A stretch of 64,000 nucleotides of DNA from Nitrospirota bacterium (GCA_963754875.1 CAVWHO010000015.1:32001-96000), one strand, 5' to 3'; shown: positions 1 to 64,000, counted from the first letter of the stretch. Made by a program: numbers and translations. Notes: generated by a model not told the origin, from the sequence alone.

Positions 1-1683
1 TCGCTTCTTTTTGGTTGTGGCGGAGGAGGAAGCAGTGCAACAACTCCGGGAGGAACAACAGGCGCAAACGGAATGATCAACGGCACAGCGGTCAAGGGAC
101 CGATCAGCGGAGGAACAGTAACGGCATTTGCCATCACTAATGGGACCATGGGCATGCAACTGGCCAGTGGAACAACGGACAGTCAGGGAAATTTCAATAT
201 GTCAATCGGCGACTACACAGGTTCCCTCATGCTGCAGATGAGCGGCGGGACCTACGTGGATGAGGCAACCGGCGCTACGGTGACCATGGCTCCCGGCGAT
301 GTGATGACCGCCGTTATGACAACGCTAGCTACCGGCTCGACGGTTACCGGAATTCAAGTGACCCCTCTTACCTCCATGGCCCAGGCAATGGCGAATAATA
401 TGGCGGGCGGCTTGATGGATGCCAATATCACCGCAGCGAACACCGCAATAGGAAATTACTTCATCGTGAACGACATCCTGCATACGACACCCATGAACCC
501 ACTGGTATCCGGCTCGAGCGGTACCGCGACCCAGGACATGATAAACTACGGCATGGCCATCGCGGCAATATCGCAGACCGCAAAGGACATGGGAATGACC
601 TCCTCATCCAGCATGGTCACGGCCATGATGAATGACGCGTCGGACGGCGTTTTGAACGGCATGATGGGAAGTACCCCAGTCATGATGGGCGGAATGATGG
701 CCGGCAGCTCTATGATGACTCCTACTACGGGAACGAGCGGGCTGGCCACGGAAATGGCGACGTTCATCACGTCCACCCTGAATAAGTCAGGCGTAACTGC
801 GACGGACATGACGACGCTCATGAACAAGTTGACTTCTTCGGCGACCGGAACCATTCCGAATGGAGGAGGAACTCCGATGAACGGGATGGTTGGCGGATCA
901 GTATTTAACGGGACGATGGGCAACACGACGGTCATGGCCTACGCAGTGACTGACGGCGCCATGGGAGCGCAGCTTGCCAGCGGGACCACGAACAGTATGG
1001 GCAACTTCACCCTGTCCCTCGGCGCCTATTCTGGTCCTGTCATGCTCAAGATGAGCGGAGGGTCGTATACTAACCTGGCAACCGGCACGACCATAAGCAT
1101 GTTGGCCGGTGATATGATGACCGCAATCATTCCGACCATCTCAAGCGGAGCCACGGTGACGGGCATTCAGATGACGCCCCTTACCTCCATGGCCCAGGCA
1201 ATGGCTCAGGCAATGACGAACGGCATGTCTGATGCCAATATCACGGCTGCGAATACTGCAGTTGGCAACTACTTCATGGTCTCTGACATCCTCCAGACAA
1301 TGCCGATGAATGCGGCAATATCAGGATCCGGCGCTACCGCAACAACGGACATGAAAAACTATGGCATTGCCATTGCCGCCATGTCTCAGTATGCTCAGAC
1401 CATCGGCATGGCCGATCCCGCAGCACTGATAACGGCCATGATGAACGATGCGTCGGACGGAGTCATGAACGGCAAGATAGGAAGCACCCAGATAACCATG
1501 GGTGGCATGGGAGGCGGCATGATGGGCGGTGGTGGCACCATGATGCAGCCTACGGCTGGAACAAGCGGGTTTGCAACTGCGATGACCACGTTCATGGGGT
1601 CAACAGCGAACAAATCCGGCCTTTCAACTACGGACATGCAGACCCTTATTAACACACTGGCTGCGTCGAACGGAACGATTTAA
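1..1683 (+). CDS. Met/Thr/Gly-rich lipoprotein with two tandem ~265-aa repeats (5' end outside the window)
   Basis: Frame is open from base 1 (SLLFGCGGGGSSATT...), giving a lipobox LFG-C and a Gly/Ser linker upstream of the ORF-track Met at 73. The two halves share QLASGTT-x-S-x-GNF, TGIQxTPLTSMAQAMA and TAMMNDASDGV. Confidence 0.85.
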   Translation, partial: SLLFGCGGGGSSATTPGGTTGANGMINGTAVKGPISGGTVTAFAITNGTMGMQLASGTTDSQGNFNMSIGDYTGSLMLQMSGGTYVDEATGATVTMAPGDVMTAVMTTLATGSTVTGIQVTPLTSMAQAMANNMAGGLMDANITAANTAIGNYFIVNDILHTTPMNPLVSGSSGTATQDMINYGMAIAAISQTAKDMGMTSSSSMVTAMMNDASDGVLNGMMGSTPVMMGGMMAGSSMMTPTTGTSGLATEMATFITSTLNKSGVTATDMTTLMNKLTSSATGTIPNGGGTPMNGMVGGSVFNGTMGNTTVMAYAVTDGAMGAQLASGTTNSMGNFTLSLGAYSGPVMLKMSGGSYTNLATGTTISMLAGDMMTAIIPTISSGATVTGIQMTPLTSMAQAMAQAMTNGMSDANITAANTAVGNYFMVSDILQTMPMNAAISGSGATATTDMKNYGIAIAAMSQYAQTIGMADPAALITAMMNDASDGVMNGKIGSTQITMGGMGGGMMGGGGTMMQPTAGTSGFATAMTTFMGSTANKSGLSTTDMQTLINTLAASNGTI

Positions 1684-1726
1684 TAATCACATATTGTTAC
1701 ATGAAATTCCGTTTCATCAATAAATA

Positions 1727-1764
1727 ATTTAAGACAGCCGGAGATCGATCCGGCTGTCTTAAAT
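1727..1764 (+). terminator. Intrinsic terminator-like hairpin after the lipoprotein gene
   Basis: Perfect 16-bp inverted repeat ATTTAAGACAGCCGGA-gatcga-TCCGGCTGTCTTAAAT. Confidence 0.75.
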
Positions 1765-1968
1765 ACCTTCATAATCCAGATACATTTTGCGTATAAAAAA
1801 CTGATACTTTAAGCCATCTTATTCTGTACTAATATAATTGCTATAGTTGCACGCAATCTTCGCTTTCGTATGAATGTACTTTGCTTCAAACTTATTAACT
1901 GAAGTGATTAATGTATTCAAATATGAGAAGTTTATGTCAACAGAAGAAATAATCTCAAGGAGGAGACC

Positions 1969-2403
1969 ATGAAAAAGTTACTAGTAATCGCAACAGCAGT
2001 GATCGGATTTACAGCAGCAACAGCATTTGCCCAGATGGGTGGGCCGGGAGGACCGGGGGGGGGGCAAGGTCCGCAGGGAGGAATGATGGGGGCCCAACAA
2101 TCTCAACAGATGATGGGCAACCAGATGATGAGCCAGGACATGATGCGTGATATGGCCGGAATGATGCGACAGATGAACGACATGATGGGAAAGATGTCAG
2201 GGTTCATGGAACACAATGGCGGCATGAATCATGGCAGGATGATGAATATGTCCAAGATGATGGGAGAAATGTCCGCAAATATGAAAGAGATGTCAGAGCG
2301 GATGTCGCACGGTAAGATGGATGCTGCCCATATGAAAAAAATGCAGGAGCGCATGAAGAACATGGAGCATATGATGGGAACCATCGAGAAAGAGGAGAAA
2401 TAG
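1969..2403 (+). CDS. Secreted Met/His-rich helical protein, putative periplasmic Cu/Ag-binding
   Basis: RBS AAGGAGG; Sec signal MKKLLVIATAVIGFTAATAFA; about 35 Met in 144 aa by hand count, plus 5 His. Confidence 0.8.
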   Translation: MKKLLVIATAVIGFTAATAFAQMGGPGGPGGGQGPQGGMMGAQQSQQMMGNQMMSQDMMRDMAGMMRQMNDMMGKMSGFMEHNGGMNHGRMMNMSKMMGEMSANMKEMSERMSHGKMDAAHMKKMQERMKNMEHMMGTIEKEEK

Positions 2404-2406
2404 AGC

Positions 2407-3228
2407 ATGAACAAGTGCGTGAACAGACTCAAGCAAAAAAACCGCTCCGATTGCATTACCCATGCAAATGCGTCACATTGCACAGCGAGGACGTGCTTAT
2501 CACGGGCTGTTCACGCACTCATTGCTCTGGTTATTATTCTTATCCTGCCAGGAGCTCTGCGTGCTGAGGAAGGCCGGAGCTATCTTGATATCAGCGGAGG
2601 CTACAAAACCGGTACTTTCGGCACACCTTACCGATCAAACCTCGGATATGTTTCGACAGGGCTTGGCTATGTTACCCCGGTCTATGATGTGAGCATAACG
2701 ATTCCCTACCTCTTTTTATCGAGTGAGAGTCAGAGCGGTACGAAAGATACAAGTGGGATCGGCGATATAATTCTTCGAGGCGGTAGAGTGCTGGTTGTGG
2801 AAACATCGAACGGTTTTTCTCTTGATGGCGCGCTCGCTTTAAAATTGCCAACAGCTGACGACACAAAAGGGCTGGGTACAGGTGAAATGGATTTCGGTGC
2901 ATTTCTGAACGCGCATCAGAAGGTTGCCGATGTAAAGCTTTCTTTGTTTGGAGGTTACATTGTAGTAGGTTCACCTTCGAACGTCAGCTACAACGATGTC
3001 TACCTCTATGGTTTGGGAATCTCAAAGGTGTTCGGGTTTACCGAGCTATATGGCTCCCTTGAAGGAAGGAGTGCTACTGTTTCAGGCGCTCAAAGCCCTC
3101 AGGAAATCCACGCTGGAGTATTCCATGTACTGAATAAAGATTACGCTATCAAAACAAGTACATTTGTCGGGTTAAATAATGGCGGACCCAATTTTGGGTT
3201 TGATGCCGGTGTCGTACGATGGTTTTGA
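2407..3228 (+). CDS. Outer-membrane beta-barrel protein (SphA/MetA-pathway 'transporter'-like); true start probably downstream of 2407
   Basis: Signal-like hydrophobic stretch ending ALRA; SGIGDI, LKLPTAD and GLGTGExD motifs; alternating beta strands; C-terminal aromatic VRWF. Confidence 0.7.
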   Translation: MNKCVNRLKQKNRSDCITHANASHCTARTCLSRAVHALIALVIILILPGALRAEEGRSYLDISGGYKTGTFGTPYRSNLGYVSTGLGYVTPVYDVSITIPYLFLSSESQSGTKDTSGIGDIILRGGRVLVVETSNGFSLDGALALKLPTADDTKGLGTGEMDFGAFLNAHQKVADVKLSLFGGYIVVGSPSNVSYNDVYLYGLGISKVFGFTELYGSLEGRSATVSGAQSPQEIHAGVFHVLNKDYAIKTSTFVGLNNGGPNFGFDAGVVRWF

Positions 3229-3588
3229 CAACTTCCGTCAAAGGTGTTGAGCACTCTGCCATGTCATAAGAAAAGATATGTTGAACCTGGAAATCATACT
3301 TAAATGACTTGCATAATGCTATCGGGATTCTTTGCCCTCGACATAAAATTGACATTGCAGAGCAGTAGATGTATTCGGCAATACCAGGCCGTTTAACAAG
3401 TTCATTTTCTCCAGAAAACACTACTTAAATCCAGTACCCTCGATGTCCAATTGCAACGGAACAAGAAAGTTCCCTCAGCTTGCCCAATTCAAAGCTTTTT
3501 CTTCATAATACGGTCATCTGCAAACACCTGCGCATGTCCATGACAATATCAGTTTATAAATCATTGGATTAGTGTTAGTATAAGCAAT

Positions 3589-4380
3589 ATGATCGACAGC
3601 ATCCGCGCGAAAAAATCCCTGGGCCAGAATTTCTTACGGGACCCGCACTATCTGAACAAAATCGCCGACGCTGCGAGGATAGGTCCCAATGATCAGGTGA
3701 TCGAGATCGGGCCTGGCCTGGGCCATCTTACTCACGTCCTGACCCAGCGGGCGCGGAAGGTTCTGGCCATCGAGGTGGATGACCGGCTGATCCCTCTCTT
3801 GCAGGACGAGTTCGGTGCAACGCGCAATTTCGACCTCCTCCATGCTGACGCACTGGAATATGACTACGATTCGCTGAGCGGATCATGGAAGGTCGTTGCC
3901 AACCTGCCGTATTATATTTCCACTCCCCTCATTCAGAAACTCATTCTGCACCGGAGCAAGTTCGTCAGCCTCACGCTCATGCTCCAGAAAGAAGTCGCGG
4001 AGCGCATCGCGGCCCCTGCCGGCGGAAAAGAATACGGGTTCCTTTCCGTGCTTGTTCAATTATATGCAGTCCCGAGGATCGAGTTCAAGGTGCCGGCGGG
4101 GGCATTCACTCCCAGGCCGGAGGTCGACTCGGCAGTTATGACGCTCGTGATACGCGATTGTCCCGCCACCCATCTAACAAGCGAGGACTTCTTCATGCGT
4201 GTAGTTAAAGCCGCGTTTTCCCAACGCAGGAAAACGCTCAGAAACTCTCTGAAACAGCTCAAGGTAGCCAACGAAAAAATGGCAACGGTTTCGGATAAGA
4301 CGGGCATTGATCTCGGCCGGAGGGCAGAGACCCTTACGATCGAGGAATTCGGCCGCCTTGCCGAATATTTACTTGCCTGA
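3589..4380 (+). CDS. rsmA: 16S rRNA m6,2A1518/1519 dimethyltransferase
   Basis: KKSLGQNFL, EIGPGLG, VANLPYYIS, QKEVAERI, FSQRRKTLRN, RAETL. Confidence 0.97.
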   Translation: MIDSIRAKKSLGQNFLRDPHYLNKIADAARIGPNDQVIEIGPGLGHLTHVLTQRARKVLAIEVDDRLIPLLQDEFGATRNFDLLHADALEYDYDSLSGSWKVVANLPYYISTPLIQKLILHRSKFVSLTLMLQKEVAERIAAPAGGKEYGFLSVLVQLYAVPRIEFKVPAGAFTPRPEVDSAVMTLVIRDCPATHLTSEDFFMRVVKAAFSQRRKTLRNSLKQLKVANEKMATVSDKTGIDLGRRAETLTIEEFGRLAEYLLA

Positions 4381-4619
4381 ACAGATGATCTCGTACGTAC
4401 CCTCCTTGCGTCAGCATGAGGCCTTTCCTGTGGAACGCATTACCCCCCGGCAGGAACCGGGGGATTTTAAGATGACCTGTCGATCTGCAGCTGCTTCCTG
4501 GTCATCAGCATCCGGAGAGTGGCGGCAGATTCTCCGTCCGCGAGCCCCGGCTGCATAGCTATTGTGCCGGGTTCCTACTTTGTTTGAGCTTTAGCTCGTG
4601 TCTTCAAGGCCTTTTCACC

Positions 4620-4647
4620 TTGACATTTTTTCACCTTTCCCTATAAT
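4620..4647 (+). promoter_or_regulatory. sigma70 promoter of gmhA
   Basis: TTGACA-N16-TATAAT, ending 38 nt upstream of the gmhA ATG. Confidence 0.75.
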
Positions 4648-4684
4648 AAACGCCTGATCTTCAGTTCCTGCCAGGGAGTCCCTT

Positions 4685-5266
4685 ATGAAAGATGCCATCA
4701 TAAAAGCGTTTGATGAGAGCGCCCAGATCAAAGTCAAATTCGTCAGAGAGAATATCGACAAGATTATCGACGTAGTACAGCTCATAGCCCAGGCGTTCCG
4801 CGAAGGGAAGAAAGTGATACTCTTCGGCAACGGTGGAAGCGCTATGGACGCTTCGCATATCGCCGCGGAATTTGTGAACCGCTTTCTCATGGAACGGCCG
4901 CCCCTTCCTGCTATCGCATTAAATACAGATGCTGCGGTGCTCACGAGCATCAGCAATGACTACGATTTTTCGCAGGTGTATTCCAAACAATTGTCCGCAT
5001 TGGGCCATGAAGGCGACGTGGTGATCGGCATCAGCACAAGCGGCAACTCACCCAACGTGATCAAGGCAATTGACGTGGCAAAAAAGAACGGCATGAAGAC
5101 TGTCATCTTAACAGGCGGGACTGGCGGTAAAATGGCCGCGATGGCGGACGTTACCTTCATTGTCCCGACAAAGGTCACGGCGAGGATCCAGGAAACCCAC
5201 ATAACCCTCGGTCATGCCATCTGCCAGATGGTGGACGAAGAACTTTTCGGCAACCACAGTAAATAA
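4685..5266 (+). CDS. gmhA: Phosphoheptose (sedoheptulose-7-phosphate) isomerase
   Basis: GNGGSA, HIAAE, NDY, STSGNSPNV, RIQETH motifs. Confidence 0.96.
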   Translation: MKDAIIKAFDESAQIKVKFVRENIDKIIDVVQLIAQAFREGKKVILFGNGGSAMDASHIAAEFVNRFLMERPPLPAIALNTDAAVLTSISNDYDFSQVYSKQLSALGHEGDVVIGISTSGNSPNVIKAIDVAKKNGMKTVILTGGTGGKMAAMADVTFIVPTKVTARIQETHITLGHAICQMVDEELFGNHSK

Positions 5267-5271
5267 GCCGC

Positions 5272-6201
5272 ATGAAAAAAATCGATATCTCTCATATTAA
5301 ATCCTATTCGCTCAAAGGCCGGCCAAGCAAGGTCCGGATCAATGATTTTTCCCGGCCCCACACCAAGGGCGCAGGTTTCCAGGATTTCTTTTCCTCTCTC
5401 CCGAACATTCTCGCTGCACAACATTTTAAGGACGTGGTCGCCGCCGTTGTTCAGGCCCGGAAAGACAAGCGGCCGGTGATGCTCGGCATGGGTGCCCATT
5501 CCATCAAGGTCGGACTGAGCCCCGTGATCATCGACCTCATGGAACGCGGCATCATCTCGAGCCTGTCGCTGAACGGTGCGGGAATCATCCACGACTTCGA
5601 ACTGGCATTCATCGGCCAGACATCGGAAGACGTGGACAAGGAGATCCTTTCCGGCGCTTTCGGCATGGCGGAAGAGACCGGAAGCATGCTGAACAATGCA
5701 ATCAAATCTGCAGGTGAGGACGAGGGGATCGGCGCTGCTGTCGGGAAGATGATCAACTCCGGCCCTTTCCCTTACAAAGACAAAAGCCTTCTTGCTGCCG
5801 GTATCCGCCTGAACGTCCCCGTAACGGTCCATGTCGCAATTGGAACCGATATCATTCATATGCACCCCTCCTTCGACGGCAGCGCCACCGGTGCTGCTGC
5901 ACACCGGGACTTTGTGACCTTCTGCTCGCTGGTATCCGAGCTCGAAGGCGGAGTGTACATCAACCTCGGCTCCGCTGTCCTTCTCCCGGAAATATTCCTC
6001 AAAGCCGTGACTCTGGTCCGGAACCTCGGCCATTCACTCCAGCACTTCACCACGGTCAATATGGACTTCGTCCAGCATTACCGTCCGAACACCAATGTCG
6101 TGCGCAGACCCACCCAGGGGGGCGGCAGAGGGTTCGCGCTTACCGGCCACCATGAAATCATGTTCCCACTTCTCGCTGCGGCAATCATAGAACAGCTCTA
6201 A
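5272..6201 (+). CDS. Deoxyhypusine-synthase-like conserved protein cotranscribed with gmhA
   Basis: MGAHSIKVGL, NGAGIIHDFE, GTDIIH, GSAVLLPEIFLKA, GHHEI; 5 nt after the gmhA stop. Confidence 0.7.
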   Translation: MKKIDISHIKSYSLKGRPSKVRINDFSRPHTKGAGFQDFFSSLPNILAAQHFKDVVAAVVQARKDKRPVMLGMGAHSIKVGLSPVIIDLMERGIISSLSLNGAGIIHDFELAFIGQTSEDVDKEILSGAFGMAEETGSMLNNAIKSAGEDEGIGAAVGKMINSGPFPYKDKSLLAAGIRLNVPVTVHVAIGTDIIHMHPSFDGSATGAAAHRDFVTFCSLVSELEGGVYINLGSAVLLPEIFLKAVTLVRNLGHSLQHFTTVNMDFVQHYRPNTNVVRRPTQGGGRGFALTGHHEIMFPLLAAAIIEQL

Positions 6202-6411
6202 GCCCAGGAACTCAGCACATCCGACTGCCTGACAACGCATCGCAGTGCGTCTCCATATAAACAGATCAGAGTGGTCATATTCTTCCTTGCTACGATCCTC
6301 CTCTTGCCCCCAGTCCGAAATACTACAAAACCGCCGTCACAAGCTCAGATTTCGACATGGTAGGCCATTCACTCCACCGGATAACCGTCCGATTTTACAG
6401 AAAAAGCAGCA

Positions 6412-6428
6412 TTGGCAATCATTTTGCA
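6412..6428 (+). promoter_or_regulatory. sigma54 -24/-12 promoter
   Basis: TTGGCAATCATTTTGCA = GG-N10-GC with TGGCA and TTGCA. Confidence 0.6.
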
Positions 6429-6750
6429 ATATATACGGTCAACTAAATGACTACTGAAAGTCACTCCGGCTATCATCTCTTTTCACTGAGCCGACATCGT
6501 TTACGTTCAGAGTCAAAATCTTAACCCCAGCCCCCCCCGACGCCTGCGGGTCTTGGATGTGTTTACTTCCGAGACGCGCAGGCGTCCCTCCTTTGTGCTT
6601 GCCTTTTTTCGGCTTATGGTTTAAAAAAAATTTCCGCAAATTCCCGTTTTTTTCGTGTATAGTATCTAATAAAAAAACCACTCCTGCCATACAAACAGTG
6701 GCGTAAATCCTCTGGCTTTGTCGAGCACATGGTCGTAAAGATAAAAATTT

Positions 6751-7080
6751 ATGCAAAAAATACCTATTACCCAGGCTGCGCCGGGCATGGTGCTCGCCCA
6801 GGAAATAAGAAATTCCGACGATCCGTCGAGCATGACCATCTGCGGCAAAGGCGTCAAGCTTACCGAGTCGCTGATCTCACGCCTGACACAGATGGGCGTG
6901 CAGTCGGTGAGGGTAGAAGGCCATCCCGTGAAAGTGGAAGGTGAAGCTACTCTGGAAGAGATGCTTGCGGCGCTCGACAAACGGTTCAGCCGGGTTGAAG
7001 ACGATGATTTGATGAAGAAGGTCAAGGAAATGTACCGAAAGCAGATCTTCCGGTCCCTGGGAGAAACCGATGGAAGATAA
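6751..7080 (+). CDS. Small protein resembling the accessory domain of HD-GYP/HDOD proteins
   Basis: PGMVLAQEI...GKGVKLTESLI resembles EGMVISRNL...GKGITLTKKNL at the C-terminus of the 49263-50576 protein; overlaps the HDOD start. Confidence 0.65.
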   Translation: MQKIPITQAAPGMVLAQEIRNSDDPSSMTICGKGVKLTESLISRLTQMGVQSVRVEGHPVKVEGEATLEEMLAALDKRFSRVEDDDLMKKVKEMYRKQIFRSLGETDGR

Positions 7081-7933
7081 GCGGTCCGCAATCCGCGCCA
7101 TCATACGCGATACCAAGACGTTGCCTACACTTCCCGGAATCATTGCGAAACTCGGCTCTCTTGCAGACAATGATAAAGTCTCTGCGCAAGAGATGGCCAG
7201 GGTCGTCTCCGCCGACCAGGTGCTCTCTGCAAAGGTCTTGCGGCTCGTGAATTCCGCATTTTACGGATTCCCCGGACGGGTCTCTACGGTCTCGAATGCG
7301 CTCATTCTCCTCGGCGTAAACGTCGTAAAAAGCCTTGCCATCACCAGTTCGATCTTCGATATCATGGAAAAAAACGTCGTCGGCTTGTGGGAACACTCCA
7401 TGGGCGTCGCCGTCGCCGCAAGCACTATTTCCCGGACGCTCAAACTGCCCGACCCCGAAGAAATTTCTACGGCGGCGCTCTTGCACGACATTGGGAAGGT
7501 GATCATAAAAATCAAACTCGAAAGAGACTTCGACCAGCTCACGTCGCTTATGGCAGAGAAGTGCATAACTTTGCTCGAGGCCGAACGCGAGCTGCTCGAG
7601 ACCGATCACGCAGAGATCGGCGGGTGGCTCGCCCGTTCCTGGCTTCTGCCGGAGAAACTGATCGAACCTGTTGAGTTCCATCATCACGTGGACAAGTCCT
7701 CGGTCCATCAGACCAAAACCGCCGTGGTGCATATCGCCGATGTCCTCATCAAGGCTTCGGGGTTCGGCTTCAGCGGGGACCAGTTGGTCCCCCGGATCCA
7801 GCCCGTTGCCTGGAAGAAACTTGGGCTGAACGAGACGCTCCTGGAAGCAATCATCGTGGAGATCGAAGACAAACTGGTCGACGTCAAAAATTTCAGCCTC
7901 GAAATTCAAGCAAATGATGAATCCAAAGCGTAG
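7070..7933 (+). CDS. HDOD domain signal-transduction protein
   Basis: LPTLP, DQVLSAKVLRLVNSAFYG, LWEHS, LLHDIGK, HAEIGGWLARSWLLP. Confidence 0.92.
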   Translation: MEDKRSAIRAIIRDTKTLPTLPGIIAKLGSLADNDKVSAQEMARVVSADQVLSAKVLRLVNSAFYGFPGRVSTVSNALILLGVNVVKSLAITSSIFDIMEKNVVGLWEHSMGVAVAASTISRTLKLPDPEEISTAALLHDIGKVIIKIKLERDFDQLTSLMAEKCITLLEAERELLETDHAEIGGWLARSWLLPEKLIEPVEFHHHVDKSSVHQTKTAVVHIADVLIKASGFGFSGDQLVPRIQPVAWKKLGLNETLLEAIIVEIEDKLVDVKNFSLEIQANDESKA

Positions 7934-8846
7934 GATCGCACTGCTCTCCCGGGACCGCACCCTGCACACGCATCTGGGGCTCCGTCTCGAAAGCAAAGGA
8001 TACCAGGTCGTGTCCCTGCCTGAGCCGTCGCAGGTGCTCGGATTTATCTATTCGGACCCGCCCGATCTTATGCTGATCGACCTGTCCGGGGCGGATCCGT
8101 CGTATCAGCAGATTTTGCGGGATCTGAAGCAGGACAGCTATTTCAGCGTTGTCCCCGTCGTGGGGCTCATCGCCGGGGCGGACATTGAAACAACGGCCTG
8201 GGACCAGTACCCGCTTGACGACTTCGTTTCACTCCCGATCAACTATGACGAACTCTTCAGTCGCATTTTGCTTTCCTTCCAGCGCTTGCAGCGGATCTTT
8301 GACAACAACCCCCTCACTAAACTTCCGGGAAACACCTCTATCCAGCTGGCAATCGAACGGGCCCTCGGAAAGTCGATGGCGGTCTGTTACGTCGATATTA
8401 ACAATTTCAAACCCTATAACGATACTTACGGGTTTTCACGGGGCGATGAAGTGCTCCGCATGGTCGCCCGGATCATGTCGAATACGGTGAAGGAGTCAAA
8501 GGACAATGGCTTCGTCGGGCACATCGGCGGTGATGACTTCGTTTTCATTACACCGCTGGAGAACGCGGAGACGGTCTGCAAAACCATTATCGCCAGATTC
8601 AATGTCATTGCGTCGGACGTCTTTGGAGAAGAAGACAAGGCAAAGGGCCACTACCTTGCAAAGGACCGGAAAGGCATTGAGCAAAAAATCCCTCTCCTCG
8701 GAATATCGATTGCCGTAGTGCCGACGAACAAACCGCATGTGCAGCATGCGGGCAAGGTCGCGGAGGTCGCCGCGGAACTCAAGAAGCTCGCTAAAAAATC
8801 CAACGAAAGCTGCTATGTCGTAGACCGCAGGGGTAGCAGGGAATAA
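7914..8846 (+). CDS. REC-GGDEF diguanylate cyclase (GGDDF variant)
   Basis: N-terminal atypical receiver; NPLTKLPGN, DINNFKPYNDTYG, GHIGGDDF. Confidence 0.88.
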   Translation: MMNPKRRIALLSRDRTLHTHLGLRLESKGYQVVSLPEPSQVLGFIYSDPPDLMLIDLSGADPSYQQILRDLKQDSYFSVVPVVGLIAGADIETTAWDQYPLDDFVSLPINYDELFSRILLSFQRLQRIFDNNPLTKLPGNTSIQLAIERALGKSMAVCYVDINNFKPYNDTYGFSRGDEVLRMVARIMSNTVKESKDNGFVGHIGGDDFVFITPLENAETVCKTIIARFNVIASDVFGEEDKAKGHYLAKDRKGIEQKIPLLGISIAVVPTNKPHVQHAGKVAEVAAELKKLAKKSNESCYVVDRRGSRE

Positions 8847-9066
8847 AGATTTGTCTTTGCCCGGCGCTAGCCCTTATCGAACGTTCCCCTTCTTCATCCC
8901 ATTCATTTCTCTCCTCCCTTTTTTCCATGTTCCCGGTGATTGCTCTGTTGATGACAGCCAGTTCTTATCCTGAAATTTGAGCTATAATAAATGTATGGCA
9001 CGGCCATCGTGAGCACGCAGAATAAAGTCAGAATCTCTGGACATGGTCAGAGTAAGGCAGGGTCCG

Positions 9067-9297
9067 ATGCCCAAAGAAGACGTACTAGAGGTGCAAGGTA
9101 AAGTAATTGAAGCCCTCCCGAATGCGATATTTCGGGTCCAGGTGGAAGGGGGCCCTGTGATTCTTGCCCACCTGTCCGGAAAGCTTCGCATACATTATAT
9201 TAAAATCCTGCCCGGCGACCGGGTCACCGTCGAGCTTACGCCCTATGATCTTAAGCGTGGAAGGATTACTTACCGCTTAAAACACGAGGCTGCGTGA
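9067..9297 (+). CDS. infA: Translation initiation factor IF-1
   Basis: [50 protein letters not shown]. Confidence 0.96.
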
Positions 9298-9421
9298 TCA
9301 GCCGGTACGAGCGACGGCGTCGTGTTTTTTATTGTTTCCATTCGATTTCCTCCCCTGCCCTATGTTATACTCTCCCTATTCGACGCTTCTGAAACAGTTC
9401 CAGGCGGATGGAAAACCAACG

Positions 9422-10326
9422 ATGCTTCTGCAAAAAGGAACGCTATGGAAATGCATAACCGCTACTACCGAGCGGGCGCTCGCTTCCGGCGCGCTGTTGC
9501 CCGCACCCACGGAATATACCTTTCTGGAAGACAGCGGCATCCGATTTTTCGTCAGGGTTTTGGCGGGCCTGCAGCGCAAGGATGAGGCGCGGAAGAAGCA
9601 GACAGCTGCTTCGCGGGGGAGAAGCAGGCCAATCCCTTTCTTCCACCTGAGAAAGACCTTACGGTTGCGGACATCTCCGACACGCATGTCGCAATCCTGA
9701 ATAAGTTTAACGTTGTTGATCATCATCTCCTGATCGTCACACGACGCTTCGAGGATCAGGAGATGCTGCTGACGGCACATGACTTCGAGGCCGTCTGGAT
9801 CTGTATGGCTGAATTCGACTGTCTGGGGTTCTACAATGGTGGACGCGAGGCAGGAGCAAGCCAGCAACACAAACATCTGCAGATCGTGCCCCTTCCCCTG
9901 GCCCCTGAGGGACCGTCAGTGCCGATCGAACCGCTGTTGGTACGGGCAGAGGGAAAAGATGTTACGACGGTTCCGGGCTTTTCCTTCCTCCACGCCTTTC
10001 AGAGACTGGGCCCAGGACTCGCCAGATCACCGAATCTCGCGGCAAAAACAACATTCGAGTTTTACAGCAATATGCTCAAGAATGTCGGCATGACTCCGCC
10101 TGCCGCAAACGGAGAGATTCGCCAGACCCTGCCCTACTGTTTTCTCATGACCCGCGAGTGGATGCTCCTTGTCCCCCGGTCGAAGGAATTTTTCGAAGAT
10201 ATTTCCCTCAATTCCCTTGCCTTCGCGGGTTCGTTCTTCGTTCGCAGTGAAAAACAGCTCGAACGTTTGAAGTCCTTGGGTCCGCTGAAGGCACTCCGAA
10301 GCGTCGCAATCCCGACAGAACCATAG
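9422..10326 (+). CDS. Ap4A phosphorylase / ATP adenylyltransferase (Apa2-like), one frameshift near 9610-9630
   Basis: ALASGAL N-terminus in one frame; NPFLP, LNKFNVVDHHLLIVT, FYNGG..AGASQQHKHLQ, WMLLVPRS and NSLAFAG in another. Confidence 0.85.
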
Positions 10327-10380
10327 GCCTGATCCGGATTGGTCCACGGGATGCCGACTCGTCTTTCTTTTACAACACTA

Positions 10381-11587
10381 GTGTAGTGTCTCACAAACGA
10401 CTGGTGTTATCAGCCTTTTTCTTGCGAGAGCGAGGTAATGTGCAGCCTGGCTGAATTTTCTCCAATGTTTGTTTGCAGCGTCCAAGTTTCTTAACGATCG
10501 ATTCAACGGTTGCGGTCCATACAAACGGTTTTGGGTCTTTGTTCCAAGCAGCCAAATACTCTTCGATAGCGCTCTTGAGCGCGTCCACGCTGACAAAGAC
10601 TCCGCGACGTATTCGTTTTCCCGTCAGTTCTCCGAACCAACGCTCAACAAGGTTCAACCAGCTTGAACTGGTCGGGACGAAGTGGGAAACAAAACGTGGA
10701 TGCCGTGTTAACCATCTCTGGACTTTGGGGTGCTTATGCGTGCCATAGTTATCCATCACTATGTGCAGCTGCTTTTCGACCGGGAATTCAGCATCCAGTT
10801 GCTTTAAAAACTTGAGAAATTCCTGATGGCGATGCCGAGCATAACATTGACCGATCACTTTACCTTGCGCCAATTCGAGCGCAGCAAAAAGGGTTGTCGT
10901 GCCGTTACGCTTATAGTCATGAGTCATGGTACCGCAACGCCCTTTTTTTAAAGGAAGTCCCGGTTGTGTACGATCTAACGCTTGAATCTGGCTTTTCTCA
11001 TCCACACACAGCACTAATGCTTTTTCTGGAGGATTGAGATAGAGCCCGACGACATCGGTAAGCTTTTCCAAGAACCGTGGATCGCGTGACAACTTAAATC
11101 CCGTGGTTCTGTGCGGCTGAATATGATGACTTTGCCAGATCCTATTGATCGTTGCTTTGCTCACGCCCTGCTGTTCAGCCATCGTTCGGCAACTCCAATG
11201 GGTGGCTCCAGCAGGCTTCGTTTGCAGTGTGGCATTAATTATTTTATTAATTTTGGTTGCCGTTAACTCTGGTTTACGTCCGCGACCTGCCGCAACTTCC
11301 CAAAGGCAGTCCGGACCTTCACTACAGAACCGCTGCCTCCATAATGCAGCCGTTTTATAATTGATTTGCATTTGCTTTGCGATGGCCTTGTCTTGTTGGC
11401 CATTCGCAGCGGCTAGAATAATTCGACACCGTTGAGCAACTTGTTGCGGGGTGCGATGAGCCCGCACCCATTGCTCTAGTTCTTGTCGATCAGACTCAGT
11501 AAGGTTTATGGTTAAAGCGTGTCGTGCCATGAACAGCATCCTATCACAAATCATGACATAACACCAGTTAATTGAGAGACACTACAC
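10381..11587 (-). mobile_element. IS630-family insertion sequence, apparently intact
   Basis: 30-bp terminal inverted repeats at 10381-10410 and 11558-11587 (26/30 identical, starting GTGTAGTGTCTC); TA duplicated at 10379-80 and 11588-89 in a CTAG target. Confidence 0.93.
10391..11530 (-). CDS. IS630 transposase
   Basis: HTH, then VDEKSQIQAL, HDYKRNGTTTL, MDNYGTHK, SSWLNLVERWF (DDE). Confidence 0.96.
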   Translation of the reverse strand: MARHALTINLTESDRQELEQWVRAHRTPQQVAQRCRIILAAANGQQDKAIAKQMQINYKTAALWRQRFCSEGPDCLWEVAAGRGRKPELTATKINKIINATLQTKPAGATHWSCRTMAEQQGVSKATINRIWQSHHIQPHRTTGFKLSRDPRFLEKLTDVVGLYLNPPEKALVLCVDEKSQIQALDRTQPGLPLKKGRCGTMTHDYKRNGTTTLFAALELAQGKVIGQCYARHRHQEFLKFLKQLDAEFPVEKQLHIVMDNYGTHKHPKVQRWLTRHPRFVSHFVPTSSSWLNLVERWFGELTGKRIRRGVFVSVDALKSAIEEYLAAWNKDPKPFVWTATVESIVKKLGRCKQTLEKIQPGCTLPRSRKKKADNTSRL

Positions 11588-11675
11588 TAGTTCATAACCG
11601 GAAAAATGATTGAAGGGTGCGATTGAGGGTGGGGCCACAGGAATGTAACGACAAGGGGAACTGTCGGACGGGTAC

Positions 11676-12527
11676 TTATCTGCCTGCGCCTTTCTTGGAA
11701 ACTGCATCCTCTGCAACTGCTCTCCTCCGCAGCAGGAACAGAGCGATGCCTGCCAGCGAAGTGAGAGCGCTTAATATCTGGCCCATGGTAAATGGTCCTG
11801 CGACGAACCCGAGCTGGGCATCGGGCTGGCGAAAAAACTCCACGATGAACCGGAACAGGCCGTAGAGAACAAGAATAAGGGCGGTCATCATGCCCGGCCT
11901 ATGCTTTTTGTCCTTGGCTATCCAGAGGATGGTGAAGAGCAGCACGCCTTCGAGAAAAAATTCGTAGAGCTGGGAGGGATGGCGCGGCAGCGGCCCGCCG
12001 GCGGGAAAGACCATGGCCCAGGGCACGTCAGTGACCCGGCCCCAGAGCTCGCCGTTAATAAAGTTCCCGAGCCTTCCTGCCGCGAGTCCGATGGGAGCGG
12101 TTACGACAACCAGGTCGGCCACGGTCCAGAAATCGACTTTGTATTTGCGGCAGCACAGATAACCCGCTGCAAGCGTGCCGATCATCCCGCCGTGAAACGA
12201 CATTCCGCCGTGCCAGACAGCAAAAATCTCGAGAGGATTTTTCAAATAACTTGAGAGATCGTAAAACAGCACATATCCGAACCGGGCGCCGAGGATGAGC
12301 CCGAAGACCAGATAGGTGTAAAGCGATTCGAGAAATGCCTCGGGTATCGGCGCTTTCCCTTCTTTCCCCTGGCCTTTGCCCTTCGGGCTTCGGGCCTGCT
12401 TCTTTATCTGATGCCTGACCAGAATAAAGGATGATGCAAAGCCGACGGCGTACATGAGCCCGTACCACCGGACGGCAAAAGGGCCGATACGAAAAATTTC
12501 AGGACTTATATGCGGATAGGGGATCAT
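11676..12527 (-). CDS. lgt: Prolipoprotein diacylglyceryl transferase
   Basis: RWYGLMY, GARFGY, GGMSFHGG, GRLGNFINGELWGR, HPSQLYE, RFIVEFFRQPD. Confidence 0.97.
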   Translation of the reverse strand: MIPYPHISPEIFRIGPFAVRWYGLMYAVGFASSFILVRHQIKKQARSPKGKGQGKEGKAPIPEAFLESLYTYLVFGLILGARFGYVLFYDLSSYLKNPLEIFAVWHGGMSFHGGMIGTLAAGYLCCRKYKVDFWTVADLVVVTAPIGLAAGRLGNFINGELWGRVTDVPWAMVFPAGGPLPRHPSQLYEFFLEGVLLFTILWIAKDKKHRPGMMTALILVLYGLFRFIVEFFRQPDAQLGFVAGPFTMGQILSALTSLAGIALFLLRRRAVAEDAVSKKGAGR

Positions 12528-12580
12528 AGAAAACCGTGCGGAGCAGTTCTATTTTGAAATTGAGAAAAGCAAGCACTCCG

Positions 12581-12763
12581 TCATACTAGGGAAATGGCGT
12601 AATAGGGACAGACGGTCAGTATGCCCGGATGTTCCTCAACGCGGAAACGATCTGCATTGACCACCCATGCCCGGTCGTCACGCATCTCAAAAAAATCCGG
12701 AAATGCCTCTGCGCACCCGCCGCAACCCTGGCAGAGACTATAATCAATATTGGGAATGGCCAT
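12581..12763 (-). CDS. Small monocluster ferredoxin
   Basis: CQGCGGC...CP in about 60 aa. Confidence 0.85.
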   Translation of the reverse strand: MAIPNIDYSLCQGCGGCAEAFPDFFEMRDDRAWVVNADRFRVEEHPGILTVCPYYAISLV

Positions 12764-12862
12764 GCCTATCGAAGTCCGTTCACCCCTACAGCTGTAAATA
12801 GTATACCAGAGCAGGGACCATGAAACAACGAACAAATAACAACAGATGATCCCGCTGCAGAA

Positions 12863-13423
12863 TCACTCGCAAGACCTTTTAATAAGCCTTTTCAGTTTTG
12901 CAAAATCTTTGATGAATTTCGCCTTCCCTTCAGGAAAGCGCATGGCATAGGCCGGATGAAACGTGGTGAAGTATGTCCTCCCGTCTTTCCGGACGATCCT
13001 GCCGTGCTCCCTGGACAGTTCCTGCTTGCTGTTGAGCATCGCAATGCATGCGGTGTTCCCGAGAAGAACGACGATCTTTGGGTCGATGATCTCGATCTGG
13101 TGGAATAAATGTTGACGGCCATGAATAATTGCCGCTTTCGCGGGAATTCCGCGCAGGGGAAGATAATGGACGGGGCTCGTAATGAAGACTTCCTGCTCAC
13201 GCAGCCCGATGCCCGCCATGACCGAGCGCAGAAACTTGCCGGACCTCCCGATGAAAGGCCGCCCGATCTTCGCCTCTTCCTTGCCCGGCGCTTCACCGAC
13301 AAGAACAACAGCCGCAGCCGCACTCCCCTCGCCGGCTACCGCCTTGCCCGTGCCTCCTTTTTTACAGAGAGCGCATCGGTCGATTTCGCGCACGATTTTG
13401 CGGAGCAATCGTTCCTTGTCCAT
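12863..13423 (-). CDS. Uracil-DNA glycosylase, family 4-like
   Basis: GEAPG..E...GRPFIGRSG, IVVLLGNTA, TFHPA. Confidence 0.9.
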   Translation of the reverse strand: MDKERLLRKIVREIDRCALCKKGGTGKAVAGEGSAAAAVVLVGEAPGKEEAKIGRPFIGRSGKFLRSVMAGIGLREQEVFITSPVHYLPLRGIPAKAAIIHGRQHLFHQIEIIDPKIVVLLGNTACIAMLNSKQELSREHGRIVRKDGRTYFTTFHPAYAMRFPEGKAKFIKDFAKLKRLIKRSCE

Positions 13424-13559
13424 CTCTTACCTGCGAATATCGATCATCTGCCGGGAGGGTGATTGCCGCAAACCTGTAGTGTTCGCACGAGGACATACTT
13501 CACCACGAGGCAAGAGGACCGCGCTGATTGCCCGGCGGAAAGACCTCGCATTCGGCGCT

Positions 13560-14150
13560 TTATGCGTACTTTTTCTTTTTCCGCATCATCTGTATCACGC
13601 GTCCGCCGTCTCTCTTCAGCCAGACCAGGCAAACGATGCCCGATAGGACCACGAGTGAACCAAGACCTGCATTGCCTCGATTGAACATCGCTATTGAGCC
13701 GGCGACCATAACGATGAGAAAACCGAGCGGGCTCAGGAGTTTCGACACGATTTCCTTCATCAGGGATATGTTGTTGAAACTTTTCCGTGCCTCGTCAAGA
13801 CGACCGAGCTTTTCATAAACATTCCCCATGCTGAACCATATGAGATTGTTCTCCGGGTCAAGCTCCTTCACTTTATTGAAATACCGGAGCGCCCGTTCAG
13901 GGTCGATTTCCTGGAGCTGCAGAGCCAGCCGCAGCCACAGCAGAGACGTCGAACCTGCTTTCCGGTAATACTCTTCCGCCTTCTCGGTCCTGCCGGTCTC
14001 GTCGAGGATCACTGCTTTGAGGAACAGCGCGCGAGGGAATTCCGGATTGGCCGCAAGCATCTCGTCGGCACCTTTCTCAGCGTTGTCGTAATCTTTCTTT
14101 TCGTAAAGCTCAAGGGTTTTTTCAAGCTTCTTTCTCAAGGATTCCATCAT
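13560..14150 (-). CDS. TPR protein with two C-terminal TM helices
   Basis: TPR patterns (ELDPENNLIWFSMGNVYEKLGR); hydrophobic C-terminal hairpin. Confidence 0.8.
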   Translation of the reverse strand: MMESLRKKLEKTLELYEKKDYDNAEKGADEMLAANPEFPRALFLKAVILDETGRTEKAEEYYRKAGSTSLLWLRLALQLQEIDPERALRYFNKVKELDPENNLIWFSMGNVYEKLGRLDEARKSFNNISLMKEIVSKLLSPLGFLIVMVAGSIAMFNRGNAGLGSLVVLSGIVCLVWLKRDGGRVIQMMRKKKKYA

Positions 14151-14206
14151 TTCACCTCATCGGCGGTTATGTAAGACCAACTCGTCGGCAAAAAAAATTG
14201 CAGTGG

Positions 14207-14755
14207 TCACGACGTTTGGCTCTCCATTCTCTCTTGTTTTTTCGTCAGCTCGGCAGCGAGGTCCTTAACGTAGCGGTCGATGGTCCTCCCGAAATCGACC
14301 GAGAGGTGGGCGAACACCCGCATAAAAGGGTTCTTTATTTCCGCCTGTTCAGCGACGGTGACCCTGGTCACATCGATATTCAACCCGTTGAGATTTATGA
14401 TTCTGCGGCCGTGGAAAACAGCGGACCGGACTATTTCCATTTCATAACACTTGAACGGCGTTTTTTTTCGCGTCTTGAAGGTCGACGGCGCACCGTTTGC
14501 CGGAAATTCTGTCCACACTTCATACTCGGCGGTGCGCTCCAGGATTTCAACTTTTTTCAGGTCCGTCCTCCATCGGGGCTGTTGTTCGACCTCGGTCACG
14601 ATCCGCCAAATTTCCTCCGGTACGGCGTTAAACTCCACGACCCTCTGTGCGGACTTCTTTTTCGGCAGGAACAATCCAACAACAAATACCAGCAAAGCCA
14701 GGAGAACAAGGCCGACATGTATGGCGATAACCGTATTCATGTGGACGATTCCCAT
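14207..14755 (-). CDS. SRPBCC/START-like protein with N-terminal TM helix
   Basis: TM helix then A.PEEIW..VT.....PRWR.DL..VE. Confidence 0.75.
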   Translation of the reverse strand: MGIVHMNTVIAIHVGLVLLALLVFVVGLFLPKKKSAQRVVEFNAVPEEIWRIVTEVEQQPRWRTDLKKVEILERTAEYEVWTEFPANGAPSTFKTRKKTPFKCYEMEIVRSAVFHGRRIINLNGLNIDVTRVTVAEQAEIKNPFMRVFAHLSVDFGRTIDRYVKDLAAELTKKQERMESQTS

Positions 14756-15147
14756 TTTACTCCGCGTTTCGATCGTGATCTGAAGTGTTTAGAATCAGAT
14801 CTAAAACTACTATCCGCACAGCCGCGCTTGCGCCATTGTGCAATGACCGAGATCCGGCAGCGGGTACACAGCAACCGGATAGGTTTGAAAAACCCGGCCC
14901 GAACTGTTCACGGCAGTATTTTCTTCCGGAAACAGTACTATAAACTATTTCAAATAGCAAGAATATTGATACGAGAAGGTCAATAGCTCCACCTCTTATT
15001 TACAGCACTAGATGCATCTTTTTTGACTTTTTTACCCGAGTGCATAAAATGCTCCGGAAGATCAGGCAGACCGCAGCAATTGTGCTATCATTTTGGATAG
15101 AGATAAGAGTGTGGGAAAGGATAACGCATATGCAACAAGTGCGAAGG

Positions 15148-15660
15148 ATGGATGTTTTTTCGCTTTTCGTTGCTCTTCTTTTCTATTCTCTCTTAACGGA
15201 GGCCGCATCTATGAGCACCCTTACCATTTCGAGCCCGGTATTTCAACACAACGGCCGCATTCCGGCAGAATACACGTGTGACGGCGCCGACATTAATCCG
15301 CCTCTTGCCATCGTAAACAGTACACCTGGCGCCAAGTCGTTGGCATTGATTGTCGACGATCCGGACGCACCTAGAGGCACCTGGGTGCACTGGGTCGTCT
15401 GGAACATCAGCCCGGACATCAAGGAGATAACGGAGCACATGGTCCCCTCCGGAGCGTCAGAGGGCATGAACGATTTCAGGAAGCGAAGCTACGGCGGCCC
15501 CTGCCCGCCGTCAGGGACCCACCGGTATTTCTTTAAGCTCTATGCGCTTGATACAACTCTCGCCCTCAGTTCGAGTACGACTAAAGCAGACCTTGAGCGG
15601 GCAATGAAAGGACACATTCTCGGGCAGGCAGAGTTCGTAGGACTATATGCAAGGAAGTAG
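15148..15660 (+). CDS. YbhB/YbcL (PEBP) family protein; start uncertain
   Basis: YTCDGADINPPL, DDPDAP, WVHWVVWNI, YGGPCPP.GTHRYFFKLYALD. Confidence 0.93.
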   Translation: MDVFSLFVALLFYSLLTEAASMSTLTISSPVFQHNGRIPAEYTCDGADINPPLAIVNSTPGAKSLALIVDDPDAPRGTWVHWVVWNISPDIKEITEHMVPSGASEGMNDFRKRSYGGPCPPSGTHRYFFKLYALDTTLALSSSTTKADLERAMKGHILGQAEFVGLYARK

Positions 15661-15670
15661 TAAAGGCTGT

Positions 15671-15934
15671 TCAGAGTTTTCCGCTCATTTTATAGATAAA
15701 TACGAGGATTTCCGCCACGGCTTTGTAGAGCTCCTTCGGAATTTCCTCGTAGAGATCGATTGCGGACAGGACTTCCACGAGGTTGCGGTCCTCATGGATC
15801 GGAACGCCGTTCTTGCGGGCGAGGGAAATAATTTTTTTGGCCACAAGGCCCTTTCCCTTGGCCACGACGGTCGGAGCTGCGTCAGCGCCTCGTTTATAGT
15901 TGAGTGCGGCGGCTTTCTCTCGGGTATCTTTCAT
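15671..15934 (-). CDS. Stand-alone FlhB C-terminal-like (FlhX/YlqH-type) protein
   Basis: AAALNY...APTVVAKG.G..A..II..A....VPI, IP.ELY.AVAEIL.FIY. Confidence 0.9.
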   Translation of the reverse strand: MKDTREKAAALNYKRGADAAPTVVAKGKGLVAKKIISLARKNGVPIHEDRNLVEVLSAIDLYEEIPKELYKAVAEILVFIYKMSGKL

Positions 15935-16022
15935 ATGTCTATGTTACCATCTGTTCTTGCCAGCGGTCATTTGCCGCCACTGTAAGCAGTGCATTTGCAT
16001 TCCCGGTTTTTTCCGCAGGATC

Positions 16023-17111
16023 TCACGCCTGTATGTTCACTCCCGCTGCGGGGTTGCTTTCAAAATTGATCGTCGGATGATGATGAACAACGACGTGCCC
16101 GAGCCTGAGCCCTGCCGAAACGAACTGTCCCTTGAGGACGTCAGTCCCCTCCTGAAGAAGACGGACGAAATCGCTTTTTTCCGCCATGCAGGTGACATGC
16201 ATATACCCGCCCTGGGAAACCAGATTCACGCGCACCTTTCCCGCCCGTTCCAGATCGAGGTTCACTGTGCAGGTGAAGGACCGCTCGCCGACTTTGCCCC
16301 GGTCATACTCCCTCAGAATGACTTCTCCCTCCCGAAGTTCACGCCATACGAGCGGCAGGAAAAATTGCAACGTATCCGTAAGCTTCGACTGCAGTTGATA
16401 GAACTCGATGTTCCGGAGCACAGTATTCAACGCACCGAGCAATTCGTCGGTGTTCAGCCTGCCCCGCATGTGCTCCACGACAGCCGGCTCAAGGAACATG
16501 TCCTTGAGCCGAAGGAGCGAGGCCTTCAGATCGCCGGCGATAATGCGGCCCGCCTCGATGTCGGCCGACGAGCCTTCTGCCTCCATGCCGCTCACAAGGA
16601 TCCTGAGTTTGGCCTCAAAAAAAACGCCGCCGTTCTCGAAAACATCCTGAAGAGTTTTCCCTGACAGGTTTTCAATTTGGAGCAGAAAGCGGCTGATGAT
16701 GTCGGTCTCGGGGAGGCTCTCTTTGAGCGGTTCAGGGAGCGCGGCGAGCAGCCTGACGAGCTTCTCCATGCCCCCCGTTCCGGAATTGAGCCCCTCGAAC
16801 TTATTCAGCGCTGAAAGGATCGTGCTCTTGATGGAATCGGCTTCTTCCGCACCATGACCCGACAACCTGAGGTACACGCTGTTTTCCTGCCGCTCAACCC
16901 GCAGGTTAAGAGTATCCCCTTTTTGAAGCGGAACTTCGCTCTGCACCTCCAGCATGGTGTTCTTGAGTCTGATTGTCGCGCTGCTGTCCGCACGAACATC
17001 GATCACTTCAGCAGTCACGATCTCACCGGCACGCAGCAGCGTTTCCCTCCCGTTCATGAGCAAGGAAAAAACATGGCCGATTTGTGATAGGGGACTTCCC
17101 TGCATACCCAC
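16023..17111 (-). CDS. FliK-like (hook-length control C-terminal domain) protein
   Basis: C-terminal LDLERAGKVRVNL...L...F...GL; GVFFEAKL motif; paired with the FlhX-like gene. Confidence 0.7.
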   Translation of the reverse strand: MGMQGSPLSQIGHVFSLLMNGRETLLRAGEIVTAEVIDVRADSSATIRLKNTMLEVQSEVPLQKGDTLNLRVERQENSVYLRLSGHGAEEADSIKSTILSALNKFEGLNSGTGGMEKLVRLLAALPEPLKESLPETDIISRFLLQIENLSGKTLQDVFENGGVFFEAKLRILVSGMEAEGSSADIEAGRIIAGDLKASLLRLKDMFLEPAVVEHMRGRLNTDELLGALNTVLRNIEFYQLQSKLTDTLQFFLPLVWRELREGEVILREYDRGKVGERSFTCTVNLDLERAGKVRVNLVSQGGYMHVTCMAEKSDFVRLLQEGTDVLKGQFVSAGLRLGHVVVHHHPTINFESNPAAGVNIQA

Positions 17112-17557
17112 TCCGGAGACGCGTTTTCGCGTTTATCGCGCTCGTACCATTATAGCAGAAACCCATGGAACTCTTGCCACTGATGCGGTTTTGTCCAATA
17201 CCTGTCTGCGCAAAATTGCGCAATTTATCACTTTGAGAAGCTGTGTTCTGTATTTTTCATATGCCGGCAACATACATTAATAGCCTTTCCTCTGATTCTT
17301 TTTTTTGCGGCTGATCGGGCACGGAACATCCACGAGATCGGAGAAACTGCCAGGTTGTTCATCGTACTGATTACCTTCATTTCTCTGTTTCGGTTTGATG
17401 GTAATCGGGTGAGGTAGTTTGAAAAAGATGGAAATTCTGTTGCAATTGCCTTCTCTCCGAGGCCTGGGAGAACTGGCCGCTAAAAACACTATCAGAAAGC
17501 GTGTGGTAGGCTTGGGACCTCATTGCTTAATGGAGATAAGTCTAAGACCTTGTACCT

Positions 17558-18763
17558 TTATACTATCTTTGAAAATCCACTGTATTCATCCGCATTAGGG
17601 TCCATTATCTTCCCGTACGTGTCCTTGCCTTTGAATAGAAAATAGACATGTGAAGGATCGATCGTCCCGTTGCCGTAGCCATTTTGCGAGATAGTAAAAG
17701 TTACGGAAGCGCTGTTGCTTTGGGAATCGTAAACCACATTCGTTGGCTGTGCAGGAAGGTCCACTTCTGTAGAAGGCACGGGCAAACCGAAATTATAAGT
17801 ATTGCTGATGAGTGGCCCATATTGCCTTCCAATTTGCCAGTTGGCTACATTCTCAACTGAGTTTTTATCCATTGCTTTGGAGAACGTGAAATTCATTGTA
17901 AAATCTTTTGTAGCGTTCGGAGCTGATAAAGATGAACTCAGGTCAGTCAGCGCCGTTCCCATACCGTCTGTTGTAATAAATCCATTTGTGTTGTAAGCTG
18001 CCAATAATTTCGGACTGGCGACCTTAGTCATGTAGGTCTGAAGGCTCGTGATCTGCTGGGTCGCTTTCAGATTCGTTAATGTTGCCAGCTGTTTCTGCGC
18101 ATTAGCAACATCACCCATATCGGCATAGGCGCTTCCCAGTTCAAGATAACTATTTGCAAACGTTTTATCCATGGTAATCGATTTATTAAGCTGAACAATC
18201 GCGTCTTTATTATCTCCCATTGCCCTTAATACCTGCCCCAGTCCATAGTATCCGGTAGCACTGGTGGGGGCAATCTGGGTGACCTTTATGAATTGGCTCT
18301 TGGCATCACTCAAACGGCCGGAGGTAAGATAAGCCTCCCCGAGCGAATACCGGTTGTCGGCGGAATTGTAATTTAAGCGCACAGCTTTCTCATACTCTGC
18401 TTGTGCATCTTTCAATTGTCCGTTTTTAAAGTATATGTCACCGAGGGCCAGGTGAAAATTGTCCGCCGAGGGGAACACTTTGATAGCAGTTTTGTACGTT
18501 TTTATCGCATCGTCTGTTTTGTTCAGCTGAAGATAGGCCTTGGCCATGTAATCAAATGCCTTGGATGAATTATCAGAAGACAGAGAGAGAGCAGTAGTCT
18601 GTTTGAATTGTTTTACCGCTCCGGCGTAGTCTGTTTTTGTGTAGAGATCAATACCTCTCCCAAGTGCCAGGCCGGCCAAATTATCAATCTGATCCTGAGA
18701 GGCGACATTGCTTGTGAAAAGATAGTCGATTGATGACGCAGGTATGGGATCGCTATAACTCAT
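17558..18763 (-). CDS. TPR protein with C-terminal beta-rich (Ig-like) domain, sigma28-regulated
   Basis: About 6 TPR motifs; C-terminal FTFSKAMDKNSV.N..NW; no Sec signal. Confidence 0.8.
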   Translation of the reverse strand: MSYSDPIPASSIDYLFTSNVASQDQIDNLAGLALGRGIDLYTKTDYAGAVKQFKQTTALSLSSDNSSKAFDYMAKAYLQLNKTDDAIKTYKTAIKVFPSADNFHLALGDIYFKNGQLKDAQAEYEKAVRLNYNSADNRYSLGEAYLTSGRLSDAKSQFIKVTQIAPTSATGYYGLGQVLRAMGDNKDAIVQLNKSITMDKTFANSYLELGSAYADMGDVANAQKQLATLTNLKATQQITSLQTYMTKVASPKLLAAYNTNGFITTDGMGTALTDLSSSLSAPNATKDFTMNFTFSKAMDKNSVENVANWQIGRQYGPLISNTYNFGLPVPSTEVDLPAQPTNVVYDSQSNSASVTFTISQNGYGNGTIDPSHVYFLFKGKDTYGKIMDPNADEYSGFSKIV

Positions 18764-18840
18764 TCAAACCGTTCCTGAGATTCGCATTCTCTAAGGTATT
18801 TAGAGGCTGATAAATTACAAATAACATCTTCCTACCATTT

Positions 18841-18867
18841 TTATCGGCTAAGCAGTCGAAAACTTTA
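18841..18867 (-). promoter_or_regulatory. sigma28 (FliA) promoter of the TPR gene
   Basis: Minus strand TAAAGTTT-N11-GCCGATAA, exact consensus. Confidence 0.88.
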
Positions 18868-18913
18868 ACAGACTGTCAAAATTTTCGCTGTCATTTCATC
18901 ATGTTTATAACCC

Positions 18914-18949
18914 GTCAAATCATTGACATAAATTTTAAATGATGTCAAT
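18914..18949. promoter_or_regulatory. Palindromic putative enhancer-binding-protein sites
   Basis: GTCAA-atca-TTGAC (18914-27) overlapping ATTGACAT-N12-ATGTCAAT (18922-49), about 110-145 bp upstream of a sigma54 motif. Confidence 0.45.
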
Positions 18950-19056
18950 TTAATCATGCCATTATTTAGAGTGCCTCCATGCTATACAATAGAAATTACT
19001 TCTAAAAATCAGCATGTTATACATAATATTTTTATGGTTTATTCATTCTCGCGGCT

Positions 19057-19073
19057 TAGGCAATATATTTGCA
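19057..19073 (+). promoter_or_regulatory. Putative sigma54 promoter of the giant glycosyltransferase gene
   Basis: TAGGCAATATATTTGCA = GG-N10-GC with TTGCA. Confidence 0.5.
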
Positions 19074-19189
19074 AGTTCAAAAGAGAATCTAAAGCATCTT
19101 CAGCACTTAATATCTTCATCTCAGTGCAAGCAGACAACAAGTGATCATAATTCACATAAACCCTATTGCGGCTACAAGGAAGGCATTCA

Positions 19190-22100
19190 ATGATACATTG
19201 CATCGGTGATAGTCCTGTATATGTATTTACCGGAGTGGACACAATCGGTGGCAACGACATTCTCTTGGATTTCAAGACCTACCGGCTTGGCCCCCACACT
19301 GCGTATAATGCGATAACAAAATGGGATATAATCGAAAGCTTTTTAAAGAATTCCGTTAAACCAAGCGATTCGGTCATGTTTTGTTTTGGGGAGATCGACT
19401 GCAGAGTACATTTACAGAAGCAATCAGAGCTGCAGAAACGGCCCCTGGAAGACGTAGTGAGTGAGTGCGTGCAGAGATATTTTGCTGTATTCGAAAAGGC
19501 GAAACACTACGGTCATCAACTGCTTGCATGGAATGTCCCGGCGTCAAGCCTCAACAACGTGGGATACGGCGAGTACTCAACCTATGGCAATTGTAAGCAA
19601 AGAAATGAAGTAATCAGTCTGTTTAATAAACATCTCAAGCGGCTCTGCGAAAAAAACGGTGTTATTTTTATTTCGATCTTTGACAAACTCGTCGATGACG
19701 ACGGGCTGACCAATCCTCTTTATTATATGGATTCCATTCATCTCTCACAAAGGGCAATGCCGCTTATTCAGGAGGTGCTGCGAAACCACGGTATACGACT
19801 TTCTCCATTGCAGCGCGATGAAGGCCGACAGCTTGATTATCTGACCACGCTGGCGAAATCCGGCACTGCCCTGGAATTCCGCAACATCAAATCATCTGCA
19901 GGATCACTGCGACCGCAAATTTTGCAATTCCTGTCACGGACCTTTGGTCTTGAAACCTTTATAGAAACAGGAACTTTTATGGGCGATACCACTTTCATCG
20001 CCTCCGACATTTTCAAAACCGTGCACACCATAGAACTAAGTCCTGAATTGCACCAAAAAGCGGTAAAGCGATTTGAGAACCGTTCTCACGTTCACGTGCA
20101 TCATGGTGACTCCAGCAGTATATTCCCGGAGATACTCGGCCAAAATAATCAGAATGTGCTCTTTTGGCTGGATGGTCATTACAGCGAGGGAATCACGGCA
20201 AAAGGTGACGAAAACACACCCATCATCCAGGAATTGAAGGCGATCAAGAACGCACAGACAAAAAACGCAGTGATCCTCATCGATGATCTCAGGATGTTTG
20301 ACACGACGTGGGACCATATCCCCCTGGATTCGGCCGCACGGGGTTATCCAATGGCGACATCTCTGTGTGCTGCAATACAGGAGATAGATCCATCATATGA
20401 ATTCGCGGTTCTTGGCGATGTTTTTATGGCTTATCCAAAACGAGATCAGCAGGTAATCTCGCAAGTAGTTGCTGCCTGCACCATCAGCAGGCTTTACGAT
20501 GGGAGCAACTATGAACTGCAAGAAGTTTTGAAAGCTGAAGCGGTAATCGGCGCAGCGCAAAATGAAGAATTGTCGTTCCTGCAGTGTCTCTATGTGCATC
20601 TTATCGGATCGGAAGAATATGGTTTTGGCCAACATTACCGGCTTTGGGCTGCGCTCACCCAGGCTGCGAATAAAAAGTACGACAGGGCATGTAAGGAATT
20701 ACTGATCGCTATCAACCTCGGATGTGAACATTGGCGAGTCAACTGGTATCTCGCAAACGACGCTTATGAAGCCGGCTTTTATTCTCTTGCTGATAAATCT
20801 CTTGAAAAGGCTGAGCAGGCTTCGCCGGATTTTCAGGAAGCAATACACCTTAAGCAAAAGATAGCACGGGACCTGAGCGAACGGCGTCAGGAGAACAGTT
20901 TCACCAGGCAAGATCATCTGGAGATCGCCGTTCATCTGCAGAGAGCGGGAAGAACACAAGCAGCCCGTGATGAACTTCAGGCAATCCTGTCGGGCAATGC
21001 TTCTGACAAGGATGTTCTCTACGAGTACGCGAGTTGCCTCATCGAGGCGAAACAGCAAGAAGCCGCAAGCGAGCAATTACAGGATATATTGAAGCGTGAT
21101 CCTTCCTACGCGAACGCTCAGAATAGCCTGGGCGTGATCGCCTATCAACAAGGTCATCTTGATAAAGCCATGGAATATTTCGGCATGGCGTTATCGCAAG
21201 AGAATCTGAATCACCAGGCATTGCAAAATGCCTTGATTCTGTCTAAGCAACTCGGCATCAGCAATGAAGCATTGTGTATGCTTCGCGACATACTGGTTAA
21301 ATTTCCAAACGACTCAACTCTCGCTAACATTGCCCAACGGTTCATCGACGATCAAAAAAACGCCAAGAATCGGGAAAACACCAACTATGCAGCAAATGAG
21401 CAATTATCGTCTATGAAAAAAGGCAATAAATCTGCTGCGGCTACCGGCAAACCAGAAACCGGTTCATCGGCTGCAGCGGCGTCCGGGATTACTTCCGGAA
21501 GTGACTCACCGCATTCTAAGACATTCATCATTAACATGGTCTATGAGCATTTATCACAACAGCAGATGCATACCAAACATGCCGATTCGATTTCAATCAT
21601 CTGGTCGGCCGTCCCGCTCGAAGGCTGCGACGTATATGCATATGTGAATGCAAGCAGCTTTCGCGGACGAATCGGCGGCATACAGGTGTTGTTAATGCTG
21701 GAGCCGGTCGTCGTATTGCCCGGTGAATACAGCGAGGTTGTATGGAGAAACTTCGACTATGTTTTTACCATGTGCGATGCACTGGTCGGAACGCACCCAA
21801 GGTTCGTCAAAATACAGTATCCGCGCGCCGACTGGATCGTTCCGGCGGCGAGCACAGAAAACCTCGATGGGCGTCGGAATAATTATCCAACGGAATCGCG
21901 TGCAAATGCAATCTGTATGATTAACGGAAACAAGCATTCCTTCATTGAGAGTGAATTGTATTCTAAACGCATGGAAGCAGCACTCTGGTTCCATCTGCAC
22001 TCCGATATTCCGTTCGAGGTTTATGGACGGCCCCCGTTCGCATTACCCAATTACCGTGGCGCACTTTCACCCGAAAACAAACTCCCGACGCTATCGCACT

Positions 22101-25100
22101 TTCGCTACAGTCTCTGCTTCGAAAATACTAATCATCGAGAGTACTCTGCAGGATACATAACCGAAAAAATCCTCGATTGTCTGGAGACGCGCACCATCCC
22201 GATCTACCTTGGCGCTGTGAATATCGAACATTATGTCCCAAAAGAGTGTTTCATCGACATGCGCGAGTTCAAAAGCTATTCGCAATTGGACGCTAATCTG
22301 CGCTCAATGACCTCGGGAGAATATCTTCGCTTTATTGACAAGATAGATGATTGGGTCTCTCGGGGTGGCCTGCGCCCCTACTCCATTCACAGAGTTTATG
22401 ATAAGCTGGCGTCGCTTCTGGCTGGAACAGCACTTGCCCTGGAGTGGCAGAATGGCTTGGTTTTCAATCATGCAACAAAACAATGGCATCCTGTAATCTC
22501 TCCTGCCTTATGGACATGGAATGATCTGGCAAATGCTGACCCACCGGTGAGTGTTCTTCCACCGAGACGCGCCGGGCAGGATAGCAACGATCTTACAAGA
22601 CAAGAGAAGGCACACCAGCTGATCGATGAATTTGCCGAGTTCAAAGCCGATGCGGAGGAGAATATGAAATCAAATGCAGCATCGTTTTATAAAACGCTCT
22701 TGTCCGTCTGGCCAATTCACAATATTCCCCAGCAACAAAATGTCTTTGTGCATCCCGTTTGGCAAAAGCAGCTTACAGCTCTCGGAGAATTAATAACCCA
22801 GGGATTGCCCGAAAACTTCCTGCTTCACCCAATTTGCCGCGAAATGTTTGTACGGATTGGATGGAACAAACAGCAAGAGCATGAACTGTCCTATATCGAC
22901 CAGCTCAGCAGCAAACTTCGAAAAAAAATATACTCCTTAAAAGAGTCGCCAATCGGATCGATTCCCCTTGACTGTAAGAAACTGCCTCTTTCCGTGAATA
23001 CTCTCGGCATGATCTGGTATTTTGCGCGTATCCATGAACTTCTGGCAAAATCGCCTGCCACGGTTATTGAATTGGGTGGTGGTTTCGGCTCACTTGCCCG
23101 GGTATTCAAATCCCTTGGCAACCCCGCCCTCACCTATACCATAATTGATTTGCCGGAGATGCTGGCTCTTCAATACTTTTATCTCTCTGCGACCCTGGGA
23201 CGAGATGCAGTCGAAGCTCATGTCAAGCCTGATGAACGCGTTGTTCCCGGAAAAATCAACCTCTTTCCGGTTTATGGAATCGAAGCTCTGAATCTTTCTG
23301 CAGATCTTTTTGTATCAACCTTCGCCCTCTCCGAGACTCCCCGGTTCATGCAGGAGCATGTCTGCGGAATTAAGAATTTTTTCAATGCACCCTTTGTTTA
23401 TATAACCGGTCAGAATGTGACCGAACGGAGCGAGCTCGGATGGCAGCCTCCACAGACAATAGTCCAGCAAGCCCGCGACTCCCGCCAAAAGGTCGTAGTG
23501 AATCGTTTTCATATCGGCGACAACTATGAACTGATTGCTTCGCAACTTGTTCACGCCGGCTTAAACCATCCGGGGACTGCCGCACGATCACTGGGCGCGA
23601 GAGATGGCGGGAACGTTGTCCGGGAAGATACGCAGACAACAGCAACGCCGGCCCAACCAAATGCAAAAACAGTCGGGTTGACAGTCAGCAAAGACCGTGC
23701 GATGCAGTTGGAGGCTACCGTAAGAAGCTTTTTCAAGCATTGCAAAGACGCGGATCAGTTGCGCCTAAAAGTGCTTTATACAACCTCCAGCAATTTTCAT
23801 GAAGCCCAATATCAGCAACTAAAACACGAGTATCCTGCTGTGGATTTCGTCCGGGAGACTTCGTTTAAAAAAGACTTCTTGGCAGTTTTGTCGGATTTTC
23901 AATATGTCTTGTTCATGGTCGACGATAACATCTTCGTTCGCGACTTTTCACTTGTGCATGTCACTCAAAGTCTCGGCAATAATCCAGATGCCATCGGGTT
24001 TTCTCTCCGGCTGGGAAAAAACACGAACTACTGCTACATGTTAAACAGAGCACAAGCTGTCCCTCCTTTTCAATTGCTGGACTACAATATGCTGAAATTC
24101 AACTGGACGACTGGAGAATGCGATTTCGGGTACCCTCTGGAGCTGTCGAGTTCGCTTTATCGAACTGCGAGTATTCTTCCGCTGCTGCATCAGCTTGATT
24201 TCAAGAACCCGAATACCTTGGAAGCTGCCCTGGATCTCAACAAACACCGATTTGCGGCGGGGAATCAGCACCTCCTCTGTTACGCAACATCGGTGGCATT
24301 CTGCAATCCGATTAATAAGGTCCAGACAGTCTACAACAATAAATCCGGCGTTGACACTTCGTATTCGCCTAGCCTGCTTGCGAAGCTGTACAGCCAGGGT
24401 TCCAGAATAGACCTTGTTCCTTTCGAGAACTTCGAACCGAACTCGTGCCATCAGGAAATGAATTTCCGGTTCGCAACCCCTTCCGAAGAACACGCTGCAG
24501 CCGCCACAGGTGACAGGTCTGCCCAATCGCTTGTCTCCATTATCATACTCAACTACAATGGTTTGGAACATATCCGGCCCTGCCTGGAGTCGATTCAGCG
24601 GAATACCCCGGAGCGCCACGAGATCATCGTGGTCGATAATGCTTCGACCGATGGTTCAAAAGAAGAGCTCCGGTCTCGCAGGGACATCACTCTCGTGGAG
24701 AATCAGACGAATATCGGTTGCCCCCCCGCGCGCGCCCAGGCACTGACGCTCGCAACAGGCGATTATGTGGTCTTCCTCGATAATGATACCATCGTCACCC
24801 CGAGATGGCTGACGACGTTCCTCGAACATGCCAAAGCAAATCCCCTCATCGGGATCATGGGACCGCGTTCAAACTATGTGTCAGGTTCCCAGCTTGTTCC
24901 CAACGTACCTTATAAGGATATCCCCGGACTCGAGGCGTTCTCCCTGCAGCTTGCCGCGGAACACAGAGATCAGCTTACCCGGACACGCCGTCTTGTCGGT
25001 TTCTGCATGTTCGTTCGAAGGGAAGTGATCGATAAAATCGGCAACATTGACGAATCATTCGGCAAGTTTGGTTTTGAGGACGATGACTATACCTGGCGCG

Positions 25101-28100
25101 CACATATCGCCGGTTTTACTGCCGTGATCGCAAATGATGTTTTCATTCATCATACGGGCGGACCACAGGGACGTGGAAATCAGCAGTACAACCAGCTCCT
25201 GTTACAGGCATGGACAGTATTCAGGAACAAGTGGGAGCTGCCCGCGAATCTGGCCTACGGGTCGCCGTTCGATCTTTCGACCATTCTAACAAGGCCCTTT
25301 GATCCGCGAAAACATTATCTTCCCCTTGTTGCCCGGTCCGATATCAAGGCGATTGTCCGTGAAGCGTCGGACCGCTCCAGGGCCGCAGAGAAGCCGTCGG
25401 TGGCCTCCGTTGCCGCGAAGGCGATCAAAAAAGCCCGCGAGCTTCAGGAGAAGGACCGGCTTGAGGATTCCATCGCAGCGCTGATGGACGGCATCGCCCA
25501 GGCACCGGCTGATAAAGCGCTTTATCTCAGTCTCGCGGAGATCCTGATCGAGGCAAAGCGATATCAGGATGCTCTTGATGCGCTCAATTCCCTGCCTGAG
25601 GAAGGAAAGAACGACATTGTAGCGCTTGCATTGAGAGGATATTGCCACGACGGATTAGGACTCTTTGCCGAGGCACATGCCGATGCCGACCGTGTTCTGG
25701 CGCGGCAGCCGAATTCAGCCATGGCTCTGAATTTAAAAGGCGTGCTTGCGTACAAACAGGGAGACAGGGACGGCGCGGAGCGGTTCTTTGCCGCCGCTGT
25801 CGCCGCCGGCCCCGGCTACGGGGAGGCCTATGCCAACCTCGGCGTATTAAAATGGTCCGCGGACAGGAAAGAGGACGGCCTCCCCCTGCTCGAAAAAGGG
25901 TTTATTCTTTCTCCGACTGCGTCTGAACTTGTTTCGCTCTATCACACGGCGATCGTTTCGGAAGGCCTCTTTGCCCGCGCCGAAAAGTTCTTTCAAGAAG
26001 CAAAGGCGCTTCATCCGAACAACAAAAGGATAGCCTTCTTGCTGATCGATCTTTTGAACAAACAGGAGAAACACGACCTCGCCATGCGCGAAATCGAGCA
26101 GGCCATGATCCGCTTCGGCATCGACGACGGAATTCTGGCCGCAGCTCTCGATGTGCGCGGGAAGGTTGGCCCTCACCACATGATACCATCCGGCAAAACG
26201 GAAAAAACGTTGAGCCTCTGTATGATCGTAAAAAACGAGGAGCACTGCCTGGCAAATTGCCTAGCGAACGCGAAGCCCATAGTTCATGAAATGATTGTAG
26301 TGGATACAGGATCGAACGACCGGACCAAGCACATCGCCCATGCCTTCGGAGCCAAGGTGCTTGATTTCGAATGGACCGAGGACTTTTCCAAAGCCCGGAA
26401 CTTCTCCTTGTCAAAGGCTTCCGGGAGATGGGTCCTCGTTCTGGATGCAGATGAGGTAATCTCTCCTTCCGATTTTGCCGCTGTGCGCGAAATAGTAGAT
26501 ACTGCCGATCCTTCAAGGACGGCTTACAAGATAATGACGCGAAATTATTCAAATGAGGCGACCGAGCAGGGATGGAGGCAAAATCGCGGGGAGTACCCGG
26601 ATGAGGAGGCTGCGACGGGGTGGTTTCCCAGCGAAAAGGTCAGGATTTTCGTGAACGATGAACGCATCAGATTTGAAGCTCCCGTTCATGAATTAGTAGA
26701 GGGCTCGCTGCAAAAAGCGGCAATAGCAATCAAGCCGTGCACTATATCGGTCCACCATTATGGAAGACTCGATGCTAAAAAAAGGGCGACAAAGGGCGAA
26801 ACGTACTATCTCCTCGGCAAAAAAAAGATGGATGAACAAGGGGGCGACCTGAAGGCTTTGTTGGAACTCGGGATACAGGCAGGGGAATTGGGGAAATATG
26901 ACGAAGCTGTTCAGTTGTTTAAAAAGCTTGTGGATGCCGATCCGAAATATTCCAAGGCCCTATTCTATCTTGGCTATACTTATATGGTCCTCGGCCGGCA
27001 TCATGACGCCCTTCCCTATTGCAAAGAAGCGTATGCACTTGACCCCGGGGACAGGGAAGCCGCCGTTAAATATGCTCAATGTGAGATCGCGGTCGGAGAT
27101 ATTGCACTTGCCGTTTCTCTGCTTGAGGACATGGTCCGGAGGTCCCCTGATTCCATCGTTGCGGAAAGCCAGCTTGCAGTCGCGTACTGCGTTATTGGCG
27201 AGAGCGGGAAAGGGATTGCGATTCTTGACCGGCTGAGAGAAAAAAATGTGGACACTGCCTCTTTTGTCCGTGATCAGGCCGGCATTTTGCGTTCAGCAGG
27301 GAGGGTGGAAGATGCCCGGCGATTGTTGGCCGTAGCCGTGCAGGCCAATCATGCCTCGGCGAAGACGCAAAAACTTTTTGAGGAAGGTAAAACCGAAGAC
27401 AGGGAGAAGGAGACGATTGCACGACCAATGACGACCAAAGGGTTGACCTCCATCATTATTGCGGTACAGGAGGGTCAGGAGCATGTAAAACAATGTATCG
27501 AGGCCCTGGAACGCAATACTCCCGAAGAACATGAAATCGTCATGGTAACGAGCGGAGCGAACAGCGTGGAGATCGAACGTCTGAAACGATATTCTAAGAA
27601 GCGAAGGAATTATCGTGTGCTCGATGCCGGCGGCGCAGCGGGATACGCCGCATACCTCAATAAAGGCATTGCCGAAACCTCGGGTGAATTCATAGTTCTC
27701 TTATCTCCCAAGACACTGGCAACGGAGAACTGGTTGTCAGGCTTACGAGAGTGCATTGATTCCCCTTCCCCCGCAGGAGTAGGGATTGTTGGCCCGATGA
27801 CCAATGATAAGGCCGGAATACAGAAGGTACCCCGGATCGATTATGAGCCTCACGAGGGTCTTGAAGGGTTTGCTCGCGATTTCAGAGAAAGAAACCGACA
27901 CCGGCGCGTCAGCGCCAAATATGTCGCTGGATTCTGCATGCTGTTGCGCCGTGACCTTGTGGAAAAGGTTGGGTTGTTCGATGAAAATCTGGGCAATAGC
28001 AACAGTGAGGATGAGGATTATTGTCTCAGGGCCGCACTTGCGGGTTTTAAAACCATTATCGCGGGAGACGTATTCATTCATCGAGGCGACGAGGAAGATA

Positions 28101-30220
28101 CAAGAAGATATCGTCGGCCGCTGCTGCAGAAGTGGACTGCCATCGGCAGGGCGTCCGAGTTAAAGAAAAAATTGACCGCAAGAGATGCAATCGAGCGCGC
28201 GAATAAGCTATTCGAAAAAGGTCAGGACAATGATGCGGTGACTGAAATTATGAAGGGGATTTCTCATTCCCCCGAGGAAGCGACTCTCTTTTATTTTCTT
28301 GCTGGAATGTTGATTGAGGCAAAGCGTTACCCGGACGCCCTCGATGCGCTTAAGGGCCTGCCTGAAGCGGCCCAGCGCAACAGAAAAGGTCTTGAGTTGA
28401 CCGGCTATGCCCAAGAGGGTATGGGTCGAGATGTTGAGGCCGAGGCGACGGCCGATCTACTCCTAGCTCTCTATGCGGAATCCGCAGCAGCAATGAATCT
28501 TAAGGGGGTACTTTCCTATAAGCGAGGAGATAAAGACGGCGCTGCTGTTTTCTTTCAACGGGCCAGAGCGCTGGACCCGGGCTATGGCGAGCCATTAATC
28601 AATCTCGGCATTTTGCATTGGGCCGCGGACCAACGGAGTGAAGCCGTGCAGCTCCTGGAAAAGGGATTTATTCTGTCCCCCCTGGCCCAAGATAATGTAT
28701 CCGCATATTATAATGCCGTGTCCGCCCTACAAGACTGGGACAGGGCCGCGCTGGTCTTCAAGGAGGCTGCGTCTCTCCATCCTTGGAACAGGAGACTCGC
28801 TTTTTTCCTCATAGAGCTCCTGCTCCAGCAGGGCGATCTCAAGGAGGCAGCGCGGGAGATTGAGGACGGAATAATTGCATTCGGCAATGGCGACGGGCTA
28901 CTGGATTCTGCCCTTGAGATCCGCGCGAAAGTCGGTCCGAAGCAAATCGACAGAGCCATTCGGAAAAAAGGAACGTTATCGGTCTGCATGATCGTCAAGA
29001 ATGAAGAACAGCACATGGCGCGTTGTCTGAGGAGTCTTGGACCGGTAGCGGATGAAATGATCGTCGTGGACACGGGGTCGACAGACAGGACAAAGGACAT
29101 AGCCCGCGCCTTTGGGGCAAAGGTTTATGATTTTGCCTGGACAAACGATTTTTCAGCGGCGAGAAACTTTTCTTTAGAGAAGGCGAGTGGGGATTGGGTC
29201 CTCGTCTACGATGCCGATGAGGTGTTGTCTCCCCTTGATTATTCCAATTTGTTCGACATCCTGCGAGCGGGGACGAAGCATAAGGCGGCGTATTCCCTGG
29301 TAACCCGGAACTATACCATGAACACCCCCCAGGGCTGGACCGCAAATAAAGGGCAATATCCCAAGGAAGAGGCTGGCAGCGGGTGGATGCCCACAGCCAA
29401 GGTGCGGCTTTTCGTGAATGACCCTCGTGTTCGTTTCGAAGGACCAGTTCATGAGGTGGTCGAACACTCACTGCTCAGAGCGGGCATACCGGTCAAAGCA
29501 TGCGCCGTCCCGGTCCATCATTACGGCAGGCTCAATGTGGAAAAGACCGCGGCCAAGGCGGAGGAGTACTATGTCCTGGGGAAGAAGAAGCTGGAAGAAA
29601 AAGGGGGCAGCCACCGCGCGCTTCGGGAACTCGCGATCCAGGCTGGTGAGCTCGGGAAATATGAAGAAGCGATCGAGCTATGGAAGCGGCTTATCGCTCA
29701 AGGCGCAAGGGGCGAAGATCTGACTCTCGCCCAATTCAATATGGGAAGTTATTACTTTGTTCTCGAGAACTATGAGGATGCCCTTGCGATGTCGAAAAAA
29801 GTTTTGGAACTCGACCCTACGATGAAAGAGAACATCATCGTCTATGCCTGCAGCGAGCTTTGCGTCGGCGACGTGAAAATGGCGATCCCGGCCCTCAAGA
29901 AAATCCCTGACGAGGGCGCGGACTATCCGCAGGCGATTGCCGCGCTTATGATAGCGCACCTATTGAACGGCGACAGAGACGACGGAATTGCCTGCATACG
30001 CAAGCTCCACGGCATCCAGGTAAACGTTCCTGAATATTTATATACTTTTGCAACGTATTTGATAAAAGCGGACAGAATCGAGTATGCGGTCATCCTGCTT
30101 GAAGCGGCGATCGAAACCGGCAATCTTCATCAAGATACCCATGCTCTCCTTGCGAAGTGTCGGCGCAGACTGGGTGCCGGTGATGCTTCAGCGCGCATGG
30201 TCATGCGACAGCATTCTTAA
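19190..30220 (+). CDS. Giant (~3,676 aa) multidomain glycosylation protein: SGNH - SAM methyltransferase - TPR - GT10 - sugar O-methyltransferase - GT-A - (GT2-TPR-GT2-TPR)x2
   Basis: RBS AAGGAAGG before ATG 19190; IGDS...FGEIDCR...DSIH; IETGT...WLDGH; SLCFEN...GYITEKI; IELGGGFG...IIDLPE; SKDRAMQL...MVDDNIF; SIIILNYNG...FLDNDT; SLCMIVKNEE...DADE and SVCMIVKNEE...DADE; multiple TPR blocks; uninterrupted ORF. Confidence 0.9.
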   Translation: MIHCIGDSPVYVFTGVDTIGGNDILLDFKTYRLGPHTAYNAITKWDIIESFLKNSVKPSDSVMFCFGEIDCRVHLQKQSELQKRPLEDVVSECVQRYFAVFEKAKHYGHQLLAWNVPASSLNNVGYGEYSTYGNCKQRNEVISLFNKHLKRLCEKNGVIFISIFDKLVDDDGLTNPLYYMDSIHLSQRAMPLIQEVLRNHGIRLSPLQRDEGRQLDYLTTLAKSGTALEFRNIKSSAGSLRPQILQFLSRTFGLETFIETGTFMGDTTFIASDIFKTVHTIELSPELHQKAVKRFENRSHVHVHHGDSSSIFPEILGQNNQNVLFWLDGHYSEGITAKGDENTPIIQELKAIKNAQTKNAVILIDDLRMFDTTWDHIPLDSAARGYPMATSLCAAIQEIDPSYEFAVLGDVFMAYPKRDQQVISQVVAACTISRLYDGSNYELQEVLKAEAVIGAAQNEELSFLQCLYVHLIGSEEYGFGQHYRLWAALTQAANKKYDRACKELLIAINLGCEHWRVNWYLANDAYEAGFYSLADKSLEKAEQASPDFQEAIHLKQKIARDLSERRQENSFTRQDHLEIAVHLQRAGRTQAARDELQAILSGNASDKDVLYEYASCLIEAKQQEAASEQLQDILKRDPSYANAQNSLGVIAYQQGHLDKAMEYFGMALSQENLNHQALQNALILSKQLGISNEALCMLRDILVKFPNDSTLANIAQRFIDDQKNAKNRENTNYAANEQLSSMKKGNKSAAATGKPETGSSAAAASGITSGSDSPHSKTFIINMVYEHLSQQQMHTKHADSISIIWSAVPLEGCDVYAYVNASSFRGRIGGIQVLLMLEPVVVLPGEYSEVVWRNFDYVFTMCDALVGTHPRFVKIQYPRADWIVPAASTENLDGRRNNYPTESRANAICMINGNKHSFIESELYSKRMEAALWFHLHSDIPFEVYGRPPFALPNYRGALSPENKLPTLSHFRYSLCFENTNHREYSAGYITEKILDCLETRTIPIYLGAVNIEHYVPKECFIDMREFKSYSQLDANLRSMTSGEYLRFIDKIDDWVSRGGLRPYSIHRVYDKLASLLAGTALALEWQNGLVFNHATKQWHPVISPALWTWNDLANADPPVSVLPPRRAGQDSNDLTRQEKAHQLIDEFAEFKADAEENMKSNAASFYKTLLSVWPIHNIPQQQNVFVHPVWQKQLTALGELITQGLPENFLLHPICREMFVRIGWNKQQEHELSYIDQLSSKLRKKIYSLKESPIGSIPLDCKKLPLSVNTLGMIWYFARIHELLAKSPATVIELGGGFGSLARVFKSLGNPALTYTIIDLPEMLALQYFYLSATLGRDAVEAHVKPDERVVPGKINLFPVYGIEALNLSADLFVSTFALSETPRFMQEHVCGIKNFFNAPFVYITGQNVTERSELGWQPPQTIVQQARDSRQKVVVNRFHIGDNYELIASQLVHAGLNHPGTAARSLGARDGGNVVREDTQTTATPAQPNAKTVGLTVSKDRAMQLEATVRSFFKHCKDADQLRLKVLYTTSSNFHEAQYQQLKHEYPAVDFVRETSFKKDFLAVLSDFQYVLFMVDDNIFVRDFSLVHVTQSLGNNPDAIGFSLRLGKNTNYCYMLNRAQAVPPFQLLDYNMLKFNWTTGECDFGYPLELSSSLYRTASILPLLHQLDFKNPNTLEAALDLNKHRFAAGNQHLLCYATSVAFCNPINKVQTVYNNKSGVDTSYSPSLLAKLYSQGSRIDLVPFENFEPNSCHQEMNFRFATPSEEHAAAATGDRSAQSLVSIIILNYNGLEHIRPCLESIQRNTPERHEIIVVDNASTDGSKEELRSRRDITLVENQTNIGCPPARAQALTLATGDYVVFLDNDTIVTPRWLTTFLEHAKANPLIGIMGPRSNYVSGSQLVPNVPYKDIPGLEAFSLQLAAEHRDQLTRTRRLVGFCMFVRREVIDKIGNIDESFGKFGFEDDDYTWRAHIAGFTAVIANDVFIHHTGGPQGRGNQQYNQLLLQAWTVFRNKWELPANLAYGSPFDLSTILTRPFDPRKHYLPLVARSDIKAIVREASDRSRAAEKPSVASVAAKAIKKARELQEKDRLEDSIAALMDGIAQAPADKALYLSLAEILIEAKRYQDALDALNSLPEEGKNDIVALALRGYCHDGLGLFAEAHADADRVLARQPNSAMALNLKGVLAYKQGDRDGAERFFAAAVAAGPGYGEAYANLGVLKWSADRKEDGLPLLEKGFILSPTASELVSLYHTAIVSEGLFARAEKFFQEAKALHPNNKRIAFLLIDLLNKQEKHDLAMREIEQAMIRFGIDDGILAAALDVRGKVGPHHMIPSGKTEKTLSLCMIVKNEEHCLANCLANAKPIVHEMIVVDTGSNDRTKHIAHAFGAKVLDFEWTEDFSKARNFSLSKASGRWVLVLDADEVISPSDFAAVREIVDTADPSRTAYKIMTRNYSNEATEQGWRQNRGEYPDEEAATGWFPSEKVRIFVNDERIRFEAPVHELVEGSLQKAAIAIKPCTISVHHYGRLDAKKRATKGETYYLLGKKKMDEQGGDLKALLELGIQAGELGKYDEAVQLFKKLVDADPKYSKALFYLGYTYMVLGRHHDALPYCKEAYALDPGDREAAVKYAQCEIAVGDIALAVSLLEDMVRRSPDSIVAESQLAVAYCVIGESGKGIAILDRLREKNVDTASFVRDQAGILRSAGRVEDARRLLAVAVQANHASAKTQKLFEEGKTEDREKETIARPMTTKGLTSIIIAVQEGQEHVKQCIEALERNTPEEHEIVMVTSGANSVEIERLKRYSKKRRNYRVLDAGGAAGYAAYLNKGIAETSGEFIVLLSPKTLATENWLSGLRECIDSPSPAGVGIVGPMTNDKAGIQKVPRIDYEPHEGLEGFARDFRERNRHRRVSAKYVAGFCMLLRRDLVEKVGLFDENLGNSNSEDEDYCLRAALAGFKTIIAGDVFIHRGDEEDTRRYRRPLLQKWTAIGRASELKKKLTARDAIERANKLFEKGQDNDAVTEIMKGISHSPEEATLFYFLAGMLIEAKRYPDALDALKGLPEAAQRNRKGLELTGYAQEGMGRDVEAEATADLLLALYAESAAAMNLKGVLSYKRGDKDGAAVFFQRARALDPGYGEPLINLGILHWAADQRSEAVQLLEKGFILSPLAQDNVSAYYNAVSALQDWDRAALVFKEAASLHPWNRRLAFFLIELLLQQGDLKEAAREIEDGIIAFGNGDGLLDSALEIRAKVGPKQIDRAIRKKGTLSVCMIVKNEEQHMARCLRSLGPVADEMIVVDTGSTDRTKDIARAFGAKVYDFAWTNDFSAARNFSLEKASGDWVLVYDADEVLSPLDYSNLFDILRAGTKHKAAYSLVTRNYTMNTPQGWTANKGQYPKEEAGSGWMPTAKVRLFVNDPRVRFEGPVHEVVEHSLLRAGIPVKACAVPVHHYGRLNVEKTAAKAEEYYVLGKKKLEEKGGSHRALRELAIQAGELGKYEEAIELWKRLIAQGARGEDLTLAQFNMGSYYFVLENYEDALAMSKKVLELDPTMKENIIVYACSELCVGDVKMAIPALKKIPDEGADYPQAIAALMIAHLLNGDRDDGIACIRKLHGIQVNVPEYLYTFATYLIKADRIEYAVILLEAAIETGNLHQDTHALLAKCRRRLGAGDASARMVMRQHS

Positions 30221-30594
30221 ATTGCCGATCCCCGTAGACCTGCAGCAAGATTCAAATTTATATTGATGAGAATATTGAGCTTCTCGGATTCGGGATCAGC
30301 CATGACATCGAGAATTTGTTTGTCGATAAAAAGACTTAACGTTAAAATGTCTTTTCTGATCTGCAGCGGGAGCGGGTTGTCCTGCCGGGCAAGCTCTGAC
30401 TGAATGATGGTCCATATCTGCTGATTGAGACGCAATGCATCACTAAGCCTCTGGAAATGCCCTTCCTCTGCCCACCTGGCCTGGCAATCCTGAAGCTTCA
30501 TCGCCGCATTATTGAGGGCTGCTGCTTCGATGTCCCGTCCGGACATGGTTGATTTTTGAACATTCTTATAAACCTGCATTTGCGTTGCGTACAC
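30217..30594 (-). CDS. flaF: Flagellar biosynthesis regulator FlaF
   Basis: GTG start after AGGAGG; R.IEAAAL, AL..NQ.IW, DNPLP..IR..IL.LS.FI, LININ.N.AAGL. Confidence 0.9.
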   Translation of the reverse strand: MYATQMQVYKNVQKSTMSGRDIEAAALNNAAMKLQDCQARWAEEGHFQRLSDALRLNQQIWTIIQSELARQDNPLPLQIRKDILTLSLFIDKQILDVMADPESEKLNILININLNLAAGLRGSAI

Positions 30595-30973
30595 GATTAA
30601 TAACCTCCTGCTCATATTCGATGAGCTTTCGAGCGGCCTTCATGGCCTGGTAATACTCATTCTGTAAGATATGCTGACTGATGAGAGCAATTAAACCCCT
30701 GGTACTTGGAGCGGCCTCTAATACTTCTTTTACCAATTGCCAGTACACCTTATGGTGTTTGGCCAGATGGCTTTCATCGACGTACATGAGTTGAATGGCA
30801 AAGTATATGCGGCGACACGGTGAATCCGCTTCCTTTGCACTCAGAATATCCTTCTCGCGAAGAATGGGAACGTTATTTTCTACAAGAAAATCGCTCCGGC
30901 TTTTCCCGTTCGTGATGACTGCCCCGCCGATAATCAGGCGTTCGTGCGGTTTTAAAACGATTTTTAGAGCCAT
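30566..30973 (-). CDS. flbT: Flagellin translational regulator FlbT
   Basis: MALKI.LKP.ER.IIGGAV, ILREKDI, A.SPCRRIYF.IQLMY, YYQA.K..R.LI.YE. Confidence 0.92.
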   Translation of the reverse strand: MALKIVLKPHERLIIGGAVITNGKSRSDFLVENNVPILREKDILSAKEADSPCRRIYFAIQLMYVDESHLAKHHKVYWQLVKEVLEAAPSTRGLIALISQHILQNEYYQAMKAARKLIEYEQEVINRVRNANAGL

Positions 30974-31011
30974 AATAGTCTCGATCCCGTAAAAGCCGGA
31001 GTATTATATCC

Positions 31012-31473
31012 TTATACTTTTACATTAATGATGGTTCCGCTCTGGACATGGTCCGCTTTCTGCGTCAGTTGTGGACTGATCGCGTCTTTGTACTGCTTAA
31101 GGTCCACGAGTGCGGCAGCAACTTCCTGGTCCGTAGACTGGTCCGTCAGCTTGGTGGCCGTCAGCGTATCCTTCTGTGCAGGAGCGAGAGGTGACTTCTT
31201 TATCTCATCCTGAACTCCTTTGATCCCTTTGATCAAATCCAGGCGCTGCGGGCTTCCGATGGGGAAAAAGGGAGGAAAGCTGAACATGATCGTTTCCAGC
31301 TGGTCTTTAATATAATTGGTGTCGGCCAGATTGGTCAGCACTTGAGCGGTGGCCCCAGAAGACCTGGCGGCGTCTGAAGAACGATTCTGGACGGCGGCTG
31401 ATGTGCCGTTTTTCTTCGCCGTGCCTGCACCATCGGCCGACGCTGTTTGAAGGTTTATGCCGGTGACATCCAT
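31012..31473 (-). CDS. Hypothetical protein between flagellin and flbT
   Basis: RBS GAGGAG; low-complexity N-terminus, FPPFFP motif, C-terminal GTIINVKV. Confidence 0.7.
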   Translation of the reverse strand: MDVTGINLQTASADGAGTAKKNGTSAAVQNRSSDAARSSGATAQVLTNLADTNYIKDQLETIMFSFPPFFPIGSPQRLDLIKGIKGVQDEIKKSPLAPAQKDTLTATKLTDQSTDQEVAAALVDLKQYKDAISPQLTQKADHVQSGTIINVKV

Positions 31474-31504
31474 GACTCTCTCCTCTGGATTGGATAGATT
31501 TTAG

Positions 31505-31534
31505 AAAAAGACGGGAGGAGTTTCACCTCCCGCC
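31505..31534 (-). terminator. Intrinsic terminator after flagellin
   Basis: GGCGGGAGG-tgaaact-CCTCCCGTC followed by TTTTT on the minus strand. Confidence 0.75.
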
Positions 31535-31553
31535 TCGATCCGTAATCCTAACG

Positions 31554-33104
31554 CTAGGCGAACAGCCTCAGGACCGACTGTGCTGCCTGTGAAGAGAGTG
31601 ACAATGCTGTCGTACCAAGAGACTGACGAGTTTGCAGCATCAGCATGTTGGCGCCTTCCTGGTTCGTATCAGCCAGCGTCAGGTTGTCCGAGCCCGTGGT
31701 GAGAACATTGGTCAGTTGTGTCGAAAAATCCTGACGTGTCTGGATGATGCTGAGGTTGTTGGACATTGATCCTGAATCGTTCTGCAAGGTCGTCAGAGCA
31801 TCATTCAGTTTGTTGATGTCCTTTGTCACCGCATCGTTACTCACCCACCCGTTCTGCGCCTCCGACAGCCCGAGTCCGCTGCTGGTAGCATCGAAGCCCT
31901 GCACGTTGAGGGAATGCCCCCCTCCGAAGTTCACGACGAGCGCGCTTGGTGACGCGGTGGTCAGGAGGTTAACACCCTGGAACGAGGAGTCCGCTGCCAT
32001 AGTGTCGATCTGGCTCAGCATGGATTTATACTGATCTACCAGACCCTGCAACTTTGAATTAGAGCCGCTGCCTGCAGGGATAACCGTGCCTTGAATGGAC
32101 TGAGACGAAATAATATCCGTGTTGGCGATGTTTGTTCCACCGGTGGTGGTGAGTGCTTTAATGTTCAAGGTGTTACCGCTCACTGAAGCAACCTGGAACG
32201 GGCCGATGGTGCTGCTCACAGTCGTATCTTTCCCGATTGAAGCTGCAAGGTTACTGGCGACCTGCGAGTTAGAATATAAGTGGCTGTCGTCTATTCCAAT
32301 GCTGAACTTGTCCGCAGCTGCCGTTCCGGTGACCGCTGTAAACGTGGTGCTGCCGATCATAACCGTATCGCCAACCTTAACATTGTTAAGGGTGAGCATT
32401 TCGGTCGCGAAGGAATTACCTACTCCGTTGCCTTTGACTATCGACACGTTCAGATCACTCGACGCCGTAATATCGGTGTTAGCGATGCTTGTTCCACCCG
32501 TGGTGACGAGCCCTTTAATGGTCAGGGTGTTGCCGTTCACTGAATCAACCTGGAATGGACCGATGGTGCTGCTCACCGTCGCGTCTGCCGAGATTGACGC
32601 AGCAAGGTTATTGGCAACCTGCGCGCTGGTATACAAGGTGCTATCGTTAGTACCAATGCTGAACTGGTCCGCAGCTGCTGTTCCCGTGACCGCCGTAAAC
32701 GTGGTCTTGCCGAGGGTAATTGTATCACCCACCTTTATAGTGTTAAGAGTAACTGCAGCGGTATCGTATTGGCTGCCTGACGACCCCGTTGAACCGAGAC
32801 CGGTGGCTGACTGGGCCAAAGCTTTGGCGGCGTTAATCAGGGTGGTAATGGACGAGATGCCCTGGTTCGCGGCCTGGATCGTCTGGATTCCATTGGACAT
32901 GCCGTCTTTGTAGCCGGCGAGGTCCGCAGCGCGGTTGTTAAGCGCCTGAGCTGCGAAGAAGTTGACCGGATTGTCCAGCGCGCTGTTGACCGCCTTGCCG
33001 GTGGAAAGACGTTGCTGGGTTCTGTTTAGAAGAGTTACGGTTGACTGAAGACTTACGAGGTTTGCCCTCATTCCTGATGTTAATGAGATATCATTGATAG
33101 CCAT
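31554..33104 (-). CDS. fliC: Flagellin with tandem-duplicated variable domain
   Basis: N-terminal RLSTGKAVNSALDNP; DSSFQGVNLL; C-terminal LADTNQEGANML.LQTRQ.L...ALSL..QA.QSVLRLF. Confidence 0.95.
   Translation of the reverse strand: MAINDISLTSGMRANLVSLQSTVTLLNRTQQRLSTGKAVNSALDNPVNFFAAQALNNRAADLAGYKDGMSNGIQTIQAANQGISSITTLINAAKALAQSATGLGSTGSSGSQYDTAAVTLNTIKVGDTITLGKTTFTAVTGTAAADQFSIGTNDSTLYTSAQVANNLAASISADATVSSTIGPFQVDSVNGNTLTIKGLVTTGGTSIANTDITASSDLNVSIVKGNGVGNSFATEMLTLNNVKVGDTVMIGSTTFTAVTGTAAADKFSIGIDDSHLYSNSQVASNLAASIGKDTTVSSTIGPFQVASVSGNTLNIKALTTTGGTNIANTDIISSQSIQGTVIPAGSGSNSKLQGLVDQYKSMLSQIDTMAADSSFQGVNLLTTASPSALVVNFGGGHSLNVQGFDATSSGLGLSEAQNGWVSNDAVTKDINKLNDALTTLQNDSGSMSNNLSIIQTRQDFSTQLTNVLTTGSDNLTLADTNQEGANMLMLQTRQSLGTTALSLSSQAAQSVLRLFA
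32100..32768 (-). repeat. Intragenic tandem repeat in flagellin, period 357 nt (119 aa)
   Basis: KVGDT...TTFTAVTGTAAAD.FSIG...QVA.NLAASI..D.TVSSTIGPFQV...TTGGT.IANTDI occurs twice; CGATGGTGCTGCTCAC at 32204 and 32561. Confidence 0.9.
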
Positions 33105-33232
33105 GGTATTACTCCTTTTTCTAAGGGTTAAATTTTTCCGGCATTCTTGCCGGCACTTGAAGGTTTCGGGTTGGCCTTTTTTTGCTTCACTCCTCCTTCC
33201 TGACCTGTTTGCCTTCTGCCTTCTTGACAGTC

Positions 33233-33259
33233 TTATCGGCCGAAGGTTAAAAAACTTTA
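33233..33259 (-). promoter_or_regulatory. sigma28 promoter of flagellin
   Basis: Minus strand TAAAGTTT-N11-GCCGATAA, exact consensus. Confidence 0.9.
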
Positions 33260-33322
33260 ATGAAGCCTTAATCCACTGGGCGAAAACCTCTTTTTATCAG
33301 TCCGTTTTTCGACTCCCTGGAC

Positions 33323-33349
33323 TAAAGTTTCGGCCAATTCTGACGATAA
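33323..33349 (+). promoter_or_regulatory. Divergent sigma28 promoter for the signalling/stator operon
   Basis: TAAAGTTT-N11-GACGATAA (one mismatch). Confidence 0.75.
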
Positions 33350-33400
33350 GAAGTACAGAGGTACGACCAGATGGCTCTGTCGGGCGCAGGAGGATGAAAC

Positions 33401-33598
33401 ATGACGGCCTTCCCATTTCAGATAAATGAGGTACATCACCTCTACAACAGGCTCTCGAAGCTCAAGCCGTCCACGATCCTCGAAAAAGACCAGGTCGAGC
33501 CTCAGGACGTTGTCCAAATCTCGGCAGAGGCGAAGAAGCGGCAGGTCCTCGACCAGGCAAGGTCCGAGGTAATGGAGCAAATACGGAAGACGCGATAG
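33401..33598 (+). CDS. Small flagellar-regulon protein (resembles DVU0524-type FlgM-associated proteins)
   Basis: RBS AGGAGG; FQI..V...Y and D.V.IS.EAK..Q motifs; directly behind a sigma28 promoter. Confidence 0.6.
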   Translation: MTAFPFQINEVHHLYNRLSKLKPSTILEKDQVEPQDVVQISAEAKKRQVLDQARSEVMEQIRKTR

Positions 33599-33607
33599 CA
33601 AGGATGG

Positions 33608-34216
33608 ATGAAGGCCGTGGAGAAAAAAAACTTCAGGATACTCGTCGCAGACGACGACGATATAGTACGTGATGTAATTACGACACTCCTTTTGAGGGAC
33701 GGGTTCTCTGTGACCTCGGCGAGTGATGGCCTCGAGGCAATCAATTTACTCAGGACTGAAGATGTCCATCTGGTCATTAGCGACCTGATGATGCCGGGTG
33801 TCGATGGTATCGAGGTGCTCAAGTTTGCCGTCCGGAGCAATCCTGACATCGCCGTCGTCATTCTTACGGCGTATGGGACCCTGGACACGACCCTTGAAGC
33901 CATCCGGGCGGGGGCCTATGATTATCTCACCAAACCGTTCAAAGCCCAGGAAATATCCATTCTTGCCGAGCGCGCCTTTCAGCGTTCACTGCTGATCTAC
34001 GACAACCGGGAACTGAAGAAGAACCTGCGCGATACTTACCGTGACCTGGGGCTGCTCAAAAACATCGTGGCAAGCAACAACCCGGAAGTGACGTCCGGCT
34101 GGCTTGAACGGATTGAAAAACTGAAAATCATGAACGTGCTTCTGGCGCAGGAAGCGGACGTGCTGAAAGAAAGGCTGGTCAAGGGATATGCACAGGAGCA
34201 AGATATTAATCGTTGA
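33608..34216 (+). CDS. Response regulator receiver with short helical C-terminus
   Basis: ILVADDD, SDLMMP, LTAYG, GAYDYLTKPF. Confidence 0.88.
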   Translation: MKAVEKKNFRILVADDDDIVRDVITTLLLRDGFSVTSASDGLEAINLLRTEDVHLVISDLMMPGVDGIEVLKFAVRSNPDIAVVILTAYGTLDTTLEAIRAGAYDYLTKPFKAQEISILAERAFQRSLLIYDNRELKKNLRDTYRDLGLLKNIVASNNPEVTSGWLERIEKLKIMNVLLAQEADVLKERLVKGYAQEQDINR

Positions 34217-35649
34217 TGACGACCCGCTCGTGCGGGATGTCCTTTCAGCTATTTTTTCTCACTCGGGAAACTATCGGGCCGAGCTCGCCTGCGACGGCAA
34301 CGACGGGCTGAAAAAAATCCAGGAAAGCGGACTTCGATGTGGTATTCACGGACATCACGATGCCGGAGATCAACGGCATTGATTTCATGAAAACGGCGTT
34401 CAAAATCAACCCCTCCCTGCCCGTGGTCGTCATTACCGGCAACGCCACCATCGAGAATGCAATCAACGCCATGCGGGAAGGGGCCAAAGATTTTATCACC
34501 AAGCCGTTCAACGTCTCGACCGTCACCTCCGTCGCGGACCGCCTCATCGGCGAACGGCGGCTGCTGAAAAAAATCGATTTTGGCGGCAACCGCGATTCCT
34601 TTATCGGCCGGCTGAATTCCGAGCTGTTCAAGCGCTTGCAGGAGATCAGCGTCCTCCAGTCCGTCAGCACCGAGCTTGACTCCCTGCACAACAATAAGGA
34701 GATTTATGAGAAGGTCGTCGAGCTGGTTTCGCGCCTCCTCATGGTCAAGGAGGTCTCCTTCGGAATCATCGAAAACGGCACGCTCAAAATCCGCGCAGCC
34801 GTCGGCGCGCCCGTACGGGACATCGTTGTTGCTGGCAGTCTGTTCGAGCACGTAGTAGCGACGGGCAAGCATTATCTCTCGACGTTCGGTGAAATCAGCC
34901 CCCATACGGGCGGGCCGCTCATGACGCCGTTCTTCGCGATTCCCTTAACCATCAACAACGAGGTGTTCGGCATCCTCAACCTTGCAAACAAGGCCGACGG
35001 CACTGCCTTCACCGACGACGAGATCTCGCTTGCGCTCACCTTCGTGAAAAAGGCGGCCCAGCGCATCGAGAACAACGCTCTCTACGAAGTATTCTATAAC
35101 AACCTCATCAATACGCTCAAATCGCTTGTCAACAGCATCGAGGCGAGGGACTCTTATACCAAGCAGCATTCGGAGCGCGTGACGACCTATGCACTTCGGA
35201 TCGCCGAGACCATGCACCTTCCCGCCGAAGACCGGGACGCGCTCGGGTTCGGCGGGTATCTGCACGACATCGGCAAGATCGGCGTTCGCGACACGATCCT
35301 GCTCAAGCCGGACAAACTCACGCCCGAGGAACGGAACGAAATCAACTTGCATCCGGTCATCGGCGGGAATATAATTAAGCCCCTGCGGTTCTTTCCCAAG
35401 GAACGGGAACTGATCCTCCACCACCATGAGCACTTTAACGGCAGCGGCTATCCTGACGGACTCTCGGGTACGGACATACCGGTAACAGCGCGGATTCTCG
35501 CCGTTGCTGATGCCTATGACGCGATGACATCGTCGCGTCCCTATAAACAGGCGCGTACGCACGAACACGCGGCTGCCGAACTTTTGCGGAACTCCAACAC
35601 GCAATTCGACGGCAAAATCGTACGGGCTTTTTTGCATGGCTTTGCATGA
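34188..35649 (+). CDS. REC-GAF-HD-GYP cyclic di-GMP phosphodiesterase, frameshift near 34310-34340
   Basis: ILIVDDD in one frame, TDITMP onward in another; EARD.YT..HSERV, LHDIGKIG, HHEHFNGSGYPDGL, RPYK. Confidence 0.85.
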
Positions 35650-35745
35650 CCGGTGAGGCTGTTACGTGACAATTATTCCATATTTTCATTGCATCTTCGG
35701 TGCGAACGATTTTGATAGTACGCAGACCTGGAAAGGGAGGACACC

Positions 35746-36511
35746 ATGGGGTTACGCCCCGGAGATAAAATCAGTTATAGACTGATGCCGGATATTGACC
35801 TCTACAGTGCCACCGTGCAGTTTGTAGACGAGAAGACCATGGAACTCCGGATGGATGCCGATGCTCCGGCCGTTGTCAAAAGCGGGCAATACGTCATGAT
35901 CAACGAATTGGACACCGATATCGAGCACTACTCCGAAGTGACTTCCCGGGACGGACAAACACTGCGGTTGCGGCGGATGTGGACCGGGAAGCGCGGCTTT
36001 TTCCGGGTGGACGATGTATTTCCCGTCATTTACCGGATCGCGACGTAGAATGCAAAGACCGGTGGACGGAGTCCCGCATCTTTTCCGGATTCGGACCGGG
36101 CGTGGATGAGCTCGAACGTGCCCGATGAGACGGTCAGCCCCAGGGTCTGGAAAATGCTCGTCGACATCAATGCCAAGCTCGAGCTGGTCCTGGAGAAGCT
36201 CAATCTGGAAAACGAAGGGCTCACCCAGTGCGGAAAGTATTCCCGTGAATATCAGCGCGTCGGGAATCCGTTTTTCTCTGGACCACCCGGTCGAGATCGG
36301 GAGTACTCTTCGAACTCAAGATGCTGCTTCCGGTCTATCCCCCCGTCGGGGTCCTTGCTCACGGCGTCGTGGTCAGGGTTGAAGCGCCGGATGAGCGGCA
36401 GGTATGAAACATCGCTGCGCTTTATCGACCTCGTTGACGAGGTCCGCGATGTCATCATCCAGTACACACTCGAAGCGACAGCGGGAGATCATCCGGCGGC
36501 AGCGGGATTGA
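35746..36511 (+). CDS. PilZ-domain (YcgR/FlgZ-like) protein, several frameshifts
   Basis: KRGFFRVD (RxxxR) and VNISASG (D/NxSxxG) motifs, with HGVVVR and QREIIR segments spread over different frames. Confidence 0.7.
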
Positions 36512-36519
36512 TGCAAAGC

Positions 36520-37277
36520 ATGGACAGAGCGACAGCTTTATAGGGATCATGTTCGGGCTCGGGGCCATTATCGGCGGCAACCTGCTGGAAGGCGGCAGGA
36601 TCGATTCGATCCTCCAGCCGACGGCCGCGCTCATCGTTTTCGGCGGGACCGCCGGGGCGACGTTTCTCAGTTTCCCGTTCCGGGACGTGCTCAAGGCCAT
36701 TGCCTCCCTTCGCTTTGTGCTGTTCAGTGATACGCGGGACCGCAGAAAGGTGATCGCGAGCATCATACGGTTTTCGCAGATCGCGCGCCGCAGCGGGTTC
36801 GTTGCCATCGAATCGGAGATCAACAATCTCGACCACCCCTTTTTCAGAAAGGCGCTCGCCCTGGCGACGGCCGGCATGATTCCCAAACTGCTCGTCGAAA
36901 CCACGGAGCAGATCAACAGCACCTTCGAGGACGAAAGCAGACGGATCGCCAAAGTGTACGAGACCGCCGGCGGTTTTGCGCCCACCATCGGCATCCTCGG
37001 CGCCGTCCTCGGCTTGATCCACGTCATGGAAAACCTGTCCGATCCAGCGAAGCTTGGAGCAGGTATCGCCGTAGCGTTCGTGGCGACCATATACGGCGTG
37101 GGTTCGGCAAACCTGATCCTGCTTCCCATAGCGAAAAAGCTCATTCACCGGTTGAACCGCGAGCTGGCGCTCCGTGCTATGATCATTGAAGGGGTCATCG
37201 GGATCCAGTCCGGTGTCAACCCGCACTACCTCGAGGAACGGCTCAAATCGTTCATGGAAGGAACTGACAGGGATTGA
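36520..37277 (+). CDS. motA: Stator A subunit, MotC/PomA-like; frameshift in the first 10 codons
   Basis: MDRATA + IGIMFG; AALIVFGGT, GGFAPTIGILGAVLGLIHVM, IAVAFVATIYG, G.NP. Confidence 0.88.
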
Positions 37278-37282
37278 CGGCC

Positions 37283-37977
37283 ATGCACAAGAAACGTAAA
37301 ATAGAAGAAGAGGAGAACCAGGACCGGTGGGTCGTTTCCTACGCCGATTTCATCACTCTCCTTTTCGCCTTTTTCACGACGATGTACGCCATCAGCCACG
37401 TGGACCTCGGCAAGCTGGAACGGTTCTCCGGCTCCATGAAGTCCGCGTTCAAGACCTCTGGCGCGGGAGACCTCGTCAAGGGCACGGTCATCAACGGCAT
37501 CAGGCCGATCAACTATGCGGACATCGGCCTGGAAAAGGACGTTCTGGCAGAACTCAAAAAATTTGGTATAATTGAAGCCATTGCCGTTGTCCGCGACCAG
37601 CGGGGCGTTTTGATCTCGTTCGGGGATTCTCTCTTCTTTGAGAGCGGGTCCGCTGAATTGCGGCGGGAGTCCCGGCCCTTTCTTTCATCGGTCGCATCTC
37701 TCATTAAAAAGTACCATCGCGATGTCCTCATCGAGGGGCATACGGACAACCTGCCCGTTCACAATTCGACCTATTCGTCGAACATCGAGCTGTCGTGCCG
37801 GCAGGGCGTCGCGCGTCTATGCTTTTCTGGTGAGCGAGGAAGGGGTCAATGCGGGACCAGATGGGCGTGGCCGGTTACGGTGAATACCGGCCGGTTGAAT
37901 CGAACGCAACACCTGAGGGACGGGCGCGTAACAGGAGGATAGATATTGTCTTTGTCTCAAAAAAGGACGGGACATAA
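37283..37977 (+). CDS. motB: Stator B subunit, MotD-like; frameshifts near 37800-37860
   Basis: RWVVSYADFITLLFAFF; OmpA-like IEGHTDN, SNIELS, GYGEYRP, RNRRIDIV in shifted frames. Confidence 0.85.
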
Positions 37978-37978
37978 C

Positions 37979-39461
37979 GTGCTCTTCATCGAATACAGCC
38001 GGGAGAGGTGTGATCGCATACGCTCTGTCTTCGAGAAGTGCCGGGGGCGATCGAAAAAATCGACTGTGCTCCCATCGCCGGAAGCCGCGTTCACGGTCAT
38101 ACGACAGGAGGCCGTCGACGCTGTATTCGTGAATCCTGCTGAACATGATTTGGTTGCCGGCCGAATTCGTGAAGACACTGACGCAGACTGCGAGGCCGGT
38201 CCCCGTGATCATGGCGCTGCCGCACGTCGACGATGACGCGGTGCTGCGGATGCTCCAGGCCGGCGTCCTCGAATGCGTGGCTGCCGATGCGGTGGATGCC
38301 TACCCTGCTGCCGCCCGGCGCGCTATAATCCGCTTCGAGGCTGCGCGCAGCAACGCGGAGCACACCGAGGCCATCCTGCGCAGTCAGATACAGTGGATGT
38401 CGATCATCGACGCCATTACCGACTACATATTCGTGCTCGACAACGCACACACGCTCGTGAACGTCAATCATGCCTTTGCCGAGGCGATCGGCAAGCACCC
38501 GCGCGAAATCGTCGGCAGCAGGATTTCGGACGTCTTCGATCTCGATGTTCCCAGCGAATCGACCCGCTCCGCCGTTCTCGAAGACAGCACGCCCCGCACC
38601 TATGAAAAAAAGATCGGCGAGGAAATCTATCAGATCAGCGTATTCCCTTTGCTGGAGGACAATCGCCCGCTCACCATTCACGTGATGAAAAACGTCACCG
38701 AGGTGAGAAGGCTGAAGGACCAGCTCTACCATGCCGACAAGCTCGCCTCGATAGGACTGCTGGTCTCCGGCGTCGCCCATGAAATCAACAACCCGCTGAC
38801 GGGGACCATCGCCTATACCGAGCTGCTGTCCATGAAAGTCAGCCGATGAGGGCGTCAAGGCCGAGCTGAAAAAAATCCTGGACAGCGCCGAACGGTGCAA
38901 GAAGATCGTGGACAATCTCCTGACCTTCTCCCGGCAGCGCACGCCGTCGAAGAGCCTTGAATCCATCAACGACATCATCGACCGGGCCATCGATCTCCGG
39001 AGCTACTGGCTCAAATCGAACAACATCCAGATCGTGCGGGAGTACGACCCCGTTTCCACGGTGTTCGTCGACGCCCAGCAGATCCAGCAGGTCGTGTTGA
39101 ACCTGCTGCTGAATGCGGAGCAGGCAATCGTCGGTTCGGGCCAGACCAAGGGAGTTATCACGTTCCGCACGCGGTCAAACAAGGAATCCCGCAGTGTTAC
39201 CATCCAGGTCATCGGACAGCGGACCCGGGCGTGCCCCAGAAGGTCGCTTCAAAAATATTCGACCCCTTCTTTACGACCAAGCCGGTGGGCGTCGGCACCG
39301 GACTGGGGCTCTCGATTTCACACGGCATTGTCACCGAACACGGCGGGACGATCCGTTTCACAACGCCGAGCAGGGGGGGCGCGGTGTTTACCATCGAACT
39401 TCCCACGGGGTGCTGCTCCCTCGGGGGCACGAATACTAAGGAAAGCAGGCAGGTAGAATAA
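37979..39461 (+). CDS. Degenerate REC-PAS-histidine kinase, frameshifted
   Basis: [51 protein letters not shown], in different frames. Confidence 0.8.
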
Positions 39462-39463
39462 CC

Positions 39464-40321
39464 ATGTTTGTCATCATCGGCATCGTCGTTGTGCTCGGCT
39501 CAATCATCGGCGGGTATCTCATGGAAGAGGGCAATCTCAGCGTCCTGTTCCAGCCTGCCGAAGTCGTGATCATTTTCGGCGCTGCGCTCGGCTCGTTCTT
39601 TATCAGTTCGCCGGGAAAAGTCGTAGGGCTGGTTTTTAAAAATGTATTTTCCGTCATTGCCGCAAAGAACCAGAGCAAGGCAAAGTACCTGGAGCTGCTC
39701 TCGCTTCTGTACCAGCTCTTTTCCAAGATCCGGAAAGAGGGGCTGGTGTCGATCGAATCGGACATTGAAAATCCGCCGAAAAGCCCGATCTTCCAGAAGC
39801 ACTCCGGACTGCTCTCGAACCACCATGCGCTCAATTTTATTTGCGACAACCTCAAGGTGATCATCACGGCGAACATCCCGCCGCACGAGCTTGACAACCT
39901 CATGGAGATCGAGATCGACACACACCACCATGAGGCCATGATACCGTCGCACAGCGTCGCAAGGATCGCCGACGCCCTGCCGGGTCTCGGCATCGTCGCG
40001 GCGGTCCTGGGCGTCGTGCTCACCATGGGCAAGATCTCCGAACCGCCCGCGGTCCTCGGCCACTCGATCGGCGCGGCCCTCGTCGGCACGTTCCTGGGCG
40101 TGCTCATGTGCTACGGCTTTGTCGGCCCCATGGCCGCCAACCTCGAACACCAGGCCCGCGAGGGCGGCACTTTTTTCCAGGTCATCAGGGTCGCACTCGT
40201 TGCGTTTGTGGGCGGCTCGGCGCCCCAGATGGCTGTTGAATTCGGCCGACGGGCGATCCCGGACAAGGAAAAACCGACGTTCGACGAGCTGGAGAAGCTG
40301 GTGAGGGGCAGGGTGAAATGA
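39464..40321 (+). CDS. motA: Stator A subunit, E. coli-type MotA
   Basis: QPAEVVII.GAA.G, RKEG...IE.DIENP, ALPGLGIVAAVLGVV, GAALVGTFLG, AVEFGR. Confidence 0.95.
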   Translation: MFVIIGIVVVLGSIIGGYLMEEGNLSVLFQPAEVVIIFGAALGSFFISSPGKVVGLVFKNVFSVIAAKNQSKAKYLELLSLLYQLFSKIRKEGLVSIESDIENPPKSPIFQKHSGLLSNHHALNFICDNLKVIITANIPPHELDNLMEIEIDTHHHEAMIPSHSVARIADALPGLGIVAAVLGVVLTMGKISEPPAVLGHSIGAALVGTFLGVLMCYGFVGPMAANLEHQAREGGTFFQVIRVALVAFVGGSAPQMAVEFGRRAIPDKEKPTFDELEKLVRGRVK

Positions 40322-41124
40322 CCGATCAGAAGCAAAAGATCATTATTAAAAAGGTCAAGAAAGTCTCCGCGGAAGGCGGGCACGGCGGAAGCTGGAAGGT
40401 CGCCTACGCGGATTTCGTCACGGCCATGATGGCCTTTTTCCTGCTCCTGTGGCTCCTCACGATGACTTCGCAGGACAAGAGGGTGCAGCTTTCCAACTAT
40501 TTTAAATTTTTCTCCATTTTTAAAGCGAGCGGCACATCGTTCATGGGCCAGTCGAGCGAGATGTTCAAGCTGCCGAGTGAAAACGAACGGAAGGTTCCCC
40601 AGGAAACGCAGGGCACAGTCAAGTCAAGTCCGGAAGTGTTCAAAGAGGCGATCAAACAAGCCATCGAGGAAAAGCTCGGCGACATCAAAGACCAGATTAT
40701 GGTCGATGTGTTCGAAGGGGGCGTGCGGATCCAGCTCGTGGACAAGGAGGGAAAACCCATGTTCGATCTCGGGTCCTCGAAGCCTACACCGCTTGCATCA
40801 AGGATCATGCAGGTGATCGGCGAGCAGATCAAGAACCTTCCCAATCCGGTTTCCGTCGAAGGCCATACCGACTCCCTGGCATACAAGTCCTCAACCTATG
40901 GCAACTGGGAGCTTTCGACCGAGCGCGCGCTTGCCGCAAAGAAGCAGCTTGAAGAGTTCGGTCTGAACCCCGCTCGCCTCACCCGGGTCGCGGGCTATGC
41001 CGATACTGTCCCCCTTGTCAAAGAAAATTCCGAAGACCCCCGCAACCGGAGGATCAGCATCATATTGCTGTTTCCCGAGGCCCAGGCACAGCCTGCCCCC
41101 CCGGCTCCGGCTCCACAACCTTGA
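40318..41124 (+). CDS. motB: Stator B subunit, E. coli-type MotB
   Basis: HGGSWKVAYADFVTAMMAFFLLLWL; EGHTDS, NWELSTERA, NRRISI. Confidence 0.95.
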   Translation: MTDQKQKIIIKKVKKVSAEGGHGGSWKVAYADFVTAMMAFFLLLWLLTMTSQDKRVQLSNYFKFFSIFKASGTSFMGQSSEMFKLPSENERKVPQETQGTVKSSPEVFKEAIKQAIEEKLGDIKDQIMVDVFEGGVRIQLVDKEGKPMFDLGSSKPTPLASRIMQVIGEQIKNLPNPVSVEGHTDSLAYKSSTYGNWELSTERALAAKKQLEEFGLNPARLTRVAGYADTVPLVKENSEDPRNRRISIILLFPEAQAQPAPPAPAPQP

Positions 41125-41195
41125 GCGGGTTAAAACGCAGCCTCTCTTTTTACCCGTTGCGAGGCATTCCTCACCTGCACTTCGTTCTCTCTCCT

Positions 41196-41249
41196 CCGAA
41201 CTCTGAGCTTCGCACTTTGTACTCTGTACTTTACACTGCACTTTGAACT
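41196..41249. repeat. Degenerate heptamer tandem array (consensus YYGNACT)
   Basis: ccgaact ctgagct tcgcact ttgtact ctgtact ttacact gcact ttgaact, between convergent genes. Confidence 0.7.
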
Positions 41250-44200
41250 ATTCCTTATCCAGCGCCTCTCTCACCTTCCTGAGCAGGACCGTGGGTGAAA
41301 AGGGCTTCAGGATGACCTCTACCCCCTCTTCCAGCATACTCTTCTGTTGCACAAAGTCAGTCGGGTAGCCGCTCATGAACAGGATCCCAACGCCGGTTTT
41401 CCACTTTCGGATGGCATCATACACTTCCCCGCCGCTCATGCGCGGCATGATAACGTCGCACAAAACAAGCCGGATCCTGTTCCTATTCTCCAGGAATCGC
41501 TCAACAGCATCCTTACCGTCAACAGCAGTAATAACCGTATACCCGAAGCTCTCGAGCGTCGATTTTGCCAGCCCCCTCAGAGTCTCATCGTCTTCAGCCA
41601 CGAGAATGGTCTCTTTGCCCTGAAGGCGGTCCTCGGCCTCAGGCAGACTGCTTGCTCCCGCAGGGACCGAAGCTGTCGCGGCAAGGAGCGGCAGATAGAT
41701 TTTGAACGTCGTGCCCATCCTCGGTTCGCTGTAACAGTGGATGTAACCGTTGTGCTGTTTGATGATGCCGTAAACCATCGAAAGCCCAAGCCCCGTGCCC
41801 CTTCCCAGGTTCTTGGTCGTAAAAAAAGGCTCGAATATTTTTTCTCTCGTCTTTTCATCCATTCCGTTGCCGGTGTCCGTCACCGATAAGCGAACGTAAT
41901 TCTGCTTTTCGTTGCCTGGACCGGCGCCCAGCTCGTCCGGCCCCACGACGGTCGTTTCGATGGAGAGTTTCCCTCCCTGCTGCATGGCGTCGCGGGCGTT
42001 CGTGGCAAGGTTCATCAGGACCTGCTCGATCTGGCCCACGTCGGCATTCACGATGAGGTCTCCCGGTGCAAGCTCGGTCCGGAGGTCGATGTCCTCGCCG
42101 ATGATCCGCTGAAGCAGCATCTCGACCCTCCGGATGTTTTCATTGATATCCACGGGTTGAAGGTTGCTAATCTGCTTTCTGCTGAAGGTGAGGAGGCTCC
42201 GGGTCAGGCTTGCCGCCCGGTCCGTGCCGGCGAGAATCTGATCGAGATAGGGCCGTTGCGGATCGTCTGCGCTTATCTTCATTTGTAGGAGCGATGCATA
42301 GCCGATGATCGCGGACAGGATATTGTTGAAGTCATGGGCGATGCCACTCGTAAGCTGTCCCACTGCCTCCATTTTCTGGGCCTGGCGGAGCTGACCTTCC
42401 AGTTTCTTTTTCTCGGTAACGTCGACTATTATCCCGATGATCGCGGTCTTGCCCTGGTAATACGCTCTTGATCCGAAAATTTCAGCATGAATGACTTCTC
42501 CCGACTTCTTCAGGCCCCGCACTTCGTAACGGGTGAACGAGGAATCCGACGACGCCTGTCTTTCCGCGGCGTTTTCGATGATGTGCCGGTCCTCGGGCAC
42601 GGTAAGATCAAGCGGCCCCTTATGATCGACGATTTCGACGGACGAATAGCCGAACATTTCAGCAAACCGCGGGTTGACATACTTGAACACGTAATCCTGA
42701 ATGATGTAGATGCCGACCAGCGACTGCTCGGCCAGACTCCGGAACTTGCTTTCCGACTCCCGGAGCTGCTCCTCAAACTGCCGGTGTTCGGTGACGTCCG
42801 TCAGGATTTGCACGGACCCGGTCAACCTGCCGTCCGCGTCGAGGATCGGATCGATCGTGACGTTGAACCAGTGCATCTGCAGTCGCAGCATCATGGATTC
42901 CCTGCGCCGGGACTGCAGCATCAGGGTAAAAGCACAATCCGAACCCGGCTCCTCCGCGGGATGCACGATGTCCCAGTGGGTCTTGCCGAGGATCTGGTCC
43001 GGGGCCTGTTCAAGCAAATACAGCATAGCCCTGTTGCATCGCACGACTTTCCCGTTTTCATCGGAGATCATGATTGCGTCGTTCATTGCATCGAAGGTAT
43101 TGTCCCACAACCTGACGGACGCGCGCAGTTCCTCTTCCATGCGCTTACGTCCGGTAATGTCGGTAAACATGCCCAGCAACCGCTGTTCTCCGTTTAGTTC
43201 GATCAGTTCGGCCGAGATGAGCAGGCTGCCGATCTCGCCTGACTTCTTCCGAAACTTGGCTTCGAGATTCTTGACCCGTCCCTGTTCACGGAGCATCCTG
43301 ACCATTGCCTCGCGTTCTTCGCGGTAGACCCACAGCTTAAGATCATACGACGTACGACCGATAATCTCCTCGCGTGCATAGCCGTAGTTATTCAGGAATG
43401 AATCATTGACATCGTAGAATGTTCCGTCATCAAGGCCGGAGATCACAATCCCGATGGGACTGCTGTGAAACACCGTCGAAAAACGCGTCTCGCTCTGCCG
43501 CAGCGCATCTTCTGTGAGGAATTTCGCCAAGGCAACGGCAAGCTGGTCTGCCAATCTCTCCCACAGCCCGATCGTCTCAGGCGAGAAAACCCCTTTCCGG
43601 CGGTCGTTCAGCTGAAGGAGCCCCAGCCGTTGTTCTCCGAAACGCAGAGGGAGGAGGGCCACCGATTCGTATCCTTCGCCGTTGCATCGGTTCCGCGTAC
43701 GGGCCTGTCGGTCAGCTTCGGTTGTGCTGCGCAGCAGTTCCGTCGTGTTGTTCGTCCAGAAGCTCCCGTGCCGGGTGAAAAACGACTTCGAGGGATTGAA
43801 CCGACCGCAGATCACGTTGCCACACATGCATTCAATGACGGGATTCCCCTCGCTGTCTCTCATTACACAGTTGGCATTATCCTTGGCGCAGAGGCTGTTC
43901 TCGGCCAGGACGAACTCCTTCGGAAACCCGCGCGCTTCGAAGTAGGGGTAATCCTCCCCTTCCCGCAGACGAACGCCGACAGCCTCGCATCCGGATTGCT
44001 GCTGGAAGAACGTTGTCGCCGCCCGGATTAGTCCCCTCGTGTCCGTGCTCTCGTTCACGAACCGGAGAAATTCGATCGTTATTTCGCGTTCCTGTTCCGC
44101 CCGCTTTCGCTCGGTGATCACGTCGAAGACAACGACAAAGTATTCTTTTTGCTGACTGTACACCGATATCAGGAACCAGGTGCTCAAAGCCTCTACATGC

Positions 44201-44874
44201 ATCTCGAAACGCTCGGGCTTGCCCGTCAAGGCCACTCTCCCGTAAATCTCGAAAAGCCCGGGGTCAGCTTCGCGAATGCCCGGAATCACTTCCGTCACTT
44301 TTTTCCCAATGACGTTCTTCAGCCCCGTCAATCTTTCGAATGCGCTGTTCACATCAAGATAGACGAAGTCGTGCGGCCGGCCGTCCTCATAGAGCATCCT
44401 GCAATACGCGAATCCGTCGAGCATGTTCTCGAACAGCGAACGGTATCGTTCCTCGCTTCCGCGGAGCGCTTCTTCGGCCCGCCTGCGCTCTAAGCGTTCC
44501 TCCGCTTCCTTTAACGCCCTACGCACCGCCGGCGCAAGGCGGGAGAGGTGGTTCTTCAGGACGTAGTCCGTTGCGCCGCTCTTGAACGTTTCAGCGGCCC
44601 GATCCTCCCTGCTCGTTCCGGACACGAAAATGAACGGCACGACGGGATAGCGCTCCCGCGTCAATTGCAGTGCGGAAAGTCCGTCGAAGGACGGAAGCGT
44701 GTAATCAGCGAGTATGACGTCAAAACCGCCCTGTTCGAGCCGGGCCGCAAAGTCGTCCCTTGTGTTTACGCGATCAATGACGCAGGAAATCCCCTCCTCG
44801 TCGAGCTTCGCGTGAACGAGTTCGGCGTCGATCGCGCTGTCTTCCAGGTGTAAAATCCGCAAGGGCAGGTTCAT
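41248..44874 (-). CDS. Hybrid sensor kinase REC-PAS-GAF(Cys-rich)-PAS-PAS-PAS-HisKA-HATPase-REC
   Basis: [52 protein letters not shown]-terminal AEDD...DVIMP...KPF. Confidence 0.93.
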
Positions 44875-45257
44875 TTCACGTCCTTTCCCCGACCGTGAGC
44901 CATGCTGCGTCCCTTTCCGGTGACCGTCCGGCACCGGGCAGTACTTCGTTTAAAACCGCCTGCCGATTCTGCTTGCCAACGAGCCGTCGAGGCATGGGGC
45001 GAGGCGTGTGCGAGCAGCGAGGCCCCGAGCGCCATGAAGGTAAGGCTGGTCGGCGCCGCGGGCGGGATGACGGAACTGTCGTCGAAAAGAGCGACAGTTC
45101 CGATGCCGGCTGCAAGGAGAAGGAGGCTGAGTATGGTTATCAGATATTGATACGAGGGGAACGGGAACGAAGGAGCGGTATCTGTCGGTCGTACAGACAT
45201 CATATTAATCTTCCTGACGGGTCGCATGAATGATAATAATGAAACGGTGATAGTCAC
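44871..45257 (-). pseudogene. Probable remnant of a membrane sensor gene
   Basis: Two TM-like segments with A.PTSLTFMALGASLL, no catalytic domain; stop overlaps the downstream kinase start (ATGA). Confidence 0.35.
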
Positions 45258-45585
45258 GGCGCATCATTCGACGAAAAGACTATAACAAACTATAGCAAAA
45301 TTTGGAGTGCTTAACTGCAAAAAAGCGGGGTATTTTAAGGGTATGCCGGGTTGTCAGTTTATTTTTTATCTGCAAAACAATAAAAACGCCGTTGATTACT
45401 TGAGTGGAGCCTCTCAGGCAGGAGCCGGGGGATTGCAAGTCGCGGGATCGAATCAACATATACTCTTTTCTTGAAGCTTCCATTCGGCCTGGATTGCTCA
45501 GATGCTCCTTCGCCCCTCTCTGCACGCAGTGATATCAGTGCTCTCCTATCCATGCATGACTATCTGCGGCACATCACGCAAAACT

Positions 45586-45612
45586 TAAGTTTGGGCCTGT
45601 TCCTGCCGATAA
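45586..45612 (+). promoter_or_regulatory. Putative sigma28 promoter of the kinase at 45649
   Basis: TAAG-N15-GCCGATAA, followed by RBS AAGGAG. Confidence 0.65.
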
Positions 45613-45648
45613 GAAGGGTACAGGTTTGAATGAAAAGGAGAATTACCC

Positions 45649-48576
45649 GTGAGCGCCCCGCTGCCTTCCCCTTCCAACGCAGAAACGCAGGACATGCGGC
45701 CCCTCCGCAGCATCATTGAATCAGGCGAAGCATGGCTCGTGAACCGCATCCTCAACTACGCGAAACAGAGGGACTATGTAAAGTATACCTCCACGCTTGT
45801 CGAAGCTTGGCGAGCATCCATTGCGGGTTTATCTTCCGCACTCCTCCAGATCATCGATGCCGGCGCCGTATGCCCGGAGCCCGGTCCCGACGAGGACTTT
45901 ACGAAAGACCCGCCGGCCTTGTTCGGCATTATCGAGGCGCAAAAGCACCGCTCCCGCGGGGGCGCCATCGGCATGTTCCTCGGCCTGATGAAGTATTACC
46001 GTCAGAGCTATCTTGACCTGGTACGTCAGGCGGAACTGGACCAGGAGAAAAAGAACGACTATGCGGTGTTTATCGGCCGCTGCTTTGACCGCATCGAACT
46101 CGGTTATGCCTCGGCATGGTGCACCCAAACGAACAATGAGACCGTGACCGATCTGCGGGCCGCCAACCATTCGCTCACCCATGAAAAGAACCTTTACTTA
46201 GCCCTGTTCGAAAGCATGCCCGATCCCGCCATTCTGTTCAATGAGAGGCACGAGCTGATCAGCGCCAATCACGCTGCCATGCAATTGCTTTCGGCAGATG
46301 CGGCTTCCGGCGAAACATATTACGGACCGGCGTCGGATCTTCCACTCGCCTTTCCCGCATGGGTGAATGCGCTGCCGGACCGGCTGTCTCCGGAAACCGG
46401 GGAATCCAGTTTTACGAAGCGGATCAATAGCGCCGGTGGTGTTCTTTTTTTTGAAATCCGCCTTAGGCGCATACTCGACGTCAGCGGCAAGTTCTCCGGC
46501 TTGATGGCGGTCCTGAAGGACATTACCTTGCGTGAACAGACGCAGGAAGCGCTGGGAAAATCAGAGGAGGCATTTCGCGCCCTCTTTGAGAGCTCCCGTG
46601 ACGCGATCATGCTTCTGGACCGGAAAGGGTTCTTTGACTGCAACAAAACGACCCTCGATCTTTTCGGATGCACGACGAAAGAGCAATTTGTATCCAAACA
46701 GCCGAGCGACCTGTCTCCGCCCCTGCAGCCCGACGGTCGGGAATCCCTTGCTGTAGCCCAAGAACGCATCGAAGCCGCGTATGCCGAGGGCGTCCAGTTT
46801 TTCGAATGGATACACCAACGTATGGATGGTTCGACGTTTCCCGCGGAAGTGCTCCTCAGCCGTTTTGACCTCGGTGAAAAAACCGTATTACAGGCAGTCG
46901 TCCGCGACATCTCCGCGCGAAAAAAAGCGGGAAAAACTCTCCGTGACGGCCAGCACGCCCTCCAGCAGAAGTATGCGGAACTGAATCGCGTGTTTACCCT
47001 TGTTGAGACAGCCAAGCGCGAATGGGAACGGACCATGGACTGCGTTGACGACATGGTGCTTCTCGCGGACTCGGGTGGAAGGATCAGGCGTTGCAACAAG
47101 GCATTGGCGCAATTCATCGGCAGACCGTACGATAAAATTCTCGGAGAAGACTGGACATCGCTGCTCAACGAACACGAAATCGAAGTTGAAAAGCAATTTG
47201 AAAAAAACGGCGACGTCTTTCATAAACCGTCGGACCGGTGGTTCACCGTGAATTCGTATCCCGTCACCGGCATCAGCGCCGACGCCGGCGCGGGCTTTGT
47301 CGTTACGTTTCATGATTTTACGGCGCGAAAAAAAATGACCCATACCCTCGAACAGAAAAATCGGGAGATCGAGGAACATCGGCAAGCCCTCCAATCGGCG
47401 CTCAATGAACTTTCAAACCTGATCCAGCAGGCAGAGAGCGAACAGACGTTCGCGGTCCGGTTCAAAAATCCGCATCTCGCCACCTGTCATGAAATGACGT
47501 CCTGTACCGAGGAAGCATGCCTGTGTCACGGAAAAGAGGCGATGCGGTGCTGGCAGATCGCCGGGACCCATTGCGGCGGGAAGGTCCAGACCGCCGGTGC
47601 ACAGAAGCTCAGCAACTGCAGCAACTGCACGGTATTTAAGGCAGCAACCGCAAATCCCATTTACCAGATTGGCGAGCACTTTAACAACATGATGCACATT
47701 CTCGACCTCAAGAACAGGGAGCTCCGAAACGCCTATTCGGAGCTGCAGACGACGCAGGCAAAGATCGTTCAGCAGGAAAAAATGGCGTCCATCGGCCAGC
47801 TTGCCGCGGGTGTGGCGCACGAGATCAACAATCCCATGGGGTTCATCTTGAGCAACCTGGGGACACTCGACAAATATCTGTCACGGCTCATCGAATATTC
47901 GAGCGTCCTTGCCGGTGTTGCCTCGGGGCTGCACGACATCGCCGTCGACGAACGTCTTGCAGCGGAACGCAAGCGGCTTAAGATCGGCATCATCATGGAT
48001 GACGCGAAGAAACTGGTTGCCGAGTCTCTGGACGGCGCAGAACGGGTCAAAGTCATCGTTCAGAACCTCAAGAGCTTCTCACGCGTAGACCAGGGCCAGG
48101 CCATCAGCGCCGACGTCAACGAGTGCATCGAGACGACGCTCAATATCGTCTGGAACGAACTGAAGTACAAGGCCGCGGTCAATAAGGAATACGGCGTGCT
48201 GCCGCGCATCTGGTGCTACCCGCAGCAGCTCAACCAGGTGTTCATGAACCTGCTCGTGAACGCGGCCCATGCCATCGACCGGCAGGGCGTCATCACGATC
48301 CGCACCTGGGTGGACGCGGGAAGCATCTTTGCTTCCATAGCCGATACGGGCTGCGGCATACCGCCGAAAAACCTGACAAGGATTTTCGAGCCATTTTTCA
48401 CTACGAAAGAGGTCGGCAAAGGCACGGGCCTCGGTCTCTCAATAACCTACGACATCATCAAAAAGCACAATGGCGTTATCAACGTGCAGAGCGACCCGGG
48501 CAAGGGAACGGTATTTACGATCGAACTCCCGATTAAGACCGCGTATGCTCCCGTTGCAAAGGAGAGCGTCGTATGA
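45649..48576 (+). CDS. Soluble histidine kinase: helical N-domain, 3 PAS, 8-Cys insert, HisKA-HATPase
   Basis: [51 protein letters not shown]...[11 protein letters not shown]...CSNC. Confidence 0.92.
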
Positions 48577-48775
48577 CCCGCAGCATACTGTTCGTTGATG
48601 ACGAACCGGGCGCGCTCGCCTCGCTGCAGCGGACCTTTCTGATCGTCCCTATCGCAAAGGACTGCCGCGCGAAGCGCGCGTCGCACTCATGCAGGAATTG
48701 AAGGGTTCGCTGCTCGACCCGCGGATTGCAGGCATTTTTTTTCAAATCATCGGCCGACAAAAGGAGGCGCCATGA
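48573..48775 (+). pseudogene. Internally deleted REC-HD-GYP gene
   Basis: [22 protein letters not shown] joined out of frame to SDRPYRKGL...GSLLDPRI...stop; ATGA overlaps at both ends are retained. Confidence 0.7.
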
Positions 48776-49266
48776 CGGAGCCCGTCACGTTGCTGTTCGT
48801 GGACGACGAGATCAACATCCTCCGGTCCGTGGAGCGGATGTTTCTTGACGAGAACTATCATATTGTGACCGCGGGGTCCGGCGCGGAGGCCCTCCGGATC
48901 CTCGAGTCTGGGTCGCCGGTCCACGTAGTTGTTTCCGACTACCGGATGCCGGGCATGAACGGCGTGGAGCTGCTGCGGACAATCCACCACCGGTGGCCGG
49001 ACACGGTGAGGATCGTGTTGTCCGGCTATTCGGACACCGCCGCAGTCGTGTCCGCGATCAACGAAGGGGGAATATTCAAGTTCATCGCAAAACCCTGGAA
49101 CGAGGACGACCTGAAAATCACCATTGCGAACGCGGCCACGCTGTATTTTCTCCAGAAGAGGGTCTCGGAGCTGGTGCGGGAAGTGAAGGACAAGAACGAG
49201 CTTATCGCGCGGCTCCAGGACCAGTTGCACGCCGCGGCAACGCAGCACGGAGGGGGAGCGTCATGA
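48772..49266 (+). CDS. Response regulator receiver plus coiled coil
   Basis: LFVDDE, SDYRMP, LSGY, FIAKPW. Confidence 0.9.
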   Translation: MTEPVTLLFVDDEINILRSVERMFLDENYHIVTAGSGAEALRILESGSPVHVVVSDYRMPGMNGVELLRTIHHRWPDTVRIVLSGYSDTAAVVSAINEGGIFKFIAKPWNEDDLKITIANAATLYFLQKRVSELVREVKDKNELIARLQDQLHAAATQHGGGAS

Positions 49267-50576
49267 ACACGGGCGTCCGGCCAGTCCAGGTCCTGTTCGT
49301 GGACGACGAAGAGAACATTCTCAATGCGGTCAAGCGGCTGCTCATGGACGAGCCTTGCGAGATCGTTACCGCGAATTCCGGGGCGGCGGGCCTCGACGTT
49401 CTGAGGAAGAACCCGGGGATCGGGGTCATTGTTTCCGACCAGCGCATGCCCGGCATGTCGGGGGCCGAATTCCTCGAGAAAAGCCAGGGGCCCAATCCGC
49501 ATGCAACGCGTCTTATCTTGACGGGGTACGCGGACATTACGGCCGCCGTGGACGCCATCAACAGGGGCGGCGCGTGGAAATACCTGGCAAAGCCTTGGAA
49601 GGACGACGAACTTGTGCAGACCATCAGGGACGCGGCCGAGCGTTTTACGGTGCTCGGCGAAAACCGGCGGCTGACCGAGATTGTGAACCGGCAGAACGAC
49701 GAACTCAAAAAATGGAATGCCGAACTCGAACTGTACGTCCAGCAGCAGACGCTGGATATCCAGAAAAAGAATAAAGTTCTCGAGGAGCTGAACGAGCGGC
49801 AGCGGAACCGGTTTTCCGAAAGCATCCAGGCTTTGGCGGGGCTGATCGAACTTCGTGATAAGGGGATGCTGAACCATTCCCGCAACGTGGCGAAACTGGC
49901 CGGGCGGCTTGCGGCTGACCTGAAGCTGTCGGCCCAGGAGAGCGAAACCATCACTACGGCGGCCATGCTGCACGACATCGGCAAACTCGGCATCGCCGAT
50001 GTGATCCTTGCCCGTGATGAGGCCGATCTGTCTGGCGATGAGCAGAAGGAATACATGGCACACGGTGTGCGCGGCCAGACCGCGTTGGACGCGGTGGAGG
50101 GCCTTCGCGGCGCGGGACTCCTCATCCGGCACCATCACGAGGCGTTCAACGGCGCCGGTTTTCCCGACGGACTGAAAGGAGAAGCCATTCCGCTCGGCGC
50201 AAGGATCATTGCTGCCGCCGATTACGTGGACCGGGCGATCGCCAAATCGCCGTCGGGTAACGCCGTGGAGTCCGCACTTTCACTCCTGCGGGGGGAGGTC
50301 GGCAGGCGGCTCGATCCGCAGCTTGCGCCGCTTGTCGCAACTGCCGCCCGGGAGCTTTTTGCCGAGCTCTCCCTGCCTGGGGAAACCAGAGAATTGGAAC
50401 TGCTGCCCACGGACCTGAAAGAAGGCATGGTCATTTCGCGCAACCTGCTGAGCGGCACCGGCGTGCTGATCCTGGGAAAAGGCATCACGCTGACGAAAAA
50501 GAACCTTGCGTCCCTGGTCCGCTATTTTCACAACGATCCGCCCAAGGGCGGTGTATTCGTCAACATCAAGAGGTGA
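49263..50576 (+). CDS. REC-HD-GYP-like phosphodiesterase with C-terminal accessory domain
   Basis: LFVDDE, SDQRMP, HSRNV, LHDIGK, HHHEAFNGAGFPDGL; ATG overlaps the upstream stop. Confidence 0.88.
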   Translation: MNTGVRPVQVLFVDDEENILNAVKRLLMDEPCEIVTANSGAAGLDVLRKNPGIGVIVSDQRMPGMSGAEFLEKSQGPNPHATRLILTGYADITAAVDAINRGGAWKYLAKPWKDDELVQTIRDAAERFTVLGENRRLTEIVNRQNDELKKWNAELELYVQQQTLDIQKKNKVLEELNERQRNRFSESIQALAGLIELRDKGMLNHSRNVAKLAGRLAADLKLSAQESETITTAAMLHDIGKLGIADVILARDEADLSGDEQKEYMAHGVRGQTALDAVEGLRGAGLLIRHHHEAFNGAGFPDGLKGEAIPLGARIIAAADYVDRAIAKSPSGNAVESALSLLRGEVGRRLDPQLAPLVATAARELFAELSLPGETRELELLPTDLKEGMVISRNLLSGTGVLILGKGITLTKKNLASLVRYFHNDPPKGGVFVNIKR

Positions 50577-50579
50577 GCT

Positions 50580-51053
50580 GTGATAGAGTTCGATGAGCTC
50601 GGAAAACGCATGGTCCCGAAGCTCGTATACTACGGCCCGGCGCTGTCCGGCAAAACCACGAACCTGTTGCAGCTCCATGATCTGCTCGCGAAGCGCGGAC
50701 GCGGTGACCTGATGGTGCACGACACGAAGGACGACCGGGGACGATTTTTTTCGGCATGCAAAGAATCGGACCTCATGGCCAGGGCGGGAGGAATGAAGAC
50801 GCTTCTCGACGACGGCAGTGAGAAGGTTCGCGGCGGCGAAACGACCTTGGAGGAACTTCTTCGGGTGATCGGGCCTCAAACGAAACCGGAGCGGACCTGC
50901 GAGGGATGCGGCAAGGGGGTTGATTCACGGTTTGCTTTTTGCCCCTATTGCAGCATGGCCAAGAGTAATTTTTGCGGAAAGTGCATGATCGTTCTGGATG
51001 AGGACTGGCCCGTCTGTCCGTCCTGCGGCATGCCGAAGGGAGGGGTGCGATAG
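50580..51053 (+). pseudogene. In-frame chimera: MglA-like GTPase N-terminus fused to a PilB/GspE C-terminus and double zinc ribbon
   Basis: KLVYYGPALSGKTTNL...T.DDR, then GMKTLLDDG..KV..G.TTLEE.LRV, then four CxxC. Confidence 0.7.
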
Positions 51054-51193
51054 CTGATTGCTGCTTGTTTGGCAGGGAACGATTGAAGCTTTTTTTTGGA
51101 AAGCCTGCATCCAGCGGGCCCGGCGTTTCACCCATCGCGTCACGCGGCCTTACTTACCATTCGCACTGCATTGGTCCTTTCTTTACCCGGGTT

Positions 51194-51871
51194 TTATTTC
51201 TTATCAGCCCGCGGTTCGCACGCCGTATGGCGGATGACCTTCCCCTTGACCATATACACGACCATTTCCGCGATATTGGTGGCATGGTCGGCAATCCGCT
51301 CCAGATACTTCGTAATGTAAGTGAGGCGCACGGCGCGTGAAATATTTTGGGGGTCTTTGAGCATATACACAAGCAGTTCGTTGAAGATCTGACGGTTCAG
51401 ATTGTCGACAAAATCATCGGCCGCGCATACGCTGACCGCAAGATCGGCATCGCCGGCTACGAATGCGTCAAGGCTGTCCTTGAGCATTTTCTGGGAAGCC
51501 TCGGCCATGCGCGGAAGGTCGATATAGGGTTTGAGCGGGGGCTCCTCGTTCAGTTCTATGGCCCGCTCGCAGATGTCGACGGCGAGATCTCCCATACGCT
51601 CGAGGTCGGTGATGATCTTGATGGCGGTGGTAACGAAGCGGAGATTGCTGCCCGTCGGCTGCCAGATGGCGATGAAGCGGATGCATTCTTCCTCGATTTC
51701 GACGTCATAGTTATTGACTACGGCGTCGCCGTCTAAGACCTCTTGCGCCGCGCTTCTGTCCCGCTCGACCAGGGCTTTGACGGACTTCCTGATGGACTCT
51801 TCGACAAGGCCGCCCATAGCGAGCACTCGTTCCTTGAGAGTTTCGAGATCCTGTTCTTTCTGTATGGCCAT
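51194..51871 (-). CDS. phoU: Phosphate signalling protein PhoU
   Basis: QPTGSNLR, TDLERMGD, DD.VD, LERIADHATNIAE. Confidence 0.96.
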   Translation of the reverse strand: MAIQKEQDLETLKERVLAMGGLVEESIRKSVKALVERDRSAAQEVLDGDAVVNNYDVEIEEECIRFIAIWQPTGSNLRFVTTAIKIITDLERMGDLAVDICERAIELNEEPPLKPYIDLPRMAEASQKMLKDSLDAFVAGDADLAVSVCAADDFVDNLNRQIFNELLVYMLKDPQNISRAVRLTYITKYLERIADHATNIAEMVVYMVKGKVIRHTACEPRADKK

Positions 51872-51954
51872 GGCAACTCCTTATGATGGTTCAACATGCA
51901 ATATTCACTACAGAATCAATTCCACACTCCGCATTTCCACATTCCGAATTCTCA

Positions 51955-52719
51955 TCATCCAAACCGTCCGGTAATGTAATCGTCGGTCTGCTTATTGTCC
52001 GGATTGGTGAAAATTTTCTCCGTGGTACCGTATTCGATGAGCTCGCCCATGTACAGAAACCCCGTCATGTCCGACACCCGCGCCGCCTGTTGCATATTAT
52101 GGGTGACGATGATGATCGTAACGTCCTTTTTCAGGGACACGACGAGTTCCTCGATCTTGGCCGTCGAAATAGGGTCCAACGCCGAAGTGGGCTCGTCAAA
52201 GAGGAGGACCTCGGGCGAAACGGCCAGGGCCCGCGCAATGACGAGCCGCTGCTGCTGTCCGCCCGATAGCTCATAGGCGCTCTCGTTCAATTTGTCCCTG
52301 ACTTCCGTCCAAAGCGCGGCGTGTTTGAGCGCTTCCTCGACACGTCCTACGAGTTCGGATCTATTCCTGATGCCTTTCAGCCTGAGGCCGTATGCTATGT
52401 TTTCAGCAATGCTCATCGGAAAGGGCGTCGGTTTCTGGAATACCATGCCGATGCGACTGCGAAGGTTGATAAGATCTACGTCGTTTGCCAGGATATTTTT
52501 CTCCTGGAAATGGATCTCCCCCTCATACCGGTGTTTCGGGTACAAGTCGTGCATCCGGTTGAAACAACGAAGCAGCGTGGTCTTGCCGCACCCGGAAGGA
52601 CCGATCAGGGCCGTCACCTTGTTCTTATAGACCGGCAGCGATATGCCCTGGAGAGCTTGGGCGTCTCCGTTGTAGTAAAAATCGAGGTTTTTGACCTCGA
52701 TCTCGATCGTCACAGTCAC
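51955..52719 (-). CDS. pstB: Phosphate ABC transporter ATPase
   Basis: [40 protein letters not shown]. Confidence 0.97.
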
Positions 52720-53558
52720 CGCTTATACCTCCACTTTAATATAAGTCTTCCGGCAATGGTAAGCATAAGGATGAAGAGGGTCACGACTAACGCCGCGCCC
52801 CATGCCTGTTCATGCCAGCTTTTATAGGGCCCCATGGCATACTGAAAAATCGTGACCGTTAGCGATGCAATCGGCCTGTTCATGTCTGCTGAGAAAAAAT
52901 TGTTATTGAACGACGTAAAGAGGAGCGGCGCTGTTTCGCCTGCCACGCGGGCGATGGACAGGAGAATGCCGGTCAGAATGCCTGTGGCGGCCCCGCGGTA
53001 AACGACCTGGATGATCACCTTGTAATAGGGGGCCCCCAGCGCAAAGGCGGCTTCCCGCAGCGTCCAGGGCACCAGCGACAGCATGTCCTCCGTTGTTCGG
53101 AGGACCACCGGGATCATGATGATCGAAAGGGCAAACGCCCCTGCCCAGCCGCTGAAATGATGGAGCGGTCTGACAAGAATCGCATAAACGAAAGCACCGA
53201 CAACAATGGATGGAACGCTGACCATAATGTCGGAAATAACGCTGATGATCCTCGCGATCTTCTTTCCCCGCGCATACTCGGCCAGGAACGTCCCTCCCAG
53301 GACGCCGACGGGCACTCCGATCAGGGTGGCGGCCAGGGTGATCATCAACTGCCCGATGAAAGCGTTTCTGAGGCCGCCGCCTGCGTCTCCCGCGGGAGCC
53401 GGGTCGTTAAAGAACAGGCTGAGGTGCAGAGCACCTAGGCCATGGATGAGAACGTCGCTCAGAATATAGATAAGCCAGAAAAGACCTACCGCGGCGGCAA
53501 GGCCGGACAGCGTGAGCGCGATGAAGCTTTCTATTTTTCTTTTTTTCTCGATGTTCAT
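52716..53558 (-). CDS. pstA: Phosphate ABC transporter permease
   Basis: [28 protein letters not shown]. Confidence 0.95.
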
Positions 53559-54517
53559 CTCGAATACTTCCTCTCTGCTTTCAGAAGAAAGAATTTCGCA
53601 ATTGCTAGGATGATAAAGCTCATCACGAACAATACGAGTGCGAGATAATAGAGAGAGGAAAGATAGAGTGCGCTGTCCGCTTCTGTGAATTCGTTCGCAA
53701 GGCTGACAGTTATCGTCGAAGCCGCATCCAGGAGCGACGTGGCGATCTTGTGATTATTTCCGAGAACGAAGGCAACGGCCATGGTCTCGCCCAGGGCCCG
53801 GCCGAGCGACAGCGCCGCCCCGCCGAAGACGCCCAGTTTTGAATAGGGAAGCACCACGTTTTTGACTACCTCCCACTGGGTCGCCCCGATGGCATAGGCC
53901 GATTCCTTGACCACGGCAGGGGTCAGGTTGAACGAATCGCGCGCAATGCTTGCCGTAAAGGGAATGATCATGATGGCGAGGATCACGCTCGCGGTCAGTA
54001 AATCGATGCCCATGGGGGTGCCCTTAAACAGGATGCCGATGACGGGCGCCCTGCCGAGAGTGTTCTGGAGCGCTGGTTCGATATATTTCGACATGATTGG
54101 AGCGAGGGTGAACAACCCCCACATACCGTAAATGATGCTCGGGATCGCGGCCAGAAGCTCGATGGCGACGCCGATCGGGCCTTTCAGAAAATTGGGCGCG
54201 ATTTCTGTTACGAAGATTGCAATGCCGAGGGCGGTGGGTATGGCGAAAATAAGTGCGAGCGCCGTGGTGACAAAGGTGCCGTAAATCGTGGTTGCTGCGC
54301 CGAAGACGCCGGTAACGGGGTTCCAGACCGTCGAGAAGAGAAAATCCACGAGACCGAATTTGCCTATGGCGAGCGATGATTCCTTGACGAGTACAATAAT
54401 GATGCCGACGATGAAGAAGATGACAGTGAAGGATGCTACGGCGGTAAGAGACAGAAAGATCAGCTCGGGAATTTTTTTCTGGGGAGATATGGCCAATGCA
54501 GGAACCTTTCTGTTCAA
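53555..54517 (-). CDS. pstC: Phosphate ABC transporter permease
   Basis: ELLAAIPSIIYGMWG, GRALGETMAV, ANEFTEA. Confidence 0.95.
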   Translation of the reverse strand: MNRKVPALAISPQKKIPELIFLSLTAVASFTVIFFIVGIIIVLVKESSLAIGKFGLVDFLFSTVWNPVTGVFGAATTIYGTFVTTALALIFAIPTALGIAIFVTEIAPNFLKGPIGVAIELLAAIPSIIYGMWGLFTLAPIMSKYIEPALQNTLGRAPVIGILFKGTPMGIDLLTASVILAIMIIPFTASIARDSFNLTPAVVKESAYAIGATQWEVVKNVVLPYSKLGVFGGAALSLGRALGETMAVAFVLGNNHKIATSLLDAASTITVSLANEFTEADSALYLSSLYYLALVLFVMSFIILAIAKFFLLKAERKYSR

Positions 54518-54528
54518 TCAAAGGATGC

Positions 54529-54572
54529 AAAAAAAACGGGTCAGGTACCAGCACGATATGTACCTGACCCGT
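54529..54572 (-). terminator. Terminator/stabilising hairpin between pstS and pstC
   Basis: 13-bp perfect stem ACGGGTCAGGTAC / GTACCTGACCCGT followed by a T-tract on the minus strand. Confidence 0.8.
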
Positions 54573-54604
54573 AGATATGAACTGCGTACTCTGTACACGA
54601 AAGC

Positions 54605-55618
54605 TTAATAGTTGATGTGGTTTGACTTCCAGTAGGCGCGGATCTTGTCTTTGAGCGATTTCGGGAGCGGAACATAGATGAGATCCTCCGCCTTTTTGTC
54701 GCCGTGGATGAACGCCCAGTTGTAGAACTTGGCCACCTTGGCATTCGAGTCTTTTTTCTCTTTCCCGAGAAGGATGAACGTGGCGCCTGCGATGGGCCAC
54801 GCTTTCTTGCCCGGGGCGTTGTTGAGCCAGAGGTAGAAGTGCTTTTTCGGATCGAAGCTGGCGGATGCGGCCGCGTCCTTGAAGGTATTGAAGCTCGGCT
54901 CCACGAAATTGCCTGCGCTGTTCTTGAGGAGCGTGTAGGTCAGGTTGTTCTGCTGGGCATAGGCAAATTCTACGTAGCCGATAGAGTTCGCCTGCTGCAT
55001 CACGTAGTTGGCCACGCCTTCGTTGCCTTTGCCGCCGATTCCCGCGGGCCAGCTCACTGAGGTGCCGGTGCCGACTTTCTCTTTCCAGGCGGAGCATACA
55101 TCATTCAAATAGCCGGTGAAGATCGCTGTCGTCCCTGACCCGTCGGAGCGGTGAACGACCGTAATGTTGCCGTCCGGGAGGTTGACGCCGGGGTTCATGC
55201 TCTTGAGCTTCGGGTCGTTCCAGTTCGTGATCTCCCCCAGGTACATTTTGCAGACCGCTTCTGAATCGAGCTTCAGCTGTCCGGCCTTCACGCCGGGAAT
55301 GTTCACCACCAGCACGACGCCGCCCATCACGGCCGGGAACTGGAGCAGGTTGTTCTTTTCAAGAAATTCCGGCGTCTGAGGTGCGTCTGATGCGCCGAAG
55401 TCGACGGTTCGCTCGGTGATCTGCTTGATCCCGCCGCCGGAGCCGATGGACTGGTAGTTGAGCTTCACGCCGGTGACCTTGTTGTACTCATTGGCCCATG
55501 CGGAATAAACCGGGTACGGGAAGGTGGCGCCTGCGCCGTTCAGCATCTCTTCCGCCTGCGCCTGATTGATTGACATCATTCCGATTAAGAGTAACGCTAT
55601 TGCTAAAATCCGTTTCAT
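54605..55618 (-). CDS. pstS: Phosphate-binding periplasmic protein
   Basis: Signal peptide; GAGATFPYP, YQSIGSGGG, DFGASDAP, HRSDGSGTT, GKGNEGVA. Confidence 0.97.
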   Translation of the reverse strand: MKRILAIALLLIGMMSINQAQAEEMLNGAGATFPYPVYSAWANEYNKVTGVKLNYQSIGSGGGIKQITERTVDFGASDAPQTPEFLEKNNLLQFPAVMGGVVLVVNIPGVKAGQLKLDSEAVCKMYLGEITNWNDPKLKSMNPGVNLPDGNITVVHRSDGSGTTAIFTGYLNDVCSAWKEKVGTGTSVSWPAGIGGKGNEGVANYVMQQANSIGYVEFAYAQQNNLTYTLLKNSAGNFVEPSFNTFKDAAASASFDPKKHFYLWLNNAPGKKAWPIAGATFILLGKEKKDSNAKVAKFYNWAFIHGDKKAEDLIYVPLPKSLKDKIRAYWKSNHINY

Positions 55619-55666
55619 GTAATTCCTCCTTTTTTCTTTTTGAAGTTGGTACGTTATACCATCGAA

Positions 55667-55707
55667 TTGTTACAGGATTGTTACAACTTGGTTAAGCTTT
55701 TGTTAAA
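55667..55707 (-). promoter_or_regulatory. Pho-box-like array upstream of pstS
   Basis: ttgttaca, ttgttaca, tggttaag, ttgttaaa at 55667, 55678, 55689, 55700 (exact 11-bp period). Confidence 0.8.
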
Positions 55708-55777
55708 TATTTCCGATAGTGGCCTCCTTGCCTACGGTTTTTATTCATCATAACAACGCCTTACAAAGGGGTTGTTG

Positions 55778-56179
55778 TTACAATGGTATGCGCTCTCCTT
55801 CGGAGCAGGATGAACTGAGGTAGTGCGCGACCTTATTGCGCAGGTTCGTAATATCGCCTTTGCATATATATCCCTGGACGCCGCAGGTCGAAACACTTTC
55901 TCTCAGGCTGTCCTCATCATTGGACGAATAGAAAACGATCCGGATATGATTGGTGTCCCTCCTGGATCGCAGCAGCATCGCGAGAGTATCCCCGGCCAGC
56001 ACCGGCATATTGATGTCAAGCAGAACGAGATCGGGCTGGAGCTGACTCACGAGGTTCATTACCCCGTTCCCCTCGCTCTGGGTAACTATCTCGAATCGTT
56101 CATCTTCAAGCAGTGCCTTCGTGACATCGAGAAGCATTTCATCATCGTCAATTACCAGGATTCTCTTTTTGATTCGCAC
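55778..56179 (-). CDS. Single-domain response regulator
   Basis: ILVIDDD, LLDINMP, YSSNDEDSLRE, YICKG. Confidence 0.88.
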   Translation of the reverse strand: MRIKKRILVIDDDEMLLDVTKALLEDERFEIVTQSEGNGVMNLVSQLQPDLVLLDINMPVLAGDTLAMLLRSRRDTNHIRIVFYSSNDEDSLRESVSTCGVQGYICKGDITNLRNKVAHYLSSSCSEGERIPL

Positions 56180-56214
56180 GGATACGCCCTCTTCAACGAG
56201 CCCTTTACGGTTTT

Positions 56215-56595
56215 TTATGCCTGCAATTTGAGATATTGGCTGACCTTGCTTCGCAAGTCGGTGATATTACCCTTGCAGATATACCCCCGCACACCGTGGG
56301 TCTTCACAAGCTCCCTCAAACTGTCTTCATCATTGGACGAATGGAAAACAATAGGGGTCGTCATTGCATCGCAGTAGGGTTTAATGATGGCAGCGAGTTT
56401 ATCGCCGGACAGCGCAGGCATATTGATGTCGAGCAGCACGAGATCGGGTTGCAGTTCCTTTACGCGATTCGTCGCGCCGAGCCAACTCTTATGTGTAATC
56501 ACTTCGATTCGGTCGTCTTGGAGCAGTTCTTTGGTCGTATAGAGATGCAATTCATCATCATCGACTACCAGTACCTTCTTTTTATTCCGCGTCAT
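56215..56595 (-). CDS. Single-domain response regulator (paralog of the neighbour)
   Basis: VLVVDDD, LLDINMP, HSSNDEDSLRE, YICKG. Confidence 0.88.
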   Translation of the reverse strand: MTRNKKKVLVVDDDELHLYTTKELLQDDRIEVITHKSWLGATNRVKELQPDLVLLDINMPALSGDKLAAIIKPYCDAMTTPIVFHSSNDEDSLRELVKTHGVRGYICKGNITDLRSKVSQYLKLQA

Positions 56596-57769
56596 ACAAG
56601 CCTCCCTGTTCTATAGAAACAATAAACGTCGTGCCTTCGCCGTAAACACTCTCCACGGAGATGGAGCCGTTGATGAGTTCGGCGAGATTCTTGCTGATGG
56701 TCAGTCCGAGCCCCGTCCCTTCATGGGTTTTGGTTTTGGCGTCCTCGATCTGGCTGAATGCCGTAAACAGCTTCTCCCTATGCTCCGACCTGATGCCGGG
56801 GCCGGTATCGCTGACCGCAATTTCGAGCTTGCTGCCGATAAAGGAGAGCGATATGACGATTTCTCCCCGGTCGGTGAATTTTGCGGCATTACTCGCGAGG
56901 TTCATGACGATCTGGCGCAGTTTGATGGGGTCCGTGGTCGCCATGACGGGCATTGACGGCGCCATGACAATGACCTTCACCGGCTTGCTCCCGACGAGCA
57001 CCCGTGTTGTCTCCGCTATATCGGTAACGAGCGCCGAGGCATCGAAACGCCGCCGGGCCACTTCCATCTTCCCCGCTTCGATCTTCGACAGATCTAGGAT
57101 GTTCGTGATCACGGTGCGAAGGTTTGTTGCGCTTGAGATCATGAATGAGAGCCGTTCCTTTATCTGTTCGATCGACCCCTTGTCCGCCGCCATCCGAAGC
57201 AGTTCGGCAAGCCCGATAATAGCGTTTACCGGAGACCTGAGCTCGTGGGTAACGTTTGCGAGAAACTCGGATTTTACCCGGTTCATCTTTTCAAGCTCCT
57301 GTGCGCGCGCGCTGGCCATTTCCTTCTGGAGGATATTGCTTGCCAGAGCGTTGCTTTGCTGGATCACCAGCTGTTTTACCGACAGGAGGCCCCGGTAGGC
57401 ACCCTTGGCGGAGGTCACCAGAATCTCGTCGTAGATGTCCTGCGGCGGCCGCTCCAGGGCCTTGTCGATTACCACGTCGAGCCGCTCATCCTCGGGCACG
57501 ATGAGAGGGCTCGTGTCGGCTATGGCGATGATAGGGTATTTCCCGTAGAGTTCGAAGCCGAATCTCCGGAACAGCGTAAAGAGCAGCTTTGTCCTCGTGA
57601 CGAGGCCGACGGGCTCGTTCTCCTCGACCACGGCGATTGCATCCAGCTCGGTAGTCCTGAAAAACCGCTCTGCCACCTTGTTCACGACGGTCTGAGGCTT
57701 GACCAGCTCGTTGGATATGATGAGTTCCCCGACGGGGAGCACGTTTTTCTGTGCGTTCGTCGCTTGCAT
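56582..57769 (-). CDS. Soluble CBS-pair histidine kinase
   Basis: RBS AAGGAGG; CBS-like VVE..EPVGLV.R...YD...V...G.Y.GL..VK.L; FLANVTHELRSP, NLASNAAKFT, GTGLGL. Confidence 0.85.
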   Translation of the reverse strand: MQATNAQKNVLPVGELIISNELVKPQTVVNKVAERFFRTTELDAIAVVEENEPVGLVTRTKLLFTLFRRFGFELYGKYPIIAIADTSPLIVPEDERLDVVIDKALERPPQDIYDEILVTSAKGAYRGLLSVKQLVIQQSNALASNILQKEMASARAQELEKMNRVKSEFLANVTHELRSPVNAIIGLAELLRMAADKGSIEQIKERLSFMISSATNLRTVITNILDLSKIEAGKMEVARRRFDASALVTDIAETTRVLVGSKPVKVIVMAPSMPVMATTDPIKLRQIVMNLASNAAKFTDRGEIVISLSFIGSKLEIAVSDTGPGIRSEHREKLFTAFSQIEDAKTKTHEGTGLGLTISKNLAELINGSISVESVYGEGTTFIVSIEQGGLYDAE

Positions 57770-57841
57770 GGAACCTCCTTTTTTATTCGGATGCCGTTTT
57801 TGCAGTGTCCCGATCTTTTTTGCATCCACGCTTCCCTGTTC

Positions 57842-58933
57842 TCATGCCACGTCCCGCGATGGGGGGAGCGCCGCTCTATTTGCCTTGATAAAAGACACCG
57901 TAAAGACGCTGCCTTTCCCCGGCCGGCTGGTGACCGTGACTCCGCCGCCCATGGCATTTGCCAAGAGTTTGACGATATAGAGACCGAGTCCCGCGCCCTT
58001 TATGCGTTCGCTGCCCACGGCACGGTAGAACTTATCGAAGATCCGGGCCATATCAGCGTTCGCTATTCCGTTCCCTTCGTCCCTTATGAAAATATCTACC
58101 CGGTCGTTCTTCTCGTCGAAGGAGATCCGGACCGTTCCGCCCTTGTGGTTATATTTTACAGCGTTGGAAACGAGGTTGATCATGATCTGCCTGATTGCCG
58201 TTCCATTTCCCCGGACAAGCGACGTCGTGCTATTTTCTGCGATTATTTCAATATCCATTTTTTTTGCCGTATCATGGAAATAGTCGACTACTTCATTGAC
58301 CAGCAAACCGATGGCGACCGGCTCGCTGGACAAGCGCTCTTTCCCATTCTCGAGCCGGGAGAGAAGTGATGCGTCTTGAAGAAGGCTTTCGGCGTGAACG
58401 GCGGCAACATTGATTGTTTTCAAAAATTTACTCGAATCGTCCTTCTGCAAGGCAAGGGAAGAATATCCTCCGATGATGTGCAATGAGTTTTTCATTTCAT
58501 GTACCATATAGCGTAAAGCCGTGTCCTGCTCCTGCTCACGGATTTGAAGCTGCATGATCGTCTGATACCGGTCGATGTGCCTCCCTACTTTCAGCAGCAG
58601 TTCTTTCATGGAATAGGGTTTCGACAGGTAATCATCAGCCCCGAGGCTGAGCCCTCTGATCCGGGCCTCTTCGTCGGACAATGCCGTGACCACGATGATC
58701 GGCAGCGACTTTCCTTTCGTGCTCTCCCGTAGAATGCGGCAGACTTCCCATCCGCTGAGCTCGGGAAGCATGATATCCAGCAGGACCGCGTCGAGCCTAT
58801 GGCATTGAACCGCGTCGAGGGCTTCCTCCCCGCTTCGCGCGATCATTGTTTGATAGTTTTCTTTTTGGAGATGGTAGCTGAGAAGTTCGGCCAAATCATG
58901 CTCATCTTCAACAATGAGGATCTGTTTTTTCAT
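57842..58933 (-). CDS. Soluble REC-histidine kinase
   Basis: PhoB/OmpR-like receiver (VEDE, LDIMLP, GADDYLSKP); HEMKNSL, NLVSNAVKYN, FDKFYR, GAGLGL. Confidence 0.9.
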   Translation of the reverse strand: MKKQILIVEDEHDLAELLSYHLQKENYQTMIARSGEEALDAVQCHRLDAVLLDIMLPELSGWEVCRILRESTKGKSLPIIVVTALSDEEARIRGLSLGADDYLSKPYSMKELLLKVGRHIDRYQTIMQLQIREQEQDTALRYMVHEMKNSLHIIGGYSSLALQKDDSSKFLKTINVAAVHAESLLQDASLLSRLENGKERLSSEPVAIGLLVNEVVDYFHDTAKKMDIEIIAENSTTSLVRGNGTAIRQIMINLVSNAVKYNHKGGTVRISFDEKNDRVDIFIRDEGNGIANADMARIFDKFYRAVGSERIKGAGLGLYIVKLLANAMGGGVTVTSRPGKGSVFTVSFIKANRAALPPSRDVA

Positions 58934-58988
58934 TAAGCGTTCATCCCGGTTTTTTTGTGCACTTGCAGCGTGTACTATACGTGGATTA

Positions 58989-59028
58989 TGTTACCGGAGT
59001 ATGACGGCAAGGTTAAATGTTGGTTACT
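58989..59028 (-). promoter_or_regulatory. Second Pho-box-like array upstream of the REC-HK gene
   Basis: gttac, atgac, gttaa, gttac at 58990, 59001, 59012, 59023 (11-bp period; same polarity and similar distance to the ATG as at pstS). Confidence 0.6.
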
Positions 59029-59098
59029 GCGCGCGCACGAGAAGATATAAGGACAACCGCATGCATGGATTAGCTGGCGGAGTGTGCATTGAAAAGTT

Positions 59099-59926
59099 TT
59101 ATGGCTGGGCCTTCAGCGGTAAAGAAACCTCTGCAATCGTTCCCTCGCCCGGTTTACTCGCAAGGGAAATCACGCCATCGAGCTTTTTCACAAGGGCTTT
59201 GACAATTCTGAGGCCCAGGCCGGATGTCGCAAGGCCGTACATTTCATCATCATGCCTGCGATCGGATGACTCAATCACGGCTTGGATCTGTTCCGGCGGC
59301 ATCCCGTTGCCGGTATCGGCAACGGTCAGCCTGATCTTGTCGTCGTCTTTGCTCAGGATCACGGCAATCCTCCCCCGGGTGGTAAACCTCGCTGCATTGT
59401 TCATGAGCCCCGTCATGATCTGCCTGATCAGGGACGGGTCCGAGTAAATGACGACGGGACCGGGGCAGGAGACGTCCATGACGGTGACCGGCTTGTCCCC
59501 CACGATCGAGCGCGCAGCTTCCGACACGTCATGGAGCAGTGCAACAATGTCGAAGTGCTCGCCCACGGCTTCTGCGCGCTCTTTTTCGAGTTTTGTAAGT
59601 TCGAGAACAGAGGAGAGGGACGACGCAAGGTCTGCCGCTCCTGTCATGAGGAGCGAGAGCCGGTTTTGGACGGCTGCTAATTCTCCTTTTTCGTATGCCA
59701 CCCGCATGAGTTCGGCCATGCCGAGCATTTCATAAAGCGTCTGCCCGATATTCTGCGTCGCCCGCGAAATGACCGGCGAGATCAGACGAGGCGGCTCCCA
59801 GAAGGCCCGAAGCTCCATCCCCTGGACAGCGTTTGTGTTCAGGGACGGGAGAGCGCCTGCCTCGGCGGATGTGCTTCGCAAGCTTCGTTTCCTTGAATAA
59901 GCCGGGGCATGCTGTAGTGTCTTCAT
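59099..59926 (-). CDS. Histidine-kinase-like protein lacking the phosphoacceptor His (pseudokinase)
   Basis: SRATQNIGQTL aligns with ANVTHELRSPV of the CBS kinase; NNAARFT, DTGNGM and SGLGL are retained. Confidence 0.75.
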   Translation of the reverse strand: MKTLQHAPAYSRKRSLRSTSAEAGALPSLNTNAVQGMELRAFWEPPRLISPVISRATQNIGQTLYEMLGMAELMRVAYEKGELAAVQNRLSLLMTGAADLASSLSSVLELTKLEKERAEAVGEHFDIVALLHDVSEAARSIVGDKPVTVMDVSCPGPVVIYSDPSLIRQIMTGLMNNAARFTTRGRIAVILSKDDDKIRLTVADTGNGMPPEQIQAVIESSDRRHDDEMYGLATSGLGLRIVKALVKKLDGVISLASKPGEGTIAEVSLPLKAQP

Positions 59927-59963
59927 ATTTTCTCCCTTCTCCATTCAGAACAAAGCGTGTCCT

Positions 59964-60965
59964 TCATGAAACCGGGGCCGCCTCTTTCGGACGCATCCTG
60001 AACAGAAAGAACAGCGCAGCAGCCAGAAGCAGCAAAAAGTAAAACGTAAAAAAACGCCAACCTGCAGTCACGATGCCGATTGTCTCGGCCGGCAGAAATG
60101 AGCGATAGAAAACAGAAAAAAGGGCCTCTGCGCCGCCGATGCCGCCCGGCGTGGGAACGAACGCCAGCAGCGCAAAGACGATCACCTGGAGCGCCATGAA
60201 CAGCATGGGCCGGGGAGTGATGCCGAGGCCCAGGAGCAGCAGGGAGATGATTGAATACCGGCAGATCCACTGGATCGTCGTGAGGGCCATGGTCAGGGCA
60301 AAAACTTTTTTCCCCTTCAGGACGATGGTGTGATACGTCGCAACGAACTCATGGCAGGAGCCCCTGATGCGGCCTGTAATTGTACGTAAAATAGGAAAGC
60401 GCTCTGTGATTTTTTTTGAACGACGGCTTGCCGCAAGTGTGCCTGCGAGGAGCAGTAGGCTTGCTGCTCCCGGCAAAATCCAGCATGATACATGCCCGAG
60501 TCCGGCAGTGGAGCTCCTGACAATCGGTAGGTCCCATGCTGAAGACATTGTGAGAGCTATGGGGACCATGACGAGAAAAAAAAGGGTGTCTTCGAAACTT
60601 TCAAGTAGTGCGAGGGACAGTGCCGCGCCTCCGGAAAACCCTTGTTGCATCAGCATCCAGGTTTTTATCGGTCCACCGCCGACCGCGGGAGGGCTTGCAG
60701 CTGCACCGAGTTCCACGCCTATCGCAATAGCGAACATATCCCGGTAACGCTGGTCTTTGCCGAGGAATTTGCTCCAGATGAGGAGCCTGAACGATCCGGT
60801 AAACCAGGGAACGATACACAGAAGCATTGCAAGGACAAAGTACGCCGGCGAAAATCGCACAACAGAACTCATCATCGCATGATCCGTGAACGCGAACAAA
60901 TAGACTATGTTACCGATGACGCCGATCGGTATAAGAATGAACAGCTTATTGAACAGCATATTCAT
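59964..60965 (-). CDS. Lysylphosphatidylglycerol-synthase-TM / UPF0104 flippase-like membrane protein
   Basis: Many TM helices; SP...GGGP, PTPGGIGGAE, WRFFTFY. Confidence 0.85.
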   Translation of the reverse strand: MNMLFNKLFILIPIGVIGNIVYLFAFTDHAMMSSVVRFSPAYFVLAMLLCIVPWFTGSFRLLIWSKFLGKDQRYRDMFAIAIGVELGAAASPPAVGGGPIKTWMLMQQGFSGGAALSLALLESFEDTLFFLVMVPIALTMSSAWDLPIVRSSTAGLGHVSCWILPGAASLLLLAGTLAASRRSKKITERFPILRTITGRIRGSCHEFVATYHTIVLKGKKVFALTMALTTIQWICRYSIISLLLLGLGITPRPMLFMALQVIVFALLAFVPTPGGIGGAEALFSVFYRSFLPAETIGIVTAGWRFFTFYFLLLLAAALFFLFRMRPKEAAPVS

Positions 60966-61023
60966 TCGTGTTCCCGGATTTTCTTTGGGCGCTAAAGGAC
61001 CGGGGATTCGGTTTCTGGCAACT

Positions 61024-62883
61024 TCATGCGCAGGTTGCATGTCGCTCCCGTTCCAGGGCTTCATGATAGGCCAGGAATTGACGGGAACCATCCTTGCCCA
61101 GATACCGCTCCAGCATCCGGGGCTCTGTCTTCGTCAGGTCGACCATGATCAGACCGTCAAGAGCATTTCCAAAGGCCGGGTCCACATTGAAGCCGGCGAT
61201 CGTGCCGCCGAGCTTGAGATACTGCTTCAGCAGGACCGGGACCCCCTTGCGGTCTCTTTCCACGCAGGATATCAGTTTCGACAGTTCCTCGACATCCTCC
61301 TTCAGGAGCTGGACCGCGGCATCGATGTCCCAGCCCTTGAGTGATTTCGATTGAAGCGGCTTTCTTGCTTTCACGAATCCGGCCACATCATCCTGGTATC
61401 TGGCTTTTTTCAGATAGCCGACCATGAGCTGTTTCGACAGGGCATGGTACTCGTCGGTGATGCTCACCGGTCCGAATAATGTTTTATACTGCGGGTTATC
61501 GACAACGAACCTGCCGATTCCTTTCCAAAGGAGCAGAAGCGGAGCAAAGGATTTCTGATATTCCAGCCGAATGAAGGAACGCCCCATTTCCAGCGCCGGA
61601 CCGAGCCGCGCGATCAGCGCCGGTTGATAGCGGAAGAGGGTGTTCGTATAGAGTCCGCGTACGCCCTGCTTTTTCACGATCTCATCGGTCTTGCCGAGAC
61701 GGTAGGAACCGACGACCTGATTTTTTTCAACGGTTCCAGATGAACAGGTGGAGTATAGGTATGATCGAACCGGTCGAGGTCAACGGCTTTTCCCGGTCCC
61801 TTCGCCCACGGCGCGGAAGGTGATCTCGCGCAGCCTGCCGATCTCAAGCAGGATATGAGGTATCTGATCGGCCGTCGCTTGAAGCACGAGATACTCGCCG
61901 TTTTCATGAAGGATCTGGCTCGGCGGCAGCTGACGGATTTCTTCCGCCATGACCTCTGTCGTTCCGGGGCGACATGATCGCGCCCATGGTATCGCGTTTC
62001 GCCTTTTGGACATAAAGGCGGCAATGGCGGGAGTCTTTTGCCTGACTGCTGCGATGCTCCAGGATATACGTGCGAAGCCTCAAGTAGGCCGTCATATCGG
62101 CATCCTGTTCAAAGGAAGCGAGCTTCTTGAAGGAGATGAGGTCTCCGACGCGCATTTTGATTCTTTTTGTCCCTTGTTCAACAGTTCATTCGGCAGCATG
62201 GCAGTGCGGAGGAACGGATGGACCATGCCCGCCATGTGAAAGGCCGCGCTGTTCGTGCCCTGGAAGAACATCGGGAGCACCGGCGCGCCGGTCTTTCGGA
62301 TGATGCGGGCGATACTGTGGCTCCAGTCGGGATCGGTGATCGTGCCTTTCTGCAGGTCGAAATGAGATACCGCGCCGGCGGGAAAGACCACGAGCATGCC
62401 GTTGTTCTGCACCCACTGGATGGATTCCCTGATCGGTTTGATGTTGTCGCGGACCGATGTCGTTCCCTTGAAGGGGTTTACGGTGATGAGTAAATCCCGT
62501 ATTTCCGGTACGGCATTCAGCAGGTAGTTGGCCATGAACTTGACGTCGACGCGCATCTTGCGGAGGATCGATGCCAGGATCACGGTTTCGATGCCTCCGA
62601 AAGGATGGTTTGCCACGACGATCACCGGACCTTTGGCCATCATGATCCGGGCAAGGTCTTCTTCCGGCAGATCATAGGAGACGCACCAGTTGTCCCAGGA
62701 TCTTGTCCGGGAACGGCCGGTCGTCCCGCAGCCTGCTGACGTCGTCATAGATCCGGTTCAGCCGGGGAAGAGCCAGGACATGTTCTATCGGTCCTTTGAC
62801 CAGGGAAAACAGTTTGTTCTGGAGCGGGTTCTTGAAATCCACGTTCAGGTTGAATATCCGTTTGGTTGTGTCTGATTCATCAT
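61024..62883 (-). CDS. olsF: Bifunctional acyltransferase + GNAT ornithine-lipid synthase (OlsF-like), several frameshifts
   Basis: PlsC-type ANHPFGG...FPAG; GNAT EIGRLREITFRAVGEG, DLDRFD, LEMGRSF, LLLLWKGI, PVLLKQYLKLG across frames. Confidence 0.75.
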
Positions 62884-62897
62884 GCCTCCTTGAAATC

Positions 62898-63002
62898 AGT
62901 TCAAAGTTCACTAGTTCAGAGTTCAAAGTAAAATCATTCGCACTCCTATGCACTCTGAACTTTGTATCCTGTACTATTTTTTGTGCACTCCGAACTCGAA
63001 CT
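62898..63002. repeat. Inverted pair of heptamer arrays (AGTTCAR / YTGAACT)
   Basis: agttcaa agttcac t agttcag agttcaa ... ctgaact ttgtatc ctgtact ... gtgcact ccgaact cgaact. Confidence 0.7.
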
Positions 63003-63013
63003 ATGATCTATAT

Positions 63014-64000
63014 TTACGCCACCCTCGCCCGAATGGTGTCCGTGATACGGTAACTCCAGGACCAGACGCCTGTCTCCGGGCAGGGAGACAGACGGGAATC
63101 GCGGCCTATCACATACCGGTTTCCCCGCCAGACCACGGTTGAGCTCAAAAGCGGCACGAACCACAAAATTCCGATGAGAAGGTCTTTGATCGGGGCCAGC
63201 AAATAGACGAGTGACGACGGTTTGTGCAGATCGGTCCTTGCGCGACGACGCCTCGATCGCTCTCCCGATGAAGGCATCGCCGAGAATTTTTACCAGGCCG
63301 ACAAGGACCGCACAGGAGAGGGTTTCACGAGACGGCTTGAACAGGATTGGCAAAGAAGCGATAAAAACCGGATTGGCAAGAAGTTCTGAAACGTATTTGA
63401 TCCCCGCCGATCTTCCATCTGAGCTTTCCCCACCGCGTATGGCGGTTCAAAAAACGTTTGACGCCCCAGTACTCATTCACATTGCTGACCAGGTAATTCG
63501 ACAAGACGACCCTTTTCCCGCTCCGCTTCATTTCCCGTCCGATGATGAAATCTTCAGCCAGGATGTCTTTGAAGGCAGTAAGACCTCCGAGCATCTCCAG
63601 ATCGTGCTTCTTCATGAGCATGGACTTACCGATGACGCAGGGCATGCTGAGGAACCTGTCGAGAAAGCTGACGCTCCCGATAATGAACGAGTTCAGGTGA
63701 AGGTTCTCAAAAAGAGCGCCAAAGCTCCGTCCGCCCACTCCCTGGATCAGGTTGCTGACGAGCCCGACTTCGGGGTCCTTGGTATGTCCCATGATTTCTT
63801 TCAGGTAATTTTTGTCCACCAGTGACATTGCTGTCGCTTATGAGAATGTAAGGATGACGGGATTTTCGATACGCGGGGATGAGGTTGTTGACTTTGGGGT
63901 TGAGTCCGACGTTGCACTTCTCGATGATGAGGGATATGTTTCGGTCGGGGTATTTGTCCTGGATTTTTTTTGCTACTTTGTACGCTGGATCGTTGAAGTC
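63014..64000 (-). CDS. Ceramide glucosyltransferase/HpnI-like GT21 (partial, frameshifted)
   Basis: DPA, GLNPKVNNL, ISDSNV, GKSML, LAEDF, RHTRW, V.WRG..Y. Confidence 0.85.

Follow-up and report, generated by a model that had tools for sequence, protein, structure and literature searches.

The window analysed here, 64,000 nucleotides of DNA from a Nitrospirota bacterium, carries on its + strand a single ORF of 3,676 aa (positions 19190-30220) whose translation has no internal stop. The ORF starts with an ATG at 19190, an in-frame TTG being also present at 19166, and is the longest of its genome (4.3 Mb, 90% complete). Its TAA codon (30218-30220) and that of the facing flaF gene (30217-30219, - strand) overlap within four shared bases. 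Both the uninterrupted frame and the overlapping stops had been claimed in a preliminary description of this DNA and were confirmed. Scanning the 18600-19300 interval for promoters and terminators gave one site, versus 2.7 expected, and none on the + strand. The genes of the locus are as follows.

16023..17111, - strand: fliK-like hook-length gene, left of the island (PF02120, E 1.7e-11)
17558..18763, - strand: TPR protein, left border of the island (Pfam; homologues border the island in relatives G008 and G012)
19190..30220, + strand: giant multidomain glycosyltransferase ORF (P0001), 3,676 aa
30217..30615, - strand: flaF (PF07309, E 3.9e-30; NF009435 above cut-off)
30566..30973, - strand: flbT (PF07378, E 2.2e-44)
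31012..31473, - strand: conserved ORF of 153 aa that fits no known family, lying between flagellin and flbT (relatives' ORFs)
31554..33104, - strand: flagellin, 516 aa, predicted substrate (PF00669)

The 153-aa ORF gave no Pfam or NCBIfam match; counterparts 32-41% identical to it lie at the same place in five of six relatives. The central region of the flagellin is 30% Ser plus Thr, with a 115-aa internal duplication. A genome-wide PF00669 search returned two matches, the second in a 374-aa frame presumed to encode a hook-associated protein. The sole flagellin thus identified has a Ser/Thr-rich exposed region.

From N to C terminus, the giant ORF reads SGNH, MTa, TPR, GT10-like, NanM-like methyltransferase, GT-A-like, GT2a, TPR-GT2b-TPR, GT2c, TPR-GT2d-TPR, which amounts to nine enzyme-like domains and five TPR blocks, the four GT2 domains being PF00535 matches. 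All features listed below are on the + strand.

19190..19804, +: SGNH-family domain with motifs G-D-S, G-E-I-D and D-x-x-H; esterase or O-acyltransferase (PF13472, E 6.4e-6)
19832..20479, +: class I SAM methyltransferase-like domain, MTa (PF13578, E 1.8e-5)
20492..21379, +: TPR block 1 (Pfam; same MTa-then-TPR junction in 21 other proteins)
21512..22549, +: GT10-like glycosyltransferase, F-E-N and E-K motifs intact (PF00852, E 1.8e-15)
22607..23569, +: NanM-like putative sugar O-methyltransferase (TIGR04371, 56.8 bits, cut-off 44)
23657..24484, +: unclassified GT-A fold glycosyltransferase-like domain with S-K-D-R and D-D-N motifs (model pLDDT 94.5)
24521..25369, +: GT2a, a GT2 of the sugar-extending type, motifs intact (PF00535, E 4.6e-28)
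25442..27364, +: first TPR-GT2b-TPR unit, duplicate of the terminal unit (GmaR/SunS-like GT2b)
26192-26824, +: GT2b, D-A-D-E intact (GmaR 22ao, E 9.9e-30; SunS 7msp, E 2.5e-9)
27422..28174, +: GT2c, probably a pseudo-glycosyltransferase (one motif aspartate of three kept)
28175..30217, +: terminal TPR4-GT2d-TPR5 unit, the conserved core of the family (homologue comparison)
28952-29569, +: GT2d, D-A-D-E intact (motif check)

This map agrees with the earlier proposal that putative initiating, elongating and tailoring domains are fused in one polypeptide. The highest 19-residue hydropathy is only 1.47, so that no clear membrane segment is apparent, as the preliminary description had held, and the polypeptide is predicted to be soluble.

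The SGNH assignment combines a PF13472 match that falls below the curated cut-off with motifs that 10-11 of the 11 family copies share and placement in an atlas SGNH cluster (0.96). The domain carries the Ser, the oxyanion block and the D-x-x-H triad, which are marks of PatB/OatA-type SGNH O-acetyltransferases, and has Pro after the Ser where 9 of the 11 copies have His. Its nearest solved relative is, weakly, the sialate O-acetylesterase 6njc (E 0.0035); the domain may therefore be an esterase, and acylation is unproven. A single-sequence model of SGNH plus MTa (pLDDT 49.5) was set aside as too poor for structure search. MTa scores 26.0 with Methyltransf_24, the cut-off being 26.3; its motifs are conserved in 15-17 of 17 family copies and its PDB matches are all weak. 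The C-terminal domain of the GT10-like module reaches 57.5 bits with PF00852 (cut-off 23.9) and matches H. pylori FucT 2nzw over 73 residues (E 1.2e-9) with the alpha-1,3 FucT motif aligned. The motif residues F/Y-E-N and K are retained in 28/28 copies, and the donor is likely a GDP-sugar.

Neither Pfam nor NCBIfam gave a match to the GT-A-like domain. Its model, built from 107 sequences, has the GT-A fold and superposes on GnT-I 1fo9 (Z 13.8, rmsd 4.2, 193 residues aligned); a sequence search of solved structures gave weak matches (SpsA, E 0.013). Relatives number 492, of 155-494 aa, and nearly all lack a Pfam match among the matches listed. The nearest atlas clusters consist mostly of phage proteins. 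GT2a aligns with the TIGR01556 rhamnosyltransferase model (E 5.6e-15, far below cut-off), and its matches among solved structures are generic.

GT2b and GT2d both have the clade motifs D-T-G-S and D-A-D-E intact and a TPR block on their C-terminal side (TPR3 and TPR5, respectively). The best natural PDB match of GT2b, on which the search was run, is Listeria GmaR. The first unit is 50%, 59% and 35% identical to TPR4, GT2d and TPR5, respectively. These putative initiating domains appear to belong to the GmaR/SunS-like clade. GT2c presents a different picture: it reads T-S-G for the D-N-A-S of its sister domain and S-P-K for its D-N-D, retaining the catalytic E-D Asp only, with the nucleotide-binding and DxD-type Asp gone. 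Thus, the nine enzyme-like domains and five TPR blocks of the preliminary description are all present close to where it had placed them, but eight domains rather than nine keep their motifs. In the GT2 slot directly before the core, all three Asp are found in 32 of 91 family copies versus 105 of 118 elsewhere, kin not being independent in these counts. GT2c is probably a pseudo-enzyme.

A whole-length search for homologues, its size range set to 2,021-6,433 aa and its scored candidates limited to 2,258, yielded 74 further proteins of 2,000-4,100 aa. The preliminary description had made the protein seem more singular than it is; it is a large member of a family, two of the 74 being longer still. 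A GmaR-like GT2 lies within 330 aa of the C terminus in 63 of the homologues, and 15 have at least two initiating GmaR-like domains. Judging from precomputed Pfam lists and the map, their N-termini are made of varied GT, FkbM, methyltransferase, acetyltransferase, sulfotransferase and radical-SAM domains. The family spans records labelled Nitrospirota and Desulfobacterota, and Syntrophorhabdus aromaticivorans is a cultured carrier of a family gene. No match came from a metagenome scan in which the NanM-like domain was the only query.

Synteny was compared in several sets of relatives; these overlap with each other and with the homologue set, and are not to be summed. Within the genus, 14 genomes were searched and all six with flaF carry a gene of 1,461-2,922 aa with the same core converging on it; these genes have differing front ends and sugar-synthesis genes upstream. 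The interval holds nucleotide-sugar, Maf-like, sulfotransferase and methyltransferase genes in relatives, and in G008 two further tailoring genes stand between the core gene and flaF. In a draw of 401 genomes from the phylum, the core was found in 28 (a lower bound, since at least one core-bearing genome, G237, was missed), flaF in 32 and both in 23; core and flaF lie within 10 kb on one contig in 22 of these 23, convergently in 21 (kin not independent). The giant ORF is the longest core frame of the 28. Among 77 loci from a genome collection, 31 match the TPR-plus-GT2 core, and the other 46, mainly GT2 matches, were left out; flagellin genes are adjacent in 18 of the 31 and absent beside five, the contig being too short in eight. 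All 22 flagellin candidates tested match PF00669. These comparisons bore out the claim that the locus is tied to flagellin. Glycosyltransferase genes adjoin flagellin at a conserved position in relatives, with exceptions, and the island has hypervariable content between conserved borders and low GC. GC3 is 0.50-0.54 in the N-terminal modules and 0.54-0.63 in the rearward ones, the genome median being 0.66.

Module histories were compared in 13 proteins holding GT10, GT-A, GT2a and the terminal GT2. Between the terminal GT and each of the other three modules, the trees are mutually rejected (AU p at most 1.6e-6), and the GT10 tree conflicts with those of GT-A and GT2a (p at most 0.002). The GT-A and GT2a trees agree (p 0.10-0.12), and the two modules are adjacent in 33 other proteins. 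Motif-based labels for the slot before GT-A in 26 proteins gave nine with a NanM-like methyltransferase, four with a hexapeptide acetyltransferase and five with an FkbM-like segment.

Genes for sugar donors were found elsewhere in the genome (gmd above cut-off, fcl 497/500 bits, rmlB/C/D above cut-off), and the island itself contains no sugar-synthesis gene. Among 17 loci of the GT10 clade, three lie beside HddA/HddC (GDP-heptose), one beside a close gmd and two beside Fcl-like genes, the rest being uninformative. Since GT10 modules of relatives adjoin GDP-heptose or other sugar genes, fucosylation by the GT10-like domain is plausible but unproven; no HddA match was obtained in this genome, which is 90% complete. 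Nothing close to the island genes of G003, whose cassette is the most similar among the relatives, was found here (best matches none or 29-45%). This, and the lack of synthesis genes in the island, suggests that some domains may have no donor. A nonulosonic-acid glycan, prompted by the NanM label, was set aside, as the NeuB match reaches just 48.7 bits in this 90% complete genome.

Several features of the locus have precedents. GmaR transfers GlcNAc to flagellin and, like SunS, has a GT2 followed by TPRs, with a flagellar context in its own case (PMC9638930). It differs in being 637 aa long and in combining a single GT domain with an antirepressor domain; the giant ORF has two such units in 3,676 aa, both of which have a further TPR block on their N-terminal side and follow six other enzyme-like domains. 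In Caulobacter, the TPR domain of FlmG binds flagellins in a FlaF/FlbT-type flagellar system (PMC7591256). FlmG has a GT-B fold and transfers pseudaminic acid, whereas the initiating domains here are GT2 and the genome has just the weak NeuB match. The flagellin island of Geobacillus is variable and holds GT2s, methyltransferases, Maf-like and sugar-synthesis genes (PMC5109656). In C. difficile type B, GT1 adds GlcNAc and GT2, which carries a methyltransferase domain, adds two rhamnoses (PMC5207246). Such islands (Geobacillus; C. difficile type B GT1/GT2/GT3) consist of separate genes or small fusions, while here the whole interval from the border TPR gene to flaF is one ORF with no synthesis gene.

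We consider it probable that the giant ORF represents a flagellin glycosylation island whose functions are fused in a single polypeptide, which would build a short methylated O-glycan on flagellin and be diversified by recombination. Flagellin as the substrate, the sugars, the order of the steps and any activity are what we infer from homology to GmaR, from the binding of flagellin by the FlmG TPRs and from the C. difficile order of GlcNAc, rhamnoses and methylation. TPR blocks would hold flagellin in the cytoplasm, the glycan being built directly on its Ser/Thr residues before export. GT2b and GT2d would attach the first sugar to the Ser/Thr-rich middle of the protein, GT2a and the unclassified GT-A domain would lengthen the glycan, and the GT10-like domain would add a GDP-sugar, for which fucose is plausible here. 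The two SAM-dependent domains would methylate, capping or decorating the glycan, and the SGNH domain would remove or transfer an O-acetyl group; GT2c would be a catalytically dead spacer. The glycan would stay on flagellin throughout, with the acceptor specificity of each domain, and not its position in the chain, setting the order. Donors would be supplied from outside the island. The gene itself would be assembled by in-frame recombination from a conserved C-terminal core beside flaF and a swappable N-terminal cassette.

The preliminary description had gone further, proposing that domain order encodes the glycan as in NRPS/PKS. In such an assembly line, chain position would set the order of the sugars: from the C toward the N terminus, the domains would initiate, extend, branch and cap the flagellin-bound glycan, and the TPR blocks would pass it along. 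Consistent with a weak form of this, a coarse polarity is conserved, the initiating GT being near the C terminus in those 63 homologues and tailoring lying toward the N terminus; GT-A and GT2a move as a pair, preceded by an exchangeable tailoring slot. The polarity, however, equals the gene order of unfused islands, which place the initiating gene beside flagellin, and is therefore expected as well from the fusion of an ordered operon. Moreover, the same modules are found reordered (nine homologues have SGNH-GT10-MTa-TPR versus SGNH-MTa-TPR-GT10 here and in a G385 protein), split (four homologues, compared as proteins alone, consist of the N-terminal half without the core) and separate (L119 encodes GT10-TPR and MTa-TPR as distinct genes). 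The giant ORF has no Pfam match to a carrier domain, nor to a crude carrier or phosphopantetheine-type motif, and the probably dead GT2c sits in mid-chain. Together with the conflicting trees, these data leave the proposed code unsupported. A megadalton-class modular chain, recombining modules and optional tailoring slots are shared with NRPS/PKS; what differs is the lack of a carrier domain, of a repeated module unit except for the one core duplication, and of a conserved module order in the family. An NRPS/PKS-type collinear line is not supported, and a positional assembly line seems improbable. As to the frame itself, it is on record in one assembly, on one contig, and contains an internal duplication, which would allow for a chimera or a collapsed repeat. 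Yet the duplicated TPR-GT2-TPR units share just 66% DNA identity and are therefore too divergent for collapse, and mis-assembly is not expected to keep 11 kb in frame. In one cluster of homologues, 6 of 14 members, of separate origin, all measure 2,566 aa. All eight junction types examined recur in 2-33 other proteins each, and for this reason the continuity of the ORF was accepted. An assembly artefact appears very unlikely, and we assign it hardly any weight.

The substrate may be questioned as well. The enzyme could glycosylate some other surface protein made in the cytoplasm, whether a hook, hook-associated or non-flagellar one, either instead of flagellin or in addition to it; the duplicated unit would then serve the second substrate. 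Five genomes of one family, 96-100% complete, gave no match when searched for flagellin and FlhA and have intact giant genes, each with 2-4 GmaR-like domains, so that the machine can persist without a flagellum. Two other genomes of that family keep the giant gene beside flaF, and four more core loci sit apart from the flagellin genes of their genome. The 15 homologues with two or more initiating domains fit the same idea, and there is no sign of co-divergence of core and flagellin, since their distances at 22 loci are uncorrelated (Mantel rho 0.08, p 0.26). Against it stand the tight linkage to flaF, flbT and flagellin in 22 of the 23 genomes with core and flaF, and the neighbours of the flagellum-less copies (regulators, hydrogenase genes, TPR proteins), among which no convincing substrate was recognised. 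Moreover, lipid-linked LPS or S-layer routes contrast with proteins that, like the giant ORF product, have no clear membrane segment. We regard this alternative as unlikely. Finally, only the core might be functional, the N-terminal cassette being a recent passenger whose donors were left behind. This would explain why the island has none of the sugar-synthesis genes of its relatives, why close G003 counterparts and an HddA match are missing and NeuB is weak, and why GT2c has already decayed. On the other hand, the motifs conserved in the family persist in GT2a and in all five N-terminal enzyme domains, with the frame unbroken, genes for GDP-fucose and dTDP-rhamnose exist elsewhere in the genome, and the genome is 90% complete. 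The passenger explanation is highly improbable in our judgement.

GT2-TPR flagellin glycosylation, variable islands and three- or four-domain glycan enzymes are already known. Chlorovirus A064R is reportedly counted among multidomain enzymes of this sort. Others are WsaE of the Geobacillus S-layer, with one methyltransferase and two rhamnosyltransferases (PMC2943079), chlorovirus A111/114R, with three GT domains (PMC7826918), and Moumouvirus ma468, 1,666 aa with four GT domains (PMC10117803). As in the fused flagellin island proposed here, several transferase or methyltransferase domains of one chain serve one glycan; they have three or four domains versus nine, and the substrate of WsaE is a lipid-linked glycan. 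None of them, as described, has a TPR-flanked, protein-initiating core, nor is a family with swappable cassettes documented for any. No description of this family was found in the literature searched, which took in few subscription journals. Single-chain versions of 1,400-4,100 aa that join a fixed initiating core to exchangeable cassettes appear to be undescribed.

The value of the finding lies, in our view, in the family and its swappable slots and not in a proven code. We may tentatively imagine, as a rather unlikely possibility, that these genes form a naturally occurring combinatorial set of protein-glycan synthases obeying a local grammar, in which the TPR-guided core would start the glycan, GT pairs would extend it and the slot by the pair would specify methyl, acetyl or sulfate; flagellum-less lineages would have retargeted multi-core versions to another protein. 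If so, glycans would be readable from, and reprogrammable through, one ORF. Genomes that keep an orphan copy without a flagellum point to a second glycoprotein. Each gene of the family would list the building steps of a glycan in one readable sequence. Since a single frame holds the whole series of modules, matching such series to the flagellin glycans of their carriers would allow donors and linkages to be assigned to many orphan domains at once. Among these is the unclassified GT-A family, whose stand-alone and phage-associated relatives number in the hundreds. The comparison would also test if tethering or order is important for how glycans are made.

The flagellin block converging on the giant ORF, the predicted multidomain flagellin glycosyltransferase, includes these two genes:

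31012-31473, (-) strand: conserved ORF of 153 aa, lying between the flagellin gene and flbT
31554-33104, (-) strand: flagellin, with an internal duplication of 115 aa

The 153-aa ORF, matched by no Pfam or NCBIfam model and 32-41% identical to its counterparts in relatives, is possibly an unnamed flagellar factor. The duplicated flagellin segments are 64% identical, and orthologues range from 283 to more than 600 aa in length. The best NCBIfam matches of this flagellin, together with the flaF/flbT pair, resemble the arrangement in Alphaproteobacteria, which is unexpected for this phylum.

Several other genes of this genome were also recorded:

9410-10326, (+) strand: Ap4A phosphorylase-like gene, spread over two frames by comparison with a 313-aa homologue from the relative G001
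10391-11554: DDE transposase, adjoining the preceding gene
35746-36474: PilZ-type gene, upstream of the stator pairs
36549-37942 and 39464-41124, (+) strand: two MotA/MotB stator pairs of differing types
61024-62748, (-) strand: two separate ORFs, each matching one half of OlsF, the bifunctional ornithine lipid synthase
L103:2966-5310 (G000:C10): second gmd/fcl pair

Judged by its sequence against that of the relative G011, the PilZ-type gene appears to be interrupted. In the second gmd/fcl pair, gmd is split over two frames and fcl is shortened; intact copies of both are present elsewhere.

Within the giant ORF, the unclassified GT-A fold domain (23657-24484) belongs with proteins P0078-P0197 to a family that has 492 short relatives and no Pfam model, and that we regard as a candidate unclassified glycosyltransferase family. 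Its nearest atlas clusters consist mostly of phage proteins.

Uninterrupted members of the giant-ORF family (1,584-3,357 aa), each with 2-4 GmaR-like domains and frequently surrounded by TPR proteins, occur at L194, L196, L197, L111 and L112. Searches of the respective genomes (G205, G231, G291, G237 and G347) found neither a flagellin nor an FlhA match. Elsewhere, at L019, a 3,403-aa member is followed by two flagellin copies of 408 aa each, and at L021 copies of the C-terminal core lie on either side of a flaF-flbT-flagellin block.

A parallel form with partial fusion occurs at six loci labelled Ignavibacteria/Bacteroidota (L052, L054, L062, L066, L072, L088), where separate ORFs of 1,500-2,500 aa with multiple GT2 domains are followed by a stand-alone GT2-TPR gene; flagellin comes next in five of the six. 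Front ends differ among members of the giant-ORF family: in G001 (L009:936-5657) the core is fused to a Maf-like (PF01973) domain, and in G008 (L014:4254-16055) the front end includes sulfotransferase domains, pointing to glycans at these loci that may be nonulosonate-like or sulfated.
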